Shown here piece after piece: positions 1 through 64,000 of a stretch of DNA of 64,000 nt. Both the position numbers and the translations under genes were made by a program. Each line of letters opens with the position of its first letter. Positions within the stretch are counted from its first letter, which is position 1. Location of the stretch: the NCBI GenBank assembly GCA_012514535.1, contig JAAZAA010000056.1, positions 3,932 to 67,931 on the forward strand, written 5' to 3'. Source of the stretch: Myxococcales bacterium (lineage in GTDB: Bacteria; Myxococcota_A; Polyangia; Polyangiales; Polyangiaceae). Below the pieces are notes generated by a model. It did not search any database. It had not been told where the DNA came from and worked only from the letters and a program-made list of their open reading frames with translations.

Positions 1-232
1 GGCGCAGCGCTACACGTCATTCCGCAACCAGGACGACTCGTTTCGACGAAGCTTCGATATCGCTGCATGACGAAACGCAGTTCGCCATCCCCCGCCGTCG
101 CGCTCTTCCGGCAACATCGGGTATTCTTCAAGTCAACGGAAGTAGCCCCCGGGAAACCACGGCGATGCGTCGACCTCCTAACGTTCGACTCACGTTCGCT
201 CCTTCACAGAGCCACCAACTCAGGAGATTCGT

Positions 233-1933
233 GTGACTACCGCTATGCGCTCGCGCTCCCTCTGCGCCATCGCTCTGATTCCGGCTTCGGCGTTCCTCAT
301 GCAATCACGGACGGCGTCGGCTCAGACGCCGCACCCGGACGTCCGAGAGCCGGCTCCCTCCACCCCGGCCCTCACGGACGACCCGGGCTCCGACGATGTG
401 GCCCCGCCCGACGACCCAGCGCCCGACGACCCAGCGTCCGACGATGTGGCCCCGCCCGACACGCACTCTGCCGACGCGCAGGCTGCCGACCCGCGCCCTG
501 CCGACACCTCCCGCGCGCCCGTCGATGGACGTCCGCCCCCGACGAATCCCCGAGGATCCGTCGACGGGTCCGGTTCGCCCAGCGCGCCGGCGCCCCAGGG
601 GTCACCTGCGCCGCCCCCGAGCCCGGTCCCCGGGCGGCCGTTCCGGGATCACGCCTTGATGTCCCCTCAGCCGTCTCCGGATCCGGACCTGGCCCCGCCC
701 TCGTTGCTGCCCGTCGAGGCGACCACGTCGACCTGGACACGCTTCGAGTCCCGCTCCAACTACGACACCCTGGGCGTCTCCCGGGGGCGCTTCCTGGAAG
801 GGGACGCGTTCTTCTACCGCGCGCGGCTCGGACTGCGCACGAACCCGCTCGACCTCGGCAACGGCGTCACCGGGCTCGTCCAGTTCAGCCCCCAAGCGAG
901 CGGTCGCCTCGGCAGCGTGGGCACCACCACCGAGCGCCCCCTCGGCATCTACGAGGGCTACTTCCGGTTCCAGGGAGAGCGCGCCTCCTTCGACGGCGGT
1001 CGCTTCATGATGAACTACGGAGACGCCCTGGTCATCGGCAACCTCGACTGGAATCAGCCCGGCCGCGCCTTTGACGGCTTCCGCGCGAGATACGCCTTCG
1101 AGGGCGCCTTCATCGACGGCTTCGTGACGCTGACTGCGCGCGACGGCCTGACCCCGGCCGAGGGGCACCCGACGGTGACCGAGCCGTTCCTCGGCGGCGA
1201 CGTCTACTTCTGGGGACTCTATGCGGGGCTCGGCCCGCTCGTCGCGAAGGGACTGGAGCTCGACGTGTACGCGCTCGGGCTCTCGAACGTGAAGACCGAG
1301 GGCCTACCGAGCGCCGACGATCCGACGGTCTCCCTCACCCGGGGCGGCGCGACGGAGGTCACCCTCGGGGCTCGGGTGAAGCAGAAGGTCGGTGCCCTGG
1401 ACTACCGCCTGGAGGCGGGGACCCAGGTCGGCACACGCCCGATCACGGGGACCACCGGCGGCTCCCAGGACGTGTTCGCCTATCAGGCAGACGGCGAGAT
1501 CGGCTTCACCCTCGGCTCCCGGCTGCGCCTCGCCCTGAACGGGGTCGTCGCTTCCGGGGACGACCCGAACACGCAGGACGCGGAGGGCTGGTTCGAGCTC
1601 TTCCCCACCGGTCACAAGTTCCTCGGCCTGATGGACATCATCGGCCCCCGCACGAACGTCGCGAGCGGCGTCTTCAAGGGGACCGCGCACCTGACCGACT
1701 CCCTGCTCTTCTTGCTCGACGCGCACGTCTTCACGCGCCTCGAGGACGGAGGCTTGGGGCAGACCGGCACGGACAAGTTCGCAGGCTACGAGGTGAACAC
1801 GCAGCTGATGCAGAAGATCGGAGCGCCGGGGCGCCTGCGCGGCCTCTACGGGATTTTCATTCCCAACGCGGGCTACTACGCCTCCGGCGATCCGGCCCAC
1901 TACGTCGAGATCGAGGCCGGCATCGTCTTCTGA
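233..1933 (+). CDS. Outer-membrane beta-barrel porin, alginate-export (AlgE-like) family, with Pro/Asp-rich N-terminal linker
   Basis: GTG start 5 nt after AGGAG. Signal peptide MTTAMRSRSLCAIALIPASAFLMQSRTASA, then a PDDPAPDD low-complexity stretch, then alternating beta-strand pattern (FESRSNYDTLG, FFYRARLGLR) ending ...YVEIEAGIVF with a terminal aromatic. Family assignment is from memory of alginate_exp-type sequences. Confidence 0.6.
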   Translation: MTTAMRSRSLCAIALIPASAFLMQSRTASAQTPHPDVREPAPSTPALTDDPGSDDVAPPDDPAPDDPASDDVAPPDTHSADAQAADPRPADTSRAPVDGRPPPTNPRGSVDGSGSPSAPAPQGSPAPPPSPVPGRPFRDHALMSPQPSPDPDLAPPSLLPVEATTSTWTRFESRSNYDTLGVSRGRFLEGDAFFYRARLGLRTNPLDLGNGVTGLVQFSPQASGRLGSVGTTTERPLGIYEGYFRFQGERASFDGGRFMMNYGDALVIGNLDWNQPGRAFDGFRARYAFEGAFIDGFVTLTARDGLTPAEGHPTVTEPFLGGDVYFWGLYAGLGPLVAKGLELDVYALGLSNVKTEGLPSADDPTVSLTRGGATEVTLGARVKQKVGALDYRLEAGTQVGTRPITGTTGGSQDVFAYQADGEIGFTLGSRLRLALNGVVASGDDPNTQDAEGWFELFPTGHKFLGLMDIIGPRTNVASGVFKGTAHLTDSLLFLLDAHVFTRLEDGGLGQTGTDKFAGYEVNTQLMQKIGAPGRLRGLYGIFIPNAGYYASGDPAHYVEIEAGIVF

Positions 1934-1952
1934 TCACTCGCGCCCCCCGCGG

Positions 1953-1975
1953 CCGGCGCCCCCCCCCAGCGCCGG
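1953..1975. terminator. Hairpin between convergent porin and nirBD genes (possible bidirectional terminator)
   Basis: CCGGCGC (1953-1959) pairs with GCGCCGG (1969-1975) around a 9-nt C-rich loop. It lies in the 45-bp gap between two stop codons. No U-tract. Confidence 0.4.
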
Positions 1976-1978
1976 TCC

Positions 1979-4900
1979 TCACTCCGCGGCGTCCTCGCGC
2001 GTCGAGTCGTGGCACTCTCCGGTGCAGGCGCCCTCGAGCATCCCCTCGAGGGCCTCCACGCCGGGGAGCTCCGCGTAGACCCAGCCGTCCTCCACCCGCG
2101 CGGGGAACGTGGCGATCGAGAGCTCGTCGCCGCTCAGGCACTCACCGCTCTCGAGGCTGAACGTCTTCTTGTGGAAGGGGCACGCGACCTTCGGCGTCCC
2201 TCCCTGATCTCCCAGCAGACCCCGCGACAGGACCAGCTCCTGCTTGTGCGGGCACATGTTCTGGGTGACGTACCACTCTCCGCGGCTCTCGAAGTGGAAC
2301 AGGGCGAGCTCCGCGCGGCCGACCCGCACGGCCATTCCTCCCTCGGCGGGCACCTCCGCGGCGCGGAGGAGCCGCGTCCAGGAGCGCTGCTCCACCACGG
2401 GCAAATGGCGCTTCGCCGGCAGCGTCGTCCGCGTCCACGGCGCGGGGTGACGCTGGCCGCGCGCGCTCACCATCGGAGCGGGGCGATCCTCACGGGCGAG
2501 CGCGGCGCTGCCCTCGTCGGCGAAGTGCCGGAAGAGCGCGCGCTTCTCCGGGCTGCGCACGACGTCCGTCCACTCGCACACGAAGGCGTCCACGAGCCTC
2601 TGCATGTCCGCCTCGAACTCCGCCGCCAGACCCAGGGAGTCGTTCACGACCACGTCCCGCACATGATCGATGCCCCCCTCCAGCTTCTCGAGCCAAACGG
2701 AGGTCCGCGTGAGCTTGTCCGCCGTCTTGATGTAGTACATCAGGAAGCGATCGATGTACCGGAGCGCCGTCTCCTCGTCGATGTCGCTGGCCAGCAGCTC
2801 CGCGTGCCGCGGCTTCGCCCCGCCGTTGCCGCACACATAGAGATTCCAGCCTTTCTCCGTGGCGATCAGGCCGAAGTCCTTCGACTGCGCCTCCGCGCAC
2901 TCCCGCACGCAGCCGCTGACGGCGCTCTTGAGCTTGTGCGGTGAGCGGAGGCCCTTGTAGCGCTCCTCCACGCGCACCGCGAAGCCGACCGAGTCCTGCA
3001 CGCCGTAACGGCACCACGTGGAGCCGACGCAGCTCTTCACGGTGCGGACGCTCTTGCCGTAGGCGTGGCCGCTCTCGAAGCCGGCGTTGACGAGCTCCTC
3101 CCAGATGTCGGGGAGCTGCTCGACGCGCGCGCCGAACAGGTCGATGCGCTGCCCGCCGGTGATCTTCGTATACAGGCCGTACTTCTTGGCGACCTCGGCG
3201 ATCACCAGGAGCTTGTCCGGAGTGATCTCGCCCGCCGGGATCCGCGGCACGACCGAGTACGTGCCGCCGCGCTGGATGTTGGCCAGGAACCGATCGTTGG
3301 TGTCCTGGATCGTCGCGTGGTTCGTGATGGGCTCGGCGTGGACGCTCGCCAGGATCGCGGCGACGGCCGGCTTGCACACCTCACAGCCGTGGCCCTTCCC
3401 ATAGGCCTCGATCACCTCGCGGAAGCTGCGCTGCCCGCGGATCTTCACGAGATCGTACAGCTCCTGGCGGCTCTGCTCGAAGTGCTCACACAGAGACCGC
3501 TTCACGACCTTGCCGCGAGCGGCCATCTCCGCGTTGAAGATGTCCGTCACCAAGGGCAAACACCCGCCGCAGCCGGTGCCCGCCTTGGTGCATTTCTTGA
3601 TCGCCTCGAGGGTGCAGTTCTCGTCGGCGGCGATGGCCTGCACGATGTCCAGCTTGGTCACCGCGTTGCAGGAGCACACCTGGGCCGTGTCCGGGGTCGC
3701 CAACGGCGCCGCGCCCGAGCGGGTGCCGAGGAGGAGCTCGTCCGGCGAGACGGGCAGGTCGTCGCCGCTGCGCGCGTAGGGGAGGAGCGCGCCGTACTCC
3801 GTCGTGTCTCCCACCAGGATCGCGCCGAGGAGCTTCTTCCCGTCACCGGAGACGATCACCTTCTTGTAGGTCCCGCCTAGCCAATCCTGGAACACCACGG
3901 TCGCCGTCCCCGGGCGCTCGTCCGCGAACGGGTCGCCGAGGCTGGCGACCTCGACGCCGAGCAGCTTCAGCTTGGTCGACATGTCGGCGCCGTTAAACTC
4001 GCCGGGGTTGCCGCGCAGGGTCTGCGCGAGGGCCGACGCCATTTCGTAGCCCGGGGCGACGAGGCCGTAGAGCACGCCGTCGTGGATGGCGCACTCGCCG
4101 ACCGCGTAGATGTTCGGATCACTGGTCCGCAGCGAGTCGTCGACGACGACCCCGCCGCGCTCGTACACCTCGAGGCCCGCATCGGCAGCCAGCTGGTCCC
4201 GGGGGCGGATGCCCGCCGAGACGATCACCATATCCACGTCGAGCTTGTTGCCGTCACCGAAGCGGAGGCCCGTCACCGAGGCGGAGCCGAGCACGCCGAC
4301 CGTGCGCACGCCGAGGTGGACGTGCAGCCCGAGCGCCTCGATCTGGCGCTGCAGGAGCCGCGCGCCAGCATCGTCGAGCTGCCGCGGCATGAGGCGCTGC
4401 GCCTGCTCCACCACGTGCGTGGTGAGCCCCAGATCCCGCGCCGCCTTGGCCGCCTCCAGACCGAGGAGCCCTCCGCCGATGACCGCCGCCGATCGCGCCC
4501 CGGCTGCATAGGCGGTGATCGCTTCCAGGTCCTCGATGGTGCGGTAGACGAACACCCCGACCTTGTCGAGGCCGGGCACCGGGGGCACGAAGGGGGCCGC
4601 GCCGGTCGCGAGCACCAGGGAGTCGTAGGGCACCTCCTCGCCGTCGTTGGTGATCACCACCCGTGAGGCCCGCTCGATCCGCGCCGCACGCTTGCCGAGG
4701 CGCAGATCAATCCCGCGGGCGGAGTACCAGCTCACGGGCGCCAGCACGAGATCCTCTGCCCCCTTGCCGCCGAAGTACTCCGAGAGGTGCACGCGGTCGT
4801 AGGCGGGCCACGTCTCCTCGCCGAGCACGGTGATGCGCACCGGGTGACCGTCTTCGCCTTCGGTGAGCCGCTCGCACAGCTTGTAGCCCACCATGCCGTT

Positions 4901-5773
4901 GCCGATGACGACGACGCGGTGCTTCCCGATGGGGTTCTGGCGCACGCTGGGGGCTTCGCTCTCCCAGAGCCCGAGGGTCTGCGCCAGGTCGCGCACCACG
5001 GGCTGCATCACGGTGGCGTGACTGAGCACCAGGTCCGGGTGCACGCCGCGTCGCCGCAGCAACCCCGTCGCCGCCTCCGCCGCCAGCACCGGCTGCGAAC
5101 GCAGGGTCTGGACCAGGCGCTCCTCCTGGCCCGACACGCGACACGCGTCGAAGAGCCACGCGGCCGTGCGCTCCGTCAGGAACACGATCCCCTGGGCTTC
5201 TCGGGCCGCGAGCTTCTCGAGGAGCTCGAGCGCCTCGGGGTCGACCGCCGCGGCCGGCGCCACGACCCGCGCCGTGCCGCCCGCGTTCTCGATGGCCTGG
5301 GCGAGGGCCAGCTCGGTGGCTCTCTCGAAGGGCTGGATCCCGACCACCCTCCCGGCGAGCCCGAGGTTCTCCACCGCCGCGATCAGGGCGTCCAGATCGG
5401 GACGTCGCGTCACCACGTCGGCGTTGAGGCCCAGCTCGCTCAGGGCTCGCGCCGGCTTGGCGCCCCGGGCGATCTTCCGCGCGACGGACAGGGCTTCGAG
5501 GAACGCGTCGCTCTTCTCCAGCTGCCGGGACATCTCCACCATCAGGTGGACCCCCTGCGCGGAGGTGAACACGACGTCGTCGAACTCCCCTTCGACGAGC
5601 TGCACGATCCACCGCTCGAGGGGGATGGCCCCCGAGCTCTGGGAGTTCCGGGCGAACGGCAAGAGCCGCACGCCGAGCTTCTTCAGGCACTCCGCCAAGG
5701 CGTGGGAGTGCGGAGTCTCTGCGAGGGCGATGGTGGGCTGACGAGAAGTGGCTTCCTTGGACATGGGCTCCAT
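1979..5773 (-). CDS. nirBD: NAD(P)H-dependent nitrite reductase, single polypeptide: N-terminal HemD-like (uroporphyrinogen-III synthase fold) domain + NirB large subunit + C-terminal NirD small subunit
   Basis: 1264 aa. Residues ~1-280 resemble HEM4/HemD (FDDVVFTSAQGVHLMV...). Rossmann motif HRVVVIGNGMVGYKL follows, with a second GGGLLGLEAA. BFD-like 2Fe-2S motifs CSCNAV and GTGCGGCLP. Siroheme/4Fe-4S motifs CVGSTWCRYG and SGCVRECAEAQSKDFG. C-terminal Rieske-like NirD (CPHKQELVLSRG...CPFHKKTFSLESGEC). Confidence 0.9.
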   Translation of the reverse strand: MEPMSKEATSRQPTIALAETPHSHALAECLKKLGVRLLPFARNSQSSGAIPLERWIVQLVEGEFDDVVFTSAQGVHLMVEMSRQLEKSDAFLEALSVARKIARGAKPARALSELGLNADVVTRRPDLDALIAAVENLGLAGRVVGIQPFERATELALAQAIENAGGTARVVAPAAAVDPEALELLEKLAAREAQGIVFLTERTAAWLFDACRVSGQEERLVQTLRSQPVLAAEAATGLLRRRGVHPDLVLSHATVMQPVVRDLAQTLGLWESEAPSVRQNPIGKHRVVVIGNGMVGYKLCERLTEGEDGHPVRITVLGEETWPAYDRVHLSEYFGGKGAEDLVLAPVSWYSARGIDLRLGKRAARIERASRVVITNDGEEVPYDSLVLATGAAPFVPPVPGLDKVGVFVYRTIEDLEAITAYAAGARSAAVIGGGLLGLEAAKAARDLGLTTHVVEQAQRLMPRQLDDAGARLLQRQIEALGLHVHLGVRTVGVLGSASVTGLRFGDGNKLDVDMVIVSAGIRPRDQLAADAGLEVYERGGVVVDDSLRTSDPNIYAVGECAIHDGVLYGLVAPGYEMASALAQTLRGNPGEFNGADMSTKLKLLGVEVASLGDPFADERPGTATVVFQDWLGGTYKKVIVSGDGKKLLGAILVGDTTEYGALLPYARSGDDLPVSPDELLLGTRSGAAPLATPDTAQVCSCNAVTKLDIVQAIAADENCTLEAIKKCTKAGTGCGGCLPLVTDIFNAEMAARGKVVKRSLCEHFEQSRQELYDLVKIRGQRSFREVIEAYGKGHGCEVCKPAVAAILASVHAEPITNHATIQDTNDRFLANIQRGGTYSVVPRIPAGEITPDKLLVIAEVAKKYGLYTKITGGQRIDLFGARVEQLPDIWEELVNAGFESGHAYGKSVRTVKSCVGSTWCRYGVQDSVGFAVRVEERYKGLRSPHKLKSAVSGCVRECAEAQSKDFGLIATEKGWNLYVCGNGGAKPRHAELLASDIDEETALRYIDRFLMYYIKTADKLTRTSVWLEKLEGGIDHVRDVVVNDSLGLAAEFEADMQRLVDAFVCEWTDVVRSPEKRALFRHFADEGSAALAREDRPAPMVSARGQRHPAPWTRTTLPAKRHLPVVEQRSWTRLLRAAEVPAEGGMAVRVGRAELALFHFESRGEWYVTQNMCPHKQELVLSRGLLGDQGGTPKVACPFHKKTFSLESGECLSGDELSIATFPARVEDGWVYAELPGVEALEGMLEGACTGECHDSTREDAAE

Positions 5774-5803
5774 ACCTCGAGCTCCACTGTCCGGGGGCCG
5801 CTG

Positions 5804-5850
5804 TTTCGCGTTCTACCGGGGTTTCCAGAAAGTCGGAAAAGAACGCGAAA
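5804..5850. promoter_or_regulatory. Nested inverted repeat upstream of nirBD
   Basis: TTTCGCGTTCT (5804-5814) is the exact reverse complement of AGAACGCGAAA (5840-5850). The 25-nt spacer contains an inner TTTCC-N8-GGAAA repeat. It lies 31-77 nt upstream of the nirBD ATG. Confidence 0.5.
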
Positions 5851-5857
5851 TGGGCGC

Positions 5858-5891
5858 TGACCGGAAACACGGGGGCGCGCGTTTCCGGTCA
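5858..5891. promoter_or_regulatory. Perfect 11-bp inverted repeat upstream of nirBD
   Basis: TGACCGGAAAC (5858-5868) - N12 - GTTTCCGGTCA (5881-5891). A further GTTTCC copy lies at ~5897. Confidence 0.5.
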
Positions 5892-6148
5892 GTGACGGCG
5901 CGCCATGTTTCCACGAGGTGACCGGAGGCTGTCGAGTTTCGTCACGTCCTCCAGCGCCGGGCAGCCCCGCGGGTCGGCCACACGGGCCGCCGCAGAGCTC
6001 GACCGCACGGGCGTGCCGCCGGTGCCGGCCTGCAGGGGCCGCACAAGGTCCCGTGGTGCACGCGGGATTCCAGCGCACGGGATTCCAGCACGCGGGGTCG
6101 AGCGGACCGGATCGACCGCACTACCGCACGGACGCTCGCGTCAGGCGC

Positions 6149-6838
6149 TCACTGACCGCTCATGGCTCGTAGCGCCGGCAAGTCCTTGAGCGTGAACCCG
6201 TTCTCGTCGCCGCCCACGGTGCCCGACCGCTCCCAGCGCGTCATCACTCGGATCGCCGTCTCCGCGCTGGTGCTGACGAGCTCCGCGAGCTCCTGCCTCG
6301 ACAAGTGGATGGGGATGCCGCTGGACCCGTCCTCGAAGTCGTCGCCGAAGCGCTCGTACAGGTTGATGAGGAGATGCGCCAGGCGCGCTTCGACGGTGCC
6401 GGCGCTCAGCACGTCGATGCGCTGCAGGAGGTTCTCCACCTTCGTCTGCGCGTTGCGCACCAACGCGGCCGCCAGCTCGTTGCTCGTCTTCATCGCCTCG
6501 AGGATGCGGTCGCGCGGCACGAGCGCTACCTCGACGTGCGCCGTCACCGCGATCGCCGCCGCCGGGTAGACGACCCCCTTGAGCAAGGCCAGGTCGCCGA
6601 CGCTGTCCGGTGGTCCGAAGAGCCCGCAGATGACCGACCGACCTCCGGCCGTCGGTCGAACGACCTTGAGCACCCCGCGCCGGACGACCACGAAGTGCCG
6701 GGGCTGATCGCCGGCATCCCAGAGGCGCTCTCGCCTGGACAGGGAGCGCAGGGTCGTGACCTCCGCCAACGACGACAGGGTGGATGCATCAACACCCGCC
6801 AGGGCGGGAGTGCGTTTCAAGACCTCGAGGACACCCAT
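6149..6838 (-). CDS. Crp/Fnr-family transcriptional regulator (cNMP-binding-like domain + C-terminal HTH)
   Basis: 229 aa. Beta-roll effector domain (RERLWDAGDQPRHFVVVRRGVLKVV), dimerisation helix, HTH (LSRQELAELVSTSAETAIRVMTRWERSG). No N-terminal Cys cluster of true FNR. AAGGAG sits 7 nt upstream of the ATG. Confidence 0.85.
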   Translation of the reverse strand: MGVLEVLKRTPALAGVDASTLSSLAEVTTLRSLSRRERLWDAGDQPRHFVVVRRGVLKVVRPTAGGRSVICGLFGPPDSVGDLALLKGVVYPAAAIAVTAHVEVALVPRDRILEAMKTSNELAAALVRNAQTKVENLLQRIDVLSAGTVEARLAHLLINLYERFGDDFEDGSSGIPIHLSRQELAELVSTSAETAIRVMTRWERSGTVGGDENGFTLKDLPALRAMSGQ

Positions 6839-7007
6839 GAGAACTCCTTAAGCAAAAATCGTTCCGCAACTCCGAGAGGCCCCGACCGCCGCCGCGAGAT
6901 CGAACCCCTCGGGGGACGCCAGCCGAGGTGAGCGCCTCGGGAACTCCTGGAGAGGTGACGCGCGGATTTGCGCGGTGCCGGGGCGCTGGCGCAAACCTTG
7001 CGGCGGC

Positions 7008-7514
7008 TCAGCACAGCTCCAGAAAAAGCGCGTTCTCGCATGCCTCGTGCTTCCGGAACGCCGCATAGGCACGGGCGAAGGCGAGCTCGATGGTCCGGGG
7101 GCTCACCCGCGGATCCCCCACCATCCGACGGACCTCATCGAAGGCGTTCAGCAATACTGGGTGTTCGGCGTCCAGTCGGGCGAGGACCTCGAGCTGCTCG
7201 GAGTTTCTCTGAGAGCGCACCTCCGGGAAGGAGGTGGCCACCTCGACGGCGAAGTGGCTCTCCAGGAGGCTCACGAGCTCCCCGAGGAGCCGGGCGGCGT
7301 CCGCATGGCGGACCTTCGTCTCGGCCTCGTCCTCGACCTCGTCCGTGGCGACGCGCTCCTCGATGCGCTGCAGCAGCTCGAGCAGCCGGCGGTGCTGCAG
7401 GATCGCGTGCAAACCGTCTTCCGTCCCCATGGGCCAAGGTCTGCTGTCCGCCGGCGCCGACGCGGCGCCCAGCGGGTCGCTGTGGGTCACTGCGGATCTT
7501 GCTGTGCTGGCCAT
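7008..7514 (-). CDS. Hemerythrin (HHE cation-binding) domain protein, Hr-1
   Basis: His/Glu pattern LQHRRLLELL, LLESHFAVE, LDAEHPVLL, FRKHEACENALF. The ORF track extends to 7583. I prefer ATG 7514 (MASTARS...), which gives ~169 aa like the paralogs and sits 14 nt after a sigma-54-like -12 element. Start is uncertain. Confidence 0.7.
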   Translation of the reverse strand: MASTARSAVTHSDPLGAASAPADSRPWPMGTEDGLHAILQHRRLLELLQRIEERVATDEVEDEAETKVRHADAARLLGELVSLLESHFAVEVATSFPEVRSQRNSEQLEVLARLDAEHPVLLNAFDEVRRMVGDPRVSPRTIELAFARAYAAFRKHEACENALFLELC

Positions 7515-7526
7515 CGTCCGCCGTAA

Positions 7527-7542
7527 AGCACCTTTCATGCCA
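7527..7542 (-). promoter_or_regulatory. sigma-54-type -24/-12 promoter-like motif in front of Hr-1
   Basis: Minus strand reads cTGGCAT-GAAAG-GTGCTt. GG and GC have consensus spacing. ATG 7514 lies 14 nt after the -12 C (7528). Confidence 0.5.
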
Positions 7543-7624
7543 GCATCGCCTCCGAGGCTCTCACAGGGGAGCCCCTCGCGCACTGACGGACGTCAGGTCG
7601 ACGGCTGACGAGCATCAGAGCCCC

Positions 7625-7663
7625 GGATCTCGCGGCGCCGTAGGGTGAGGGGCGCCGCGATCC
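7625..7663. promoter_or_regulatory. Inverted repeat in divergent Hr-1 / DGC intergenic region
   Basis: GGATC(T)CGCGGCGCC - N11 - GGCGCCGCGATCC, 13-bp arms with one bulged T. It lies ~85-120 bp upstream of the Hr-1 -24 element, a typical enhancer (UAS) distance. Confidence 0.4.
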
Positions 7664-7687
7664 TGCGTCCCCTTCCCTGGTGCACCC

Positions 7688-8170
7688 ATGAGCACGACCC
7701 CGCCTCCCCTCGTGTATTCCTGTTCCGGCTGTTCCAGCGCTGCGCAGATGGCGAACCATCTCGCCCTCCAGCTCGACCGCCGCGGCGTGGCGGAGATGTC
7801 CTGCATCGCCGGCGTCGGCGGCGACGTGCCTCAGCTCGTGAACATCGCCCGCTCCGGGCGCCCCATCGTCGCCATCGACGGCTGTCCCCTGCGCTGCGTG
7901 GCCCACTCCCTCGCCCGGCACGGCCTGACCCCCCAGCGGCAGGTGACCCTCTCCGAGTTCGGGGTGCGCCGGAAGGCCCACGAGGACTTCGACCGTGCCG
8001 AGGCCGAGCGCCTCCTCGAGGCCCTCAGCGCCGAGCTGCGCGACGGGCTCACTCCGCGACCGGAGCCGCGCTCCGCTCCGCGGGCTCCGTCGGAGGGATC
8101 GCCCGGGTCGGGTTCGGGTGGGCTGGCGAGCGGGCTGGCGCCGTCCCCTGCAGCCCCAAGCGCCCGCTGA
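7688..8170 (+). CDS. DGC-domain putative zinc/iron-binding protein
   Basis: VYSCSGCSSAAQMANHLA...MSCIAGVGGDV...IVAIDGCPLRC matches my memory of the DGC family (CxxC, then the DGC motif). The C-terminal ~45 aa are low-complexity and overlap the convergent NrfD-like gene. Confidence 0.65.
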   Translation: MSTTPPPLVYSCSGCSSAAQMANHLALQLDRRGVAEMSCIAGVGGDVPQLVNIARSGRPIVAIDGCPLRCVAHSLARHGLTPQRQVTLSEFGVRRKAHEDFDRAEAERLLEALSAELRDGLTPRPEPRSAPRAPSEGSPGSGSGGLASGLAPSPAAPSAR

Positions 8171-9365
8171 GCACGGGCAGCGCGACCTTGATGGAGACGG
8201 TCAAGATCATCAGGCAGAGCGCCCAAATCCCGGCGGTGACGCGCCACTCGGTGAGACTCGGCGCGTACTCCACGAGCTCGTGCAGGGTGCTGGGCACGAA
8301 GCCCGGGACGATCAACCCCATCCCCTTTTCAATCCAGACGCCCACGAAGGCGAGCGCACACGCGACGTTCAAGACCAGCTTGCTCGTACGTGAGGCGGGC
8401 AGGTGGAGCAGCAGCGCCGAGGCGACGTTGAAGGCGACGGCGGACCAGATCCAGGGCACGAGGCCGTGTTTCCCGTGGGATCCGAAGAACAGGTACTTCG
8501 CGGCGGTGGCGTGAGCTCCGCCCGTATAGAAGGCGGTGAACAGCTCGGAGCCGAGCATGAACAGGTTCAGGAGCACGGTCACCCGCAGCACGGAGGCGAG
8601 CGTCCGGAGAGGACCATCGCCGATGTGGAAGTCCGAGTACCTGCGGACGACCTGCAGCAGGAGGATCACGAAGGCGGGCCCCGTGATGAAGGCCGACGCG
8701 ATGAAGCGCGGAGCGAGCAGCGCCGAGTTCCAGAAGGGGCGCCCGCCGAGCCCGCTGTAAAGGAACGCCGTGACGGTGTGGATCGAGACCGCCCAGAAGA
8801 TGGAGAGGAAGACGAAGGGGAGATACCAGCGCTTGGCCGGCTTGCGGCCGAGGAACCGCATGTAGAGCAGGTAGCCGGTGATGTGCAGGTTGAGCAGCAG
8901 ATAGCCGTTCAGCACGATCACGTCCCAGGTGAGCATCGAGATCGGCCAGTTGAAACGGCCGAGCCCGGGCAGCAGATGCCAGAACCTGTCGGGGCGTCCG
9001 AGATCCGCCAACACGAAGGCGAGGCACAGGGAGATCGCCGCGATCGCCAGCATCTCCCCGATCAGCACCACGGAGTGCATCTCGTGGTCGTCGTACAGGT
9101 AGGCGGGGATGACCATCATCACGGCGCCCGCCGCGAGGCCCACCCCGAAGGTAAAGTTGGCGATGTAGAGCCCCCAGGAGACGTGATCGCTCATCCCCGT
9201 GAGGCCCATCCCCTCGACCACCTGATGAGCCCACGCGTTCGCACCCACCAGGGCCACGGCCGTGAGCACCGTCATCCACGCGTAGAAGCGCCAGGTGCCC
9301 TCGAAGCCCAACTTGAAGAGCTGCCAGAGGAAGCGCGGGTAGGTAGCGGCGTGACTCGAGCCCAT
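8049..9365 (-). CDS. NrfD/PsrC-family polytopic membrane quinol-interacting subunit
   Basis: 438 aa with multiple hydrophobic helices. N-terminus (FLWQLFKLGFEGTWRFYAWMTVLTAVALVG...SWGLYIANFTFGVGLAAGAVMM) is typical of NrfD/HybB-type subunits. The ATG lies 4 nt after the FeS gene stop. Confidence 0.85.
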   Translation of the reverse strand: MGSSHAATYPRFLWQLFKLGFEGTWRFYAWMTVLTAVALVGANAWAHQVVEGMGLTGMSDHVSWGLYIANFTFGVGLAAGAVMMVIPAYLYDDHEMHSVVLIGEMLAIAAISLCLAFVLADLGRPDRFWHLLPGLGRFNWPISMLTWDVIVLNGYLLLNLHITGYLLYMRFLGRKPAKRWYLPFVFLSIFWAVSIHTVTAFLYSGLGGRPFWNSALLAPRFIASAFITGPAFVILLLQVVRRYSDFHIGDGPLRTLASVLRVTVLLNLFMLGSELFTAFYTGGAHATAAKYLFFGSHGKHGLVPWIWSAVAFNVASALLLHLPASRTSKLVLNVACALAFVGVWIEKGMGLIVPGFVPSTLHELVEYAPSLTEWRVTAGIWALCLMILTVSIKVALPVLSGRLGLQGTAPARSPAHPNPTRAIPPTEPAERSAAPVAE

Positions 9366-9369
9366 GGGA

Positions 9370-10272
9370 TCACTCGTCGAAGAAGTAGAAGAAGCGAGGG
9401 CGCGTTCCGAGCTCCTCCTTCAGCACGAACACGCGCTTGTTCTCGAGCACCCAGCGGATCTCGCTGTCCGGGTCGAGGAGGTTGCCGAAGACGCGCGCCC
9501 CCGTGGGGCACGCCTCGAGGCAGGCGGGGAGACGCCCTTCCCGGGTCCGATGCAGGCAGAACGTGCACTTCTCCACGACGCCCGCGGGGCGAATGCGGTT
9601 CGAGAGGTAGGCCTGGTCGGGGTTGATGTCCTCGGGGGCGAGCTCTGGCTTGTGCCAGTTGAAGCGCCGCGCGTGGTAGGGGCAAGCTGCCTCGCAGTAG
9701 CGACAGCCGATGCACCAGTTGTAGTCCACGACGACGATGCCGTCGGACTCCTTCCACGTGGCCTGCACGGGGCACACGTCCACGCAAGGAGGATTGTCAC
9801 ACTGCTGACACTGCACCGGCAGGTAGTACTTACCTGGCGCGGGCACCTCGTGGTCGTAGGTCGCGTTGCCCTGCTCCAGGTCGAAGGAGCCCTGATCCAT
9901 CTCGAGCACCCGGATGTACGAGTTGTTCGTCGCTCGATCGTGGTTGTTCTCCTCGTGGCAGGCCTCGGCGCAGCGGCGGCACCCGATGCACACGCTCAGG
10001 TTCAGCGCGTAACCGAACTGCACGTCCTCCATCGGGCGGACGTCGCGGATGTGGACGTCGCGCCCGTACTCGGCGGCCGTCTCCTCCTCCAGGCGCCTCA
10101 GCACCCGCTCCATCTCCTCCTTGTCGAGTTCGCGGTAGTGACGCTGGAGGAACTCGTCGAGGCTGAGGTCCCGCGCCCACTCCCGGAGCGGCGCCATGGC
10201 CTGCGCGAAGGCGCCGGCCCCCAACGTGGTGCCCACCACCTTCAGGGCGACACGTCGATTGACCTTAGTCAT
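9370..10272 (-). CDS. Tat-exported 4Fe-4S ferredoxin-type subunit (NrfC/HybA/PsrB-like)
   Basis: I chose internal ATG 10272, giving twin-arginine signal MTKVNRRVALKVVGTTLGAGAFAQA. Several CxxCxxCxxxC clusters (CIGCRRCAEAC, CQQCDNPPCVDVC, CIGCRYCEAAC, CTFCLHR). The ATG overlaps the upstream cytochrome stop by 8 nt (ATGACTAA). Confidence 0.85.
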   Translation of the reverse strand: MTKVNRRVALKVVGTTLGAGAFAQAMAPLREWARDLSLDEFLQRHYRELDKEEMERVLRRLEEETAAEYGRDVHIRDVRPMEDVQFGYALNLSVCIGCRRCAEACHEENNHDRATNNSYIRVLEMDQGSFDLEQGNATYDHEVPAPGKYYLPVQCQQCDNPPCVDVCPVQATWKESDGIVVVDYNWCIGCRYCEAACPYHARRFNWHKPELAPEDINPDQAYLSNRIRPAGVVEKCTFCLHRTREGRLPACLEACPTGARVFGNLLDPDSEIRWVLENKRVFVLKEELGTRPRFFYFFDE

Positions 10273-10879
10273 GGGGGGCCTCCGGGGCGTGCGTGGGCTC
10301 GGACAGGAAGCGATCGCGCGGCGGGTGCACCGGGTGGCCCCCCCGATACGCGGGCTCGTGAGGGTCGTGGCAATCGACGCAATGATTGCGGCGCCGCTCC
10401 CCCCGCGAGAGGTCCCAGTACCCGCGCATGCCGCCGTGGGATCCACGCCGGTAGTCGCGGGTCTGGGGGCCGTGGCACTGCGCGCAGAGCTGGAGCGCCT
10501 CGCTCCCGGGCAACACCTCTCCACTGGCGAGGCGCAGCTCGTGCGTCCGCTCGTCGTCGTGACAGGAGCTGCAGTGGAGCTCGCCGTGACGAACCGTCAG
10601 GCCAGCGTGGAACTCACGCAGCTCTCCGGCCGCATCGGGCAACGAGGTGGCGCTCCGCTGCGCGTGGCAGCTGACGCAGGCGACTCGACGGGGTCGCCCC
10701 AGAGCATCGAGCTGCCCGCTCGGCACGCCGCCGAGTCGGGAGCCGTCGATGATCACCCGCCCGCTGGGCAGGCCGGGAGCGGCTCCGAGCTCTTGCATGC
10801 GCGGAGCGTCGGGTCGGTTGCACGCCGCGGCGCAACCGATGAGGAAGAAGCAGAAGGGGAGCGAGACTCGTTGCGGCAC
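10265..10879 (-). CDS. Tetraheme c-type cytochrome, predicted lipoprotein
   Basis: Four CxxCH motifs (CVSCH, CSSCH, CAQCH, CVDCH). In-frame GTG 10879 gives (M)PQRVSLPFCFFLIGCAAAC, a lipoprotein-type signal. The longer ORF-track N-terminus is Arg-rich junk. Confidence 0.75.
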   Translation of the reverse strand: MPQRVSLPFCFFLIGCAAACNRPDAPRMQELGAAPGLPSGRVIIDGSRLGGVPSGQLDALGRPRRVACVSCHAQRSATSLPDAAGELREFHAGLTVRHGELHCSSCHDDERTHELRLASGEVLPGSEALQLCAQCHGPQTRDYRRGSHGGMRGYWDLSRGERRRNHCVDCHDPHEPAYRGGHPVHPPRDRFLSEPTHAPEAPHD

Positions 10880-10895
10880 CTGTAGGCGAGCGCTC

Positions 10896-10911
10896 TGCAG
10901 GGGACGTGCCA
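10896..10911 (-). promoter_or_regulatory. sigma-54-type -24/-12 promoter-like motif in front of the cytochrome c/FeS/NrfD operon
   Basis: Minus strand reads cTGGCAC-GTCCC-CTGCAg, one mismatch to TGGCAC-N5-TTGCA. GTG 10879 lies 18 nt after the -12 C. Confidence 0.55.
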
Positions 10912-10961
10912 GAAGCGCCCTCGACGTCGTCCTCCCTCCCGACGCAACCCCGGGGCGCGTC

Positions 10962-10973
10962 TGTCGATCGACA
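10962..10973. promoter_or_regulatory. Perfect 12-bp palindrome between divergent nap and cytochrome operons
   Basis: TGTCGATCGACA. It lies ~50 bp upstream of the cytochrome-operon -24 element and ~125 bp upstream of the napD -24 element. Confidence 0.4.
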
Positions 10974-11097
10974 CGGCCCGTGACGGTGTGAGGGGACGCG
11001 TCGATTTTTGCGGAGGTGGTCGGTGATGCGTGCAGCTTCTGCGGCGATGGTCCGACGTGACTCCGACAGTGCCGCCGTCTTCGCGCTCTCCGTGCCC

Positions 11098-11113
11098 TGG
11101 CGCGTGTCTTGCT
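11098..11113 (+). promoter_or_regulatory. sigma-54-type -24/-12 promoter-like motif in front of napD
   Basis: cTGGCGC-GTGTC-TTGCTt. napD ATG 11134 lies 22 nt after the -12 C. It shares the extended -12 string CTTGCTTGAG with the nnrS site. Confidence 0.55.
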
Positions 11114-11133
11114 TGAGGAGAACCGAATCTCCG

Positions 11134-11430
11134 ATGGCAATTAGCGGATTGGTCATCACCTTGGACGACGATCCAGAGCGCCGACGGGCGGCGCTCGCGG
11201 CTCTGCGCGCCGACGAGCGGCTGACCCTCGGAGAGCCCACGGGGAACCACCTCCCCCTGATCGCGGAGACGCGGCGGGCGCGCGAGGGCGTCGAGCTCAT
11301 CGAAGACCTGTTCACGCAGCCTGGCGTTCGGTTCGTCGACGTCGTCAGCGTGGACATGAGCGACGAGCTCGAGGACGGCGATCCAGCGTCCGCCGACTCC
11401 GTCGGGGACCCCAGCCACGAGGAAGGATGA
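11134..11430 (+). CDS. napD: NapD-like chaperone for periplasmic nitrate reductase
   Basis: Starts MAISGLVITLDDDPERR, comparable to the NapD core beta-strand (E. coli ...VCSLVVQA...). ~98 aa. Its stop overlaps the napA ATG (ATGA). The ORF-track start 11008 adds junk. Confidence 0.7.
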   Translation: MAISGLVITLDDDPERRRAALAALRADERLTLGEPTGNHLPLIAETRRAREGVELIEDLFTQPGVRFVDVVSVDMSDELEDGDPASADSVGDPSHEEG

Positions 11431-13838
11431 GGATGGAGCGGCGACAGTTCATCAAGAACGCGGCCATGGCGAGCGCGACGGTAGCCGCCACCCGACTGGC
11501 GCTGGGCAAGGATCCCCCGAAGCCGGACTCCCTCCCCCCCACCCCCGGCGTCACCTGGGACAAGGCGCCCTGTCGTTTCTGCGGCACCGGGTGTCACGTC
11601 CAGGTGGGCGTGAAGAACGGCAAGGTCGTGGCCATCGCCGGGGATCGCAAGGCGGAGGTCAACAAGGGGCTGCTCTGCGTGAAGGGCTATCACGTGGGGC
11701 TCGCCCTGTACGGCAAGGACCGCCTCACACGGCCGCTGCTGCGCAAGGGGGACCGCTTCGAGCCGATCGGCTGGGACCAGGCGCTCGAGATCGTCGCGCG
11801 GCGCATCTTCGACGATCCCGAGGGGTTCGCCATCTACGGCAGCGGGCAGTGGACCATCCCTGAGGGGTACGCCGCCCTCAAGCTCGTGAAGGCCGGCCTC
11901 GGCACGAACAACATCGATCCCAACGCGCGCCTGTGCATGGCCTCCGCCGTCACCGGCTTCTTGGCGACCTACGGCGTCGACGAGCCGGCGGGCTGCTACG
12001 ACGACCTCGACGAGTGCGACGTGCTCATCATGTGGGGAAACAACCCCGCAGAGATGCACCCGGTCCTGTTCTCGCGGGTCATCGACCGCCGCTCCCGGGG
12101 CGAGAAGGTGACCCTGATCGACATCGGGACCCGGCGCACCCGCACCTCCGAACACTGCCAGCACCACCTGCTCTTCAAGCCGCACACCGACATCGCCGTC
12201 GCGAACGGTATCCTCCACCTGCTCCTCGAGCGCGGGACCTACGATCGCGCCTTCGTGGAGAAGCACTGTCGCTTCCGGGCGGACAGCGATCCCGCGACGT
12301 TGCAGGGTAAGGAAATCGGGTTCGACGAGTTCAAGCGGAGGCTCGCGGAGTACACCCCCGAACGGGTTCAGCAAATCTCCGGCGTGTCGGCTCAGGACAT
12401 TCGCATGCTCGCCGACCTGTTCGGTCGGCGCGATCTGCGCATCACCAGCTTGTGGTGCATGGGCCCCAATCAGCACACGCGCGGTACTGCGATCAACACG
12501 CTCATCCACGCGGTCCACCTGCTCAGCGGACACTTCGGTCGTCCCGGGGACGCGCCGACCAGCCTCACCGGGCAGCCCTCCGCCTGCGGAACCGTGCGCG
12601 AGGTGGGCACCCTGGCCCACGCCCTCCCCGGCGGCCTCGTCGTGTCCCAAGCCGAAGATCGCAAGAAGGCGGAGAAGCTCTGGAACCTGCCGGAGGGGCG
12701 CGTTTCCGGGAAGCCCGGGCCGCACACCGTCGAGCTGTGGCGCCGCTTCTCCACCCCCAAGGACGAGGGCGGCACCATCAACACCGTCTGGGTGCAGGTG
12801 ACGAACCCCGCGCGCTCCCTGCCGAACGTCAACGAGCTGTTCGAGCCGAGTCGCCGCATCGACGGCAAGTTCCTCATCGTCTCCGACGTGTACCCCTCCG
12901 CCACCGCCCAGGCGGCGGACCTCATCCTGCCCTCGGCGATGTGGGTCGAGAAGAACGGCATGGTGGGCAACTCCGAGCGGCGCACCCAGCAATGGTTCCG
13001 CATGGTGAAGCCGCCAGGGGAGGCCCGGGACGACGCCTGGCAGCTCATCGCGGTGGCCCGCAAGCTCTACGAGCTCGGCCATCCGGGGATGAAGGACAAG
13101 GACGGGCGCTTCCTCTTCGCCATGGAGCAGGGGGGCGTCGAGGTGCCCGTGTGGGACTACCGCCACTACTACGACATCAACGTCGACTCACGGCTGTTCG
13201 AGGAGTACCGGACCTTCACGCGCTTCAAGCACAAGGATCTCGCCCCCTACGACGAGTACGTGAAGGCGCGGGGCCTCCGTTGGCCCGTGGTGGAGCAGCC
13301 CGACGGCACCTGGCGGGAGACCAAGTTCCGCTTCGCGGGCTTCGACGACCCCTACGTGAAGAAGGGACAGGAGTTCGACTTCTATCACTCCACCACCAAG
13401 GACGGCCGGGCGCAGATCTGGTTCCGGCCCTATCAGCCGCCGCCGGAGGTGCCCGACGCCGAGTATCCCTTCTGGCTGTGCACCGGGCGCGTGCTGGAGC
13501 ACTGGCACACGGGCACGATGACGATGCGCATCCCCCAGCTCCGGAGGGCGATGCCCCAGGCGTACGTCGAGCTGAACCCCGCAGACGCGAAGAAGCTGCG
13601 GGTGACCAGCGGCGACCTGGTGGTGCTCGAGTCGCGGCGCGGACAGCTCGAGTTGCCCGCGTGGATCGAGGGGCGCGGCGCGCCGCCGCCGGGGACCGTG
13701 TTCGTCCCGTTCTTCGACGAGTCGCTGCCCATCAACCGCGTGACCCTCGACGCCCACGACCCCTTCTCCAAGCAGCCGGACTACAAGAAATGCGCCGTGC
13801 GCGTCCGCAGGAGCGCCCGCCGCATCGCACGCCCATGA
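11427..13838 (+). CDS. napA: Periplasmic nitrate reductase catalytic subunit NapA (Mo-bisMGD, 4Fe-4S)
   Basis: Tat signal MRMERRQFIKNAAMASATVAATRLALG. N-terminal cluster CRFCGTGCHV...LCVKGY. Long colinear similarity to NapA as remembered (ANGILHLL, FWLCTGRVLEHWHTGTMT, FVPFFDE). Confidence 0.95.
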   Translation: MRMERRQFIKNAAMASATVAATRLALGKDPPKPDSLPPTPGVTWDKAPCRFCGTGCHVQVGVKNGKVVAIAGDRKAEVNKGLLCVKGYHVGLALYGKDRLTRPLLRKGDRFEPIGWDQALEIVARRIFDDPEGFAIYGSGQWTIPEGYAALKLVKAGLGTNNIDPNARLCMASAVTGFLATYGVDEPAGCYDDLDECDVLIMWGNNPAEMHPVLFSRVIDRRSRGEKVTLIDIGTRRTRTSEHCQHHLLFKPHTDIAVANGILHLLLERGTYDRAFVEKHCRFRADSDPATLQGKEIGFDEFKRRLAEYTPERVQQISGVSAQDIRMLADLFGRRDLRITSLWCMGPNQHTRGTAINTLIHAVHLLSGHFGRPGDAPTSLTGQPSACGTVREVGTLAHALPGGLVVSQAEDRKKAEKLWNLPEGRVSGKPGPHTVELWRRFSTPKDEGGTINTVWVQVTNPARSLPNVNELFEPSRRIDGKFLIVSDVYPSATAQAADLILPSAMWVEKNGMVGNSERRTQQWFRMVKPPGEARDDAWQLIAVARKLYELGHPGMKDKDGRFLFAMEQGGVEVPVWDYRHYYDINVDSRLFEEYRTFTRFKHKDLAPYDEYVKARGLRWPVVEQPDGTWRETKFRFAGFDDPYVKKGQEFDFYHSTTKDGRAQIWFRPYQPPPEVPDAEYPFWLCTGRVLEHWHTGTMTMRIPQLRRAMPQAYVELNPADAKKLRVTSGDLVVLESRRGQLELPAWIEGRGAPPPGTVFVPFFDESLPINRVTLDAHDPFSKQPDYKKCAVRVRRSARRIARP

Positions 13839-14590
13839 GCACTCCCGCCCCCGAACCCTCCGACGTCCTCCGCCACCGCATCTGGCACGTTGTGGGTGCG
13901 GTGGCCGTCGGCGTCGCGGCCGCCGGATTCCTGGCGGGCGTCGCGGGCCCCCCCGAGCGCGCGACGCCTCCTCGAGGAGAGGCGCCCGCCACGGAGGGCC
14001 CCGCCGTCCGCCGCTACTCCGAGATGGGCTCCGAACCGCGCGGTCCGAACGCGAACCTGTACGAGCGCGGCACCTCGGTCCTCGCGGTCGAGCGGGACCC
14101 CTACGCGGTCGTGGAGCGCACGGACGCCGAGCGCGCGGCTGCCCTCCGCGCCCGGGACGCGCGACGGGCCTACGACGGCGCGCCTCCCACGATCCCGCAT
14201 CCCATCGATCAGCGCCGGGCGCCGGACTGCTTGGCGTGCCACGGAGCGGCGGTCCAGATCGACGGCAAGATCGCCCCGACGATGAGCCATCCCCGCTACG
14301 ACAGCTGCACCCAGTGTCACGTCGTGGCCGCCGATCCACGCCCCGGCGGCGCGGCCCCGGAGGGAGTGGCCAACACCTTCGTGGGGACCTCGTCGGAGAA
14401 CCCGGGAGCGCGCGCGTGGCCAGGAGCTCCCCCGACGATCCCCCACGCGACGTCCATGCGCACGGACTGCCTGAGCTGCCACGGCTCCTTGGGGCGCGTG
14501 GGACTGCGCACGAGCCACCCCTGGCGCCAGAGCTGCACCCAGTGCCACGCCCCCTCCGCGGAGCTCGATCAGCGCGGACCAACCCCGTAG
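13835..14590 (+). CDS. napB: NapB-type cytochrome c with two tandem NapB modules (four CxxCH)
   Basis: The ATG overlaps the napA stop (ATGA). N-terminal TM/signal anchor HVVGAVAVGVAAAGFLAGVAG. Module 1 is GAPPTIPH...DCLACHG...MSHP...SCTQCH. Module 2 is GAPPTIPH...DCLSCHG...TSHP...SCTQCH. Confidence 0.8.
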   Translation: MSTPAPEPSDVLRHRIWHVVGAVAVGVAAAGFLAGVAGPPERATPPRGEAPATEGPAVRRYSEMGSEPRGPNANLYERGTSVLAVERDPYAVVERTDAERAAALRARDARRAYDGAPPTIPHPIDQRRAPDCLACHGAAVQIDGKIAPTMSHPRYDSCTQCHVVAADPRPGGAAPEGVANTFVGTSSENPGARAWPGAPPTIPHATSMRTDCLSCHGSLGRVGLRTSHPWRQSCTQCHAPSAELDQRGPTP

Positions 14591-14603
14591 GACCACCCCG
14601 CTC

Positions 14604-14993
14604 ATGTCCCTCCCGCGCCTCGACGTGCCTACGGCGGCCGCGCCAACCGAACCCTCCGCGCGCGCCGTCGACCCCTCTCCCGCAGGGGAGCCCCCCTTGC
14701 CGCCCCTGCAGACCGCGATCCTCGACGAGGCGACCCTCGAACGCCTCTTCCGCGAGATCGCCGCCCTCCCTAGGGCTCCCGAGGTGATCGTGAAGTGGGC
14801 TCCTCGGGAGCACACCCCCGACGCACGCACGTCGCTGGCCGAGGCCCGTGACGCGCTCGGCGATGGCCGCGCCTTCGGGCTGCAGCTCCGGTATCTCCTC
14901 GACGGCTCCCTCTGGTTCGACACCCTGATGCGAGTGGAGGGGGGCGTGCGGCTGGTGCGCATCGCCCATCCCCTGCCGCCATCGTCGAGCTGA
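14604..14993 (+). CDS. Hypothetical protein, last gene of nap operon
   Basis: 129-aa ORF 13 nt after napB. No Cys, no TM segment, no motif I recognise. Codon usage looks coding. Confidence 0.45.
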   Translation: MSLPRLDVPTAAAPTEPSARAVDPSPAGEPPLPPLQTAILDEATLERLFREIAALPRAPEVIVKWAPREHTPDARTSLAEARDALGDGRAFGLQLRYLLDGSLWFDTLMRVEGGVRLVRIAHPLPPSSS

Positions 14994-15094
14994 CGTGCGC
15001 GCAAGGTCGGCGTGACACCGCGGGTCGAGCGGGGCGCCGACGCCGATTCTGCGTGGAGGGCCTACGCCCTTGGCCCCGGGGACCCGCCGTTCCT

Positions 15095-15110
15095 CGGCAT
15101 ACCCCTTGCT
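15095..15110 (+). promoter_or_regulatory. sigma-54-type -24/-12 promoter-like motif in front of nnrS
   Basis: CGGCAT-ACCCC-TTGCTt followed by GAGAGAGATC and in-frame GTG 15122, 13 nt after the -12 C. Confidence 0.5.
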
Positions 15111-15121
15111 TGAGAGAGATC

Positions 15122-16348
15122 GTGAGCTTCGTTTCCTTGCGACTGCCGAGCAGTGAGCAGCCCTCCGCCGCCCCGAACCTCGCCCGCGCGGGCGCCGTCT
15201 TGGGCCGCATGGGGTTTCGCCCGTTCTTCCTGCTGGCTGCGCTGTTCTCCGCGGTGGCCATCCCCCTGTGGGTGCTCGCGCTGCAGGGGCGAGTGCAGCT
15301 CCGGGTTCCAGGAGGTGCTCTGTTTTGGCACACGCACGAGATGGTCTTCGGCTACACGGTCGCCGTGATCGCCGGCTTCTTGCTGACGGCCGTCACCCGC
15401 TGGACCGATCGAAGCACCGCGACCGGCGGACTCCTCTACGCCCTCGCGGGGGTCTGGATCCTGGGACGTGTCGCCGTGCTGCTCGCCGGACACCTGCCGG
15501 GCACCCTCGTCGCCGTGGTGGACCTGTCGTTCCTCCCGCTCGTCGCCTGGGCCATCGGCAGACCCATCTACGCGTCGCGCAACCGTCGCAACTACGCGAT
15601 GGTCGGGATCCTGGTCGGACTGGGGGGAGCCAACCTGGCGGTGCACCTGGACAGCCTCGGGGTCGCGCCCGGTGGGGCCCCCTGGGGGCTCCGCCTGGGG
15701 CTCAATCTGATCACCCTGATGATGCTCATCATCGGCGCGCGGGTGATTCCGATGTTCACTCGGAACGCAGTGGGCGACTCGAGGATCCAATCCGCGCGTA
15801 GCTGGGACGTGGCGACCGCGCTGGGCGCCGTCGCCCTCACGGTCGCCGACGTCGTCGCTGCGCCCGCCCCCATCCAGGCCGCGCTCGGCGGGGGAACGGC
15901 GCTGGTGGCGCTGGTGGCGGCGCGGCGCTGGGGAACGCGCGCGAGCCTCCGTAACCCGATGCTGTGGGTGCTCCACTTCGGCTACTTCTGGATCCCCATC
16001 GCGCTCCTGCTGCGGGCCGCGCACTTCGCCGGACTGCCCGTCGCTCACAGCACGGCGGTGCACGCCCTCACCGCGGGCGCCATCGGCACGCTCACCTTGG
16101 GCATGATGGCGCGGGTCACCCTCGGTCATAGCGGGCGCATCATCACGACGTCCCCGCTGACCACGGCGTGCTTCGCCGCGATCACGGCGGCGGCCCTCCT
16201 CCGGGTGACCGTTCCGGAGCTGGCGCCTCCCCTCACGGCCCACGCGTGGCTCTGCGCGGGCATCGCCTGGACGCTCGCCTTCCTCGGCTACGCGGTGCGC
16301 TTTGGTCCGATGCTGCTCAGTCCTCGCGTCGACGGGAAGGCTGGATGA
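15122..16348 (+). CDS. nnrS: NnrS-family heme/copper membrane protein (NO-stress associated)
   Basis: GFRPFFLLAALFSAVAIPLWV...HTHEMVFGYTVAVIAGFLLTAV with ~12 TM helices. I prefer GTG 15122, which leaves ~29 aa before GFRPFF as in other NnrS proteins. The ORF track starts at 15053. Confidence 0.85.
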   Translation: MSFVSLRLPSSEQPSAAPNLARAGAVLGRMGFRPFFLLAALFSAVAIPLWVLALQGRVQLRVPGGALFWHTHEMVFGYTVAVIAGFLLTAVTRWTDRSTATGGLLYALAGVWILGRVAVLLAGHLPGTLVAVVDLSFLPLVAWAIGRPIYASRNRRNYAMVGILVGLGGANLAVHLDSLGVAPGGAPWGLRLGLNLITLMMLIIGARVIPMFTRNAVGDSRIQSARSWDVATALGAVALTVADVVAAPAPIQAALGGGTALVALVAARRWGTRASLRNPMLWVLHFGYFWIPIALLLRAAHFAGLPVAHSTAVHALTAGAIGTLTLGMMARVTLGHSGRIITTSPLTTACFAAITAAALLRVTVPELAPPLTAHAWLCAGIAWTLAFLGYAVRFGPMLLSPRVDGKAG

Positions 16349-16351
16349 ACC

Positions 16352-17434
16352 ATGAAGTCCCACGACGACCACCCCTTCATCGCCATCTGGGAGACGACCC
16401 AGGCCTGCGATCTGAGCTGCAAACACTGCCGCGCCGAGGCGCGCCCGGAGCGCGACGCCGGTGAGCTCGACACCGCCGAGGGGAAGCGGCTCCTCGAGTC
16501 CTTCGCCGCGGCGCGGGTGCCGCTGGTCGTGCTGACGGGCGGCGATCCCGCCAAGCGCCCCGACCTCGTCGAGCTGGTGGCCTACGGTCACTCCCTCGGC
16601 CTGGCCATGGGGCTCACCCCCTCCGCCACCCCCCTGGTGACCCCCGAGCTCGTCGGCGACCTCGCGCGGGCGGGGCTCGCGCGCCTCGCCATCAGCATCG
16701 ACGGACCGAACGCCGAGATCCACGACTCCTTCCGGGGCATGGCCGGCGGCTTCGACTGCGCCCTGTCGATCCTGGAGGCGGCCCGGCGCCACTCCCTGCC
16801 GACGCAGATCAACACCTCGATCTACACGAGCAACCAGGGCTGCCTGCCGGAGCTCGTGGGCTTCGTCCGGCAGCAGCGCTGCACCCTCTGGAGCGTGTTC
16901 TTCGTCGTCCCCACCGGCCGCGCCAGCTGGCGCATGGAGCTGTCCGACGACGAGGTGGAGGCGGCGCTCGAGCTGCTGGCGGACGCCGCGGAGCGTGAGC
17001 CCTTCGCCATCAAGACGACCGCGGCGCCCCAGTATCGCCGCCTGTTGCTGCAGCGGGGTCGGGGCAAGTCCCACGGGGCCCGCGGGATCGCCGGGCTCGA
17101 CGTGAACGAGGGGCGCGGCTTCATGTTCGTCTCCCACCGGGGCGACGTGTTCCCGAGTGGCTTCCTCCCCGTCGCTTGCGGCAACGTTCGCCACACCGAT
17201 CCCGTGACCATCTACCGTGAGAGCCCGGTGTTCCGGTCGCTCCGCGATCCCGGCGCCCTCCAAGGCAAGTGCGGCGTATGTCAGTACAAGAAGGTGTGCG
17301 GCGGCTCACGGGCGCGCGCCTACGCCCACTCGGGCAACGTGCTCGCCTCCGATCCCGCCTGCGCCTACGTCCCCCCCGGCTACGTGGGGCCCCCTCCGAG
17401 CGCGCGTCCGCGCAGGCTCGAGGTGCTCGCATGA
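16352..17434 (+). CDS. Radical SAM / SPASM-domain enzyme (NirJ/AhbD-like)
   Basis: CX3CX2C motif in IWETTQACDLSCKHCRAE. GGDP SAM-binding strand. C-terminal SPASM Cys motif GKCGVCQYKKVCGGSRARAY...DPACAY. The start lies 4 nt after the nnrS stop. Confidence 0.85.
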   Translation: MKSHDDHPFIAIWETTQACDLSCKHCRAEARPERDAGELDTAEGKRLLESFAAARVPLVVLTGGDPAKRPDLVELVAYGHSLGLAMGLTPSATPLVTPELVGDLARAGLARLAISIDGPNAEIHDSFRGMAGGFDCALSILEAARRHSLPTQINTSIYTSNQGCLPELVGFVRQQRCTLWSVFFVVPTGRASWRMELSDDEVEAALELLADAAEREPFAIKTTAAPQYRRLLLQRGRGKSHGARGIAGLDVNEGRGFMFVSHRGDVFPSGFLPVACGNVRHTDPVTIYRESPVFRSLRDPGALQGKCGVCQYKKVCGGSRARAYAHSGNVLASDPACAYVPPGYVGPPPSARPRRLEVLA

Positions 17435-17486
17435 CTCTCCTCGCGGTCTCGCCGCCAGCACCTCTGCAGTGAAGGAACTCTCTCGA

Positions 17487-18941
17487 ATGCTCGAAGCACA
17501 CGACCTGCCCACGATCATCCAGGGCGGCATGGGAATCGGCGTCTCCGACTGGCGCTTGGCGCGCAGCGTGTCGATCCAGGGCGGCCTCGGCGTGGTCTCT
17601 GGCACGGCCATCGACACCGTCCTGGTGCGACGCCTCCAGCTGGGGGACGAGGGGGGGCACGTGCGCCGCGCCCTGGCCGCCTTCCCGGACCAGCGCGCCG
17701 CCGAGCGACTCCTGAAGCGCTACTACGTCGAAGGAGGGATCCCCCCGGATGCGCCCTTCCAGCCGCTCCCCCTGCCGAAACAGCGCATGAACCGCGCTCG
17801 CCTGCAGGTCTTCGTCCTGGCGAACTTCGTCGAGGTGTTCCTCGCCAAGGAGGGACACGACGGCCCGATCGGGATCAACTATCTGGAGAAGATCCAGCTC
17901 CCGACCCTGCCGTCCCTCTACGGGGCCTTGCTCGCCGGAGTGGACGTGATCCTCATGGGGGCAGGCATCCCCGCCTCGATCCCCGGGATCATCGCGGGGC
18001 TGCTCGCGGGCGAGCGCGTGGAGCTGAAGCTGCAGGTGGAAGGCCACCGCACCCCCGAGGGGTTCACGACCACCTTCGCCCACGAGGACGCCTTCGACGA
18101 GGACCTGCTCGCCGCCCGTCGCGACGGCGCCCGATCCCGACGGCCCCTTTTCCTGCCCATCATCTCCTCACACATCCTCGCGAAGACCCTCACGAAGAAG
18201 GCGAACGGCAAGGTCGACGGCTTCGTCGTCGAGAGCCACGTCGCCGGCGGACACAACGCGCCTCCGCGCAAGTCCCGGACCTCGGACGGCGGCGGATGGG
18301 GAGCCCTCGATGCACCCGACCTCGACGTGCTCCGGGGCCTCGAGCTGCCCTTCTGGCTGGCAGGGGGGCGCGCGTCGGCGGCGGCATACCAGGAGGCGCG
18401 GCGCCTGGGTGCCCACGGCATCCAGGTGGGGACCGCCTTCGCCTTCTGCGAGGAGTCCGGGATCCCCCTCGACGTGAAACGACGGACCATCGCGAGCTGC
18501 CGCCGGGGCACCCTCCACGTGGTGACCGACTTCGAGGCGTCGCCGACAGGCTATCCCTTCAAGCTGGTCCTCGACGACGACGAACCTCGAGCCCTCCAGG
18601 ACCTCCGGGATCGGACCCGGGTCTGCGACCTCGGCTACCTGCGCCAGAACTACGTCGACGAGCACGGGCGCCTCGGCTATCGCTGCCCGGGAGAACCCAA
18701 GGACACGTACGTGGCGAAGGGCGGCGCCCTCGAGGCGACCCACAACAAGCTCTGCCTCTGCAACGGCCTGCTCGCCACGGTGGGGCTCGGTCAGCGCCGT
18801 GACCACGTTCCGGAGCTCCCCATCTATACGGCCGGCGAAGGGATCGAGAGCATCCTCGAGTTCCTCGGCCCGGGGCGCGACTCCTACACCGCTGGCGACG
18901 TCCTGAAACATTTGCGCGCCGAACGGGCTCCCGGCTCCTGA
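17487..18941 (+). CDS. Nitronate monooxygenase / 2-nitropropane dioxygenase-family FMN oxidoreductase (long form)
   Basis: MLEAHDLPTIIQGGMGIGVSDWRLARSVS...GVVSGT, then VVESHVAGGHN and GIQVGTAF, a TIM-barrel FMN signature. ATG 17487 is preferred over ORF-track 17217. Confidence 0.8.
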   Translation: MLEAHDLPTIIQGGMGIGVSDWRLARSVSIQGGLGVVSGTAIDTVLVRRLQLGDEGGHVRRALAAFPDQRAAERLLKRYYVEGGIPPDAPFQPLPLPKQRMNRARLQVFVLANFVEVFLAKEGHDGPIGINYLEKIQLPTLPSLYGALLAGVDVILMGAGIPASIPGIIAGLLAGERVELKLQVEGHRTPEGFTTTFAHEDAFDEDLLAARRDGARSRRPLFLPIISSHILAKTLTKKANGKVDGFVVESHVAGGHNAPPRKSRTSDGGGWGALDAPDLDVLRGLELPFWLAGGRASAAAYQEARRLGAHGIQVGTAFAFCEESGIPLDVKRRTIASCRRGTLHVVTDFEASPTGYPFKLVLDDDEPRALQDLRDRTRVCDLGYLRQNYVDEHGRLGYRCPGEPKDTYVAKGGALEATHNKLCLCNGLLATVGLGQRRDHVPELPIYTAGEGIESILEFLGPGRDSYTAGDVLKHLRAERAPGS

Positions 18942-18957
18942 GCGCTCGAACTCCAGC

Positions 18958-18980
18958 GCCCAGCCCCCTAAGCGCTGGGC
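18958..18980. terminator. Hairpin after the nnrS operon
   Basis: GCCCAGC (18958-18964), 9-nt loop, GCTGGGC (18974-18980), 17 nt after the stop codon. No U-tract. Confidence 0.35.
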
Positions 18981-19011
18981 CTACCCCACTCCTCCATTGT
19001 AGCCTCTCCCC

Positions 19012-20040
19012 ATGGCCATCGCGCCGCCCGCCGACTCGCCGCTCCTGGACGCTCGCGGTCGTCCGCTCCGGGACCTGCGCGTCAGCGTGACGGACCGGTG
19101 CAACTTTCGGTGCGGCTACTGCATGCCGCGGGCTCACTTCGACGAGAACTTCCGGTTCTTGCCCCATTCGGCGCTCCTGAGCTTCGAGGAGATCGCCCGC
19201 GTGGCGCGGCTGTTCGTCGCGATGGGCGTCGAGAAGGTGCGCCTCACGGGGGGAGAGCCCCTGCTGCGGCGACACCTCGAGCGGCTCGTCGAGCTCCTCG
19301 CGCGGAACGAGGGGCTCGATCTCGCCCTCACCACGAATGGCGCGCTCCTGGCGGAGAAGGCCCCAGCGCTCGCGGCGGCGGGTCTGCGGCGGGTCACGGT
19401 GAGCCTCGACTCCCTCGAGGACGAGCGCTTTCGCCAGCTCACCGACAGCGCCGTGTCCGTCGATCGCATCCTCCACGGCATCGAGGTGGCCGCTCGCGCG
19501 GGGCTCGGTCCCCTGAAGATCAACACCGTCGTGCGACGGGGCGTGAACGACCACGAGGTGGTCACGATCGCGGAGCACTTCCGGGGCACGGGGCACGTCG
19601 TGCGCTTCATCGAGTTCATGGACGTCGGCACCACCAACCACTGGAACCGCGCCGAGGTGGTCACCGGCGCGGAGATCGTGGCTCGCATCGACGCCCGCTT
19701 CCCCCTCGAGCCCCTCGAGCCGGAGCGGCCCGGAGAGGTCGCCCGGCGCTACCGCTACGCCGACGGCGCGGGAGAGATCGGCGTCATCACGAGCGTCAGC
19801 GCGCCCTTCTGCGGGGACTGCAGCCGAGCCCGCCTGAGCTCCGAGGGGCGCCTGTTCACCTGCCTGTTCGCGACGCGGGGCACCGACCTGAGGGCCCTCG
19901 TCCGGCAAGACACGGACGACGGCGCGCTCCGGGAGGCCATCCGCTCCGCCTGGCGCGGGCGCGACGATCGTTACTCCGAGCTCCGCAACGACGGCAAGCG
20001 ACACCTACCGCGCATCGAGATGTCGTACATCGGCGGCTGA
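19012..20040 (+). CDS. moaA: GTP 3',8-cyclase MoaA (molybdenum cofactor biosynthesis)
   Basis: [18 protein letters not shown] radical-SAM motif, LTGGEPLLR, and C-terminal auxiliary cluster [20 protein letters not shown]. Confidence 0.95.
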
Positions 20041-20051
20041 GCCTCGCCTCC

Positions 20052-20795
20052 ATGAGCGATTCCCTCGTGCTCCTCAGCTCCGGCGCCTTCTTCGTCGTCG
20101 CGTTCCTCTACGCGTCCGTCGGCCACGCGGGGGCTTCGGGCTACCTGGCGGTCATGGCGCTGCTCTCCCACGCCCCCGAGACCATCAAGCCCATCTCGCT
20201 GCTCATGAACTGCGTCGTGGCGACGATCGCGTCCGTCGCCTTCATCCGGGCCGGGCACTTCGACGGGCGCGTGCTGCTCCCCTTCGCCGTCACGTCGATT
20301 CCGCTCGCGTTCCTCGGCGGCACCCTCCGGCTCGATCCGGCCCTGTTCCGCACCTTCGCGGGCGTGTTCCTCCTGGGCGCCAGCCTCCTCCTCTTCTTGC
20401 GGGAGCACCTCCGCCCCCGCGACGAGCCCCGCCCGGTGCGACTCCCCCTCGCGCTCACCCTCGGCGCGGGCATCGGCGTCGTCTCGGGCATGCTGGGCGT
20501 CGGGGGCGGCATCTTTCTCACCCCGTTGCTCATCGTCCTGGGCTGGGCCCCCGTGAAGACCGCCGCCGGGGTCTCGGCCCTGTTCATCCTCTGCAACTCG
20601 CTGATGGGCCTCCTCGGCCACGTCAGCGAGTTCGCGGAGCTCCCGCTGGCGACGCTGCCCTTCTGCGGCGCCGCCCTCGCCGGGGGCTACCTCGGGGCCC
20701 ACCTCGGCGCGACCCGCCTGGACCCCCGCGTCGTGCATTGGATCCTGCGGATCGTGCTGCTCGGCGCCGGCCTGAAGTTCCTGCTGGTTCGGTGA
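20052..20795 (+). CDS. TauE/SafE (DUF81) family anion exporter
   Basis: 247 aa with ~8 TM helices. Duplicated motif SVGHAGASGY / GMLGVGGGIFLTPLL. Taken from an internal ATG of the longer ORF-track frame. Confidence 0.8.
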   Translation: MSDSLVLLSSGAFFVVAFLYASVGHAGASGYLAVMALLSHAPETIKPISLLMNCVVATIASVAFIRAGHFDGRVLLPFAVTSIPLAFLGGTLRLDPALFRTFAGVFLLGASLLLFLREHLRPRDEPRPVRLPLALTLGAGIGVVSGMLGVGGGIFLTPLLIVLGWAPVKTAAGVSALFILCNSLMGLLGHVSEFAELPLATLPFCGAALAGGYLGAHLGATRLDPRVVHWILRIVLLGAGLKFLLVR

Positions 20796-20816
20796 GCGTT
20801 CGGTGAGCGCTCGGCG

Positions 20817-22277
20817 TCACTCCCGCGGGCGCACCTCGAGCACCGCCATCATGCCCAGCTTCGCGTGGTCCAGGATGTGACAGTGGAACATCCACAGGCC
20901 CGGCCGGTCATCGTAGGTGACGACGAAGCGCAGGGTCTCGCGGGGTGGGACGTTCACCGAGTCCTTCATCTCGCGGACGGGCCACGGCCGCCCCCCCACC
21001 TCGAGGACCTCGAAGGAGAACCCATGGAGATGAAACGGGTGGGCATAGTCCGTGTCGTTCAGGACCTCCCACACCTCCGTGTCACCGACGTAGGCGACGT
21101 GGGGTGTCTCGTGGTGGTGCATGGAGTCCTGGTGGACCTCGCCGTTGATCGAGAGGTGCGGGACCCCGTCCAGGGCCTGCTCTCCGAGCACGATCTGACG
21201 AGTGGGCAGCCCGGCCAGGTCGAGGGGAGGAAACTCCCGGAGCGTCTCGGGCACGCGCGCGGCTCCCGCCCCGCCCGCCTCGACCTCGACGTCGAAGAGC
21301 GGCTGATCGAGCTCCAGCACGCCGAGGTTGAACCGATCCGGATCCTGCGCGACCACCTCGAGCGCCCCCGCCGCGGACTCCGGGAAGGAGACCAACACCT
21401 CCGCTCGCTCGGAGGTGGCAAGCAGCAGCTCGCTGAAGGTCTGTGGGCTCTCGATAAGTCCCCCGTCCCCGCCAATGCGGATCAGATCCGTGTCGGGGAC
21501 GGCCATCTTGAAGAAGCGCGCGCGGGCCGCGTTGATGACGCGCCAGCGCTGAGGCAAGCCCGTGCGTGCCCGTAGCTTCGGCTGCACCTGGCCGTTGACG
21601 AGCAGGACCGAACCTTCCCGTCCGAAGTAGTCCCCGAACCACTCGGTGGCGTCCCCGGGCTGCAGCTGCCCCTCCTCATCGAGGGACATGTCGCTGAGGA
21701 CGAGGACCAGCTCCTCCGCGTCGATGGGGTCGTCGGGATCTTCGACCACGATCGGGCCGTAGAGGCCGTAGCCGACCTGAGCCGACGAGTCGATGTGGGG
21801 GTGGTACCAGAACGTGCCCGCATCCAGCAGCTCGAAGTCGTAGGTGAAGCTCTCCCCGGGCTCGACGGGATCCTGCACCGCGTGGGTCCCGTCCATGGTC
21901 GCGGGCACCCGCACCCCATGCCAGTGCACGGTGGTCGGGTCGGGCAGGTGGTTGGTGAAGTGGACGATCAGCCGGTCCCCCTTCTTGGCGCGCAGCAGGG
22001 GCCCGGGGATGGATCCGTTGTAACTCCAGACCTCCGTCAGCACGCCGGGGAGGATCTCGAGCTCCGCGAGCCGCGCCTCGATCTTCACCTCGAGCACGTT
22101 CGGATCGGGGTTGAGATCCTCCGCCACCACGGGAGCGATCTCCGCATCCCAATCGGGGGGCTGGGCGGCCCAATCCTCCTCCTCGCTCGCAGGTCCACAC
22201 GCGCTCGCCAGAGGCAGCAGCGCCAGCCAGAGCAGGCCGGAGCCCGGCAGCACTCGAGACACTTCCTGAACGTTCAC
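20817..22277 (-). CDS. Multicopper oxidase (laccase/CueO-like), predicted lipoprotein
   Basis: Copper motifs HWHGVRV, HPFHLHGFSF and WMFHCHILDHAKLGMM. In-frame GTG 22277 gives (M)NVQEVSRVLPGSGLLWLALLPLASAC, a lipobox. The ORF-track start 22337 would place a strong sigma-54-like motif inside the CDS. Confidence 0.85.
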   Translation of the reverse strand: MNVQEVSRVLPGSGLLWLALLPLASACGPASEEEDWAAQPPDWDAEIAPVVAEDLNPDPNVLEVKIEARLAELEILPGVLTEVWSYNGSIPGPLLRAKKGDRLIVHFTNHLPDPTTVHWHGVRVPATMDGTHAVQDPVEPGESFTYDFELLDAGTFWYHPHIDSSAQVGYGLYGPIVVEDPDDPIDAEELVLVLSDMSLDEEGQLQPGDATEWFGDYFGREGSVLLVNGQVQPKLRARTGLPQRWRVINAARARFFKMAVPDTDLIRIGGDGGLIESPQTFSELLLATSERAEVLVSFPESAAGALEVVAQDPDRFNLGVLELDQPLFDVEVEAGGAGAARVPETLREFPPLDLAGLPTRQIVLGEQALDGVPHLSINGEVHQDSMHHHETPHVAYVGDTEVWEVLNDTDYAHPFHLHGFSFEVLEVGGRPWPVREMKDSVNVPPRETLRFVVTYDDRPGLWMFHCHILDHAKLGMMAVLEVRPRE

Positions 22278-22289
22278 GGCGGCTCTTCT

Positions 22290-22305
22290 TGCAGGGTACA
22301 TGCCA
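22290..22305 (-). promoter_or_regulatory. sigma-54-type -24/-12 promoter-like motif in front of the multicopper oxidase
   Basis: Minus strand reads tTGGCAT-GTACC-CTGCAa. GTG 22277 lies 14 nt after the -12 C (22291). Confidence 0.55.
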
Positions 22306-22423
22306 ATACGAGCTCCCCCGCTCGGTCCCCCGGGCACCTCCCTTTGGGCTCGCCGGCCTCACGCACGCGCAACACCTGCGCGCTCTTGCGCCACCCCCAC
22401 GCAGATCCTGCGGCCCCTGTTCA

Positions 22424-22439
22424 TGGCCCGGATATTGCC
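22424..22439 (+). promoter_or_regulatory. sigma-54-type -24/-12 promoter-like motif in front of the cupin gene
   Basis: aTGGCCC-GGATA-TTGCCc. The cupin ATG 22484 lies 46 nt after the -12 C and is preceded by GAGGGAGAAG. Palindrome CGCAGATCCTGCG (22400-22412) lies just upstream. Confidence 0.4.
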
Positions 22440-22483
22440 CCCTCATCTGCGTCGCTGAGCTGGCGATTGCGAGGGAGAAGACC

Positions 22484-22840
22484 ATGCCGAAACCAGAACC
22501 CGTAGACCACGGAGCCATCTTCGACGTCACCGAGCTCGACCAGGAGGTCAGAGCCGAGGCGACCTTCGAGCGCAACGGCTACGCCGCCCGCACGCTCGTG
22601 CGCACGGCGGACCTGCGGATCGTCTTCATCGCCATGAGCGAAGGGAGCCACATCAAAGAGCACGAGGCGAGCGAGACCGCGTCGATCCACGTCGTGAAGG
22701 GTCACGTGCGGGTCGGGCTCGCGGATCGCGCGGCGGACCTGCGCGAGGGACAGCTGCTCGTGCTCGACTCGGGGCTGCGTCACGACGTGGAGGCCGCTGC
22801 CGACAGCGCGTTCCTGCTCACCCTCGGGTGGTCGAAGTAG
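22484..22840 (+). CDS. Cupin-domain protein
   Basis: 118 aa with a beta-barrel pattern (EGSHIKEHEASETASIHVVKGHVRV...LLVLDSGLRHDVEA). GAGGGAGAAG RBS. Confidence 0.65.
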   Translation: MPKPEPVDHGAIFDVTELDQEVRAEATFERNGYAARTLVRTADLRIVFIAMSEGSHIKEHEASETASIHVVKGHVRVGLADRAADLREGQLLVLDSGLRHDVEAAADSAFLLTLGWSK

Positions 22841-22883
22841 TCTGCAGGCGGCCGTCGGCATCGGGGGGACGTTCGACGGTGGA

Positions 22884-23594
22884 TCAGGCGGGGCTCCTCA
22901 CGAACCGCGGCTTGAGCACGTGGTTCTCGAGGTGCACGTGGATGAAGATGTCCGCCTCGAGCTCCCACAGCTCCGAGAACAACGTGCGATAGCTCGTGCA
23001 GGCCCAGTGGGGCAGTGAGAAGTCGTCGCTCGCCGCCCGGATCCGCTCCAGGAGCACGGCAATGTCCGTGTGATCTCCCGTCATCGAGCCCAGCAGGCGA
23101 CGGATCCGAGCTTCGTCCAGGGGCTCCGTCGTCAGCGCGGGGAAGAGCTCCTGCTCCTCTTCGTCGAGGTGCGCCAGCAGGATCTCCGAGAGCTCCTGGA
23201 CCGCGTCGTCGAGCTCTCGAAGCTTCGGGTTGGTGCCCCCGTGCACCCTGGACACCTTCGCGGCGAGCCCCTGCACGAAGGGGAGGCTCTTGCGGAGCGT
23301 GTCATGATGCCGCGCGACGATGTGTTCGACGAGCTCCGCGGTCGGGAGCTCCCGCAGTGACACGTCTTCCACCGACTGGCGCTCGGCGATGGTGCGCCCC
23401 AGCTCGTGAAGCAAGGCGTCCAACTCGACCCCACGTTTCTCCGCCGCTTCGGCGATACTCAGCTCCCCACCGCAACAGAAATCGATACGATGCCTCTGCA
23501 GCACGGCGGCGCAGGCGGAATGTTCGAGCACCAAGCCTGCGACGGTCTGGCGAGGATCCGGCGCCTGGAAGAGGTGCGTGCTTCGCTCTGTCAT
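22884..23594 (-). CDS. ric: Repair-of-iron-centres di-iron protein (RIC / YtfE / ScdA / DnrN / NorA family)
   Basis: N-terminal ScdA_N motif RIDFCCGG and C-terminal hemerythrin-like His/Glu pattern (HIVARHHD, LLAHLDEEEQELFP, HVHLENHVL). ATG 23594 is preferred over ORF-track 23771. Confidence 0.85.
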   Translation of the reverse strand: MTERSTHLFQAPDPRQTVAGLVLEHSACAAVLQRHRIDFCCGGELSIAEAAEKRGVELDALLHELGRTIAERQSVEDVSLRELPTAELVEHIVARHHDTLRKSLPFVQGLAAKVSRVHGGTNPKLRELDDAVQELSEILLAHLDEEEQELFPALTTEPLDEARIRRLLGSMTGDHTDIAVLLERIRAASDDFSLPHWACTSYRTLFSELWELEADIFIHVHLENHVLKPRFVRSPA

Positions 23595-23606
23595 GAGCCC
23601 CTCCTC

Positions 23607-23622
23607 AGCACGCGCCATGCCA
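23607..23622 (-). promoter_or_regulatory. sigma-54-type -24/-12 promoter-like motif in front of ric
   Basis: Minus strand reads cTGGCAT-GGCGC-GTGCTg. ATG 23594 lies 14 nt after the -12 C (23608). The intervening GAGGAGG could alternatively be a Shine-Dalgarno. Confidence 0.45.
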
Positions 23623-23707
23623 GCCGGGCCTCCGACGAGTTCCGGTGCTTTTCGGAGCCAGCGGCCACGCCGCGTCACCCTGGACTCGTTCCAGAGCCGG
23701 TCACAGA

Positions 23708-24712
23708 ATGGAACACGTGGAACGAGCCTCCTCAACCTGCAGCGTCTGTGGCCTGGTCCCCCTGGCGCCACGCCTGAAGGGCGCCACCCACGTGGTGGCG
23801 CGCAGTCCGTCCATGCAGGTGCTCCTCAAACGCGCGGCGCGGTTCGCTCAAAGCGACGCGCCCATCGCGGTCCTCGGGGAGACGGGGACCGGCAAGGAGG
23901 TCGTCGCGCGGGTCGTCCACGCTAACTCACCGCGGGCGCAGCGCCCCTTCGTGGCCGTGAACGTGGCCGCGCTGCCGACGGAGCTCCTCGAATCGGAGCT
24001 CTTCGGCCACGGCAAAGGGGCGTTCACGGGGGCCGCCGCCGCCCGGCGCGGGCTCTTCGAGGAGGCGGACGGGGGCACCCTCTTCCTCGACGAGATCGGA
24101 GAGATGTCCCTCCCCCTGCAGGCGAAGCTCCTCCGGGCGCTGCAGGACGGTGAGCTCCGGCGCGTCGGGGAGAACCAGGCGTTCTCCGTCGACGTGCGGG
24201 TGATCTGCGCCACCCACCGGAACCTGCGCGAGCGCGTCATGAACGGGCAGTTCCGGGAGGATCTCTTCTATCGCCTCAAGGTGCTCACGCTCGAGGTGCC
24301 CCCCCTCCGCGAGCGCCGCGAGGACCTCTTGCCGCTGGCACGACACTTCCTCACCCGGGAGAACACCAGCGCCATCGGGTTCGCCGCCGCCGCCGCGGAG
24401 CGGATGCTCGGTTACGCCTGGCCCGGCAACGTCCGGGAGCTCGAGAACGTCGTCAAGCATGGGGCCGCCCTCGCGAGCGGCCAGGAGATCGTCGTCGCCG
24501 ACCTCCCCGAGGAGTTGCTCCAGGATCGCCCTCCGCCCAGCGGTCCCACCGCGCCGACCAACCCATTCCGCACCCTCGCCGAGGTCGAGCGGGAGCACAT
24601 CCTCCGCGTGCTCGACGCCTGCGGGGGCTCCCAGTCCGAGGCGGCTCGGGTCCTCGGGGTCGCGCGGAACACCCTCTGGCGAAAGCTACGCAACCCCGAG
24701 CCAGCGGCATGA
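23708..24712 (+). CDS. sigma-54-dependent enhancer-binding protein consisting only of AAA+ core and C-terminal Fis-type HTH (no receiver/GAF/PAS domain)
   Basis: Walker A GETGTGKE, sigma-54 contact loop GAFTGA, Walker B LFLDEIGE, R-finger region, C-terminal HTH SQSEAARVLGVARNTLWRKL. Only ~35 aa precede the AAA+ core, and they contain CSVCG. Confidence 0.9.
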   Translation: MEHVERASSTCSVCGLVPLAPRLKGATHVVARSPSMQVLLKRAARFAQSDAPIAVLGETGTGKEVVARVVHANSPRAQRPFVAVNVAALPTELLESELFGHGKGAFTGAAAARRGLFEEADGGTLFLDEIGEMSLPLQAKLLRALQDGELRRVGENQAFSVDVRVICATHRNLRERVMNGQFREDLFYRLKVLTLEVPPLRERREDLLPLARHFLTRENTSAIGFAAAAAERMLGYAWPGNVRELENVVKHGAALASGQEIVVADLPEELLQDRPPPSGPTAPTNPFRTLAEVEREHILRVLDACGGSQSEAARVLGVARNTLWRKLRNPEPAA

Positions 24713-24748
24713 TTCCTGCCCCTGCTCGCCGTCGAGGAGCAAGAACCC

Positions 24749-25267
24749 ATGTTCGTCCAGATCGGCCGCCGCCAGCCCCCCGAGGGGCTCGTCACGTTGT
24801 TCCTCGAGTGCCACGGGCGGATCCGCGCGTTCACGGAGATCGCGCTACGGCTCGGTGAGCAAGAGGACGTGCCCCCCGAGGAGGTCGTCGACGCCTCGGC
24901 GCGCTGTCTGCGGTACTTCACGGAGGCCCTGCCCCTCCACATCGCCGACGAGGAGGAGAGCCTCCTCCCGCTTCTCCGGGGGCGCGAGGCGGCCGTCGAC
25001 GCCGCCCTCGACCTCATGCACGCGCAGCACGAGGCGCACGATCCGCTGCTCGCGGAGCTCGTCGACGCGCTCCGCGAGCGGAGGGGCGCCCCCGAGGCGA
25101 CGAGCGCCCGCGCGCGCCTTGCGACCGCCGCGCGGCGCGCGCAGCCGGAGCTGTTGCTGCACCTGGAGCACGAGGAGCGCGTCCTCTTCCCCGCTGCTCG
25201 ACGGCTCCTGACAGGAGCCGAGGAGCAGGCAGTACTCACCGAGCTGCGCGCGCGTCGTCATCGCTGA
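24749..25267 (+). CDS. Hemerythrin (HHE) domain protein, Hr-2, immediately downstream of the EBP
   Basis: LFLECHGRIRAF, LPLHIADEEESLLP, MHAQHEAHD, LLHLEHEERVLFP. Starts 36 nt after the EBP stop on the same strand. Confidence 0.75.
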   Translation: MFVQIGRRQPPEGLVTLFLECHGRIRAFTEIALRLGEQEDVPPEEVVDASARCLRYFTEALPLHIADEEESLLPLLRGREAAVDAALDLMHAQHEAHDPLLAELVDALRERRGAPEATSARARLATAARRAQPELLLHLEHEERVLFPAARRLLTGAEEQAVLTELRARRHR

Positions 25268-25273
25268 AGCTAT

Positions 25274-25312
25274 CTCTTGCGACAGGCTCTTGCGACGGGC
25301 TCTTGCGACGGG
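25274..25312. repeat. 3 x 13-bp tandem repeat in a convergent intergenic spacer
   Basis: CTCTTGCGACAGG CTCTTGCGACGGG CTCTTGCGACGGG, between the Hr-2 stop (25267) and the GH9 stop (25330). Confidence 0.9.
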
Positions 25313-25329
25313 TGACCTCCACCGCGCGG

Positions 25330-28104
25330 TCAGTCCGCCCGGTGGGGCACTAGCCCGCTGCGGTGTTCACTGCCCCCGGCCGCCCACTCCCGGGGCGGCA
25401 GCCTCTTGGGAGCGAGCGTCGCGAACAACGCAACCAGCGGGGCCTGGGACTCCCACACGCTGAACTCACTCATGTTGACCGCCGTGCGCGCGTCCACGTA
25501 CCGGAGCCCGAGCGGCTGGGATCCGAAGGAAGGATGAAACGCCGCAGCCAACGGCGCGTACCAGCTCGAACCCGGCATGTTGGCGACGGGGCCGTACACG
25601 GGGAGACCGGGCATGGGCGGCATCCCCTTGTCCTTGATGAAGGCGAGCGAGTCCGTGTGCAGAGGCTCCTGGGGCGTCACACTGCCCATACCGGTGACGT
25701 AGGACATGCCATTCGGGTTCCCCCCGAGCACGTAGTCCGCGGCCAGGCTGAGGGCGTCGACGTACTCCTGAGCGGGGCCCTGAGCCGTGAGCGCTTGATA
25801 GATGGGATCGGCGTGCAGCCCCGTGGCGACGGATCTGCCCCAGTCGGGGGGCGTCGCCGACGGCCGCCCGTTGCGCATGGCGTGCTCGGACGAGAGGAAC
25901 CGCTGGGCCGTCGCCCGCGCCCTGTCACCGAGAGCCGCACGCACGAAGGTCACGGTGTTCTGGTTGGCTCCCTCCGCGTCGAGGTAGCCCATCAGATAAT
26001 CGCTGAGGACGGGGGCGTTGCCCGTGAAGGAGCCCGGGTACACGTGAGACCAGGTCAACAGCCGCCCGTTCAGGGCGTTGTTGCCTCCCAGACCCGACCA
26101 GAGGCCGTCGAAGGCGCTCCGGTGCGTGGCCTCGGAGGTCGCCCGCGCCAGCTCGCTCACCGCGTAGAGGCGAAACTCCGCCGGAGCGGCCGCCCGCGTC
26201 GCCCAGGCGGAGGCGCGGACCGCCCGCTGCAGCAGCGCATCGGCCCGCTTGGCGTCGTAGGGCCGCACCAGGTGGGACGCCTGCGCGAAGAGCCCCGCGA
26301 CATAGGCCGTATGCCAGGGCTCCGGGTCGTAGGTCCAGTAGGCGAGCCGGTCCTCGTCGGCGTAGTAGTAGCCGCGCGGGTGGTGGGACGACTCCACGCC
26401 GGCCCGGACGCTGCCATCGTCGTTCTGCAAATCCTCCCAGGCGCGCACGCTGTGCAACGCCTCATCGAGCAGATCGGAGATGCCGTTGCCGCTCTCCGGG
26501 ATGTCGAGCTGGCCGTCGAGCAGGGCGTCTCGGTTGGCTTCGAAGGCGCGCAGCAAGTACTGGGCGACGACGACGTGGAAGGGGCGGATGTCGAAATCCC
26601 CGGCGTCGTGGTGGCCGCCGAGCACGGGGCGCTCGTTGCTCTTGGGGGTGTTCGTCGGGAACATGCCGGAGCGGTAGCTCCGCCCGCTGACGAAATAGGC
26701 GCTGCAGTGGTCGGGGCCGCGGCTCCAGTCCGTGTACTTTTCGTCCAGGTCGCCGCACCAGCGATTGAGGAACAGCCCCCGAGCGACCACGTAGAACGCC
26801 TTCAGGGCGGCGTCCTCGCTCACCGCGGTCGGATAGGACACCCCCACCCCTGGCACGCGGACACGGTAGCGCACGCCCTCCGCGGGCGGGACGCTCGCCA
26901 GATCGACCTGGTGCACCCGTCCGCCGGCCTCCGTGTCCCGGGCGGAGCGCTCGCTGACGGGAAGGTCCGCGGCGACCTCGCGCTTGGGGCGCAGGGCGTT
27001 GCGCGCGTCCGCGACCACGCTCACCGTGGCACCGAGCTGGCTCGGATCCACGTGGCCCCCGTCGCCGAGGTACGCGTGCAGGTAGGCGTACCGCTTGGTG
27101 GCTCTCGGGTTGTAACCGACTTGATTGACCTTGATGAGCGGGGACTCGAGGTAGCGGTCGCTGAACGGGACGACGACGTCGAGATCGGTGTTGGACCCAC
27201 CGCCGGAGTGCGTGACGGCGAGGAGCTCTCGCTCTCCGATCGGCTCCCCCAAGACGAGGAACAGGTGATCGTCGATGTCGACGACGTTGTCGGTCCCCCA
27301 TTTCTCCCACCCCACGGGGTAGCTCGGTTGCCCGACGGGGATGCTGCGACGACGCACGGCCGTCACCGGGACCTCCGTCCCGTCGGCGCGGCTCACGCGC
27401 CACTGTCCCCCCTGCCAGGCGGCGCCACGCGCCCCTTGGAGGCGCGACCCGTCGTACCGCGTCTCCCGGGTCTCCAGCACGAGCTGGAGGACGTTCGGGG
27501 CCACCGCATGCACGGAGCGCAGGGGCGTGTCGAGCTTCACTCGCGGGCCTCCGTGGGTCCGCGCGTGGGCGATCCCCCAGAGTGGCCCGCTCGCCGTGGT
27601 CGCCTCCAGACGAACGAACACGTCGGTGCTCGCGGCGATCTTTTCGATCACGTGGCTCGTGGCGGCGCCATCCAGGCTCGCGATCTCCACCTCGACGGGC
27701 AGCTGGTCCGCATCGCCCTTGGGCTCCGGCCCCATGAAGACCTTGATCTCCTCAGCGCCCTCGATGGGATCCCAAGACAGCTCGACGCGGCTGGAGCTGA
27801 CCTCCTCGACGCGCACCGCCACGTCGCCGAAGTCGATGCCCGCGTCCGGGTCCGAGTCCTCCCCGGGGCTCGGCGGCGGAGTGGTCGGTGGATCTTCCGT
27901 CTGGGGGGTCGACGGCGGCGTCGACGGGTCAGAGGGGCCCGCAGGAACGCCTGGGTCGGCGTCCTGCGGAGTACCTGGGCTCGCCTCCTCTTCCGGCGCA
28001 CATGCGGACCCGAGCAGGAGCACGAACGAACTGGCGATGGCGAGGCTGCGCCCGCGGTGGCTGCGGAGCCCGACGGAAGCGCGGGGGCGAAGGTCCGATT
28101 TCAT
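25330..28104 (-). CDS. Glycoside hydrolase family 9 endoglucanase with N-terminal FN3/Ig-like modules, predicted lipoprotein
   Basis: GH9 signature GGHHDAGDFDIRPF with downstream catalytic-domain similarity. ATG 28104 gives MKSDLRPRASVGLRSHRGRSLAIASSFVLLLGSAC. The ORF-track start 28395 adds an Arg-rich extension. Confidence 0.85.
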   Translation of the reverse strand: MKSDLRPRASVGLRSHRGRSLAIASSFVLLLGSACAPEEEASPGTPQDADPGVPAGPSDPSTPPSTPQTEDPPTTPPPSPGEDSDPDAGIDFGDVAVRVEEVSSSRVELSWDPIEGAEEIKVFMGPEPKGDADQLPVEVEIASLDGAATSHVIEKIAASTDVFVRLEATTASGPLWGIAHARTHGGPRVKLDTPLRSVHAVAPNVLQLVLETRETRYDGSRLQGARGAAWQGGQWRVSRADGTEVPVTAVRRRSIPVGQPSYPVGWEKWGTDNVVDIDDHLFLVLGEPIGERELLAVTHSGGGSNTDLDVVVPFSDRYLESPLIKVNQVGYNPRATKRYAYLHAYLGDGGHVDPSQLGATVSVVADARNALRPKREVAADLPVSERSARDTEAGGRVHQVDLASVPPAEGVRYRVRVPGVGVSYPTAVSEDAALKAFYVVARGLFLNRWCGDLDEKYTDWSRGPDHCSAYFVSGRSYRSGMFPTNTPKSNERPVLGGHHDAGDFDIRPFHVVVAQYLLRAFEANRDALLDGQLDIPESGNGISDLLDEALHSVRAWEDLQNDDGSVRAGVESSHHPRGYYYADEDRLAYWTYDPEPWHTAYVAGLFAQASHLVRPYDAKRADALLQRAVRASAWATRAAAPAEFRLYAVSELARATSEATHRSAFDGLWSGLGGNNALNGRLLTWSHVYPGSFTGNAPVLSDYLMGYLDAEGANQNTVTFVRAALGDRARATAQRFLSSEHAMRNGRPSATPPDWGRSVATGLHADPIYQALTAQGPAQEYVDALSLAADYVLGGNPNGMSYVTGMGSVTPQEPLHTDSLAFIKDKGMPPMPGLPVYGPVANMPGSSWYAPLAAAFHPSFGSQPLGLRYVDARTAVNMSEFSVWESQAPLVALFATLAPKRLPPREWAAGGSEHRSGLVPHRAD

Positions 28105-28117
28105 GGAAGCGGGATAT

Positions 28118-28133
28118 TGCAGGCTTCGGGCCA
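28118..28133 (-). promoter_or_regulatory. sigma-54-type -24/-12 promoter-like motif in front of GH9 cellulase 1
   Basis: Minus strand reads gTGGCCC-GAAGC-CTGCAa. ATG 28104 lies 15 nt after the -12 C (28119). There is no Shine-Dalgarno in between (ATATCCCGCTTCC). Confidence 0.5.
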
Positions 28134-28592
28134 CCTCCACGCCGCCACGTCCGCCCACCTTCGACCGCCGGAGTAGGCAAAACACCCCTTTCCTCACGCC
28201 TCCGCGCGATCCTCGACACCTCACGGCTCGTGGGCGACGTTCCATGACGAACAAGACTTGACGAGTTCTCTGACGCCCTCGGAGCAGCCCGCGGCGCCCC
28301 GAGCCGGACAGGTGCCCGCTGCTGTCCGGGCTTTCGCGAACACTCGTCCGGCGAGGAGGGCCACCGTCGTGCCTCTCGCACGCGCAGAGAGCCACGTCGA
28401 CACGCCTCTGCGAGCGCCGTCCAACGAAGGACTCACGTTCCGGAAGATCCCCGATCTACCAAAAAACTCACCCCACGAAAGGGCGCTCGCGCTAGCTGCG
28501 GCGCGCCTGATGGGCGTCAGTCGAAGACCGGACCCTGCCCCCGTACTCCAGGAGTCGCGTCCGGCGCGGAGCGACGTGCGTCCTGACGGCCG

Positions 28593-29114
28593 TCAGTCGA
28601 GAGCGCGCGGAGGACCCATCTCCCTCAGCACGGCGCGCTGCTCCTCCGGGGTGAGCAGAGATCCGAGCGCGGGATAGAGCACGCGCTCTTCGTACGCGAG
28701 GTGTTTCCCGAGCTCGAAGGCCAGACGCTCGGCGAGCACCAACAGGCGCTGTCGATGGCGCGCGGAGGTGGGGTGGCAGCGCACGCCTTCGAGCTCCGCG
28801 AGGAGGGCCTGGATCAGAGGAGCCTGGGCGCGGCGGTGACTGCGCGCGAGCTCCAGGGCCTCGTCGATGTCCGGGCGCTTGCCGAGGAGGCGCGGGAAGA
28901 GACACCTCTCCTCGATGGCCGTCTCGAGAGGGAGCACCTCGAGCAGGTAGCGCTCGCAGCGCCGACACATCGCGACCAGCTCGGCCTCCGTGAGCTGGCC
29001 CCCGCGCCCCACGGCCACCGCCAGGCTGAGCACCCTGCGGAAGGTCGCGTGGCCTTGAAACCAGCGCGTCGCGAGGTCATCGGAGCTGCGAAGGCTCTCC
29101 ACGACGGCCCCCAA
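28593..29114 (-). CDS. Hemerythrin-like domain protein, Hr-3 (paralog of Hr-2 with an apparent ligand substitution)
   Basis: Colinear with Hr-2: RWFQGHATFRRV / LFLECHGRIRAF, EVLPLETAIEERCLFP / EALPLHIADEEESLLP, ARSHRRAQ / MHAQHEAH, LGKHLAYEERVLYP / LLHLEHEERVLFP. The start is unclear; in-frame TTG 29114 or GTG 29102 give ~170 aa, and ORF-track 29327 is probably too long. Confidence 0.6.
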   Translation of the reverse strand: MGAVVESLRSSDDLATRWFQGHATFRRVLSLAVAVGRGGQLTEAELVAMCRRCERYLLEVLPLETAIEERCLFPRLLGKRPDIDEALELARSHRRAQAPLIQALLAELEGVRCHPTSARHRQRLLVLAERLAFELGKHLAYEERVLYPALGSLLTPEEQRAVLREMGPPRALD

Positions 29115-29330
29115 GCAGAAAGCGTACCGATCGCGAGAAAAGTGAGATCCGCAGGGGAATGATCGCCTCCTCGAGGCTTTCGGGATAGCGGAAAGCTCAT
29201 CGCCAGACTGCAAGCCCTGCACTCCCGGGCGAAAGGCACGCAGATCCTGCACACTGGCCGACGACCGCCCCACGCCCCGGGCGGCTCGAAGGACCGACGA
29301 GAGCGGCCGCTCGGATGGATGGCGCACCGA

Positions 29331-29363
29331 GGGCGAAGACTGGGCGAAGACTGGGCGAAGACT
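29331..29363. repeat. 3 x 11-bp perfect tandem repeat in the divergent Hr-3 / Hr-4 intergenic region
   Basis: GGGCGAAGACT x3 with one-helical-turn periodicity. It ends 28 bp upstream of the Hr-4 -24 element. Confidence 0.9.
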
Positions 29364-29390
29364 AAGGCTTGGTCAGCCCATCAAGCCCCT

Positions 29391-29406
29391 TGGCATGCCC
29401 GATGCT
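29391..29406 (+). promoter_or_regulatory. sigma-54-type -24/-12 promoter-like motif in front of Hr-4
   Basis: tTGGCAT-GCCCG-ATGCTa. The first start codon downstream of the predicted TSS is ATG 29446. The ORF-track ATG 29395 lies inside the TGGCATG element. Confidence 0.5.
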
Positions 29407-29445
29407 ACTCGTTCGCCTCGGACCGCTCAGCGCGGCGCATCCCCC

Positions 29446-29973
29446 ATGACCTCGACTCCTCTCGACCGCATCACCGACTATCTCGTGCGAGATCACGAGC
29501 GCCTGCACGCGCTCCTCGAAGCCGCGATGGCCGGAGGGCGCTTCTCCCCCGCCCCCTTCGCGACCTTCCGCCAGGGGCTCCTGCGCCACATCGCCATCGA
29601 GGAGAAGGTCCTCCTGCCCGCGGCGCGCCTGGCCCAGGGAGACGTCCCCTTGGCCCGCGCCTTCGACCTGCGCGTGGATCACGCCGCCCTGACCTCTCTC
29701 CTGGTCCCTCCGCCGGACGTCGCCCTGTGCAGGGAGATCGCCTCGCTCCTGGCAGTCCACGACGCCAAGGAAGAGGGACCAGAAGGCGTCTACGCCGAGT
29801 GTGAGGCCTTGTTCTCCCCCGCCCGCTCCGCGGCCCTCGCGGCGGAGGCCATCGGGTTCCGCTCGGTGCGCGTGGCGCCGCACCTCGATCGCCCGGGAGT
29901 CTATCGCACCGCCGCCGCGGCCCTGGCCGCCGCCCGGCGCATGAAGCCGCCGAAGGAGGCCGAGCGCCCCTGA
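29446..29973 (+). CDS. Hemerythrin (HHE) domain protein, Hr-4
   Basis: ITDYLVRDHERLHALL, LLRHIAIEEKVLLP, LRVDHAALTSLL, LLAVHDAKEEG. Confidence 0.7.
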   Translation: MTSTPLDRITDYLVRDHERLHALLEAAMAGGRFSPAPFATFRQGLLRHIAIEEKVLLPAARLAQGDVPLARAFDLRVDHAALTSLLVPPPDVALCREIASLLAVHDAKEEGPEGVYAECEALFSPARSAALAAEAIGFRSVRVAPHLDRPGVYRTAAAALAAARRMKPPKEAERP

Positions 29974-30005
29974 TCGCGGCGCCCGGCGCTCCGTCCCCCC
30001 GGGCG

Positions 30006-30809
30006 TCACCGGCTCAGGAGCGCGTACCAGGGGCGCCAGGTGGCGTGCACGCCGTGCGCGCTCGCGTTCCCCTCGCCGTAATCCCGCATGAGCGCCCGGA
30101 GCGCACCGGGCGCCAGGGGGCTCCCCCCCGGGTACCGGGACGCCCCCATGGCTCGTAGCACCTCGAAGAACTCCCGCGCGTCGCGGTAGACCCGAGGGAT
30201 GCTCTCGCTCTGAAACGCGACGAGTCGTAAGCCCGCCGCCGAGCAAGCGCGCTCCAGTTGCTCCCGCGAGTGCCCGATGCCGGGCGCGACGTCGAAGCGC
30301 GCCAAAGCCAGCGCCAGCTCGGGCAAGTTGTCCGTGGCGAAGCCGCTGACCAGATAGCGCCCCCCGGGCCGCAGGCGCTGGCCGACCCCGTCCACGTGCG
30401 CAGGGAGATCGTCGAGCCACTGCACCATCGCGCTGCTCGCGATCAAGTCGAAGCGTGCCCGCAGCCCGTCCCGCACCCGGCTGGCGTCGAGCTGGAGCCA
30501 ATGGACGCGGCGCGCGCCGTCTCCCCCCAAGCGCCGGCGCGTCTGCTCCAGCATGCCCCTGGACAGATCCGTGCACAGGAGCCTGGCGCCCGGGAATTTC
30601 CCCACGAGGAGCTCCGAGAGGTGCCCGGTGCCACAGCCCAGCTCGAGAACGTGCCGCGGGGACTCGCCCTCGAGCTGGAGCAGCTTCACGAGCCGGCGCG
30701 CCATGAGGCGCTGGACCTCGGACACCGCGTCGTAGCGCCGCGCCGCCCGCTCGAAGCTGAGCTGACGGTAGCGGATCGCGACCGGGAGCATCGCGGGTCC
30801 AGCGCCCAT
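30006..30809 (-). CDS. Class I SAM-dependent methyltransferase (BioC-like)
   Basis: SAM motif I VLELGCGTGHLSE, then DLSRGML and FDLIASSAMVQW. Internal ATG 30809 (or 30791). The ORF-track 5' extension overlaps the cytochrome gene. Confidence 0.75.
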   Translation of the reverse strand: MGAGPAMLPVAIRYRQLSFERAARRYDAVSEVQRLMARRLVKLLQLEGESPRHVLELGCGTGHLSELLVGKFPGARLLCTDLSRGMLEQTRRRLGGDGARRVHWLQLDASRVRDGLRARFDLIASSAMVQWLDDLPAHVDGVGQRLRPGGRYLVSGFATDNLPELALALARFDVAPGIGHSREQLERACSAAGLRLVAFQSESIPRVYRDAREFFEVLRAMGASRYPGGSPLAPGALRALMRDYGEGNASAHGVHATWRPWYALLSR

Positions 30810-30847
30810 GGCTCCGGCTTCCTTCCCGTCGTCGTGGTGGCGGGCGC

Positions 30848-31288
30848 TCAGCCGTCCTTGCGGAAGCCGCGCACGAGGGCCACCAGCTCCTTCAGCACCT
30901 CGGGCTTCCCCTTGATGTCCGGATGAGCGGGCATACCCGGGCTCTTTCCGACTGCGGCGCCGCCCTCGGTGATGATCTTCGCGATGTCCTCGTCGCTCGT
31001 CTCGTCCTGCCAGGCGGGATCCGCGAAGGCGCGAGGCTTGGGATCGATGGCCGCGGCGCCGGGGCCGTCGCCGGCGCCCGTCGTCCCGTGGCACACCACG
31101 CACCGCGCCTTGAAGTACTTCTCGGCCTCTGCGGCAGGCCCTCCCGCGGGCGCCGCGGGCGCCGTTTGCGTCGAGGGTGCCTCCACGCGCACCGGCTCCT
31201 GCTGGGGCGGCGCCTCCTCTTGCTTGTCCTTGCACCCCACCAACGCGGTGACCCCAAGCGCGACGACGATACTCGTGAACCTAGACAT
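30848..31288 (-). CDS. Monoheme class I c-type cytochrome, predicted lipoprotein
   Basis: MSRFTSIVVALGVTALVGC lipobox, one CVVCH motif, and a distal Met in GKSPGMPAH. AGGAGG ends 12 nt upstream of ATG 31288. Confidence 0.8.
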   Translation of the reverse strand: MSRFTSIVVALGVTALVGCKDKQEEAPPQQEPVRVEAPSTQTAPAAPAGGPAAEAEKYFKARCVVCHGTTGAGDGPGAAAIDPKPRAFADPAWQDETSDEDIAKIITEGGAAVGKSPGMPAHPDIKGKPEVLKELVALVRGFRKDG

Positions 31289-31510
31289 GTGCGACGATGT
31301 TCCTCCTGCTCGCGACCGACGCCGAACGGCGCTCTCGCGGTCGCTCGCCATCCCTCTCGGCTGGTACCGCTTCTTCCCGCAGGGTCATTCCTGCGACGGG
31401 CGGCCTGCTCCTGCGAACCGTGCGTTCGCACTCGGCGCGAGCCATGGTGCCGTCGATGGGTGAGCGATGCAATGATGATCGTCACGGCAGACAGCGGCGG
31501 GCACCAGATG

Positions 31511-31526
31511 CGGCACGCCTCTTGCT
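31511..31526 (+). promoter_or_regulatory. Orphan sigma-54-type -24/-12 promoter-like motif in a 1.1-kb non-coding gap
   Basis: CGGCAC-GCCTC-TTGCTg, matching the consensus at every position except the first T. No start codon within 15 nt. The next plausible coding features are the Mo-enzyme relic (31811) and GH9-2 (32392). Confidence 0.4.
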
Positions 31527-31810
31527 GCTTTGACGACGCGCGAGCCGCCCTGTGAGCCATACCACTGAGCTCTCCTTGCGACGCAGGCTGACGAGGCCGG
31601 CTGAGGAGGCGGGCTGCTGAGCTCGACCCGTGAGCCGACCGGCCGAAAAGCCGCATTTCTTCCGCGAAGACGGCAGCCCGAGCCTCCACGCCTTCGTCTG
31701 ACGACCATCATCGAACGCTCCCATCGGCGTCGATACCCTGAATCGATGACACGCGCGGTTTTCGCGTCGTGCTCCACCATCGTCGGCGAACGTCTCAGCG
31801 AGTCCTCCGT

Positions 31811-32090
31811 ATGCCGCAGACACCCCTCTCCGCCCCCAGGTCGTCCGAGCCCGCCTCTGGCTCCTCCCCCGCCCTGGACGGCACGTCCGCCGAGCTCCGT
31901 CACGGAGCTCCTCGGGTCCGGGAAGGCTTCAAGGCTTGGGCCGAGGCCGGCTTTCCGAGAGATCCCCACACGGGCAAGCCGGAGGCCAAGTACTTCCAAC
32001 GAGGCAATGACCGTTGGGTTCGAACGTCGTGGGAACAAGCCTTCGACTACGTGGCTCGCGCGCTCGACGACATTTCTCGCGTCTCCGCGC
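31811..32090 (+). pseudogene. Possible relic of a molybdopterin (DMSO-reductase family) oxidoreductase gene
   Basis: The translation ...FPRDPHTGKPEAKYFQRGNDRWVRTSWEQAFDYVARALDDISR resembles the conserved 'G-x-F-x-R-I/S-SW-D/Q-E-A-x-x-x-I-A' segment of Mo-bisMGD enzymes (cf. NarG ...RGGFVRSSWQEVNELIAA). I could not continue the similarity in any frame. Confidence 0.25.
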
Positions 32091-32391
32091 GGCGAGCCGT
32101 CGGCGTCCTCTCGGAGGGCGGGATGTCCGGGCGCCTCGGAGCCACTCCCCGCTGGGCGGCGCGCATGCCCTCGGTGACGCCGCGGCGGAGGAGGCGACCC
32201 ATTACGGCGCGCGCGAGAGCAAACGAGCAGACGATCGACGCAGCATCGGCGCGCGCGACCGCGCGCTCGGTGCTGCGACGTGCGCGAGCACTTGCACCAA
32301 CTCCCCGGTTGGGCCGGCGCAGGAAACCTTCCTCTCGCGACACCTGACCACCGTCATTGGCGTCAACGAGTCGGCACAACACCATCGGCTC

Positions 32392-34755
32392 ATGCATGGC
32401 GCGGAGCGAACGTGGACGCGAGCGGGTGTTGGCTGCGCGATCCTCCTGGCAGGGTTGGTCGCCTGTTCTTCCGGAGGCGAAGGCAGGGGCGCGGGAGGAG
32501 GGGGCGGCGGAAAGGCCAAAGGCTCGGGCGCGGGCGCCCAGGACGACGGCAACCCGCTGCTGGATCTCGACGGCGTCACGGAACACGTCAGCGAGCCCCC
32601 CGTCTGCTCCCCGGAGCCCTTCCCGCTGACATACACCTGCGAAGGCACCCCGGGTCCCTGGGCGGAGGCCCTGCAAAAGGCCCTGTGGTTCTTCAACGTG
32701 AACAAGTCCGGTCCCGGCGTGCACTGCACCGACGTGCAATGGCGCGGGGACGCCCACGTCGGCGACGGCGTGATCGCGCTCGATCCGGACGACCCCAACG
32801 GCGTGAACCTCAGCCAGGCCTTCATCGACGAGCACCGCGCGGTGCTCGATCCGGACGGCGACGGCACCGTCGATCTCGCGGGCGGCTATCACGACGCTGG
32901 CGACTACATCAAATTCACCCTGACGACGGCCTTCGCCGCGTCGATGATCGCCTGGAGCGTCTACGAGTACCCCGACTCCTACACGACGACGAGCCTCCTC
33001 GACGAGGCGCTGGGCCAGGTCCGCTGGGCGGCCGACTACTTCATGAAATCGACCTTCCGCGACGCGGACGGCAAGCTCGTCGCCTTCGCACATCAGGTCG
33101 CGGACGCGTCGGACCACTCCTGCTTCTGGATGCCCCCCGAGGTGCGTCGGACGGATCTGTGCCCCCGCAAGGCTTACTTCGTCCATGAAGGGCGCCCCGC
33201 CGCCGACGTCACCGCCGCGGCCGCCGCGACGCTCGCTCTCACGGGGATCGTCACCTACGCGCACCGCAAGACCGAAGCGGACGTCGAGTACGCCGAGCGC
33301 TGCCTCGACTACGCGAAAGCGTTGTATGAGTTCGCTGCACGGCACCCCGAGGCTCGCGCGAGCGACGACGGCGGCCTCTACACGTCGAACAGCTCGACGG
33401 ACGATTTGGCCTGGGCCGCGCTCTGGATCTATCTGGCCAACCCCGGGAAGAACAAGGCGTACCTCGACGCGATCGTGACCGGCGACAAGCCTTGGCTCTC
33501 CTTCGGGTCCCAGGCGAACATCCTCCAGCCAGGCCCCAACGGACAGTGGGTGCCTGCCTGGGCCGAGAGCTCACCCCACTCTTGGGACTCCATGCGCTCT
33601 GGCGTCATCGTCAAGCTGGCGCAGATCATGACGGATCGTGGCGATCCGATGGCTCCCCGCTGGGTGTCGATCGCACGAGAGATGGCGGAGGGCTTCGCCT
33701 CCGGGTCGTCGACGCCGGACGGCTTCTACGTCTACGCGAGCTGGGGATCGGCGCGCTACAACGCCGCCGCGCAGTTCACGACGCTGCTGTTCACCCGGGC
33801 GTTTCCGGACGACTCCGCCGCCGACACCCTCACCCGCTGGGCGCGCCGCCAGATCGATTACATCCTCGGCGACAACGACCTCGGGAAATCCTTCGTGATG
33901 GGCTACACGGACAGCTACGCGCTGCAGCCCCACCACGCGGCGGGGCACGCTTCCATCTACGGCCAGCCGAGCATCCCGGCCGAGAACCGCCACACCATTT
34001 GGGGCGCGCTCGTGAACGGACCGCAGGGTGACGGCTCCCACGTCGACGACCGGGACGACTACGGCTCGAACGAGGTCACGATCGACTACAACGCCGCCCT
34101 CGTCGCGGCGTTGGCGGCGCACTACGGCGATCGGGGCGCGGGAGAGTGCCCGCTCCTGTACTTCCCGCCGCTGGAGGATCCCATCGACGAGTTCTACGCG
34201 ATGGCCAACCTCAACGACGAACCCGGCGTGTGTCGGACGCAGGTCAACATCCGCACGATGAACGAGTCGATCCACCCACCGCGCTACGACGAGAAGCTCA
34301 CGACGCGCTTCTGGTTCGACGCCAGCGAGGTGATCGCCGCGGGCCTCGACCCCGTGAGCGCGGTGACGGCGCAGGTGATGCGTGACACGGGGACGAGCGC
34401 CACTCCGCCCGTGCCGACCCGGATCAGCGGCCCCATCGCCTGCGACACCGACGCCGGGGTTTACTACTTCGAGCTCGACCATACGGGCGCCAAGTTCTGG
34501 GGGCTCCTCCCCGTCCTCGGCGCGCCCCGAGACGTCCTGCTCGAGTACGGGCTCCCCCAGGCCGCGAGCTGCCCCTGGGACTCGAGCAACGACTGGAGCC
34601 TCCTGAACCTCCAGGTGGGAGGCACCGAGGAAGTCGCCAAGACGCCCTACGTCACCGTCTACAGCGACGGCGAGCTCATCTGGGGAGAGGAACCACCGTG
34701 CATGGGCGAGCGAAAGAAGGCCGAGCCTCCGCCGCCCCCCGTCTACGTCCGCTGA
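32392..34755 (+). CDS. Glycoside hydrolase family 9 endoglucanase with C-terminal CBM3c-like module, predicted lipoprotein
   Basis: ATG 32392 gives MHGAERTWTRAGVGCAILLAGLVAC. GH9 signature DLAGGYHDAGDYIKF, with WAALWIY and HHAAGHAS. The C-terminal ~200 aa are beta-rich (FYAMANLNDEPGVCRTQVNIRTMN). Confidence 0.9.
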   Translation: MHGAERTWTRAGVGCAILLAGLVACSSGGEGRGAGGGGGGKAKGSGAGAQDDGNPLLDLDGVTEHVSEPPVCSPEPFPLTYTCEGTPGPWAEALQKALWFFNVNKSGPGVHCTDVQWRGDAHVGDGVIALDPDDPNGVNLSQAFIDEHRAVLDPDGDGTVDLAGGYHDAGDYIKFTLTTAFAASMIAWSVYEYPDSYTTTSLLDEALGQVRWAADYFMKSTFRDADGKLVAFAHQVADASDHSCFWMPPEVRRTDLCPRKAYFVHEGRPAADVTAAAAATLALTGIVTYAHRKTEADVEYAERCLDYAKALYEFAARHPEARASDDGGLYTSNSSTDDLAWAALWIYLANPGKNKAYLDAIVTGDKPWLSFGSQANILQPGPNGQWVPAWAESSPHSWDSMRSGVIVKLAQIMTDRGDPMAPRWVSIAREMAEGFASGSSTPDGFYVYASWGSARYNAAAQFTTLLFTRAFPDDSAADTLTRWARRQIDYILGDNDLGKSFVMGYTDSYALQPHHAAGHASIYGQPSIPAENRHTIWGALVNGPQGDGSHVDDRDDYGSNEVTIDYNAALVAALAAHYGDRGAGECPLLYFPPLEDPIDEFYAMANLNDEPGVCRTQVNIRTMNESIHPPRYDEKLTTRFWFDASEVIAAGLDPVSAVTAQVMRDTGTSATPPVPTRISGPIACDTDAGVYYFELDHTGAKFWGLLPVLGAPRDVLLEYGLPQAASCPWDSSNDWSLLNLQVGGTEEVAKTPYVTVYSDGELIWGEEPPCMGERKKAEPPPPPVYVR

Positions 34756-34764
34756 GGTCCCGTC

Positions 34765-35313
34765 ATGCGCCGCCCTCGCCCGCTCACCTTCCTCACCCTC
34801 GTGGCCACCTTGTCCACCGCGTGGGGCTGCGCCCGCGCGGATTGGGGGCCCGAGCCCGACTCGGCCCCGGGCGGCGCGCCCAGCCTACCCCGACCACCAG
34901 CCAGCACCGGAGGGGTCACCGGCCACGCGGGGGACACCGGCACGGGTGGCACGGGGTTGACGAGCGGCGAGTTCGGCTCGGAAGAGCCAGACCCCGAGAG
35001 CCCCGAGCAGTGCGAGCCTCTGGCGACACCGACGTGTGACTGGTCGCGCGTCGATGGTTGCTGCCAGGAACACGCCTGCACGCGCGCCAGCGGTGCGGAC
35101 GTGTTCAACCTGTACCCCGTCGAGAGCTGCGAGGATCTCGTCTCCTGCGTCCAGGCGCACCCCGGGTGCTCGACCCCGGAGGATCCGCTCTGCTTCCAGA
35201 ACGAAGCTCCGGACGCACCGTGCCTGCGGGAGGGCTACCAGGCCTCCCACGAGGACCCCGACGGTCCCTTCGCCTGGACCGCCGAGCTCGTCCGCTGCGT
35301 GTGCGGGTACTGA
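34765..35313 (+). CDS. Cys-rich secreted lipoprotein, unknown function
   Basis: MRRPRPLTFLTLVATLSTAWGC lipobox, a Gly/Thr/Pro linker, then a ~100-aa domain with 12 Cys after the lipobox Cys (CEPLATPTCDWSRVDGCCQEHAC...CEDLVSC...C...C...C...CVC). The start lies 10 nt after the GH9-2 stop. Confidence 0.6.
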   Translation: MRRPRPLTFLTLVATLSTAWGCARADWGPEPDSAPGGAPSLPRPPASTGGVTGHAGDTGTGGTGLTSGEFGSEEPDPESPEQCEPLATPTCDWSRVDGCCQEHACTRASGADVFNLYPVESCEDLVSCVQAHPGCSTPEDPLCFQNEAPDAPCLREGYQASHEDPDGPFAWTAELVRCVCGY

Positions 35314-35357
35314 GCAGCGCCCACGCGCCGCTGCGCCGATCGCCGAGCTCCGGCAAC

Positions 35358-35385
35358 CCAGCCTGGCCCCGCCGGGCCAGGCTGG
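35358..35385. terminator. Strong hairpin between convergent genes (bidirectional terminator candidate)
   Basis: CCAGCCTGGCCC - CGCC - GGGCCAGGCTGG, a perfect 12-bp stem with a 4-nt loop, followed by TT. Confidence 0.6.
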
Positions 35386-35395
35386 TTCCATCGGC

Positions 35396-38300
35396 TCAGC
35401 CCAGCTCCTCGAGGCCGCGCTTGGCGTCTTCGAGGCTCTCGTCGAGCTGCAGCGCCCGCTCGAAGTTCTGCTTGGCCTTGGGGAGCTCCCCGAGCTTCTG
35501 GTGGATCTGCCCGAGGCGGCAGAAGACCTCCGCCTTGGTCACCGGGGAGCTGTCGTCGAGCTTCTGCAGACGGAGGGCCAGGTACATCTTCTGGGCGTTC
35601 TTGTAGTCCTCCGTCTGGTACGCGAGGTCGCCGAGCTGCTTGAGCACGTGGACGTTCCCCGGCTCGATGCGGAACGCCTTGTTGAGCTCGTCGAGGGCCT
35701 TCTCCGTGTCGCCCTGGGACAGGTGAGCCGTCGCCAGGCGGCGATGGATCTCTGCGACCTCCTTCGATCGCTTGCCCGCGAAGCTCTCCACGACCTTCTG
35801 CAGGACCTCCACCGCCTCCGCACCCCGTCCCGAGGCGGAGTACGCGTCACTGAGCTCCATCAGCAGGTCACGGTCCTCCGGATCGAGCTCGCTGGCGCGG
35901 GCCAAGAGCTCCGCGGCCTGGGCGGTGTCATCCCGCTTCGTGCGATGCAGCTCCGCCGCTTCGCGGAAGAGCGCGACCTTGTCCGCTGGCTCCTCGGCGG
36001 CCTCTGCGTCCTCGACGAGCAAGGCGGCGAGCTTGTCCCACGCGCCGTTCGCCTCGTACTGGGACCGGAGGCGTCCACGCACCTCCTCGCTGGGCCCACC
36101 GCTCTGCAGAGCGCGTTCGAGGGCCGCCGCGGCCTTCTCGCCCTCTTCCAGCTCACGGTAGAGCTCCGCGAGCTCGACGCCTCGAGTCACGGCCTCCTCT
36201 CCTTCGAGGAGCGGCACGAGCCGTTCCAGGGCAGCGGCGCTCTCGGGGCGGCTCCCCTCGGCGTCATGTAGCCGCACGAGGGCCTCCAGCGCTCCCCGGT
36301 GGTTCGGGTCGCGCTCGAGCACCTCCTGATAGCGCTCCACCGCGCGGCCACCGTCCCCGAGGGGCCCCTCGTAGAGGTTCCCGAGACGGACGAGGAACCT
36401 GAGCTCGGACTCCTGGTCTCCTCGCTCCCGCGCCCCCTGGATCTGCGCATCGAGGAGATCAGCGAGCTCGTCGTTCCGGCCATCCTTCTCGTAGAGATCG
36501 CTGAGCATCACCACGGCGTCCGCCTGAGCGGGCAGCTCGTCCAGGATCGTCTGGAGGAGGTCGATGGCCGCGACGTGATCGTCCAGCCGCTCCACGAACA
36601 GGCGCGCGAGGTCGAGCCGCAAGCCGTTGCGTCGCTCCAGATCGTCCTCGAGATCGATCAGGCGCTCGCTGAGCCGCGACAGCTCCAGCCACTTCTCACC
36701 GCGCTCGTAGGCGGCCCAGAGGGCCTCCGACGCCTTGCGGTCCGTGGGCTCGTCCTCGAAGAGCTGCTCGAACAGCTCCGTGGCACGGTCCAGCTGCTCC
36801 AGGTGCTGGAGAGCGATCTCCGCGGCCTCGAAGCGCAGCGCGCGCACCGTCTTCATGTCGAGCTCGAGCTCCGCGCGGCGCACGAGCAGATCGAAGGTCT
36901 CCTGATGGTCCCCCGCGCTGCGCCGGGCCTCCGTGAGGCCAGCCAGCGCCCAGAGGTTCACCTCGTCGAGCTCGATCACCTTGCGCAGCAGCCGCTCCCC
37001 GAGGGCAGCGTCGCCGAGCCCGTCACAGAGCTCCTTGGCGCGTCGGTACATGCCGAGGCGCTCCTCGTCGTCGAGGGCCAGGCGCGCGCGCCGCTCCAAG
37101 GTCGCGATCAGGTCCCGCTCGCGCCCCGGATCGGTCTGCAGCGCCTCGAGCTCCGCCAGCACTTCGTCGTTGTCTGGCTCGAACTCGCTCGCCTTCACCA
37201 GAGCGGCCTCCGCCGCCGCGCGATCACCGAGTTTGTCCCGCTGCCAGGAGGCCACACGCACACACAGCTCGCGACCGCTCACGGGATCGAGGCCCTCCGC
37301 GGCCTCCACCGCCGACAGCACCGCCTGCGCTGCGTCCGCCCAGGCGCCGGTGATCGGGGCCAGGCGCTCGATCTCGTCCAACAGCGCGGCGTCGGTGGGA
37401 TCGTCCGCCAGACCTTGCTGCAGCACCTTCTGCGCGGCGCCAGGATCCTGGCAGTCTTCCTCCAGCACGCGCGCCAGCTCCCGACGCATGTCGATGCGCT
37501 CGACGATCGTCTCCGCCTTCGTCACGCGCCGCTCGAAGAGCCCCGCGAGGCGGTCCGTCTGTGACCGCTCCCGGTAGACGCCCTCCAGGACCTCGAAGGC
37601 CTCCTCGAAGCAGGTCGGCTCTTCCAGCAGCTGCTCCAAGAGCTCGGCCGCGCCCCGGTGTGCGCGATCGCGCTCGATGGCCAGGCGGAGCGATCCGAGC
37701 GCCTCGGCGGGTCGCTTCAGCTCCTCGAGCTGCAGACGACCCAGGCGGTAGTACAGCTCCGCCTGCTCCTCGTCGGCGTCCTCCAGGGCGAGACGCCTCT
37801 CCAGCACGCCCTGGAGCTCCTCGAGCTCACCGGACGCGGAGTAGAGGCGATCGAGAGCCTCGAGGAGCTCCGGCTGATCGCCCGCCTGCTCCGTCGCCCG
37901 GACGTAGGCGCGGATGGCGCGCTTGCCGTCGGACAGCGCCTGCTCCGCGAGCCGCCCGGCGCGCACCAGGAGGTCCCGCGCGATCTCGGCGTCGTAGGTC
38001 TCGCCGCCCCGCTCCTCGAGCGCGGCCACGTAGGCCTCCCAGTCGCCGGTCTGCGCCGCGAGCCGCTCGATCTCGACATGAAGATCGAGGGCCTCGGGCG
38101 TCTCTGCCAGTGCACGCAGGAGCGTCTTCAGCGCGTGCCTGGCGTTGCCGAGGGCCGACTCCTCCACCTGGGCGATCGCGCGCAGGGTCTCCGCCCGGGT
38201 GGACGGCTCCACCTCGATGGTGAGCCGCATCTCGAGCACGTCGATGAGCCGCTCGTGCAAGCCGCTCTGCCGCAAGACGGGCACGAGCACCTCGGCCGCG

Positions 38301-41300
38301 AGCCCCCGCAGGTGCTCGTGCTCCTGACCCAGCGCCCGCACGGCGTCGAGGCTCTCCTCGTCGTCGGAGCGCTCTTCCAGCACCAGGCGGTAGGCTTCGA
38401 TCGCCTCCTCGAAGCTCTCGAGCTTGCTCGCCAGGATGCGGCCGACCTCCGTGCGCAGCTGGATGCGGCGCTCGGGGTTCTGCTCCGTGCTCGCCTCGAG
38501 CCGCAGGTTGTCGAGCAGATCGGGCCACATCTCCTCGGCGCGATAGAGCCGGTTGAGCTCGGCCCGGGTCTCGGCGCTGTCCGGGCGCAGCGCGATCGCC
38601 TGCACCAGCGACTCGATCGCCCGCGGGCGGTCGATGAGATCCTGCTCCAGACGGCGGGCGGATCGCGTCATCAGCTCGAACTTGAGCTCGTCCTCCTCCG
38701 GCGTCGCGAGGTCGAAGCGCTGCTGGTAGAGGTCGACCAGACGCGCCGCCTCGCCGCGCCCCTCGTGGAGCGCGATCAGACAATCCAGGGTCGGCGCGTG
38801 GCTCGGATCGATGTCGAAGGCCTGCTCGTACGCCTCGAGGGCCCCCGGGGCGTCGTCGAGCATGTGCTGACGCAGCTCGCCGATGCGTCGCCACGCCTCC
38901 GCCCGCTCGTCCTCCTCGAACACGAGGTCCGCCTTGGCCAAGAGGGCCGTCTCGAGGGTCTTCCAGTCGCTCAGCAGCAGGGAGAGCCTCTCCATGCTCA
39001 GGACCGGCTCGAGCTCCCCTTGCTCGATGTCGTGCAGACCCACGTACGCGTTCAGGGCCTTCCTCGGATCGTCGAGGTGTCGGTCGTGGACGGCCGCGAG
39101 CTTCGCGAGCAGGTCGCGCTTGCCGAGGAGATCGGGGTGCTCGGCCAAGAGCTGGTCGTAGATCTCCGTGAGCTCGTCCCAGCTCTCGGTCGCCTCCACC
39201 AGGCGCTCGTAGTCGGCGCGTACGTCCGGGTCGTCGGGTTCGACGCGCACCGCCTCGGCGAGGACTCGCCGCGCCTTGCCCTGGTCCTGGCCCCGGGACT
39301 CCCAGAGCTCCGCCGTCTCCCGGAGGACGCTCACCTGCTCGGCGGGATCCGTCGCCAGGGAGAAGCGGTCCTCGTTCAGCTTGATGAGCCGCTTCCAGTC
39401 GTCGGCCGACTCGTAGAGCGGCCGCAGGATCTCCACGATCCGCTCCTTCAGGGTCTCGTGCTCACGGAACGCCTCCAGGGAGCGGATGGCCTCCGTGTGG
39501 GTGGGGAGCTCGCGCACGATCTCCTCGAGCTGGTCGACGGCGCGCTCCGTCTGGCCCAGCCGCGTGTCGAACAACCGCGCCAGCGACAGGCGGAAGTCCG
39601 CCGCCGCCTCGGGAGCGCTGTCTTCGGCGCGCCGCTGGTAGAGCTCGGCGAGATCCTCCCAGCGCTCCTTCGTCGTGTAGAGCTCCGTCAGGGCGTCGAG
39701 GGAGCTCGAGTCGCGCTCGTCGATCTCGAGCACCGCCTGGTGCGCCTCGATGGCCGCGTCCAGATCCTGGAGGTGGTCCCGCTGCAGGGCGGCCACCGTG
39801 TGCAGGAGGCGCACGCGGTCGTCCGGCTCGTAGCGATGCTCCAGCGCCGTGCCGTACAGCTCGACGCGCTCCTGATGAGCCTCCGCGCGGATCAAGATCG
39901 CGTCGATGGCCTCGAAGAGATCCTGAGCTTCGGGAGCGAACGCCAGCGCGCGCCGGTACAAGGGCAACGCCTGCGCGTCGTTGCCCCCTTCGACGAAGAG
40001 CTCCGCGGCGCGCCGCGCCAGCCGCGTGCTGCCCTCGTCGTCCACCTCGACGTGCTCGAGCCGGGCGGCGTAGATCTCCGCCAAGCGCTGGTGCGCTCCG
40101 GCGACCTTCGCCAGACGCTCGAGCTCCGAGACGATCTCCTCGTCGTTGATGTCGTCTTCGAGGAGCTGCGCCGAGATCTCGAGGGCGCCTGCGTAGTCTT
40201 CCTTCTGCTCCTCCTGGATCTGCGCCAACCGGGTGATGAGCTCCCGGCGCTCCTCGGGCACGTCGGAGCTCTCCAAGCGCGTCCGGAGCGCCGCGGTCAC
40301 GCGATCGTAGTCCGCGCGGAGCAGGTAGACCGGCTCGAGCAGCGTCGCCGCTCGGGCGCGCTGGGACGGCTCCTCGGCGCTCCCCTGCAGCTTCTCCAGA
40401 AGCTCGATCGCGCCCGCGTGCTGGTTGTCGCACTCCAGCGCCTGCTCGAGCTCGTCGAGCGCCCGCTCCACGTCGCCGCTGCGCTCTTCGGCGACGCGGG
40501 CGACCTGGACGCGCAGATCGGGCTCGCTCCCGTCCCGCTCGTCGATGCGGCGCTGCAGGAGGGACGTGAGGTCGTCCCAGCGCTCCGCCTTCGTGTAGAG
40601 GGTCTGGAGCGCTTCGACGGCCCTGGCGTCCAGGCTCGAGGTGATGATGGACTCGTACACCTCGATGGCCCGTTCGGGCTCGTTCAGCTCTCCGGACAGG
40701 AGCTCCGCCTGGCGATAGGACAGCTCACGCCGCTCGTCGTCCGAGTCGGACACCTCCGCCCGCCGCTCGAGAATCTCCAGGAGACGCGCCGCCTCCCCGG
40801 ACTCCCCGTAGAGCTCTTCGAGCGCCAACAGGGACGCTCGATCGTCCGCGCGGAGCTCGAGGACCTTGCAGTAGGTCTCCTTCGCTCGCTCCGGGGAGCC
40901 CAGCTCGTAGCGATGGAGCTCCGCCACGCGCCGGGTGACGTCCACCTGCAGGTCCCCGTCGAACAGCTCGGGGACGATGGCTTCGAGCACCTCGGCCTGC
41001 TCGCGGCGCCGACCGGTGGTGCCTGCGAGGCGATCCAGGGTGACGAGGTAAGGGGTGACGTCCCCTTGAGCCGCCGCGTCGCGCACGGCCCGCTCCGCGT
41101 AGCCGTAGGCCCGCGCCGCGTCGTCGAGGGCATCCTCGGCGATGCGGGTCGCCAGCTCGAGCTTGTCGAGGCGCTCGCTGGGATCGTCCGCGACCTCCAC
41201 CTCGATCTCGACGATCTCGATGAGCCGGGCGTGATCCCCCTCGGCCTCGTAGATCGGGTGGAGGATCTCCGCCGCCTCCATGCGCGCGGTGCGGTCCTCC

Positions 41301-44300
41301 AGCGCCAGCATCTCGTTGAGGGCGGCGCGGCTCGCCCCGTGGGTCGAGTCGATCGAGATCGCGCGCCGGTAGGCCTCCAGCGCCCCGGGGTAATCCTTGG
41401 TGTGATCCCGCCGGGAGTTGCCGAGGGCGGCGAGCACCGCGAGGCGCTCCTCGTCCGTCTCCACGATGTCCAGGTGCCGCTCGTAGGTCTCGTTCAGGTC
41501 GTCCCAGCGCTCGAGCTCCGCGAACAAGCCCTCCAGGGACTGGTAGATCTCCGCGGCGGGGCCGAACTCATCGACGATGGACTGGAACGTCTCCACCGCG
41601 GCGCTCTTCTGCTCCAGGCGATCGCGCTGCACCTCCGCCTGCCGCAGCAGGAGCGCGCGACGCTCCTCACCGCTGGCGAGATCACGACGTCGTTCGAGGA
41701 CGCCGACGAGCTGCTCCCAGCGACCGGCGCGGGTGTAGAGATCGTCGAGAGCCGCGAGGGCTTCCGGTTCGTCCGGGGTCTCCTCCAGGCGGGCCTCCCA
41801 GGCCGCGATCGCGCCCTCGGTGTCCCCGAGCACCTCCGCCGACAGCTCTCCGATGCGCGCCAGGAGCTCGCCGCGACGCTCTCCGTCGGACTCGAGCGCC
41901 ACCTGGAGCCGCAGCACGTCCGCGAGCTCCTCGGGGCGGTTCGATCCGACGTAGATGGCCTCGAGAGCCCGCGCCGCGGGCAGGACGAGATCCGCGTCCT
42001 CGGGGTCGAGCCCGAGCACCCGTCGATACGTCCCCTCGGCGGCGGTGATGTCGCCCAAGGCCTCCTGCTGCAGGGACGCCACCTGCATGAGGATCTCCCC
42101 CTTGAGGGGTGCCTCCTCCGCCGCGTCCGCGGTGGCGACGAGGACCTCCGCCGTCCGCGCGTACCGACCCAGACGCCTGCCCGACTCGACGAGCCGCTCG
42201 CGCAGCTCCGCGTCGAGGGGATCGAGGGGCGCCAGCTCCGCGAAGACCTCGAAGGACCCTTCGTCGTCGTGGAGCCGCTCGTTCCGGAGCGTGGCGATAC
42301 GCCGCAAGAGCTCGCGCCGCTCATCCTCCCGCTGACGCTGCAGCTCCTCGTCGAGGTCCTCGCCCTCCTCCGGGCGCAGCGAGTCGACGCGCACGCAGAG
42401 CACGCGCACGAGATCCCGGGTCTCGTCCCGGAGCTCGTAGACGGTCTCGAGCGCTCGCGCCGCCCTCCCCTTGACGTTCCCGACCTCCAACAAGAGCTCG
42501 GCGACCTCCCTCGCCTCCGTGTCGTTCGGGTCGTCGAGGAGCAGGCTCTCCACGTGTCCCACCGCGCGCTCGGGCTGGTGCAGCTCGAGGGCGAGCCGAG
42601 CGGCGCGCACCCGGAGCTCGCTCAGGGCCTCGCCGGACGCGCCCTCCAGGCGGAGCTCGACGATCTCCGAGAGCCGCTCGCTGCGACCCAGACGCGAGTA
42701 GAGCCGGTCCAGCGCCTCCAAAGAGGCCGCGTGCGCCGGATCGAGCCGCAGGATGCGCTCGTGGTAGCCTGCGGCCTTGGCCGCGTCGTCGATGATCTCC
42801 TCGGCGATCAGCGCGACCTCCGCGAGCATCTCGATGCGGCGCGCCTCGTCGTCGAGCCGCTCCGTGGCCCGCTCGTAGAGGGACTCGAGCTCCCCCCAGC
42901 GCTCCGCGCCCGTCAGGATCTCCTTCAGCCGCCCGAAGGCCTGCTCGTCGTCCGGATCCAGGCCCAGGATCATCTCGAGGTACGGGACGGCGCCCAGGGA
43001 GTCGCCGAGCACCGAGTCGTGCAAGCGCGCGGCGCGGCCGGCCAGCTCCCGCAGGATCTCCGGCTCCAGCCCCTCGGCGACGCTGGATCGCAGGGTCTCC
43101 CGATAGCGCTCGGCGAGCTCCGTGGGACGCCCCGCCAAGCTCCCGAGGCGATCGCCTCGATCCCAGAGCCCGAGCTCCCCCGGATGGCTCCCGAGGGCTT
43201 CCAGGATCGCGCCCAGGGCGGCGCCGAGCTCTCCGAGCTTCTCCTCGAAGACCGTGGCCAGGCGGTGATACAGGTCGATGCGCTCGCCCGCCTCCGCCGT
43301 CTCGCCGATCAGGACGACCAGCGCGCGCGCCTCCTGGCGCGCGTCACCCGTGAGCTCGAACTGCTCCACGAGCAGCCGCGCCGCCTCGGCGCGCACTCCG
43401 GGCTCGTCCACCACCTTCTGGAGCACGTCGATCGCACGGACGCGATCGCCGTCGAGCTCCAGCGCCTCCCTCGCCGCGCTCAACGCCTCGGCAGGCTGCG
43501 CCAGTCGATCGACGTAGAGCTCCGCCAGCTCGAGCGCCTTGGTCGCCCGCTCCTCGGCGGGCGCGAGCTGCCGCTGCCGCTCCAGGCCGACGGCGGCGGC
43601 GGTCCAATCCTCTGCCGCCAGGGCGAGCCGCACGCTGGCCGCGAGAGCCACGGCGTCGTCCGGCGCGAGCTCCAGCGCCCTCGAGTAGAGCTGCCGGGCT
43701 CGATCCACCTCACCGAACTCCTCCTCGAGCTGCGCCCAGTCGTTGAGCAACCGAGCGCGCTCCGCGTCGCTCTCGGCATGCTCCGTCCGGAGCTCGTGGA
43801 GCCAGCGCAGCCCATCGCGCCGGTCCCCGCGGCGCAGGATGTTCTCGAGCAGGCTGCCCGCCTCGACGTCCGTCGGGCGCCCCTCGAGGACCCCCTGCAG
43901 GCGGGCGACCGCGTCATCGACGCGCCCGAGCTCGTCCGCGTACACGGTGGCGAGCTTCAGACAGAGCAGCCGCTGTTCGTCGGCGTGGGCCGGGCTCGGA
44001 GCGGTCTGTACCGGCACCGCCTCGACGACCGTCGCCGTCTTCTTGCGCCGACGGCGCTTACGGCGCCCGCCACCGCCGGCGGCCTGCTCCAGCTCCTCGG
44101 AGGTGGGCGGCGCCTCGCTGACGGAGGCCTTCGTGACCTCGCCGGACTGCGCCATCTCGAGGGACGACGCATCGAGCTCGGCGAGACGCCCCTCGAGCGC
44201 CGACACCAGCTCGTCCCAGTGCCCGGACGCCCGCGCCGTCTGCTCGAGCAACTCCACGGCCCGGGGATCCGCCGGGCTGATCTCGTAGGCGCGGCGCGCG

Positions 44301-46879
44301 TGCTGCGCCGCCGTGCGCCGATCCATCAGCCTCTGACCGGTGACCTCCACGAGCTTCTCGAGCCACGCGATCTTCTCCTCGGGCGACGCGCTCCCCTGGA
44401 GCATCACCTCGTACAGCGCGGGCATCCGCGCCCACTTCTCGTCCGCCTCGTAGAGCGGCAGGAGCTTGCTGGCGGCCCGCGTGTCCGCCGGATCGTTGGC
44501 CAGGATGCGCTCGTAGGACCGGAACGCCCGATCGGGTTGCTGCAGCTCCTCTTCGTAGATGCGCGCGGCGCGATAGCTGAGCGCGATCTTCGTCGCGGGC
44601 TCCGCCGCCCGATCCGCGGCGTTGCTCAACACCTCGACGAGCCCCTCGTGATCCTGCTGGGACGCGTAGAGCTCCTCGAGGGCGTCGAAATCCTCGCTGC
44701 GCAGGAACGTGTCCCGCAACACACGCATGGCGCGCGGCTGCCGCGGCTCGAGCTCGAGGGCCCGGCGCCAGGCGCCAATCGCCTGCTCGGCGTCGCCGAG
44801 GTGGTCCGAGTAGACAGAGCCGAGCTTCTGCAGCACGGCGAGCTTGGCGTCGACGTCCTCGAGGGCCGCGAGGCGACGCTCGAGGGCCTCCGCCAGAGTC
44901 GTCCAGTCCTTCGACCGCTCGGCGTGACGCTCGAGCCGATCCAGGACATCCATGCGCGAGGGATCCAGATCCAGGATCTCGCGGTAGTAGGCGACGGCGT
45001 CCGCGCCGCGGTTGAGACGCTCCGCGGCCAGCTGCGCCATCTCGCGGAGCAGCGGCACGCGATCGTGCCCCTGTCGCCCGGAGAGCTGCTCCTCATACAG
45101 AGCGAACAGCTCCTTCCAGGCGCGGCGCTTCCGGTAGAGCTCCTCGAGGCGCTCGGTCGCCTCCTCGTCCGTCGGATCGAGCGCGTGGAGCGCCGCGTAG
45201 GCGTCCATGGCGTGCTGCACGTTGGAGAACTGATCCAGCCAGCGGCGCGCCACCTCACGGAACAGGCGCTTCTTCTCGTCGACGTCCGAGACCAGCTCCG
45301 CCAAGAGCTGCTGACTGCTCAGGAGATCGCGCCAGCGCCCGAGCTTCTGGTAGAGGTCGACCAGCTCGCGCACCTCGCCGATGTCCTGCTCGTCGAGCTT
45401 GCCGTCGAGCTGCACGATCTGATTGAGCACGCCGACGAGCGCCGTGTCGCTCTTCACGTACTCACGGTACACGCCCGCGATCTCCCGCAGGACGGCCAGG
45501 CGCTCCTCGTAGGCCGACTCCGGGGTGCGCTCGAGCTGCTGGTTGAGCAGCTGCACGAGGGCGTTGTGCCCCTGCGTCTGCTTGTAGAGGCGCTTGAGAG
45601 AAGCGCGCGCCTCCGCGTTGTCCGGATCCTGGCGCAGGATGCTCTTGTACTGCTCGATCGCCTTCTGGGCGTTCGCCTGCGACTCCGCGAGCTGCGCCAC
45701 CTCCTGCGCGATCTCCGTGCGGCGCGGATCGCCTTCCGGCATCGCGCGCTGCGCCGCGGTCAGGATCTGAGCCAGCCCCGCGTCGTCGTCCAGGGACTTC
45801 TTGTACTCGCGATAGAACGCGAGCATGCCGTCGTTCGCCGGATCGATCTTGCGGATCCGCTCGAACCAGACCTCCGCGTCCGCCAGAGACTCGCGCTTGC
45901 GCCAATGGAGCATCGCGATCTGGAGCATCTCGCCCAGCTTGTCCTCGCCCGTGACGGTCGAGGTCTCGAGGGGCCGCTCATAGACACGCACCAAGGCGTC
46001 CCACCGCTCGTTTTGTGAGAAGAACGTGGTGACGTAGCCCAGGGCGTCCTGTTGGTTCGGTGCGTCGACGAGCACCCGATCGTAGGCGCGCGCGGCCCGC
46101 TCCTCGTCTCCGAGGCGATGCAGGTAGATGCGCGCCAGGCGCACGCCCGCCGCGACGCGCACGGACGGATCCGTGCTGCGATCCGCGACGCGCTCCAGCA
46201 CGCGCGCCGCCTCCTCCCACTTGGACTGGCGCCGGTAGACGGTCTCCAGCAGCCGCGCGGCGTCCGCGTTCGTGGGATCGAGGCGCACGGCTCGCTCGAG
46301 GAGCTCGGCGATCACCTCGAAGCGCGGGTTGGGCGCATGGCGCACCTCGACCTCGGCGGCGCGCATCAGCATCGAGCTCTGGTACGCCTCGTCGCCGCCC
46401 CCCTCCGCCTCGGTGACGTAATTCTCTGCGGCCTCCGCCCAGGTGCGACGTCGATCCTCGAGCTCGGCGAGCCGCGAGAGCGCCTCCGCATCCTCGGGGT
46501 TCAGCTCGAGCAGACGCTCGGCGGCCGCCGCGGCGGCCGTCTCGTCGAACAGCTCGGAGGACAGGACCCGTACATGAGCGCGTAGGTAGTCGGCTTCGCG
46601 CGGGGTCCCCGCCGTCGCCCGGAGCGACAACTCCAACAGGCGGGCCACGGCCTCCCACTCGCCACGCTCCACGTGCCGCTGGCGCGCGGCGTCGATGACC
46701 TCGAGGCTCTCCTCCAGCCCCAGGTCGCCATCCGGAGCCGCCAATGCTTCGGCGAGGGCAGCCCAGGCATCCTCGGCGTCGGGGTTGGCTTGAAGGGTTC
46801 CTAGAGCCGTTCGGACCGTCTGTGAATCCATCCTCGTTCCCGTCGCATCACCCGACTTCACAAAGTGCGACCATTGCAC
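35396..46879 (-). CDS. Giant (~3,810-3,827 aa) cytoplasmic protein built almost entirely of TPR-like helical repeats
   Basis: Single uninterrupted 11.5-kb ORF. No signal peptide or TM segment seen. A ~75-80 aa unit recurs dozens of times (A-[IV]-x-x-Y-x-x-[IVL]-L-x-x-D-P-x-x-x-x-A-L-x-x-L-x-x-L-Y-x-x-x-x-x-W-x-[ED]-L). Acidic, Leu/Ala/Glu/Arg-rich. Start is GTG 46879 or ATG 46831. Confidence 0.85.
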   Translation of the reverse strand: MQWSHFVKSGDATGTRMDSQTVRTALGTLQANPDAEDAWAALAEALAAPDGDLGLEESLEVIDAARQRHVERGEWEAVARLLELSLRATAGTPREADYLRAHVRVLSSELFDETAAAAAAERLLELNPEDAEALSRLAELEDRRRTWAEAAENYVTEAEGGGDEAYQSSMLMRAAEVEVRHAPNPRFEVIAELLERAVRLDPTNADAARLLETVYRRQSKWEEAARVLERVADRSTDPSVRVAAGVRLARIYLHRLGDEERAARAYDRVLVDAPNQQDALGYVTTFFSQNERWDALVRVYERPLETSTVTGEDKLGEMLQIAMLHWRKRESLADAEVWFERIRKIDPANDGMLAFYREYKKSLDDDAGLAQILTAAQRAMPEGDPRRTEIAQEVAQLAESQANAQKAIEQYKSILRQDPDNAEARASLKRLYKQTQGHNALVQLLNQQLERTPESAYEERLAVLREIAGVYREYVKSDTALVGVLNQIVQLDGKLDEQDIGEVRELVDLYQKLGRWRDLLSSQQLLAELVSDVDEKKRLFREVARRWLDQFSNVQHAMDAYAALHALDPTDEEATERLEELYRKRRAWKELFALYEEQLSGRQGHDRVPLLREMAQLAAERLNRGADAVAYYREILDLDPSRMDVLDRLERHAERSKDWTTLAEALERRLAALEDVDAKLAVLQKLGSVYSDHLGDAEQAIGAWRRALELEPRQPRAMRVLRDTFLRSEDFDALEELYASQQDHEGLVEVLSNAADRAAEPATKIALSYRAARIYEEELQQPDRAFRSYERILANDPADTRAASKLLPLYEADEKWARMPALYEVMLQGSASPEEKIAWLEKLVEVTGQRLMDRRTAAQHARRAYEISPADPRAVELLEQTARASGHWDELVSALEGRLAELDASSLEMAQSGEVTKASVSEAPPTSEELEQAAGGGGRRKRRRRKKTATVVEAVPVQTAPSPAHADEQRLLCLKLATVYADELGRVDDAVARLQGVLEGRPTDVEAGSLLENILRRGDRRDGLRWLHELRTEHAESDAERARLLNDWAQLEEEFGEVDRARQLYSRALELAPDDAVALAASVRLALAAEDWTAAAVGLERQRQLAPAEERATKALELAELYVDRLAQPAEALSAAREALELDGDRVRAIDVLQKVVDEPGVRAEAARLLVEQFELTGDARQEARALVVLIGETAEAGERIDLYHRLATVFEEKLGELGAALGAILEALGSHPGELGLWDRGDRLGSLAGRPTELAERYRETLRSSVAEGLEPEILRELAGRAARLHDSVLGDSLGAVPYLEMILGLDPDDEQAFGRLKEILTGAERWGELESLYERATERLDDEARRIEMLAEVALIAEEIIDDAAKAAGYHERILRLDPAHAASLEALDRLYSRLGRSERLSEIVELRLEGASGEALSELRVRAARLALELHQPERAVGHVESLLLDDPNDTEAREVAELLLEVGNVKGRAARALETVYELRDETRDLVRVLCVRVDSLRPEEGEDLDEELQRQREDERRELLRRIATLRNERLHDDEGSFEVFAELAPLDPLDAELRERLVESGRRLGRYARTAEVLVATADAAEEAPLKGEILMQVASLQQEALGDITAAEGTYRRVLGLDPEDADLVLPAARALEAIYVGSNRPEELADVLRLQVALESDGERRGELLARIGELSAEVLGDTEGAIAAWEARLEETPDEPEALAALDDLYTRAGRWEQLVGVLERRRDLASGEERRALLLRQAEVQRDRLEQKSAAVETFQSIVDEFGPAAEIYQSLEGLFAELERWDDLNETYERHLDIVETDEERLAVLAALGNSRRDHTKDYPGALEAYRRAISIDSTHGASRAALNEMLALEDRTARMEAAEILHPIYEAEGDHARLIEIVEIEVEVADDPSERLDKLELATRIAEDALDDAARAYGYAERAVRDAAAQGDVTPYLVTLDRLAGTTGRRREQAEVLEAIVPELFDGDLQVDVTRRVAELHRYELGSPERAKETYCKVLELRADDRASLLALEELYGESGEAARLLEILERRAEVSDSDDERRELSYRQAELLSGELNEPERAIEVYESIITSSLDARAVEALQTLYTKAERWDDLTSLLQRRIDERDGSEPDLRVQVARVAEERSGDVERALDELEQALECDNQHAGAIELLEKLQGSAEEPSQRARAATLLEPVYLLRADYDRVTAALRTRLESSDVPEERRELITRLAQIQEEQKEDYAGALEISAQLLEDDINDEEIVSELERLAKVAGAHQRLAEIYAARLEHVEVDDEGSTRLARRAAELFVEGGNDAQALPLYRRALAFAPEAQDLFEAIDAILIRAEAHQERVELYGTALEHRYEPDDRVRLLHTVAALQRDHLQDLDAAIEAHQAVLEIDERDSSSLDALTELYTTKERWEDLAELYQRRAEDSAPEAAADFRLSLARLFDTRLGQTERAVDQLEEIVRELPTHTEAIRSLEAFREHETLKERIVEILRPLYESADDWKRLIKLNEDRFSLATDPAEQVSVLRETAELWESRGQDQGKARRVLAEAVRVEPDDPDVRADYERLVEATESWDELTEIYDQLLAEHPDLLGKRDLLAKLAAVHDRHLDDPRKALNAYVGLHDIEQGELEPVLSMERLSLLLSDWKTLETALLAKADLVFEEDERAEAWRRIGELRQHMLDDAPGALEAYEQAFDIDPSHAPTLDCLIALHEGRGEAARLVDLYQQRFDLATPEEDELKFELMTRSARRLEQDLIDRPRAIESLVQAIALRPDSAETRAELNRLYRAEEMWPDLLDNLRLEASTEQNPERRIQLRTEVGRILASKLESFEEAIEAYRLVLEERSDDEESLDAVRALGQEHEHLRGLAAEVLVPVLRQSGLHERLIDVLEMRLTIEVEPSTRAETLRAIAQVEESALGNARHALKTLLRALAETPEALDLHVEIERLAAQTGDWEAYVAALEERGGETYDAEIARDLLVRAGRLAEQALSDGKRAIRAYVRATEQAGDQPELLEALDRLYSASGELEELQGVLERRLALEDADEEQAELYYRLGRLQLEELKRPAEALGSLRLAIERDRAHRGAAELLEQLLEEPTCFEEAFEVLEGVYRERSQTDRLAGLFERRVTKAETIVERIDMRRELARVLEEDCQDPGAAQKVLQQGLADDPTDAALLDEIERLAPITGAWADAAQAVLSAVEAAEGLDPVSGRELCVRVASWQRDKLGDRAAAEAALVKASEFEPDNDEVLAELEALQTDPGRERDLIATLERRARLALDDEERLGMYRRAKELCDGLGDAALGERLLRKVIELDEVNLWALAGLTEARRSAGDHQETFDLLVRRAELELDMKTVRALRFEAAEIALQHLEQLDRATELFEQLFEDEPTDRKASEALWAAYERGEKWLELSRLSERLIDLEDDLERRNGLRLDLARLFVERLDDHVAAIDLLQTILDELPAQADAVVMLSDLYEKDGRNDELADLLDAQIQGARERGDQESELRFLVRLGNLYEGPLGDGGRAVERYQEVLERDPNHRGALEALVRLHDAEGSRPESAAALERLVPLLEGEEAVTRGVELAELYRELEEGEKAAAALERALQSGGPSEEVRGRLRSQYEANGAWDKLAALLVEDAEAAEEPADKVALFREAAELHRTKRDDTAQAAELLARASELDPEDRDLLMELSDAYSASGRGAEAVEVLQKVVESFAGKRSKEVAEIHRRLATAHLSQGDTEKALDELNKAFRIEPGNVHVLKQLGDLAYQTEDYKNAQKMYLALRLQKLDDSSPVTKAEVFCRLGQIHQKLGELPKAKQNFERALQLDESLEDAKRGLEELG

Positions 46880-46959
46880 TCTCGTCTTCGGATGCGGGAC
46901 GAGAGTAGCGCCCTCCGATGACCGGGAACAACCCTTGCAAATCAGTGATTCCGCTCCGT

Positions 46960-47970
46960 TTATGGAGAGCTCACTGACCCGGCTGAGTCCACCCGATTGC
47001 CCGCGCGATCGCCCTCGCCTGCGGGCTCTGCGCCCGAGGTCGGGCCCTCTCGCACATCACCGGAATTCATCACCCGTGCGAGCTTTTCACGCACGGCGGG
47101 GTTCGCACCGAGCGCCCGCGCCCGCTCGAGGGCGTGCCGCGCCTCCGCGCGACGCCCCAGCCGCCAAAGCGCGTAAGCCCGCCCCAGCTGCACGTCCCCG
47201 TCTTTCGGCCGCAGGGCCGCCAGAGCGTCGTACTGGGCGAGCGCCTCGTCCGGTTGGTCCAGGCGCAAGGCGAGGGTCGCGAGGCCCACGCGGTGTTCGG
47301 GCGCATGGGGGGCGATGCGCAGCCCCCGCTCGTAAGCGCCCTTTGCCTCCATGTACCTACCTTGATGCACACGGACCAGGCCGAGGGCGTGCCAGGTGGT
47401 CGCGTCCTCGGGATCGCGCCGCAGAGCCTCCTCGAGACGCGGCGCCGCCCACTCGAGCTCTCCCCAGCGGGCGGCGCGCAGCCCCCCAGCGCGCGGTCCC
47501 CGAGGATCCTGGGGCGCCACGGCCGCTCCCCGGTCGAAGAAGGCCAGCGCCTCGTCGTAGCGGTGAGCGAGCTCGTAGGCGTGGCCGAGCTCGATCCAGG
47601 GCGTCGGATCCCGCTCGCCCAGGCGCGCTGCCAGGCGCGCGGCCTCGCGCTCCGCCGCTCCCAGATCCCCGCGGTGCCCGAGCACGCGGACGAGCTGACG
47701 CCGCGCCTCCACGTCGTCGGGTGCGTGCTCCAGGTGCTCCTCGAGGAGGCGCTGCGCCTCCTCCGTCCGGCCAGCGTCCACGAGGAGGGAAGCGCGGGCG
47801 ACCGGCGACGTCGGCGCACACCCGGAGCACGGCGCGACGAACAGAGCACCTCCGAGCAGGACCCCGCGGAGCAGCACGCCATGGAGCAGGGCGCCGCGGA
47901 GCAGGGCGCGCAGCCCCCCCGAGGGGACGGCCCGCCTGGGGGGACCGGGAGAGCCGAGGGAGCGCCGCAC
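46960..47970 (-). CDS. TPR-repeat lipoprotein
   Basis: [12 protein letters not shown] lipobox-like signal, then ~6 canonical TPRs ([61 protein letters not shown]). Its stop lies 80 nt upstream of the giant TPR ORF on the same strand. Confidence 0.75.
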
Positions 47971-48141
47971 GAGCGGACGCTACCGCATCGCTGGGGAGCC
48001 CCGCCATCACCCCGGCCACCCACCCTCCAGCGCGCCAGAGCTTGCGCTGGGACCTCCCGCTGGGTACCTGCGCACGAGCCTGCGTTCGGTCGGCGTGCGC
48101 GCACGAGCGCCGCCGTCGAGGAATCACCCAGGAGGAGACGC

Positions 48142-49089
48142 ATGGGTCAGTTCGATGAGCTACAGACGATCGGCGTGGTCGGAGCGGGGCAGATGGGCGT
48201 CGGCATCGCGCAGGTCTGCGCGGCGGCGGGCCTCGCGGTGACCCTGTCGGACGTCTCTCGGGAGCAGGCCCGCGCGGGGCTCGACCGCATGAAGGCGCGC
48301 CTCGATGGCCAGGTCGAGCGCGGCAAGGTGGCGGCGGCGGATCGGGACGCGCTCCTCGAGAGGATCCAGGTGGTCGACCTCGCCGGGCACGGCGCCGCGC
48401 AGCTCGTGATCGAGGCGGCCACGGAGCGTGAGGAGCTCAAGCTCGAGCTCTTTCGGCAGCTCGACGCGAGCACGCCCCCGGAGACCCTGCTCGCGAGCAA
48501 CACGTCGAGCATCTCGATCACGCGCATCGCCGCCGCGACTCGGCGCGCCGACCGGGTGGGCGGCCTCCACTTCATGAACCCCGTCCCGGTGATGCAGCTG
48601 GTCGAGGTCGTTCGTGGCCTCCAGACGTCCTCCGAGACCCTGGCCCAGCTCACGGCCCTCGCCCACCGCGTCGGCAAGCAGACGGTCGCGAGCGAGGACC
48701 GTCCGGGGTTCATCATCAACCGCGTCCTCATCCCATTCTTGAACGAGGCTTGCCTGGCCCTGAGCGAGGGCGTCGCGAGCGTCGCCGACATCGACGCGGG
48801 GATTCGGCTCGGGCTCAACCACCCCCTGGGTCCCCTCGCCCTCGCGGATTTGATCGGCCTGGATACGGTGTTGGCGATCGGTGAGGTGCTCCACCGGGAC
48901 TTCGGTGACAGCAAGTACCGACCAGCTCCCCTGCTCCGCAACCTGGTCGCCGCCGGCTGGCTGGGACGCAAGACGGGCAAAGGATTCTACGTGTACGGCC
49001 CCAAGGGCGAGCTGGGAGAGCCCAACCCCCTGCTCCGCGGGGATCCTTCCCTCGGAGCCGCCGCCGGAGAGGGGAGGGAGCGCTCGTGA
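48142..49089 (+). CDS. hbd: 3-hydroxybutyryl-CoA / 3-hydroxyacyl-CoA dehydrogenase
   Basis: [30 protein letters not shown] fold, [57 protein letters not shown]. Confidence 0.9.
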
Positions 49090-50966
49090 GCTCATCTCTC
49101 CGGCTTCGTCGTAGGAGCGCGGAAGACCCGCTCCGCCGCACCTTCGGGCGACGCCTGGCCGCGCGCGGGTGGCCGGTTCTCCTCGGGCTCCTCCCGTTGG
49201 CCGCCTGTGAGGAGGACAAGCCCTTCACGCCCTTCGAGGTGGCAACCTCGCTGCCCACCAGCCCCGAGCCCCCGCCGCCTCCCGAGCCGACGGCGACCGC
49301 GGAGCAGCCCGCCGAGGGGAACGTGCTCCTGCGGCGCGCGATCAAGGCGCCCCGCGAGGCGAAGACCTGGACCGTCGAGGGGCGCCCCCTGCGCGCCCCG
49401 GACGGGCACCTCTTCGACCTGGCGCTCCCCCTCGCGCCCGCGAAGGAGGGCGCTCCTCCCGAGGTGCTCGCGTGGACGCGCCAACCCGCCCGGGGGAGCA
49501 CGCCCGCGAGCGGGGCCCTCTGGCTCTACGGAGACGGCGAGCCCCGTCGTCTGGCGGAGCTGCCTGGCTTCGTCCCGGTCAGTCCCGACTGTGAGCACGT
49601 GGCGAGCCTCGATCAGACGGGCCCCCACACCGTGACCGTCGACGTGACGGCCCGCTGCACCGCCCGCCTCGTCGCCCGCGCCCCCACGCGCAGCGTGCTC
49701 GTCGTCGATCCGAAGCGCCCCGACCCGGTCCTCATGGGCTTCCGCGCCGCCGACCCGGCGCCGGGGGAGACCCTCGAGCTCCAGATCGACTCACGGGACC
49801 TCGACGACGACGGGCGTGACGACATCACCCTGCGCGTCACCGTGGGCAGCAAGGACCGGAAGGCCAGCGCTCGGTTCGTGTGGTTCGATCGCGCCGCGGG
49901 GCGCTCTCGCGACTCCAAGGAGCCCGCGGCCAGCTTCTCCGCGATCGCCGCGCGCTTGGCGACTCTGTCCAAGGGCAGCAAGGGCGCGGCCTCCGTCGCC
50001 GACGAAGCGGACGCGGCGCGCCGCCTCTACGCCGCGGCGTGCGGAGAGAGCGGGACGCCCCGGCTCTGGGCCGCGAACGGTACGGCGTTGACCTGCAGCG
50101 CGGACGCCAGCGTCGCCTCTTTCCTCGGCTCGGAGATCACCGCGGCGTCGACCCTCGGGCGACCGCTCGAGGCGCTCGGGCTGCTGGAGCGCGACGGCTG
50201 GTACGGCGCGAAGCTCCCCGCCAAGGAACGTGAGCGCCTCGAGAAGCTGGCGCTGGGCAAGGTGCAGAAGGTGAGCCCGGAGATGGCAGGGGCCTTCATG
50301 GCCCACCTGCCGCCGCGCCCCACGGAGCCGCGCTTCAGCCCCCTGCACTTCGACTCCTCGGGACGTCTCTGGGTGCGCAACGCGGAGGCGCGGGTGCTCG
50401 CCAGCGATCCCCCGGGCAGCCCACCGAGCGATCCCACGCTGGGCGCGGGAGGAGCCCCCCAGCGGAGCGATGTCCCCGACGTCTGGCCCCTGCGCGTCAT
50501 CGACCAGGCCGGGCGCACCTGGACGGGCGTCGTGCCCTCCTGCGATCGCTCGGAGCTCCAGCTGTCCTTCGTGAGCCGGGAGGGGATGCCCTCACCCCCG
50601 CAACCTCTCCCCCTCCTCGCTCCTCGCCCGGGTTCCTGCCAGCGGGCGGGCGCCCTCGCGCCCCCCACCGGGACGCCGATCGCGTGGCACGGCAACCAGC
50701 TCGAGGTCTGGCTCGCCGGACATCACCTCAACGCTCCCTCGACCAGCACTCCGGGGCGCCCCGGCTCTCCCCGCTCCGCCGATGGGAAGGCGCTCGTCGT
50801 CCCCAGCCGGTTCGGCTTGCTCGTGCAGCGCGACGGCGGGGTCGAGCTCTGGCAGGGCGAGGTGACCCAGGCGCTCACGGACTGCGTCCCCAGCGCGGGC
50901 GCGCGTCAGATCGCCTGCGTCAAGGGGCGCAGCAGCGTCGTCGTGCTGAAGCGACCTGGAGCCTGA
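49086..50966 (+). CDS. Hypothetical lipoprotein (626 aa)
   Basis: The GTG overlaps the hbd stop (GTGA). [13 protein letters not shown] lipobox, then a Pro-rich linker. No recognisable domain. Confidence 0.55.
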
Positions 50967-51050
50967 AGCGCAGCTGGACTGGCGCGCGCAGCCCGGGCGG
51001 CGCCGCGCCCAGGCTGGATGCCACGCCGCCAGCCACGCCGCGTCCCTGGA

Positions 51051-51614
51051 TCACGGCGCCTTGGCGCGCTCGAGATAGGAGCGGTTGCGCGTGTCGACCT
51101 TGATCCAGTCCCCCTCGCCGACGAAGAGGGGCACCTGGACCACCGCGCCGGTGGAGATGGTGGCGGGCTTGGTGACGTTCGTCGCCGTGTCGCCCTTCAC
51201 GCCCGGCTCGGTCTGCGTCACCTGGACGATGATGTGCGCCGGCAGGCTCACGCTCACGGGGTTGCCGCGATACAGGGTGACGGTCACCTCCGCCCCATCG
51301 ATCAGGAACCCGGCGTCGTCACCGACCGCGTCCGAGGGCACGGAGATCTGCTCACCCGTGTGGGAGTTCATGAACACGTACCCCTCCCCGTCCGGGTAGA
51401 TGTACTGCATGGTCTTCTCCTCGACGTCCGCGGGCTCGAGCTTCTCTCCGGAACGGATGTTGCGCTCGAGGGAACCGCCGGTGAGGAGGTTCTTCATTTT
51501 CGTGCGCGTGAAGGCCTGCCCCTTGCCGGGCTTGACGAACTGGAAGTCGACCACCACGTAGGGCTGGCCGTCCATCATGATCTTCACGCCTTTTTTGATG
51601 TCGCTCGTTTCCAT
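51051..51614 (-). CDS. efp: Translation elongation factor P
   Basis: Full-length match to EF-P as remembered: KKGVKIMMDGQPYVVVDFQFVKPGKGQAFTRTKMKNLLTG...VKGDTAT...KPATISTGAVVQVPLFV. Confidence 0.97.
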   Translation of the reverse strand: METSDIKKGVKIMMDGQPYVVVDFQFVKPGKGQAFTRTKMKNLLTGGSLERNIRSGEKLEPADVEEKTMQYIYPDGEGYVFMNSHTGEQISVPSDAVGDDAGFLIDGAEVTVTLYRGNPVSVSLPAHIIVQVTQTEPGVKGDTATNVTKPATISTGAVVQVPLFVGEGDWIKVDTRNRSYLERAKAP

Positions 51615-51933
51615 TTGACTGCCTCGTAAAGAGCACCGACGGCTTGCCAGCTGCGGCGGAGAGGACTCGGCCCCTGCGCGGGCCGTTCAGGCCGACCCTG
51701 CTTCCCGGGCCAGCGCGTCGGGTGTTACAGGGTGCGCGCCAGGCATTCAAGGGCAAGCTCGGAGGCCACTGGCCCTCACCACCGCCCCCAGATGGGGGGT
51801 GTGTTCGAAAGACCGCCCATTTCGGGGACCGCGACCGGGGTTGCGCGCGGGGGAGCGGCTGACCAGGATGCGCCGTCCCCCCTGCCCCCGTCGCCCCCGC
51901 GACCCGCCGCCTGCGCCCCCACCCTCCTCTCCG

Positions 51934-52803
51934 ATGCTCCCGCGCCCCATGCACGAATACGACCTGGAGGAAATCAAGCGAGAGATCGTCGAAAGCCGCT
52001 CGCTGACCATCAAGACCAACAACCTGGTCAACGCGCTGGCCGCCGATCTCAAGAGCATCGCCAAGCGCCAGCAGGGCTACGAGCGGAAGATCTTCGTCCA
52101 CTCCGTCACCGCCTACCTGGTCGTCGTGGCGGTGATCATGATCTTGAGCAAGCTGGCCCTGGACGCTCAGGTGGAGGCGGTCCGTGAAGAGGGACGCGCA
52201 GCTCGCGAAGAGCTCGTGCAGATGGAGAAGAGCCTCGCCGCCGTCGAGAAGCGCGAGGAGGCGCGGCTCCTGGCCTCTCGCAAGGCGGCGGAGCTCTACC
52301 AGCTCGTCACGGAGAACAAACGGCCCGAGCTCCTCGAGCGGTTGCCCGAGCTCGCCAAGCTCGACCTGAGCCCCACGGAGCGGGCGGTCTTCGAACAGGC
52401 CGCGCAGCGCTCACGCATGGAACTCTCGCTGATCGCCTATCAGGCGGGACTGGACCACGCCCGGGCGCAGCGCTGGCACGAAGCCATGTTGAGCTTCCGT
52501 GAATCACTCGAGCTCCACCGCGACGCCCCCCACGCCCCCCAGGCGACCTACGAGCTGGCGCGGGCGCAGCGACAGCTCGGACGGCAGAAGGAGGCCATTC
52601 CCCTGCTGATGTCCTTGACGGAGGCCTCCGCCGACAAGGAGGTGCTCGACGAGGCGACCTTCCTCCTGGCGGAGTGCCAGCTCGACATCGAAGCCTGGAA
52701 CGACGCCAAGGCCACCCTGCGCAACTTCATCCGGCGTTTTCCCCGGAGCCCGCTGCTGAACGAGGCGCGCTCGAAGCTCTCCGAGGTCAACCTCCGTCAC
52801 TGA
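51934..52803 (+). CDS. Membrane-anchored coiled-coil protein with C-terminal TPR (YbgF/CpoB-like) domain
   Basis: TM helix VTAYLVVVAVIMILSKLAL, heptad-rich region, and C-terminal TPRs (ATYELARAQRQLGRQKEAIPLL...EATFLLAECQLDIEAWNDAKATLRNFIRRFPRSP). Start is ATG 51934 or 51949. Confidence 0.6.
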   Translation: MLPRPMHEYDLEEIKREIVESRSLTIKTNNLVNALAADLKSIAKRQQGYERKIFVHSVTAYLVVVAVIMILSKLALDAQVEAVREEGRAAREELVQMEKSLAAVEKREEARLLASRKAAELYQLVTENKRPELLERLPELAKLDLSPTERAVFEQAAQRSRMELSLIAYQAGLDHARAQRWHEAMLSFRESLELHRDAPHAPQATYELARAQRQLGRQKEAIPLLMSLTEASADKEVLDEATFLLAECQLDIEAWNDAKATLRNFIRRFPRSPLLNEARSKLSEVNLRH

Positions 52804-53660
52804 GCGCGGGGATCCCCGGACGGCTCGCCGCCCGCTCCCTCCGGATCCGCGTTCGGGTGCCAGAGGGGCCCGCTCCCCCGACCGAGGATCGGCGCCCGTC
52901 GCAGCGCAGCAACGAGATAGTCGCGACCGCGCTGCACGGCGTCGCGCAGGGTGAGCCCCTCGGCGACGCCAGCGGCGATCGCCGAGGCCAGGGTGCACCC
53001 GGTGCCGTGACCCGCGCGCGTCACGATCCGCGGGCCGGAGAAGCGGTACTCCTCACCATCGACGGTTCGGAGCAGGTCCGTCACCTCCTCCTCGCTGCCC
53101 GGTAGGTGGCCGCCCTTGACGAGGACCGCGGCGGCGCCCAGGGCGAGCAACCGCTCCGCCGCCCGCCCCGCGCCCTCGAGATCCTGGATCGGGACTCCCG
53201 TGAGATGTTCCGCCTCGGGGACGTTGGGCGTCACCAGCGCCGCCCGCGGCACGAGCTCCTCGAGGAGCGCACGCACGCCGTCCCGGGAGAGCAGCTCGCG
53301 CCCGTCGCTCGCCAGGATCACCGGATCGACGACGAGGGCGGCGCGGCCGACCCGCGCGGCGACCGCTCGCACCACGTCGATGTTGTGGAGCATGCCCGTC
53401 TTGATCACGTCAGCGCCGATGTCATCGAGGACCGCGTCCATCTGGGCGCCCACCACGCTCGCCGGGATGGGCATCACCTCCGTCACCCCGCAGGTGTTCT
53501 GGACGGTGATGGCCGTCACCGCCGTGGCTCCGAAGACCCCGAGGGCCGTGAGCGTCTTCAGATCCGCCTGGATCCCCGCGCCGCCGCTCGGATCCGAGCC
53601 TCCGACGGCGAGGACACGTGCGGGAGCGGGAGGAGGTTCGGGCGGAGAGGACGGGCGCAT
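52797..53660 (-). CDS. thiD: Hydroxymethylpyrimidine / phosphomethylpyrimidine kinase
   Basis: VLAVGGSDPSGGAGIQADLKT, VIKTGML, LVTPNVPEAE, VLVKGGH, GTGCTLASAIAA. Confidence 0.9.
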   Translation of the reverse strand: MRPSSPPEPPPAPARVLAVGGSDPSGGAGIQADLKTLTALGVFGATAVTAITVQNTCGVTEVMPIPASVVGAQMDAVLDDIGADVIKTGMLHNIDVVRAVAARVGRAALVVDPVILASDGRELLSRDGVRALLEELVPRAALVTPNVPEAEHLTGVPIQDLEGAGRAAERLLALGAAAVLVKGGHLPGSEEEVTDLLRTVDGEEYRFSGPRIVTRAGHGTGCTLASAIAAGVAEGLTLRDAVQRGRDYLVAALRRAPILGRGSGPLWHPNADPEGAGGEPSGDPRAQ

Positions 53661-53761
53661 CGCGGGCGATGGTGCAGGGGAGCAGGCGCTCCGTCCAGGG
53701 GAGGTCCAGGAGGGAAAACCGTCCCTCAGGACAAACTTCCATTATACTCCACGCCCCCGCC

Positions 53762-53843
53762 GGCCCCTTGGCGAAATCGGCAGACGCGGGAGACTTAAAA
53801 TCTCCTTCCGCACGGAGTCCCGGTTCGAGCCCGGGAGGGGCCA
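53762..53843 (+). tRNA. tRNA-Leu, anticodon UAA (reads UUA/UUG)
   Basis: Hand-folded cloverleaf. Acceptor GGCCCCT/AGGGGCC with discriminator A. Anticodon stem GGAGA/TCTCC with loop C-U-UAA-A-A. Long variable arm TCCG-CA-CGGA (class II). T-arm CCCGG-TTCGAGC-CCGGG. CCA is not encoded. Confidence 0.85.
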
Positions 53844-53887
53844 CTCCTTCGTGGGTTTCGTGAGCGCGGACCGCCCCGCCGGGTATT

Positions 53888-53904
53888 TTGAAAACCGTTT
53901 TCAA
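53888..53904. promoter_or_regulatory. AT-rich 8-1-8 palindromic operator candidate upstream of feoAB
   Basis: TTGAAAAC-C-GTTTTCAA, ending 19 nt upstream of the feoA GTG. It stands out as AT-rich in this GC-rich DNA. Confidence 0.5.
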
Positions 53905-53922
53905 TAAGAGTACGTTCCCGGC

Positions 53923-54159
53923 GTGACCCTCCGCGAAGCCCCCATCGGTCGCTCTGCTCGTGTCGTCGCCGTCGACGTCGACAAGGGCGGGCGCGCCTTC
54001 CGACGCAGACTCCTCGAGCTCGGCCTCGTGCCCGGGACGGAGGTGCAGGTCCTCCGGGTCGCGCCGCTGGGCGATCCCATCGAGCTGCTCGCCCGCGGCT
54101 GCTTGCTCTCGATCCGCAAAGCGGACGCCGCCTCCGTGCACGTCGAGCTGGCCCCATGA
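53923..54159 (+). CDS. feoA: Ferrous iron transport protein A
   Basis: 78 aa, SH3-like FeoA pattern (ARVVAVD...RRLLELGLVPGTEVQVLRVAPLGDPIEL). Confidence 0.85.
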   Translation: MTLREAPIGRSARVVAVDVDKGGRAFRRRLLELGLVPGTEVQVLRVAPLGDPIELLARGCLLSIRKADAASVHVELAP

Positions 54160-56435
54160 CGTCCTCCTTGCTCGAGGAGCCCCAGGCTCCCGCCGATCCC
54201 GCCCGCCAGGGTGGCTCCGCCGTGAGCGCTCCCAGGGCTCCGACGCCGGGACGACACATCGCCCTGGTCGGCAACCCGAACGTCGGCAAGACCAGCTTGT
54301 TCAATCACCTGTCCGGGCAGAGCGCCCGCGTCGGGAACTACCCGGGCATCACCGTGGAGCGCCGCACGGGGGTCGTCCACCTGCCGAGCGTGACGCCCGG
54401 AGGAAGCCCGGAGCAGCGCCAGCTGGTGGACGTGCCCGGGACCTACTCCCTCAGCGCCCGCTCCCAAGAGGAACGCATCGCCATCGACGAGGTGCTCGGG
54501 CTGAACGGCGCGCCGCCGCCGGCCCTCACCGTGGTGGTGATCGACGCCGGTCAGCTCCTCCGCAACCTCTACCTCGTGGTGCAGCTGCTCGAGCTGCGGG
54601 TCCCCTGCGTGCTCGCCCTCAACATGGTCGACGAGGCGCCCCACGCACCTCCCCACCCGGAGGCCCTCACGCGGATCCTCGGGGTGCCCTGCGTCCTCAC
54701 CAACGGGCGCACGGGGGAAGGCATCGACGAGCTCCGCGCCGCCATCGCGCGCGCGTGCGCGCAGCCCCCCCAACCCCGGGTCCACGTCACCTATCCCCCC
54801 GAGCTGATCCGCGCCGCCGACCGGGTCGCCGACGCCCTCCCCTCCTCCTGGCGCGGCAGCGTCGAGCGGGATCGTGCCCTCGCGCTGTGGGCCTTGTCGA
54901 GCCTCGACGAGGACGACGAGCTCGAAGGGATCCCGGACGAGCTCCGCGCGCGGGTCCTCGACATCCACGCGACGGGGCTCGACGCGGATCTCGCGACCGT
55001 CACGGCCCGCTACGCCTACCTCGACGGCCACCAGAGCGACTTTTTCCGCCCGACCACGGCGGAGCAGGGCGGACCCGCGCGCGTCTCCGAGAAGGTGGAT
55101 CGCGTGCTGCTCCACCCCGTCTACGGGTTCGCCGCGTTCCTCGGCATCATGCTGCTGCTCTTCCAGTCTCTGTTCACCTGGTCCGACCCTGCGATCGGGT
55201 GGATCGAGGACGGGGTCGCAGCCCTCCAGGAGGTCGCCGGCTCGGTACTGCCGGAGGGGTTGCTGCGGGACCTGTTGACGGAGGGCGTCCTGGGCGGCGT
55301 CGGCAACGTCATCGTGTTCCTGCCCCAGATTCTGCTGCTTTTTTTCTTCATCGGGCTGCTGGAAGACTCCGGCTACATGGCGCGCGTCGCGTACCTGATG
55401 GACCGCATCATGCGCAGCCTCGGCCTGCACGGCCGCGCCTTCGTCCCGATGCTCAGCGGCTTCGCCTGCGCCGTGCCCGCCATCTTGGCGACGCGCACCA
55501 TGGAGCGTCAGCGGGATCGCCTGCTCACGATGATGGTGGTGCCGCTGATGGCGTGCTCCGCGCGCCTGCCCGTCTACACCCTCGTCATCGCGGCGCTCTT
55601 TCCGCCCGAGAGCTTGTTCGGCGTGCCGCTGCAAGGGCTGCTGATGGTGGCGATGTACCTGTTCAGCGTCGTCATCGCCCTGCTCGCGACGGCCGTGCTG
55701 GGGCGCACCGTGATTCGTGGACGGCGCGTTCCCCTCATCCTCGAGCTGCCCCCCTATCGCTTGCCGCGCCTGGCGAGCACCGTGCGCATGATGACGGAGC
55801 GCGCCGGGCAGTTCCTGCGGGAAGCGGGCACGGTGATCCTCGTCTGCACGATCGCGCTCTGGGGCCTGCTCACCTTCCCCCGCGAGGACGTGGCCCCCGA
55901 AGGCGAGGCCGTCGTCGCCACCGCCGTCGTCACGGAGAACGCGGAGACTTCCCTCGGATCGGACGCGCTGGTCACCGCAGCCGAAGCAGCGCCGCGTGAC
56001 AGAGACTCACGGCTGGCCCAGAGCTACGGAGGCCAGCTCGGCAAAGCCCTCGAGCCCGTGGTGGCTCCCCTGGGCTTCGACTGGAAGATCGCCACGGGGA
56101 TCATCGGCGCCTTCGCGGCGCGGGAGGTGTTCATCTCCACCCTCGCTCTGGTGTACGGCATGGGCGACGTCGACGACGAAGCCCTGCCCCTGCGGGAGCG
56201 GATGCGCGAAGAACGTCGCGCCGACGGCTCCCACACCTACACGCCGCTCGTGGGGCTCTCGCTCATGGTCTTCTTCGCCTTGGCCTGCCAGTGCATGAGC
56301 ACCCTCGCGGTCGTGCGTCGGGAGACCAGGAGCTGGCGCTGGCCCGCTTTCATGTTCGCCTACATGACGGCGCTCGCCTACGCCGCGAGCTTCATCGTGT
56401 ACCAGGGTGGACGACTGCTCGGGTTCGTCGGTTGA
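54156..56435 (+). CDS. feoB: Ferrous iron transporter FeoB (G-protein domain + permease)
   Basis: IALVGNPNVGKTSLFN, GNYPGITVE, DVPGTYSL, NMVDEA, then a polytopic permease domain. Confidence 0.95.
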   Translation: MTSSLLEEPQAPADPARQGGSAVSAPRAPTPGRHIALVGNPNVGKTSLFNHLSGQSARVGNYPGITVERRTGVVHLPSVTPGGSPEQRQLVDVPGTYSLSARSQEERIAIDEVLGLNGAPPPALTVVVIDAGQLLRNLYLVVQLLELRVPCVLALNMVDEAPHAPPHPEALTRILGVPCVLTNGRTGEGIDELRAAIARACAQPPQPRVHVTYPPELIRAADRVADALPSSWRGSVERDRALALWALSSLDEDDELEGIPDELRARVLDIHATGLDADLATVTARYAYLDGHQSDFFRPTTAEQGGPARVSEKVDRVLLHPVYGFAAFLGIMLLLFQSLFTWSDPAIGWIEDGVAALQEVAGSVLPEGLLRDLLTEGVLGGVGNVIVFLPQILLLFFFIGLLEDSGYMARVAYLMDRIMRSLGLHGRAFVPMLSGFACAVPAILATRTMERQRDRLLTMMVVPLMACSARLPVYTLVIAALFPPESLFGVPLQGLLMVAMYLFSVVIALLATAVLGRTVIRGRRVPLILELPPYRLPRLASTVRMMTERAGQFLREAGTVILVCTIALWGLLTFPREDVAPEGEAVVATAVVTENAETSLGSDALVTAAEAAPRDRDSRLAQSYGGQLGKALEPVVAPLGFDWKIATGIIGAFAAREVFISTLALVYGMGDVDDEALPLRERMREERRADGSHTYTPLVGLSLMVFFALACQCMSTLAVVRRETRSWRWPAFMFAYMTALAYAASFIVYQGGRLLGFVG

Positions 56436-57105
56436 GGTCGCCGCGGTGGGAGGTCCTCCCGAGAGACCAGCGCCCGCGCGGCGCGGACGGCGGCGAGCCG
56501 CGGCGCTCCCACGGAGCTTCTACGCTCGGGACGTGCTCGAGGTCGCCCGCGACTGCATCGGGGCCCTCCTCGTCCACGAGGGCCCCGAGGGCACCGTGTC
56601 CGGGAGGATCGTGGAGGCGGAGGCGTACCGCGGGCCCGAGGATCGCGCCGCCCACAGCTTCGGCGGGCGACGCACGCCGCGCACGGAGGTCATGTTCGGG
56701 ACGCCGGGGCATGCCTACGTGTTCTTCGTGTACGGCATGCACTGGCACGTGAACCTCGTCACAGGGGCGCCCGGGCAACCCCAAGCCGTGCTGCTGCGGG
56801 CAGTGGAGCCCCTTCAAGGGGTCGAGCTCATGGCGCGCAGGCGCCGCATGGACGCCAGGCGCCGCGAGCTCACCAACGGCCCCGGCAAGCTGTGCCAGGC
56901 GTTCGGGATCGATCGGGCCCTCTACGGCGCCGACCTCTGCCAGCCGCCCCTCTACCTCGCGCCTCCCCCGCCGGGCAGCCCTGCTCCGCGCGTGGCGACC
57001 TCTCCGCGGATCGGCGTGGACTACGCGGGGGAGTGGCGGGAGCGGCCCTGGCGCTTCTTCGACGCGGACAGCCCCTACGTGCTGCGGGCTCGCCGGCGGA
57101 GCTGA
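56407..57105 (+). CDS. mpg: DNA-3-methyladenine glycosylase (Mpg/AAG family)
   Basis: FYARDVLEVARDCIGALLV...GRIVEAEAYRGPEDRAAHSFGGRRTPRTEVMFG.PGHAYVFFVYGMHW.NLV. The start is uncertain and overlaps the feoB 3' end by 29 nt as called. Confidence 0.85.
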   Translation: MDDCSGSSVEVAAVGGPPERPAPARRGRRRAAALPRSFYARDVLEVARDCIGALLVHEGPEGTVSGRIVEAEAYRGPEDRAAHSFGGRRTPRTEVMFGTPGHAYVFFVYGMHWHVNLVTGAPGQPQAVLLRAVEPLQGVELMARRRRMDARRRELTNGPGKLCQAFGIDRALYGADLCQPPLYLAPPPPGSPAPRVATSPRIGVDYAGEWRERPWRFFDADSPYVLRARRRS

Positions 57106-57219
57106 GGTCGCTGCGCCCCACCTCCGCCCGGGCCCTACCGCGCGCCCTCGAGGATCCCTTCGGGGCCCGAGCCATGATAGGTCTTCGGGGACTCGCGGAG
57201 GGCTTGGCGACACACCGCC

Positions 57220-58593
57220 GTGGGCCACTCACGGACCGCTCCGCGGGGGACGACCCCGATGACACGCCCTCCCCTCGATCCCGGCTCAGCCCCCTCGTCG
57301 ACGGACCCCGACCCCAGTGCGCCCTCCCGCGGGGCCTTGTCCGGACGTCGCGTCCTGCTCGCCGTCACGGGCAGCATCGCCGCCTACAAGGCCGTGCTCC
57401 TCCTGCGGCTCCTGAAGAAGGCGGGCGCCCACGTCGAGGTCCTGCTGACGGACACGGCGCAGCGCTTCGTCGGCGCCGCCACCTTCTCTGGCCTCGGCGC
57501 CCCCGTCCACGACGACATGTTCTCCGCGCCGGGGGAGCTCCATGTCACCCTGGGGCAGCGCGCCGACGTGTTGCTCGTCGCCCCGGCCACCGCCGACGTC
57601 CTCGCGCGCCTGCGTCAGGGGCGCGCCGACGACCTGCTCACGGCGACCGCTCTGTGCCTGCGCGGTCGCCTGCTGCTCGCGCCCGCCATGCACCCGACGA
57701 TGTGGCACGCGCCCGCCGTGCGGGAGAACGTGGCCCTCCTCCAGGCGCGCGGCGCGGAGCTGATTGGCCCCGTCGTCGGAGAGGTCGCGTCGGGAGATTC
57801 GGGGATGGGGAGGATGGCCGAACCGGAGGAGATCGTCGCGGCCCTCACCCACAGCCTCCGCTCCGACGCCAGCCTCGGGGGGCGACACGTGGTCGTCACC
57901 GCAGGCCCTACCCGCGAGCCCATCGATCCCGTGCGGTTCCTCACCAACACCTCCTCGGGAAAGATGGGGTTCGCCATCGCGGCCCAGGCCGCTCGCCGAG
58001 GAGCGCGCGTCACCCTGATCGCCGGCCCCGTGCACCAGCCCACCCCCGCGGGGGTCGAGCGCCTCGACGTGGGCACCACGGAGGAGATGCGCAGCACCCT
58101 GTGGTCGGTCCTCGGCGACGACCTCCAGGGGGCGGACGCCCTCGTGATGTGCGCGGCCGTCGCGGATTACCGCCCCCGGACGGCCGCCGAGCACAAGCTG
58201 AAGCGAGGCGACGAGCTGCGGCTCGACCTCGTGCCCAACCCCGATCTGCTCGCGGAGATCGGCGCCGCCCGCGGCGGGACCACCCCGGTGCTCGTCGGCT
58301 TCGCCCTCGAGACCGGTGACGACGACGCCCTCTCCGCGTCCGCCCGCGGCAAGCTCCAGCGCAAGAAGGTCGACCTGGTCGTCGCCAACGCTGCCGCCGA
58401 GTCCTTGGGCCGCGACGACAACCGCGTATTGCTCGTGACGGACACCGAGACCACCCCGCTCCCCACGCTCCCGAAAGAGGCCATCGCCCACCAGCTGCTC
58501 GACTGGGTGGGAGCCCGCCTGGATGCCCTGACGGCGCCTCCCGCGGACGTCACGCCCGGGCCCGTCGACTCCAGCACCGAGGGAACGCCGTGA
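57220..58593 (+). CDS. coaBC: Bifunctional phosphopantothenoylcysteine decarboxylase / synthetase
   Basis: RVLLAVTGSIAAYKAVLLLRLL flavoprotein motif, PAMHPTMW, and the CoaB half VVVTAGPTREPIDPVRFLTNTSSGKMG. Start is GTG 57220 or ATG 57259. Confidence 0.9.
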   Translation: MGHSRTAPRGTTPMTRPPLDPGSAPSSTDPDPSAPSRGALSGRRVLLAVTGSIAAYKAVLLLRLLKKAGAHVEVLLTDTAQRFVGAATFSGLGAPVHDDMFSAPGELHVTLGQRADVLLVAPATADVLARLRQGRADDLLTATALCLRGRLLLAPAMHPTMWHAPAVRENVALLQARGAELIGPVVGEVASGDSGMGRMAEPEEIVAALTHSLRSDASLGGRHVVVTAGPTREPIDPVRFLTNTSSGKMGFAIAAQAARRGARVTLIAGPVHQPTPAGVERLDVGTTEEMRSTLWSVLGDDLQGADALVMCAAVADYRPRTAAEHKLKRGDELRLDLVPNPDLLAEIGAARGGTTPVLVGFALETGDDDALSASARGKLQRKKVDLVVANAAAESLGRDDNRVLLVTDTETTPLPTLPKEAIAHQLLDWVGARLDALTAPPADVTPGPVDSSTEGTP

Positions 58594-59258
58594 TCCTGGT
58601 CTGTGGCGCGCTCCTCCTCCTGATGACGGCCGTCGGCCTGGCCTTTCGGCCTGCGTGGGCGGGGGCGATGCTCTTCTGGTGGGTGCTCCTCGGCCCCCAT
58701 GTCCTCGTCGCCGCCTATGCCGCCAACGACCTGCACCGGAGAGGACGCCTGGGGGAGCTCCTCCGACCGCGGTTCGGGGACTTGACCCTCGGCGCCCTGG
58801 TGGGGGTCGTCCTGCTCGTCGCCTCCTGGGCGGGCCGCGAGACCCTGGCGGGGGTCGGCACACCACAGCAAGCGTGGCTCCTCAACATCTACTTTCAGGT
58901 GGGAGCTCCGGAGGTCGTCGAGAGCTCGGTCCTCATCACGACGATCATTCTCGCGGTGGTGGTCTGTGAGGAACTCATCTGGCGCGGCTGGGTCCTCGAT
59001 CGGAGCACGGCCACCTTCGGAGAGCGACGCGGCTGGCCCATCGCCGCGCTTCTCTATGGCGCGACGATGCTCCCCACCGTCGTCACCCTCGCCGCGCCCG
59101 TGGCGGGGCCGAACCCCTTGCTCCTCGTCGCCGCCCTCTTCTGCGGGCTGGTCTGGACGTTCATGGCCAAGCTGATCGGGAGACTGCCCCCGATCATCAT
59201 CTCCCACGCCATCTTCACCTATTTCTCGATCGTCCAGTTCCGTCAGCCAGGGTTGTGA
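58590..59258 (+). CDS. CPBP-family intramembrane glutamic endopeptidase (CAAX protease-like)
   Basis: Motif 1 EELIWRGW, motif 2 ALLYGA, motif 3 ISHAIFT, multiple TM helices. The GTG overlaps the coaBC stop (GTGA). Confidence 0.75.
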   Translation: MILVCGALLLLMTAVGLAFRPAWAGAMLFWWVLLGPHVLVAAYAANDLHRRGRLGELLRPRFGDLTLGALVGVVLLVASWAGRETLAGVGTPQQAWLLNIYFQVGAPEVVESSVLITTIILAVVVCEELIWRGWVLDRSTATFGERRGWPIAALLYGATMLPTVVTLAAPVAGPNPLLLVAALFCGLVWTFMAKLIGRLPPIIISHAIFTYFSIVQFRQPGL

Positions 59259-59360
59259 CCCCGAGGCCCTCCGGGGCGGACGGCGAAGCTCGAGCGCTCG
59301 GCTCGAAGAGCGGGCCCAGAGCGAGGGGCCCAGAGCGAGAGGCCGGGGGTGCGCGCGAGC

Positions 59361-59384
59361 CCAGGGTCCGGCGGCGAACCCTGG
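59361..59384. terminator. Hairpin between convergent CPBP and yebC genes
   Basis: CCAGGGT - 10 nt - ACCCTGG. No U-tract. Confidence 0.3.
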
Positions 59385-59438
59385 ATCCGTCGGGAGGTGT
59401 GGGTCGGCGGGTCGCGCGCGGGGAGCCTCAACCAACCG

Positions 59439-60188
59439 TCAACCCGTGATGCGGGCGAGCTCCTCGTCGGACACGTCGAAGTCACTGAAGACGTTCTGCA
59501 CGTCGTCGTGATCGTCCAAGGCCTCCGCGAGGTTCATGCACACCTCCGCGTCCCGTCCGCTGACGTTCTTCTTCGTCTTGGGCACGTAGGCGATCTTGCT
59601 CTCGGAGATCGGCAGCTTCGCCTCTTCGAACTTCGCGACCACGTTGAAGAGGTCCTCCACGGGCGTGTACACGACCCACACGTCGCCCTCGTTCCGGTAG
59701 TCCTCCGCGCCCGCCTCGAGCGCCGCCTCCATCAGCTGCTCCTCCGTGACGGCGCTCGCCTCGAGGCTGATCGTGCCCAGACGATCGAAGGCCCAGCCGG
59801 CGGTGCCCGAGCTCCCGAGCACGCCGTTGTTCCGTTCGAAGATCTTGCGGAGCTCCGCGACCGTGCGGTTGCGGTTGTCCGTCATGCCTTCCACCAGGAA
59901 CAGCGTCCCCGAAGGTCCCGTCCCCTCGTAGAGCACCTCGTCGTAGTTCGCGCCTTCGATCTCACCGGTGCCGCGCTGGATGGCGCGCTTCATGGTGTCC
60001 GCAGGCATGTGCTGGGCCTTGGCGTCGTTGATCGCCTTGCGCAGACGCGGGTTGCCGTCGGGGTCACCGCCGCCCAAGCGGGCCGCGGTGGTGATCTCCT
60101 TGATCAACTTGGTGAACAGCTTGCCGCGGGCCGCATCATTGGCCCCCTTCTTGCGCTTGATCGTCGCCCACTTGGAATGGCCGCTCAT
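59439..60188 (-). CDS. yebC: YebC/PmpR-family transcriptional regulator / translation factor
   Basis: MSGHSKWATIKRKKGANDAARGKLFTKLIKEITTAARLGGGDPDGNPRLR. Full-length family match from internal ATG 60188. Confidence 0.95.
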   Translation of the reverse strand: MSGHSKWATIKRKKGANDAARGKLFTKLIKEITTAARLGGGDPDGNPRLRKAINDAKAQHMPADTMKRAIQRGTGEIEGANYDEVLYEGTGPSGTLFLVEGMTDNRNRTVAELRKIFERNNGVLGSSGTAGWAFDRLGTISLEASAVTEEQLMEAALEAGAEDYRNEGDVWVVYTPVEDLFNVVAKFEEAKLPISESKIAYVPKTKKNVSGRDAEVCMNLAEALDDHDDVQNVFSDFDVSDEELARITG

Positions 60189-60262
60189 GGAAGCGCGTTT
60201 ACCAAATCCCTGGCGCCCGAGCCACACGACCCCCGCAGGGTCCGTGTACGATTTTTGGAGAC

Positions 60263-61111
60263 TCAGGCGACCCGTCGGGCCGGCATCGGGGTGGCGATGA
60301 CCATGGTCAGGTCTCGATGGAGCAGCGCGAAGGCGCTGTCCTGGGGCCACTCGGGGGCCCCCTCGAGCAGGGTGGCCACCGCGTCCCGAGCGCCGCGCTG
60401 GGCACAGACCGCCGCGGCCGCATAACGGGTCACCCAATGCAGCAGGGGCAACACCTCGGGTCCCCGTAGCAGGAGCTCCAGATCCCCCTGCTCGGCGCGC
60501 CCGTCGAAGGCGCGCACGATGGCGCCCATGCACTCACGGATCGCTCGGGACCGGCGCTCGCGCCCCGGACTCTCCGGCCGCGGCAAGGAGCGCAGGGCAG
60601 CGGCGCGCCCGTGGGCCCCGGTGTGCTCCCCCTCGAAGGCCTCGATGAGGACCTCGACGATGAGCAGCTGCTCGTGCTCGTCGTCGTCCAGGTGGCGGTG
60701 CCGCCACGCTTGCAGAGCCAGGCGGGCGGGCCCGGTGACGCCCAGGGCGGCCAGGGCCAGGGCTCGCTGCAGGGCGATCCGCTCCTGGTCGGAGTGCTGC
60801 ACCTCGCGGAGGGCCGCCTCGAGGATCTCGGCGACGCTCCCGGTGCGGTAGATGGCCCGACGGCGGCGCCGCTCCAGGAACTCCGGGGCCACGGAGAGGG
60901 GAACGACCAACAAAACGAAAGCGCCCGCGAGGAGCCACTCCCCCGCGAGCGCCAAGCGAATCGCGTAAGCAACCGCCGCGGCCGACGCCATGAAGCGGAC
61001 GAACCCCGCAGCACGACCCAGCCAGGACCCCCATACGTTAAGCGATGACTGCACAATGGCTCCTGAAGATGAAGGAGGAGGACGCGGAGCCCCGAAACGG
61101 CTGGGGAGCAC
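60263..61111 (-). CDS. Hypothetical membrane protein
   Basis: 282-aa ORF with two N-terminal hydrophobic helices (FMASAAAVAYAIRLALAGEWLLAGAFVLLVVPLSV), then a helical soluble part. No motif recognised. Confidence 0.45.
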   Translation of the reverse strand: MLPSRFGAPRPPPSSSGAIVQSSLNVWGSWLGRAAGFVRFMASAAAVAYAIRLALAGEWLLAGAFVLLVVPLSVAPEFLERRRRRAIYRTGSVAEILEAALREVQHSDQERIALQRALALAALGVTGPARLALQAWRHRHLDDDEHEQLLIVEVLIEAFEGEHTGAHGRAAALRSLPRPESPGRERRSRAIRECMGAIVRAFDGRAEQGDLELLLRGPEVLPLLHWVTRYAAAAVCAQRGARDAVATLLEGAPEWPQDSAFALLHRDLTMVIATPMPARRVA

Positions 61112-61499
61112 CGACAGCCATCGTCAACAATCGCTTTGGAGCGCGCAAGCTGCCATTTTCCGCTAGCCCGCAGCGTCCCGGCGCGTCGTCGTCGACTCGT
61201 CGTCGGCTCGTGTCGTGACATCGCGACACCTCCACACCTTCAGTGACCCCGGTACGCCGGAGGCCCACTCCAGCCTCGCGGGATTGATGCAACCTGGGTC
61301 CGTCTCATGAGCGCTTCCACGGCGGCGCGCGGCACTACGTGACGCCGTCGAACCCACCATTGCCGCGCGGCGGCGCATGTCCGCAGTGGCGCCGCACGAC
61401 TCGGCGGACGCACCACCGCTCGACGGCGCAACGCATCACCGCGTGGCGGAGCCGCTCGACTCCGCCCCCCAGCGACGGTCCCGTACGACCCGCCACACC

Positions 61500-61745
61500 A
61501 CGCCACCACCGCGCACGACGACGACCCACGGCGCTGCGCAATGCCCTCGCGCCACCGCGCACGACGACGACGCGCGCAGCGACGCACGACGAGCGCGGCC
61601 ACTGCGCGGCACGGCGCTGCACGATGCCCTTGCGCCACGACGCGCGACGCACCACTGCTCCCGCAACGCCTCGGCGCACGACGCCGAACGGCGCTGCACG
61701 ACGCCACCGCGCGCGGCGGCGCGTCACTGCGCGGCGGTCACTCTG
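61500..61745. repeat. Degenerate ~80-bp tandem repeats in a 626-bp non-coding gap
   Basis: Core ACGGCGCTGC(G/A)C(A/G)A(T/C)GCC recurs at ~61528, ~61610 and ~61687. CCACCGCGCACGACGACGAC occurs twice (61507, 61551). CACTGCGCGGC occurs twice (61600, 61725). Confidence 0.55.
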
Positions 61746-63234
61746 CGGCGGCGCCGCGCACGTACCCGTAGTACTCGACGCCGAGATCCTGGAACGTCTG
61801 CTCGTAGGTCTCTCCCACCCGCAGGATCGCGAACTCGTCCCGCGGCTCGACCAGCAGGGCGGGCACCGCGCGCCCGTCGTGCAGCGCTTCGTACTGCTCG
61901 CGCGTGAGATCGACGGCGCCCTCCAGCGCCTGCGCGAAGCCGATGCGACGCGCGGCCGCCTCCCAGCCCGGCACCGGCTCCATGGGGATCGCCTCGGCGG
62001 CGTCGCCGCTCCCGTAACCGACCATCACCATGGGTGAGCCCGCCAGCTCCTTCCCCGTCTGCACCGCCTCCTCGAAGCCCGCGGCGATCCACGCGGGGAG
62101 CGCGGCGCTGTAGAGGTTTCCGAGGTCGCGGGCGCCCTCACTCCCGAGCCCCATCTTCTGCGCCAGGAGCTCGCGGAAGTTCGAGCGCTTGCGCAGGACC
62201 GCCGCCACCGCGCTCGTGGCCGCATAGGGATCTTCGTCCGCCTTCCCGTCGAGGACGCGCGCGTACAGATCTGGGAGCGACGTGGTCTCCGCGAGCACCG
62301 CCGACACCTCCACCCCCGCCTCCTCGCACAGCAGACGGAGCTCCTCCTCGTGGCGGTCACTGCGCGCCAGGCCCCGCACGTAGAGGAACGACATCGCCTG
62401 GATGGGCATGTGGTGGTACGGGCGATGGAAGAAGAGCGCCCGCACGTCCCGGTAGAACTGCCCTGCGCGCGCGTCGACCCGCTCCAGCATGGCCTCGACC
62501 GCGTGCACCGTCTCGTCGAGGTAGGCGAAGGTCGAGTAGCGCCCGCTGAACACCGGGAAGTCGCTCATGCGCTTCGTGCGCTCCGCGTACGCCTCGTGGA
62601 AGTGGCGCGCGAAGGGCTTGCGGAAATCCGGACCGCGGTAATCGGAGGCGCTCCCTGCGCGCCTCAGGTCCACCGCCAACATCTTGGGGTCCCGCTCGAT
62701 GAGCATCGCCACCGCGCCGGCGCCCTGGGTTTGTTCCCCCGTGCTGCCGCGCTCGTACTCCGCGACGTCCGCGGCGACGACGATCGCCAGCTTGTCGGCG
62801 CCGTCGCAGGAGACGTAACGCAGCGCGCTCTTCAGGGCGTACACCCCGCCGAGGCACGCGTGCTTGAACTCCGGGACCTCCAGCTGACGCGCCAGCCGGG
62901 GGAGCCCGAGCTCCTCGAGCGCCCGATCCACCATGCCCCGGACGATCACCGCGCCGGCGGCGTTGTCGGTGCTCGACTCGGTGCCGAGCCCGAGGAAGCC
63001 CACCCGGCGCGGATCGATGTCGTAGCTCCGGATGAGCCGCAGCACCGCGTTGGCGGCCATGGTGTAGACGTTCTCGTGGCGCGCGGGGACCCGGAAGCTG
63101 CGGCCGACGACGTTGCGGACCTTCTCCCAGGGGTTCCCGGTCCATTCGCACCACGCCTCCAGGGGGACGCGCAGGGCCGGGACGTACAGGCTCATGCCGC
63201 TGATGCCAGGGCGGACGGGGGCGTTGTCGCTCAT
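61738..63234 (-). CDS. HMG-CoA synthase-family (thiolase-fold condensing) enzyme, long form (~498 aa)
   Basis: ATG 63234. GISGMSLYVPALRV, GLGTESSTD, catalytic Cys context EFKHACLGGVYAL, GAGAVAMLIE, and later His/Asn regions. ORF-track start 63438 is rejected. Confidence 0.75.
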   Translation of the reverse strand: MSDNAPVRPGISGMSLYVPALRVPLEAWCEWTGNPWEKVRNVVGRSFRVPARHENVYTMAANAVLRLIRSYDIDPRRVGFLGLGTESSTDNAAGAVIVRGMVDRALEELGLPRLARQLEVPEFKHACLGGVYALKSALRYVSCDGADKLAIVVAADVAEYERGSTGEQTQGAGAVAMLIERDPKMLAVDLRRAGSASDYRGPDFRKPFARHFHEAYAERTKRMSDFPVFSGRYSTFAYLDETVHAVEAMLERVDARAGQFYRDVRALFFHRPYHHMPIQAMSFLYVRGLARSDRHEEELRLLCEEAGVEVSAVLAETTSLPDLYARVLDGKADEDPYAATSAVAAVLRKRSNFRELLAQKMGLGSEGARDLGNLYSAALPAWIAAGFEEAVQTGKELAGSPMVMVGYGSGDAAEAIPMEPVPGWEAAARRIGFAQALEGAVDLTREQYEALHDGRAVPALLVEPRDEFAILRVGETYEQTFQDLGVEYYGYVRGAAAE

Positions 63235-63357
63235 GATCGGTCTCGTTCTCGATGGATCCGGTTCAGGGATCGGCGTTTTATACCCCGATCTTCGCCGGGA
63301 CCGGGAGCAAAACGACCCATGCGAACTGGCGTTCGCGCTCGCGCTACCGCGACGACG

Positions 63358-63389
63358 CAGTTCCTCGCGCCCGTCCTTGCGAGGAACTG
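63358..63389. promoter_or_regulatory. Perfect 11-bp inverted repeat in the divergent HMGS-like / KS-like promoter region
   Basis: CAGTTCCTCGC - N10 - GCGAGGAACTG, immediately followed by TTGACT. Confidence 0.45.
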
Positions 63390-63436
63390 TTGACTCCGCT
63401 GCTGCCACTGGCACATTCCCGCCGGGCAGGCACTGC

Positions 63437-64000
63437 ATGCGAAGAGCTGCGATCTATGGCTGGGGGCTGGTAGCTCCCCACTCGGCGAACATCGACGAGT
63501 TCGAACGGAACCTCGATGGAGCGGAGTCTTGGCTCACGCCGTTCAACGGCTTCGGACCCGACAACTTCCTGGTAGGCAATCCAAAGTTCGACTTTGCCGC
63601 GTACCAGCCGTGGATCGAGGAGCGTTTCCCCCCGAGCCGGTTCCGACAACTGACGGACAAGATGGATCCGACGAGCCTCTACGGCATCGGCGCCTTCATC
63701 CAGTCCCTCGGGCAGAACCCGGGCCTCGAGCGGGCGCTGATGGAGCTCGGTCCTCAGGCGCACGTCTACGTGGGCAACGCCCTCGGCGCGTACCCCACCG
63801 TCTGTCGGACCGCCATCGAGTTCCATCGGGCGCAGCGACGCTGGAATCGGTTCTGGGCGGCGCCCGAGCGGAACGCCGCGCTCCGGGAGTACCTGGCCCA
63901 CGGCGGCGACGTCCCCGTGCGCGATCCCGCGACCTTCGAGGACCCCGACGAGCGCGAGGCGGCGGAAGACGCCTGGTTCGGTTACTGGAGCGAGCGCTCC
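63437..64000 (+). CDS. Beta-ketoacyl synthase-like condensing enzyme, N-terminal fragment (runs off the window)
   Basis: Not in the ORF track because it is open-ended. My translation from ATG 63437 is MRRAAIYGWGLVAPHSANIDEFERNLDGAESWLTPFNGFGPDNF...DKMDPTSLYGIGAFIQSLGQNPGLERALMELGPQAHVYVGNALGAYPTV. It follows the KS N-terminal pattern (RR-[VA]-[VA]-I-x-G-x-G-x-V-[SA]-P, then the MD-xxx-xx-A helix and the VxVG-xxxG strand). There is no stop through 64000. Confidence 0.55.
   Translation, partial: MRRAAIYGWGLVAPHSANIDEFERNLDGAESWLTPFNGFGPDNFLVGNPKFDFAAYQPWIEERFPPSRFRQLTDKMDPTSLYGIGAFIQSLGQNPGLERALMELGPQAHVYVGNALGAYPTVCRTAIEFHRAQRRWNRFWAAPERNAALREYLAHGGDVPVRDPATFEDPDEREAAEDAWFGYWSERS

Follow-up and report, generated by a model that had tools for sequence, protein, structure and literature searches.

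Within the window (the entire 64 kb stretch of DNA analysed here) lies the gene for an enhancer-binding protein (EBP) that belongs to a compact clade of minimal sigma-54 activators; the clade has not been described before, and its members come from Myxococcota and Acidobacteriota. As judged from conserved gene neighbourhoods, the partner of this EBP is ric, a divergently oriented iron-centre repair gene for a RIC/YtfE-type di-iron protein, and not the hemerythrin gene Hr-2 located directly downstream; ric is also almost certainly its regulatory target. Furthermore, the pattern of residue conservation suggests that the signal is likely received by a two-cysteine tip at the EBP N-terminus, rather than by the adjoining hemerythrin. 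We propose, with belief and doubt in about equal measure, that the EBP is a dedicated NorR-like activator of ric under nitrosative or iron stress, which would sense by way of an intersubunit cysteine knuckle and have Hr-2 as an output.

The activator and its relatives

The EBP gene and the parts of its product that are shared with other sigma-54 activators are located as follows.

23708..24712, plus strand: EBP coding sequence, 334 aa from ATG, delimited by ORF and frame limits, Pfam and homologues
23795..24292, plus strand: AAA+ sigma-54 interaction domain (Pfam PF00158, 236.4 bits)
23876-23899, plus strand: Walker A, GETGTGKE, residues 57-64
24017-24034, plus strand: GAFTGA loop, residues 104-109
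24080-24103, plus strand: Walker B, LFLDEIGE, residues 125-132
24572..24691, plus strand: Fis-type HTH DNA-binding domain (Pfam HTH_8, 2e-14, 53.5 bits)

Pfam matches to Sigma54_activat (1.8e-70; the cut-off for PF00158 is 20.2 bits), AAA_lid_14 and HTH_8 were obtained, and the AAA+ domain, Walker A, Walker B and GAFTGA motifs together identify the protein as a bacterial sigma-54 activator. This agrees with the preliminary description, which had reported complete Walker A and B motifs, a GAFTGA loop and a Fis-type HTH. The combination of a C-terminal Fis-type HTH with a candidate upstream activator site near a -24/-12 promoter is likewise consistent with activator function. In its AlphaFold2 model the EBP has a mean pLDDT of 87, and its nearest solved relatives are ZraR (1ojl) and NtrC1. 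The Sigma54_activat match starts at residue 30 (ATG numbering), leaving an N-terminal stretch of ∼29 residues and not the ∼35 originally given. As the reading frame opens only at 23597, just past the start of the divergent ric gene (23594), no upstream sensor domain can exist, and in many relatives an in-frame stop directly precedes the initial residues MEH. A hidden sensor domain is thereby excluded, and the corrected start that, according to the preliminary description, might have revealed one was not found.

More than 100 homologues of ∼330 aa and 67-91 % identity were collected. Whole-protein searches of genome contigs were swamped by generic EBPs, the only true family members there being L001 and L002, and family loci were better recovered by alignment of the N-terminus only. 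A profile of this N-terminus found only 19 matches among 1.84 billion representatives, and the family is thus a discrete clade. It is covered by no curated model (Pfam, NCBIfam), and our literature search returned no paper on it. A culturable host exists in Sorangium cellulosum So ce56 (protein CAN97032.1). Genes downstream of the EBP were called by HMM detection. The family loci have a variable set of companions, comprising Hr-2-type hemerythrins, DUF2249/DUF1858 proteins, a SufT-like FeS_assembly_P protein and a cupin. The earlier placement of the EBP in a nitrogen-oxide and iron-centre stress neighbourhood, tightly linked to hemerythrin-type di-iron proteins, was borne out.

The operator and the ric promoter

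The following features lie between and within the two divergent genes.

22884..23594, minus strand: ric, RIC/YtfE-type di-iron protein (Pfam ScdA_N and Hemerythrin)
23607..23622, minus strand: sigma-54 (-24/-12) promoter of ric, TGGCATGGCGCGTGCT, scored with the family PWM
23688..23723, no strand assigned: candidate operator or upstream activator site, with GTTCCA (23688), GTCACA (23700) and TGGAAC (23709 and 23718)

The ric product joins an ScdA_N domain carrying a vicinal Cys-Cys pair (FCCGG) to a hemerythrin domain, and scores 202.7 bits against TIGR03652, 2 bits short of the 204.7 cut-off. Its promoter scored 19.1 with the family PWM (empirical p = 0.004), and an equivalent -24/-12 element precedes ric in related loci; the sigma-54-like promoter of the divergent gene, recognized at the outset, was borne out. 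Across 31 non-redundant EBP relatives ric is present at the locus in 28.

The operator overlaps the EBP start codon. Its conserved form is GTTCCA-N6-GTTCCA-N12-TGGAAC, of which the GTTCCA-N12-TGGAAC core was found with at most one mismatch in 33 of 38 non-redundant loci, against a random expectation of 0.035 % per locus; the extra upstream GTTCCA is present in several. Relative to the ric sigma-54 promoter the site lies ∼100 bp upstream, the distance across loci being 80-120 bp. It probably also limits the EBP's own expression. Within the 64 kb window these hexamers cluster nowhere but at 23688-23723, and no further operator copy exists. The stretch at 7720-7754, rich in GTTCC, was considered and rejected, as it codes for CSGCS in the ORF at 7688-8170. 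No operator could be recognized at several of the other strong sigma-54 promoters of the island, and a search for repeats common to the island promoters gave nothing convincing.

The cysteine tip, Hr-2 and the control of the activator

Two further features mark the start of the EBP.

23708..23794, plus strand: 29 residues at the N-terminus, lacking a folded domain (unmatched in Pfam and NCBIfam; AlphaFold2, codon variability)
23738..23752, plus strand: CSVCG knuckle (Cys11, Cys14, Gly15; residues 11-15), candidate metal or thiol sensor

This tip matched no domain or family in NCBIfam, nor any in Pfam up to E = 10, and residues 1-30 are predicted by AlphaFold2 with pLDDT 44-61 and no secondary structure, a low confidence that would fit disorder and an oligomer-dependent site equally well. 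At the same time C11, C14 and G15 are invariant in both homologue alignments (A1 and A2); P18 is so in A2 and reaches at least 90 % conservation in A1, and across more than 100 homologues the motif reads CxxCG(L)xP. Variability by codon position is 0.29/0.20/0.55, the mark of a translated sequence under selection; the Cys and Gly codons vary synonymously (TGC/TGT and GGN), and residues 11-30 are under purifying selection at the protein level. As such, the EBP had rightly been described as having no GAF, PAS, receiver or V4R module, or indeed any folded sensor domain, but the term 'sensor-less' does not suit a protein with an invariant, selected tip. The CxxC pair is kept in a sister clade (P0247/P0248), and in 37 of 105 family sequences a third cysteine stands four residues ahead of it (C-x3-C-x2-C). 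The EBP of the window does not have this third residue, its two cysteines per chain being the bare minimum. The initial MEH was largely rejected as part of a metal site: the operator half-site A-TGGAAC-A contains the start codon, and the sister clade has this half-site ahead of the ATG.

From these observations we infer that the sensor of the EBP is an intersubunit cysteine knuckle: with only 29 residues and two cysteines per chain, any metal site must be shared between subunits. In the model that we favour, the job of the EBP would be to switch on ric and the variable set of companion genes. Bound to the operator over its own start codon, it would activate the divergent ric -24/-12 promoter from ∼100 bp upstream. 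Each subunit would offer two thiolates through its CxxCG knuckle; a single Fe, Zn or Fe-S centre would be held jointly by two subunits, or the two would be joined through a disulfide or S-nitrosothiol, the shared centre or link keeping the protein as a non-activating dimer. Damage to the cysteine site by NO, by nitrite-derived species or by oxidation would then free the AAA+ domains to form the active hexamer. Hr-2 would be an output made from its own weak sigma-54 promoter, and may act as an NO or O2 buffer or exert feedback on the switch. A more specific version, which we regard as possible but doubtful, makes the tip a complete, self-resetting sensor: an Fe or Fe-S centre would lock the inactive dimer, NO would destroy it, and RIC, the hemerythrins and the SufT-like protein would rebuild it and so turn the system off. 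If true, the sensor of the EBP would be a client of a repair system under its own control. A partner protein could just as well dock at the tip, and Hr-2 and RIC are the candidates that must be weighed in this respect.

24705..24720, plus strand: candidate sigma-54 promoter of Hr-2, CGGCATGATTCCTGCC, overlapping the EBP stop codon
24749..25267, plus strand: Hr-2, stand-alone hemerythrin-like di-iron protein (Pfam PF01814)

The Hr-2 gene begins 36 nt past the EBP stop on the same strand and is preceded by the ribosome-binding site GAGGAG; the two genes are not separated by a terminator. Its classification as hemerythrin-type was upheld by the PF01814 score (5.2e-15, 56.5 bits; cut-off 25.3), by the di-iron ligands H22, H64xxxE68, H94 and H138xxxE142, which are invariant or nearly so in 50 homologues, and by a predicted bundle of four long helices (AlphaFold2, pLDDT 94). 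The short gap and missing terminator agree with the suggestion that EBP and Hr-2 are co-transcribed; the sigma-54-like element across the EBP stop makes this less certain. Taken alone this element is weak (PWM score 8.2, p ∼0.07). It is identical in the sibling locus L081 despite differing flanking bases, and sigma-54-like elements stand ahead of the downstream hemerythrin in six of seven independent locus groups. Examples are GGGCACG-N4-CTGCA, 16 nt ahead of the hemerythrin start in L092, L109 and L112, and TGGCACGTCTCCTGCC, right after the EBP stop in Sorangium (L137). In L001 an operator of its own, flanked by two sigma-54 promoters, lies between ric and an Hr-2-like gene. Hr-2 homologues distant from an EBP do not have such promoters. 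Hemerythrins beside the EBP, which usually have their own sigma-54-like promoter and in one locus their own operator, thus look like outputs, and on this comparative evidence Hr-2 is most likely a regulon member of the EBP system. A role as modulator, with PspA-like feedback by RIC or Hr-2, is possible, and is kept under consideration because of the PspF-PspA precedent, in which the target is also the inhibitor.

Carried further, that precedent yields a partner switch, in which a regulon-encoded di-iron protein of the hemerythrin fold would bind the domain-less EBP and hold it off as long as the di-iron site is intact. In most genomes this role would fall to RIC, in some to Hr-2 as well or in place of RIC. 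The EBP would be set free by nitrosylation or when the partner engages damaged clients, and the tip would serve as a docking or ligand-sharing element. Trans control, frequently exerted by one of the regulon's own products, is the rule for well-studied EBPs with no regulatory domain, and RIC is near-universal beside the EBP, although its adjacency is explained equally well by ric being the target. Stop-start overlaps (ATGA/GTGA) join the EBP to Hr-2-like genes in L083, L092, L109 and L112, a hint of stoichiometric co-production as for nifLA-type partners; a DUF2249-hemerythrin gene also comes after the EBP in the sister clade; and Hr-2 family proteins combine an invariant Cys21-His22 with a basic RxRR tail at the C-terminus, features for which a simple O2 or NO carrier has no obvious use. 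On the other hand, neither the 116 listed homologues of Hr-2 nor the top 120 of the EBP include an EBP-hemerythrin fusion, Hr-2 homologues exist with no adjacent EBP, about two thirds of EBP family members have no Hr-2 beside them, and a CxxCG so strictly invariant would be expected of a metal knuckle sooner than of a docking peptide. We consider such a switch unlikely.

Control through synthesis is decidedly improbable. Here the EBP would be constitutively active like HrpR/S, with no post-translational sensing, and would be made, for example, under the Crp/Fnr-type regulator of the island or by autoregulation at the operator, the CxxC pair being structural zinc for dimerization. The operator over the start codon does suggest tight autoregulation, CxxCG is also a classic zinc knuckle, and a Crp/Fnr-family gene is found in the island (6149-6847) and adjoins the EBP in L100 and L128. 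Nevertheless, the Fnr/Dnr box TTGAY-N4-RTCAA occurs in the window at chance level only, and a regulon of RIC, SufT-like protein and hemerythrins points to iron-centre damage as the signal, of which a thiolate-metal site is a natural receiver.

Very unlikely, finally, is the proposal of the preliminary description that a co-transcribed Hr-2 is the obligatory NO/O2 sensor, activating or de-repressing the EBP in trans as a two-polypeptide NorR: the gene order is kept in L081, L083, L092, L109, L112 and L137 and the di-iron ligands are intact, but the search for the pair in other genomes placed a hemerythrin directly after the EBP in only 8 of 25 loci, and of differing subtypes, far from the near-constancy of ric; in L001 and L137 it clearly forms a separate sigma-54 transcription unit, a sensor required for activation should not depend on that activation, and the invariant tip would go unexplained.

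Should the favoured model be correct, the EBP would be a previously unlisted regulator of ric, and two abundant soil phyla, Myxococcota and Acidobacteriota, would gain a switch for nitrosative and iron-centre stress that no reference model describes. The 29-residue tip would moreover be the smallest sensory module known among sigma-54 AAA+ activators, and could serve as a small building block in engineered NO or redox reporters. The system is directly testable, with its operator, its two promoters, both cysteines and a host that can be cultured all defined.

Comparison with known systems

Known regulators of ric are NsrR, DnrD, NorR and SrrAB (PMC9268430); the EBP family is not among them. In Ralstonia, NorR activates the RIC homologue norA (PMC9045102, PMC1274295, PMC9268430). 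The NorR consensus is GT-N7-AC (PMC1274295), with three such sites upstream of the target promoter. Like the EBP, NorR (the activator of norVW, norAB and hmp) has a Fis-type HTH, is divergent from an NO-stress target with a -24/-12 promoter, has multiple activator half-sites in the intergenic region and is probably autoregulated, and a function analogous to that of NorR was a reasonable reading. NorR differs in its N-terminal GAF domain with its NO-binding non-heme iron, a domain that neither Pfam nor NCBIfam detects in the EBP, so that the EBP has no mononuclear non-heme iron pocket. Against the NorR model NF003451 the EBP scores 319.7 bits, below the 476 cut-off and over the AAA+ and HTH regions only, and its operator does not have the GT-N7-AC form. 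Hr-2, for its part, shares the H-HxxxE-H-HxxxE ligands and four-helix bundle of RIC, YtfE, NorA and ScdA and of stand-alone hemerythrin-like proteins, but has no ScdA_N domain and scores under the cut-off of every RIC or DnrN model.

With PspF and HrpR/HrpS the EBP shares an AAA+ core within ∼30 residues of the N-terminus, a C-terminal HTH and the absence of an N-terminal regulatory domain; it differs in the invariant CxxCG of its short tip, and orthology to PspF fails at 258.3 bits against TIGR02974 (cut-off 443.55). To our knowledge, all well-studied EBPs with no regulatory domain are controlled in trans (PspF-PspA, HrpS-HrpV, FleQ-FleN), and we know of no conserved cysteine motif in PspF or HrpR/HrpS, which are controlled by PspA or HrpV.

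N-terminal cysteine motifs are a feature of VnfA and AnfA. Metal or Fe-S sensing has been described for OrpR, with a [4Fe-4S] cluster in a PAS domain (PMC8359166), and PexR, with Zn/Fe in a GAF domain (PMC12754779), and in both removal of the sensor gives constitutive activity (PMC8359166, PMC12754779). By analogy with OrpR, PexR and VnfA/AnfA, redox sensing at cysteines or a metal may gate the AAA+ activator here also; their ligands lie inside folded PAS or GAF domains of more than 100 residues, whereas the EBP, with no such domain, would make do with 29 residues and two cysteines.

The enhancer-binding protein and its N-terminus

The gene arrangement at 23708–25267 reported in the preliminary description was confirmed. 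In this window of ∼70 % G+C, the sigma-54 enhancer-binding protein (EBP) contains all three of the Walker A, GAFTGA and Walker B motifs, and its AAA+ core begins at residue 30 (ATG numbering), with no domain N-terminal to the core found by Pfam. Since the frame is not open before 23597, right behind the divergent gene start at 23594, a longer N-terminus is impossible; the domain, motif and frame analyses therefore uphold the earlier view of a full AAA+ core behind a short N-terminus, with no sensor domain upstream. An AlphaFold2 model (64-sequence alignment) gave a mean pLDDT of 87, whilst residues 1–30 had values of 44–61 and were without secondary structure. No second EBP was found in the 64 kb.

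23708–24712 (+): EBP ORF, 334 aa; Pfam Sigma54_activat (1.8e-70), AAA_lid_14 and HTH_8

The N-terminus had been called sensor-less, a label that comparison of homologues does not support: although short, the region carries a conserved motif. Among 5.8 billion proteins searched there were > 100 relatives (67–91 % identity, query coverage 95–100 %, nearly all 325–345 aa) with N-termini that share C-x-x-C-G-L-x-P followed by R-L-x-G-A-T. C11, C14 and G15 are invariant in both the full-length and N-terminal alignments, and P18 is invariant in the former and conserved to 90 % or more in the latter. Among 40 distinct DNA sequences, variability across codons 11–30 was 0.29 at the first, 0.20 at the second and 0.55 at the third codon position, and TGC and TGT alternate at both Cys codons; thus the tip peptide is translated and under purifying selection. 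A third Cys precedes the first by four residues (C-x3-C-x2-C) in 37 of 105 sequences. With the N-terminal profile, 1.84 billion representative sequences yielded only 19 matches, including the sister-clade proteins P0247 and P0248 (FERGPxLCxVCRL); in P0247, a more distant short EBP (locus L136), the N-terminus reads FERGPxLCxVCRL...RRCSR. Neither Pfam nor NCBIfam has a model for the tip, and the protein itself falls under no curated model (NorR 319.7 bits, cut-off 476; PspF 258 bits, cut-off 443.55).

The divergent ric gene, its promoter and a candidate operator

For comparison we assembled 45 metagenome loci through N-terminus-only alignment, two genome loci and the contigs of individual homologues, and searched six-frame ORFs of all loci with the window proteins and a hemerythrin HMM. 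A RIC gene was present in 28 of 31 non-redundant EBP loci with at least 450 nt of upstream sequence, mostly divergent and directly adjacent, and downstream in some; of the three exceptions, L116 alone has extensive sequence on either side. The conserved partner of the EBP family, by this evidence, is ric. Full-length EBPs from Acidobacteriota (L001, L002) and Myxococcota (L137, window) are still ∼70 % identical, which suggests that the ric–EBP module is either strongly constrained or horizontally transferred.

Two DNA elements proved to be conserved when the sequences upstream of the CxxC codon were aligned: a sigma-54 promoter on the ric strand (TGGCACG-N4-GTGCT) and a candidate operator (GTTCCA-N6-GTTCCA-N12-TGGAAC). 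The family PWM used for scoring excluded the window sequence, and the divergent RIC/YtfE-type gene with a sigma-54-like promoter, as first described, was recovered.

22884–23594 (−): ric, with ScdA_N and hemerythrin domains; RIC model score 202.7 bits (cut-off 204.7)
23607–23622 (−): ric sigma-54 promoter, TGGCATGGCGCGTGCT; family PWM 19.1, empirical p = 0.004
23687–23724: candidate operator, CGTTCCAGAGCCGGTCACAGAATGGAACACGTGGAACG, from sequence conservation among EBP loci

Of 38 non-redundant loci, 24 match the GTTCCA-N12-TGGAAC core exactly and 33 do so with no more than one mismatch (random expectation 0.035 % per locus). The operator centre is 80–120 bp away from the ric promoter, as is usual for activator sites, and such hexamers cluster nowhere else in the 64 kb window. 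Comparison of the loci thereby shows a putative operator belonging to the EBP and a conserved, predicted sigma-54 target, ric. The EBP start codon lies inside the last half-site (A-TGGAAC-A, Met-Glu-His/Gln; 23707–23724; also L001, L084, L086, L128 and others), and the conserved 'MEH' start is therefore mostly a consequence of conservation at the DNA level. For the sister clade (L136), an operator-like GTTCCA...TGGAAC site is found just upstream of the ATG.

At several loci the 12 nt operator spacer holds a start codon and immediate stop (ATG-TAG, ATG-TAA or ATG-TGA) before the real ATG. Twelve nucleotides separate the end of the ric −24/−12 element from the ric ATG (23592–23622, −), with a GAGGAGG 'ribosome-binding site' between −12 and the predicted start, such that the predicted transcript would be almost leaderless (2–3 nt). 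Geometry is similarly tight at FeS_assembly_P in L082 (promoter 9084, gene start 9112).

The surrounding nitrogen-oxide/iron-centre island contains genes for a NirBD-type nitrite reductase, a Crp/Fnr regulator, NrfD and 4Fe-4S subunits, a molybdopterin oxidoreductase, NnrS, MoaA, a multicopper oxidase, a cupin and four stand-alone hemerythrins (Hr-1 to Hr-4). Five strong sigma-54-type promoters were predicted here by the family PWM (scores 12–18), several sharing a TGGCATG form.

7527–7542 (−): Hr-1
10896–10911 (−): 4Fe-4S/NrfD (Fer4/NrfD) operon
11098–11113 (+): molybdopterin oxidoreductase gene
22290–22305 (−): multicopper oxidase gene
29391–29406 (+): Hr-4

No GTTCCA/TGGAAC operator was recognisable at these five, although the window has only one EBP. 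Three exact tandem copies of GGGCGAAGACT (11 nt period; 29331–29363, +) lie 28–60 nt upstream of the Hr-4 promoter; they occur nowhere else in the window, nor in any of the loci compared, a 91 %-identical sibling among them. Divergent from Hr-1, a 160 aa ORF (7688–8170, +) with YSCSGCSS...AIDGCPLRC may resemble a DGC-type zinc/redox domain, and its CSGCS codons mimic GTTCC half-sites. The hemerythrin genes are interleaved with two GH9 cellulase-family genes (25330–28395, −; 32011–34755, +), beyond which is a 3,887-codon ORF with strong coding bias (35396–47056, −).

Hemerythrins adjoining the EBP

Pfam, a conserved di-iron ligand set in the homologue alignment and a four-helix-bundle model all agree with the original reading of Hr-2 as a same-strand hemerythrin 36 nt downstream of the EBP. 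It is preceded by a GAGGAG site, and no terminator was found in the gap.

24749–25267 (+): Hr-2, hemerythrin HHE protein (Pfam)
24705–24720: candidate Hr-2 sigma-54 element, CGGCATGATTCCTGCC, overlapping the EBP stop; shared with the 91 %-identical sibling

The proposed pairing recurs only in part. Of the 25 loci in which 600 nt or more of downstream flank is available, a same-strand hemerythrin directly follows the EBP in eight (window, L081, L083, L086 (weak), L109, L112, L136 with a DUF2249-hemerythrin, and L137 from Sorangium cellulosum), counts that reflect adjacency rather than genome content, most loci being metagenomic fragments. The remainder have other downstream neighbours: FeS_assembly_P and DUF1858/DUF2249 proteins (L082, L138), a second RIC and Crp (L128), or unrelated genes. 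Hr-2 homologues of ∼50 % identity occur behind a cytochrome c' gene, alone, or behind an alginate-export porin gene, and no EBP was found adjoining these.

Sigma-54-like elements precede the hemerythrin in six of seven independent locus groups (singly, p = 0.016–0.08 against 200 nt background windows). The window element would place the transcription start ∼20 nt before the Hr-2 ATG; Sorangium has TGGCACGTCTCCTGCC directly past the EBP stop and ahead of the hemerythrin gene, and L136 has GGGCACGGCGCGTGCA ahead of its DUF2249-hemerythrin fusion gene. In L092, L109 and L112, GGGCACG-N4-CTGCA lies within the EBP gene 3' end, 16 nt ahead of an Hr-2-like gene that is followed by ric, whilst in L001 a second perfect operator separates ric from an Hr-2-like gene, and a −24/−12 element on each strand flanks that operator. 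No such elements were found before Hr-2 homologues distant from the EBP. Taken together, the adjoining hemerythrins look like regulon members.

A Cys immediately in front of the first iron-ligand His (C21-H22; 24809–24814) is retained in all 50 Hr-2 homologues, as is a basic C-terminal tail in which R167, R169 and R170 are invariant (25247–25258); neither is obviously needed by a simple O2/NO carrier. In L133–L135, around position 2449, an alginate-export-type porin gene is followed at once by an Hr-2 homologue, with an operator-like GTTCCAGACTGAAACGGCTCGAAAC upstream; the first gene of the window (182–1933, +) is likewise an Alginate_exp porin.

Signal reception and known systems

We infer that the EBP responds to nitrosative or iron-centre stress, because its putative regulon comprises RIC, hemerythrins, a SufT-like protein, DUF2249/DUF1858 proteins and, in L086, NnrS, and the island carries nitrite/nitrate genes. 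There is an even chance that the receiver is the CxxCG knuckle itself, sensing in cis. Each chain contributes two thiolates, so that subunits must share any metal or cluster site; the integrity of such a site would be coupled to the dimer-to-hexamer transition, which is established as controlling activity in NtrC1/DctD-type EBPs. PspA-like feedback, with RIC or Hr-2 binding the EBP, seems rather unlikely; it agrees with what generally holds for domain-less EBPs, and in four loci the EBP stop overlaps the Hr-2-like start (ATGA/GTGA), resembling partner pairs that need fixed stoichiometry. Control of the EBP through expression only is less probable again, and Hr-2 specifically as its NO/O2 sensor in trans, a two-polypeptide NorR as first proposed, is the least probable, with such a hemerythrin adjoining the EBP in just the eight loci.

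Our literature search found no published description of this EBP family. A 2022 review of RIC lists ric control of NsrR, DnrD, NorR and SrrAB type (PMC9268430). Functionally, NorR, which in Ralstonia activates norA, a homologue of RIC (PMC9045102, PMC9268430), is the closest known system, but the EBP differs from it in GAF domain, model score and operator; the likeness to PspF is one of architecture only. Metal- or cluster-gated precedents exist in OrpR (PMC8359166), PexR (PMC12754779) and NorR, all of which sense within a PAS or GAF domain, whereas the candidate sensor of the present family is the CxxCG knuckle.

Follow-up and report, generated by a model that had tools for sequence, protein, structure and literature searches.

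A giant tetratricopeptide repeat protein of a Polyangiaceae myxobacterium, probably a cytoplasmic scaffold of the GltI/AgmK family

A giant gene and its small upstream partner

The window, by which we mean the whole 64-kb stretch of DNA analysed, carries on its reverse strand a single stop-free ORF of 3,827 codons (35396..46879), uninterrupted as the earlier note had described it, and upstream of this a gene for a small TPR lipoprotein (Table 1). Homologues of the giant protein begin at the ATG at 46831 (MDSQTVRTALG..., M17 of the ORF), and the listed GTG start at 46879 probably lies 16 codons too early. The product from this ATG has 3,811 aa, a mass of 429 kDa and a pI of 4.66.

Table 1. Position of the genes and sequence features in the window
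Feature	Position	Strand	Details
Small TPR lipoprotein gene	46960..47970	-	336 codons as listed; alternative GTG at 47877
Signal peptide and lipobox region of the small TPR protein	47818..47913	-	residues ~20-51; Cys48/Cys51
Spacer between lipoprotein gene and giant gene	46832..46959	-	128 nt
Giant TPR protein gene	35396..46831	-	3,811 aa, counted from the conserved ATG (46831); stop codon 35396-35398
Array of 72-aa double-TPR units, ~47 copies, 4 helices per unit	35786..46534	-	residues ~100-3682
Most conserved block	44456..45751	-	residues ~361-792; 57-69% identity among 57 sequences
Main indel-rich low-complexity linker	43913..44167	-	residues 889-973
Conserved polybasic patch RRKRRRRKK	44039-44065	-	inside the linker, residues 889-973
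C-terminal cluster of canonical 34-aa TPRs	35411..35938	-	residues ~3632-3807; ends the protein

The gene is real and intact. That it might instead be an assembly artefact or a pseudogene, produced by expansion or collapse of repeats or by a chance frame, is barely conceivable: spurious long ORFs do arise in GC-rich DNA, an antisense ORF of 2,786 aa overlaps the giant gene, and frameshifted versions (P0125/L094 and sce2920/2921) exist among the public copies, but the evidence already in hand contradicts this reading. A GC3 of 0.91, usual for genuine genes of the window, whose GC content is 70%, is confined to the sense frame. Long or near-identical DNA repeats were not found in the gene, where the best repeat families measure 30-58 nt with 60-83% identity, and collapse or expansion of repeats during assembly is therefore not plausible. 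The same gene is carried, with its ORF intact, by 56 other Polyangiaceae genomes, including the complete genome of Minicystis rosea; the 57 sequences share ~53% identity in an almost gap-free protein alignment, and most of the copies measure 3,774-3,813 aa. Orthologues of similar length, which the earlier note had proposed to seek, thus exist, and the assembly errors and frameshifts that it had named as possible refutations are excluded because the gene is conserved in these 56 genomes. The confident structure models described below also speak against an artefact.

The small upstream ORF gives strong TPR matches and has an N-terminal hydrophobic stretch followed by the two cysteines of Table 1, and its orthologues have clear lipoboxes (e.g. 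LAGC, LGC). The earlier note's TPR lipoprotein of 336 aa on the same strand therefore stands, with the correction that the gap, given there as 80 nt, is 128 nt when counted from the ATG. No terminator-like site was found in this spacer, so that co-transcription of the two genes seems likely; promoter and terminator scans otherwise gave nothing useful. The pairing of the two genes is conserved, as the small lipoprotein gene is the upstream partner at 66 of the best 80 Polyangiaceae loci, and a small signal-peptide TPR gene followed by the giant recurs in Lujinxingia and one further genome of group 1. The small protein resembles its Lujinxingia counterpart by generic TPR similarity in several registers, and orthology of the partners therefore rests on architecture and position. 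It could be identified neither with GltE/AglT (22.2 bits, E 6e-5, against a cutoff of 225 for NCBIfam NF033758) nor with the social-motility TPR lipoprotein Tgl (34.6 bits, against a cutoff of 225 for NF033762).

Repeat architecture and predicted fold

The repeat period of the giant protein is 72 aa (BLOSUM autocorrelation, z=14.9 at lag 72 versus shuffles) and not the 75-80 residues of the earlier note, whose quoted motif agrees nonetheless with the unit consensus, AIEALERALELDPDDAEALEALERLYEAAGRWEELAELLERRLELAEDPEERLELLRRLA followed by ~12 residues. An HMM trained on the protein's own sequence matches 52 times at a loose threshold, over 74% of the chain (residues ~100 to ~3680), and 47 near-complete units pass a stricter one, which supplies the count of units that had been called for. 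Pfam matches are of TPR type only, with the canonical TPRs at the extreme C-terminus, in keeping with the earlier description of a protein made almost entirely of TPR-like repeats and devoid of an enzymatic domain. The same description held for the other gross properties of the chain: no TM-like segment was found (the highest Kyte-Doolittle mean over 19 residues is 1.27, and no such stretch exceeds 1.6), no N-terminal signal was seen, the N-terminus being hydrophilic by hydropathy, and the composition is strongly acidic (D+E 21.6%, net charge -322). The most conserved block holds invariant W-L-[DE]-Q-F-S-N-V-Q and AERL motifs.

Structure prediction of segments, also proposed in the earlier note, gave confident all-helical hairpin arrays at both ends of the protein, with an AlphaFold2 pLDDT of 89.9 for the first 700 residues and 91.3 for the last 800, and the models thus show the protein as a helical solenoid. 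The best Foldseek matches of the N-terminal model are the TPR scaffolds Ctr9 (of Paf1C), Ski3, TTC21B (IFT139, of IFT-A) and OGT, while the PDB, searched by sequence, yielded only designed consensus TPRs and OGT, both aligning with the C-terminal cluster. These long eukaryotic TPR/HAT solenoids (the TPR domain in the case of OGT) are of the same fold class, being continuous helical-hairpin arrays with a role as assembly platforms. They are, however, 3-5 times shorter than the giant, with 11-17% identity and TM-scores of 0.14-0.33 (query-normalised), and common descent is not implied.

Relatives and their genomic context

An exhaustive HMMER search with an N-terminal profile retrieved 2,920 cluster representatives at E<=1e-30, and 127 of the best 150 of these are 3,000-4,300 aa long. 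Most of 143 long members give single BLASTP HSPs over most or all of their length, down to ~22% identity. The 72-aa period recurs in all 12 members profiled (z 15-28 per family group tested), the groups tested are all acidic, with 42-48 detectable units each, and the length across classes stays within 3.7-4.1 kaa. The closest genomes are Polyangiaceae, which bears out the myxobacterial host supposed in the earlier note, and all family members with names belong to Myxococcota or Bradymonadia; in cluster look-ups of 30 representatives the named entries were MAGs and Lujinxingia only. Where they can be named, the groups obtained by clustering appear to follow taxonomic classes (Polyangia, Bradymonadia, and unplaced Myxococcales or Myxococcota MAGs). 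Queries of a word-indexed protein database with the first 700 aa, the last 800 aa or the tail of a glt-linked relative brought back fragments and shorter proteins, none above ~1,700 aa and none with a Myxococcus name. Distant matches of ~1,350 aa (P0103 and P0111) and a fragment (P0056) have uninformative gene contexts.

Linkage to glt genes is not universal in this family. No Glt or Agl family match was found in the scanned ORFs of the window, nor any glt or agl gene in the 10-kb flanks of 80 related Polyangiaceae loci, where the conserved neighbours encode a 3-hydroxyacyl-CoA dehydrogenase, an unknown lipoprotein, EF-P, a BamD-like TPR protein and ThiD. Five other Polyangia or Myxococcota members likewise lie among housekeeping genes, and in other Polyangia lineages the giant adjoins genes for a DAG kinase, an acyltransferase and a DUF374 protein. 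By contrast, the giant of Lujinxingia litoralis (WP_111729458, 4,109 aa) directly follows gltD/E/F/G-like genes. The cluster before it encodes, in order, a large TPR protein that is GltD-like by size and position only, GltE-like (159 bits), CglF/GltF-like and GltG-like (395 bits, E 8e-118) proteins, a myxo_SS_tail protein and a TPR lipoprotein of 309 aa. As the GltE-like gene and that for the small TPR lipoprotein occur here separately, the small protein is a component distinct from GltE. In a Myxococcales MAG, the gene that follows the giant P0250 (4,076 aa) encodes a Zn-ribbon and GYF protein matching the GltJ model and the AgmX/PglI tail.

Relationship to GltI and possible roles

GltI (AgmK, MXAN_4863) of Myxococcus xanthus has been described as a 'giant 3822 residues long' with many TPRs, cytoplasmic and without a signal peptide. 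It is a cytoplasmic component of the Agl-Glt gliding, or bacterial focal adhesion, machinery: gltI mutants are non-motile and GltI-YFP is found in focal-adhesion clusters, this role and localisation being known from M. xanthus only. In the Cystobacterineae, gltG and gltH lie upstream of gltI and gltJ downstream. Luciano et al. (2011) reported GltI homologues of 4,074-4,104 aa in Anaeromyxobacter and of 4,089 aa in Stigmatella, adjoining gltJ, as well as the pair sce2920 and sce2921 of Sorangium cellulosum (1,774+2,081 = 3,855 aa), two locus tags past gltG (sce2918). Two of our sequences were considered as Sorangium-type genes and rejected: P0199, which has the same length of 3,855 aa, lies outside a glt cluster and is not assignable to Sorangium, and P0125, which might have been a split gene, is a frameshifted copy with the synteny of the window.

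We compared the giant with GltI through the published description and through glt-linked proxies. The two are nearly identical in size (3,811 and 3,822 aa), consist almost wholly of TPR-like repeats without signal peptide or TM segment, and are both restricted to Myxococcota; relatives of the giant that share its 72-aa unit and its number of units adjoin GltG-, GltJ-, GltE- and GltF-like genes. At the level of architecture, these comparisons place the giant in the GltI/AgmK family. There are also differences. The window locus lacks gltH, gltJ and gltG as neighbours, and the giant is preceded by the small TPR lipoprotein gene, whereas in M. xanthus gltH precedes gltI, then comes a stretch with doubtful ORFs. 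[quoted passage not shown]

Positional agreement with the glt-linked giants is limited. Comparison of P0209 and P0250 with the giant gives single long HSPs with 22-24% identity, the scores being inflated by repeat composition. A unit-by-unit reciprocal-best-hit test was underpowered (even for an orthologue with 50% identity, only 18 of 29 pairs fell on the diagonal) and segments of 400 aa were used instead. Mapped in this way, the gltJ-linked type (P0250, P0221 and P0260) is not colinear with the giant (Spearman -0.31 to 0.17), so that homology to it rests on the shared unit, unit number and size, not on position. Onto the glt-cluster giants of Bradymonadia only residues ~400-1000 map positionally, the most conserved block being the sole block to do so. 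The WxxFSN motif occurs in none of 47 glt-linked members of groups 1 and 2, and AERL in four of them, off-position. Lujinxingia WP_111729458 illustrates both sides: it has the 72-aa period, 42 detectable units, a canonical TPR cluster near its end, a preceding TPR lipoprotein gene on the same strand and the block for residues ~400-1000 at the equivalent position, but its identity to the giant is ~24%, it carries an N-terminal extension of ~190 aa and ~580 extra C-terminal residues, it sits in a glt cluster, and it lacks both WxxFSN and the polybasic patch.

That the likeness to GltI merely reflects the TPR consensus and a biased composition, the giant being a generic bacterial TPR protein, seems highly improbable. 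The low identity to glt-linked members would fit such a view, as would the absence of a family-specific model from Pfam and NCBIfam, which give generic TPR matches only, and the occurrence of ~1,350-aa proteins with similar repeats in unrelated contexts. It leaves unaccounted for, however, a family-wide combination of an exact 72-aa period, 42-48 units, 3.7-4.1 kaa, acidity and a terminal canonical TPR cluster, the confinement of named members to Myxococcota and Bradymonadia, the conserved lipoprotein partner shared by the glt-cluster members and the block held in common, by position, with the Bradymonadia giants.

We therefore weigh two sorts of GltI relative. Our preferred reading, to which we give a probability of roughly 0.6, is that the giant is a cytoplasmic TPR scaffold of the GltI/AgmK family. 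It is somewhat unlikely, though to be taken seriously, that it is instead a diverged relative or paralogue that lost or never had a role in gliding and acts, with its probably co-transcribed periplasmic TPR lipoprotein, as a general cytoplasmic Polyangia ruler or scaffold in another envelope process such as outer-membrane or lipid biogenesis, secretion or polarity. The Polyangiaceae synteny (EF-P, BamD-like protein, fatty-acid oxidation gene and unknown lipoprotein, without glt genes) and the DAG kinase, acyltransferase and DUF374 genes beside it elsewhere in Polyangia would suit this, as would the missing gltJ and C-terminal domain, the lack of colinearity with the gltJ-linked type, and the lineage-specific N-terminal motifs and polybasic patch. 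The glt-linked homologue of S. cellulosum lies at a different kind of locus, beside gltG, and a glt-linked copy could thus coexist with the window type in Polyangiaceae. Yet no assembly appeared twice among the best 80 genome loci (a scan with motifs specific to the subgroup itself, hence blind to diverged paralogues), and the groups appear to follow taxonomic classes, the pattern predicted by vertical descent of one gene. The module of small TPR gene and giant also occurs inside the Lujinxingia glt cluster, and detachment from glt genes is less telling where motility genes are often scattered, as in myxobacteria; G1, G2 and M1 are separate motility clusters in M. xanthus. A more specific proposal, which we consider doubtful, is that the Polyangia type forms a separate GltI branch, a functionally distinct cytoplasmic ruler of fixed length (~3,785 aa, ~100 nm) that is independent of the Agl-Glt motor and serves, together with a periplasmic TPR lipoprotein of its own, some other process spanning the envelope; its single conserved polybasic patch would anchor the otherwise very acidic rod at the membrane or at a different anionic partner.

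If the giant is a GltI/AgmK-family scaffold, a gliding function in this organism would follow by analogy with M. xanthus. We infer its physical length and binding partners: some 47 double-TPR units, or ~200 helices, would form a very long acidic cytoplasmic superhelix on the order of 100 nm, which would bring together soluble regulators and the cytoplasmic domains of Glt proteins in the inner membrane. The small TPR lipoprotein faces the periplasm; it is probably translated from a transcript shared with the giant, and probably forms part of one envelope-spanning assembly with it. The cytoplasmic TPR scaffold or ruler, possibly for motility, that the earlier note proposed gains support from the AlphaFold2 models, the matches to TPR-scaffold folds and the GltI/AgmK family; its view that function cannot be read from the sequence was too cautious, given that a characterised relative exists in GltI.

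Among the large components of the myxobacterial gliding machine, GltI is the one least understood, and published models of it are predictions only. Apparently undescribed in the literature searched are a family built on one exact 72-residue unit, the detachment of the gene from glt genes in many lineages, a recurring partnership with a small TPR lipoprotein that the M. xanthus cluster lacks, and a unit number and total length held almost constant. Repeat proteins usually vary in copy number, and this near-constancy therefore argues for selection on length itself, as one would expect if the protein is a ruler or a platform with fixed geometry. For annotation, the comparison offers a name and a testable role for what is now a 'tetratricopeptide repeat protein' in hundreds of Myxococcota genomes.

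The giant gene, its product and its repeats

The window is about 70% GC throughout. The long minus-strand ORF is taken as coding because of its GC3 of 0.91; the antisense ORF inside it falls below the GC3 filter of 0.82 and is therefore read as a shadow of the real gene in GC-rich coding DNA, not as a gene. Homologue alignment places the start at the ATG at 46831 (MDSQTVRTALG...), 16 codons inside the listed ORF, which gives a giant TPR protein of 3,811 aa (429 kDa, pI 4.66, net charge -322). No membrane-spanning hydrophobic window was found in a scan of the whole protein, which, judged from its absent export signals, is predicted to be cytoplasmic.

Features of the window, with positions in window coordinates
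Feature	Position	Strand	Remarks
NirB-NirD fused to uroporphyrinogen-III synthase-like N-terminus	1979-5773	-	
DsrO/DsrP-like Fe-S and membrane pair	8049-10524	-	
NapA-like molybdoenzyme	11427-13838	+	score just under cutoff
Radical SAM/SPASM protein	16352-17434	+	
MoaA	19012-20040	+	
Glycoside hydrolase family 9 (cellulase-type)	25330-28395	-	
Glycoside hydrolase family 9 (cellulase-type)	32014-34755	+	
ORF of the giant	35396-46879	-	3,827 codons
Antisense ORF	37658-46018	+	2,786 codons
Linker of the giant	43913-44167	-	
Polybasic run RRKRRRRKK	44039-44065	-	inside linker
Inverted repeat in spacer between lipoprotein gene and giant ATG	about 46880-46906	-	8 bp, CTCTCGTC ... GACGAGAG, 11-nt loop, no T-run
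Small TPR lipoprotein	46960-47970	-	336 codons, upstream of giant, same strand
3-Hydroxyacyl-CoA dehydrogenase	domains start near 48154	+	
626-aa lipoprotein-like protein	49086-50966	+	N-terminus LLPLAAC

BLOSUM autocorrelation of the protein has a sharp maximum at lag 72 (z=14.9), with smaller ones at the helix period (17) and the TPR period (34). An HMM trained on the giant's own sequence gives 52 hits at a loose threshold (74% coverage, residues ~100 to ~3680) and 47 near-complete units at a stricter one, with unit starts commonly 71-73 residues apart. The repeat motif quoted in the earlier note agrees with the HMM consensus, and its unit of 75-80 residues is corrected to 72. AlphaFold2 models of residues 1-700 (pLDDT 89.9) and of the last 800 residues (pLDDT 91.3) are both confident and consist of helical hairpins only, about four helices per 72-aa unit, so that the giant is modelled as a long helical-hairpin solenoid. 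Its Foldseek matches are likewise long TPR/HAT scaffolds (Ctr9, Ski3, IFT-A TTC21B, OGT, APC subunits), and in a PDB sequence search the sole matches were OGT and designed consensus TPRs, which align with the cluster of canonical TPRs at the C-terminus (residues ~3632-3807). The gene contains no tandem array at the DNA level (no repeat family above 58 nt or 83% identity); the units are old and diverged at that level.

Two side observations concern the other genes of the window. Downstream of the giant lies a region flanked by the two glycoside hydrolase genes; these are non-syntenic in related loci and would fit a cellulolytic member of the Polyangiaceae. The stretch 1979-20040 carries a set of nitrogen-oxide and cofactor genes.

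Conservation in the Polyangiaceae

When one genome per GTDB species was scanned, 280 relatives came up. The top 80 all belong to Polyangiaceae, to Polyangiales or to unplaced Myxococcota; the complete Minicystis rosea genome is among them, and one MAG contig reaches 95% identity in its best segment. On every contig of sufficient length the frame stays open for ~3,740-3,930 codons; this and the GC3 bear out the uninterrupted ORF first reported as genuine and well observed. Once cut back to the Met that is conserved, most of the 57 full-length sequences have lengths of 3,774-3,813 aa, and they align almost gap-free at ~53% identity to the window protein, with a conservation peak of 57-69% identity at residues ~361-792. 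Gaps fall mainly in a low-complexity linker (residues ~865-975), with a few at 1225-1296 and 1441-1512. Length and register are thus conserved, and the gene is genuine and strongly constrained, not an artefact.

The linker is the main indel-rich, P/A/S/E-rich segment of the giant, and a run of 6-9 K/R residues occupies this position in every Polyangiaceae orthologue examined. The giant is otherwise extremely acidic, and this conserved basic patch, the only one, lies in a linker that is flexible. The run is missing from the glt-linked groups; a similar one lies near residue 180 in some other Polyangia members.

One orthologue on a public long contig (L094, 10001-21356) is split into called genes of 2,068, 139, 512 and 1,073 aa with its tail out of frame, which looks like sequencing frameshifts. 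The same may apply to Sorangium cellulosum So ce56, for which Luciano et al. list as GltI homologue a split pair, sce2920+sce2921 (jointly 3,855 aa), located two locus tags past gltC-D-E-F-G.

Relationship to the gliding protein GltI

An exhaustive HMMER run of the giant's N-terminal profile (E<=1e-30) yielded 2,920 cluster representatives, and 127 of the best-scoring 150 are 3,000-4,300 aa long. BLASTP of the window protein against 143 long representatives gave, for most, single HSPs over most or all of the length, at identities down to ~22%. Clustering produced four groups: 1) that of the window protein, including members labelled Polyangia; 2) a sister group of unplaced Myxococcota; 3) Lujinxingia litoralis and other Bradymonadia; 4) a small group of ~4,080-aa proteins. 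The 72-aa period occurs in all 12 members profiled from these groups (z 15-28), with 42-48 detectable units in the 11 counted. An outlier of 7,720 aa (P0245, on a 34.8-kb ENA contig), about twice the usual length, forms its own cluster and may represent a whole giant fused or duplicated in tandem.

Genomic contexts link two of the four groups to the gliding machine. At the Lujinxingia locus the order starts with a large TPR protein, which matched no Glt model and is GltD-like solely in its size and position. Then come GltE-like (159 bits), CglF/GltF-like and GltG-like (395 bits, E 8e-118) proteins, a short protein with an AgmX/PglI tail, a TPR lipoprotein of 309 aa and the 4,109-aa giant. In a Myxococcales MAG, a 4,076-aa giant precedes a Zn-ribbon+GYF protein matching the GltJ model, with an AgmX/PglI tail match above cutoff. 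Five other members (Polyangia or unplaced Myxococcota) lie among housekeeping genes, two of them with a DUF374 gene after the giant. In two Polyangia lineages different from that of the window (L090, 15260-15904; L092, 20463-21128) a DUF374 gene overlaps the giant's stop codon, which suggests a different conserved downstream partner there.

GltI (AgmK, MXAN_4863) of Myxococcus xanthus is needed for gliding, forms fixed, MglA-dependent focal-adhesion clusters as a YFP fusion, and is required for AglZ localisation. A 2025 modelling study describes it as a ~1,100 Å TPR rod, predicts six GltG FHA-domain sites and two GltJ GYF-domain sites on it, and suggests a role for it in bringing several motor units together. 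Its homologues in Anaeromyxobacter (4,074-4,104 aa) and Stigmatella (4,089 aa) all adjoin gltJ (Luciano et al.). When 400-aa segments of the window protein were mapped onto relatives, colinearity was perfect within its own group. The sister group and the more distant of the Polyangia subgroups (P0174) were colinear with it over the first ~1,000 residues and over much of the C-terminal part (4-5 of the five final segments). In Bradymonadia giants consistent placement was limited to the block at residues ~400-1000, and no colinearity with the gltJ-linked type was detectable by this mapping. Outside the first two groups, the signature motifs of the N-terminal block are nearly absent (among 47 glt-linked members, WxxFSN occurs in none and AERL in four, off-position). 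The glt-linked proxies continue for ~470-580 residues beyond the canonical TPR cluster, an extension absent from the window protein. Membership of the GltI family is therefore well supported at the level of architecture; that the protein is a strict GltI orthologue and serves gliding in the window's organism is inferred. One copy was found per assembly with scan motifs specific to the window protein's subgroup, and a second, glt-linked copy in Polyangiaceae is possible.

The partner lipoprotein and a proposed role

The TPR lipoprotein that the earlier note placed upstream of the giant was confirmed: it has strong TPR hits, an N-terminal hydrophobic stretch followed by Cys48/Cys51, canonical lipoboxes in its orthologues and a position directly upstream of the giant in 66 of 80 loci. 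The plus-strand ORF seemingly overlapping its gene encodes the 3-hydroxyacyl-CoA dehydrogenase, a divergent neighbour because its domains begin only near 48154. Beyond the lipoprotein gene, divergent synteny is conserved for this dehydrogenase, the 626-aa protein (syntenic in 66/80 related loci, without a Pfam or NCBIfam match, its start overlapping the dehydrogenase stop), EF-P, a BamD-like TPR protein and ThiD. As a gene for a small exported TPR protein followed by a giant recurs in the Lujinxingia Glt-like cluster, the window pair is the same two-gene module. Another Bradymonadia-group genome has a 291-aa signal-peptide TPR protein immediately 5' of the giant, without glt genes; in Haliangium a 296-aa TPR protein adjoins gltG and gltF. 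The lipoprotein cannot touch the giant directly, since it faces the periplasm or outer membrane; if the two cooperate, they would be two parts of one envelope-spanning assembly.

In consensus TPR structures the superhelix has ~8 TPRs per turn and a pitch near 7 nm. From such geometry and the GltI literature, the giant would be a rod in the 100-nm range offering many equivalent concave binding grooves. It could recruit regulators and the cytoplasmic domains of Glt proteins in the inner membrane, and so cluster motor units at focal adhesions. The scaffold for motility guessed at from the sequence alone is borne out by the characterised relative, GltI. Further points of interest are that the unit is exactly 72 aa, that the length hardly varies, that in Polyangia the gene stands apart from the glt genes, that it has a lipoprotein gene as partner, and that the protein carries a polybasic patch.
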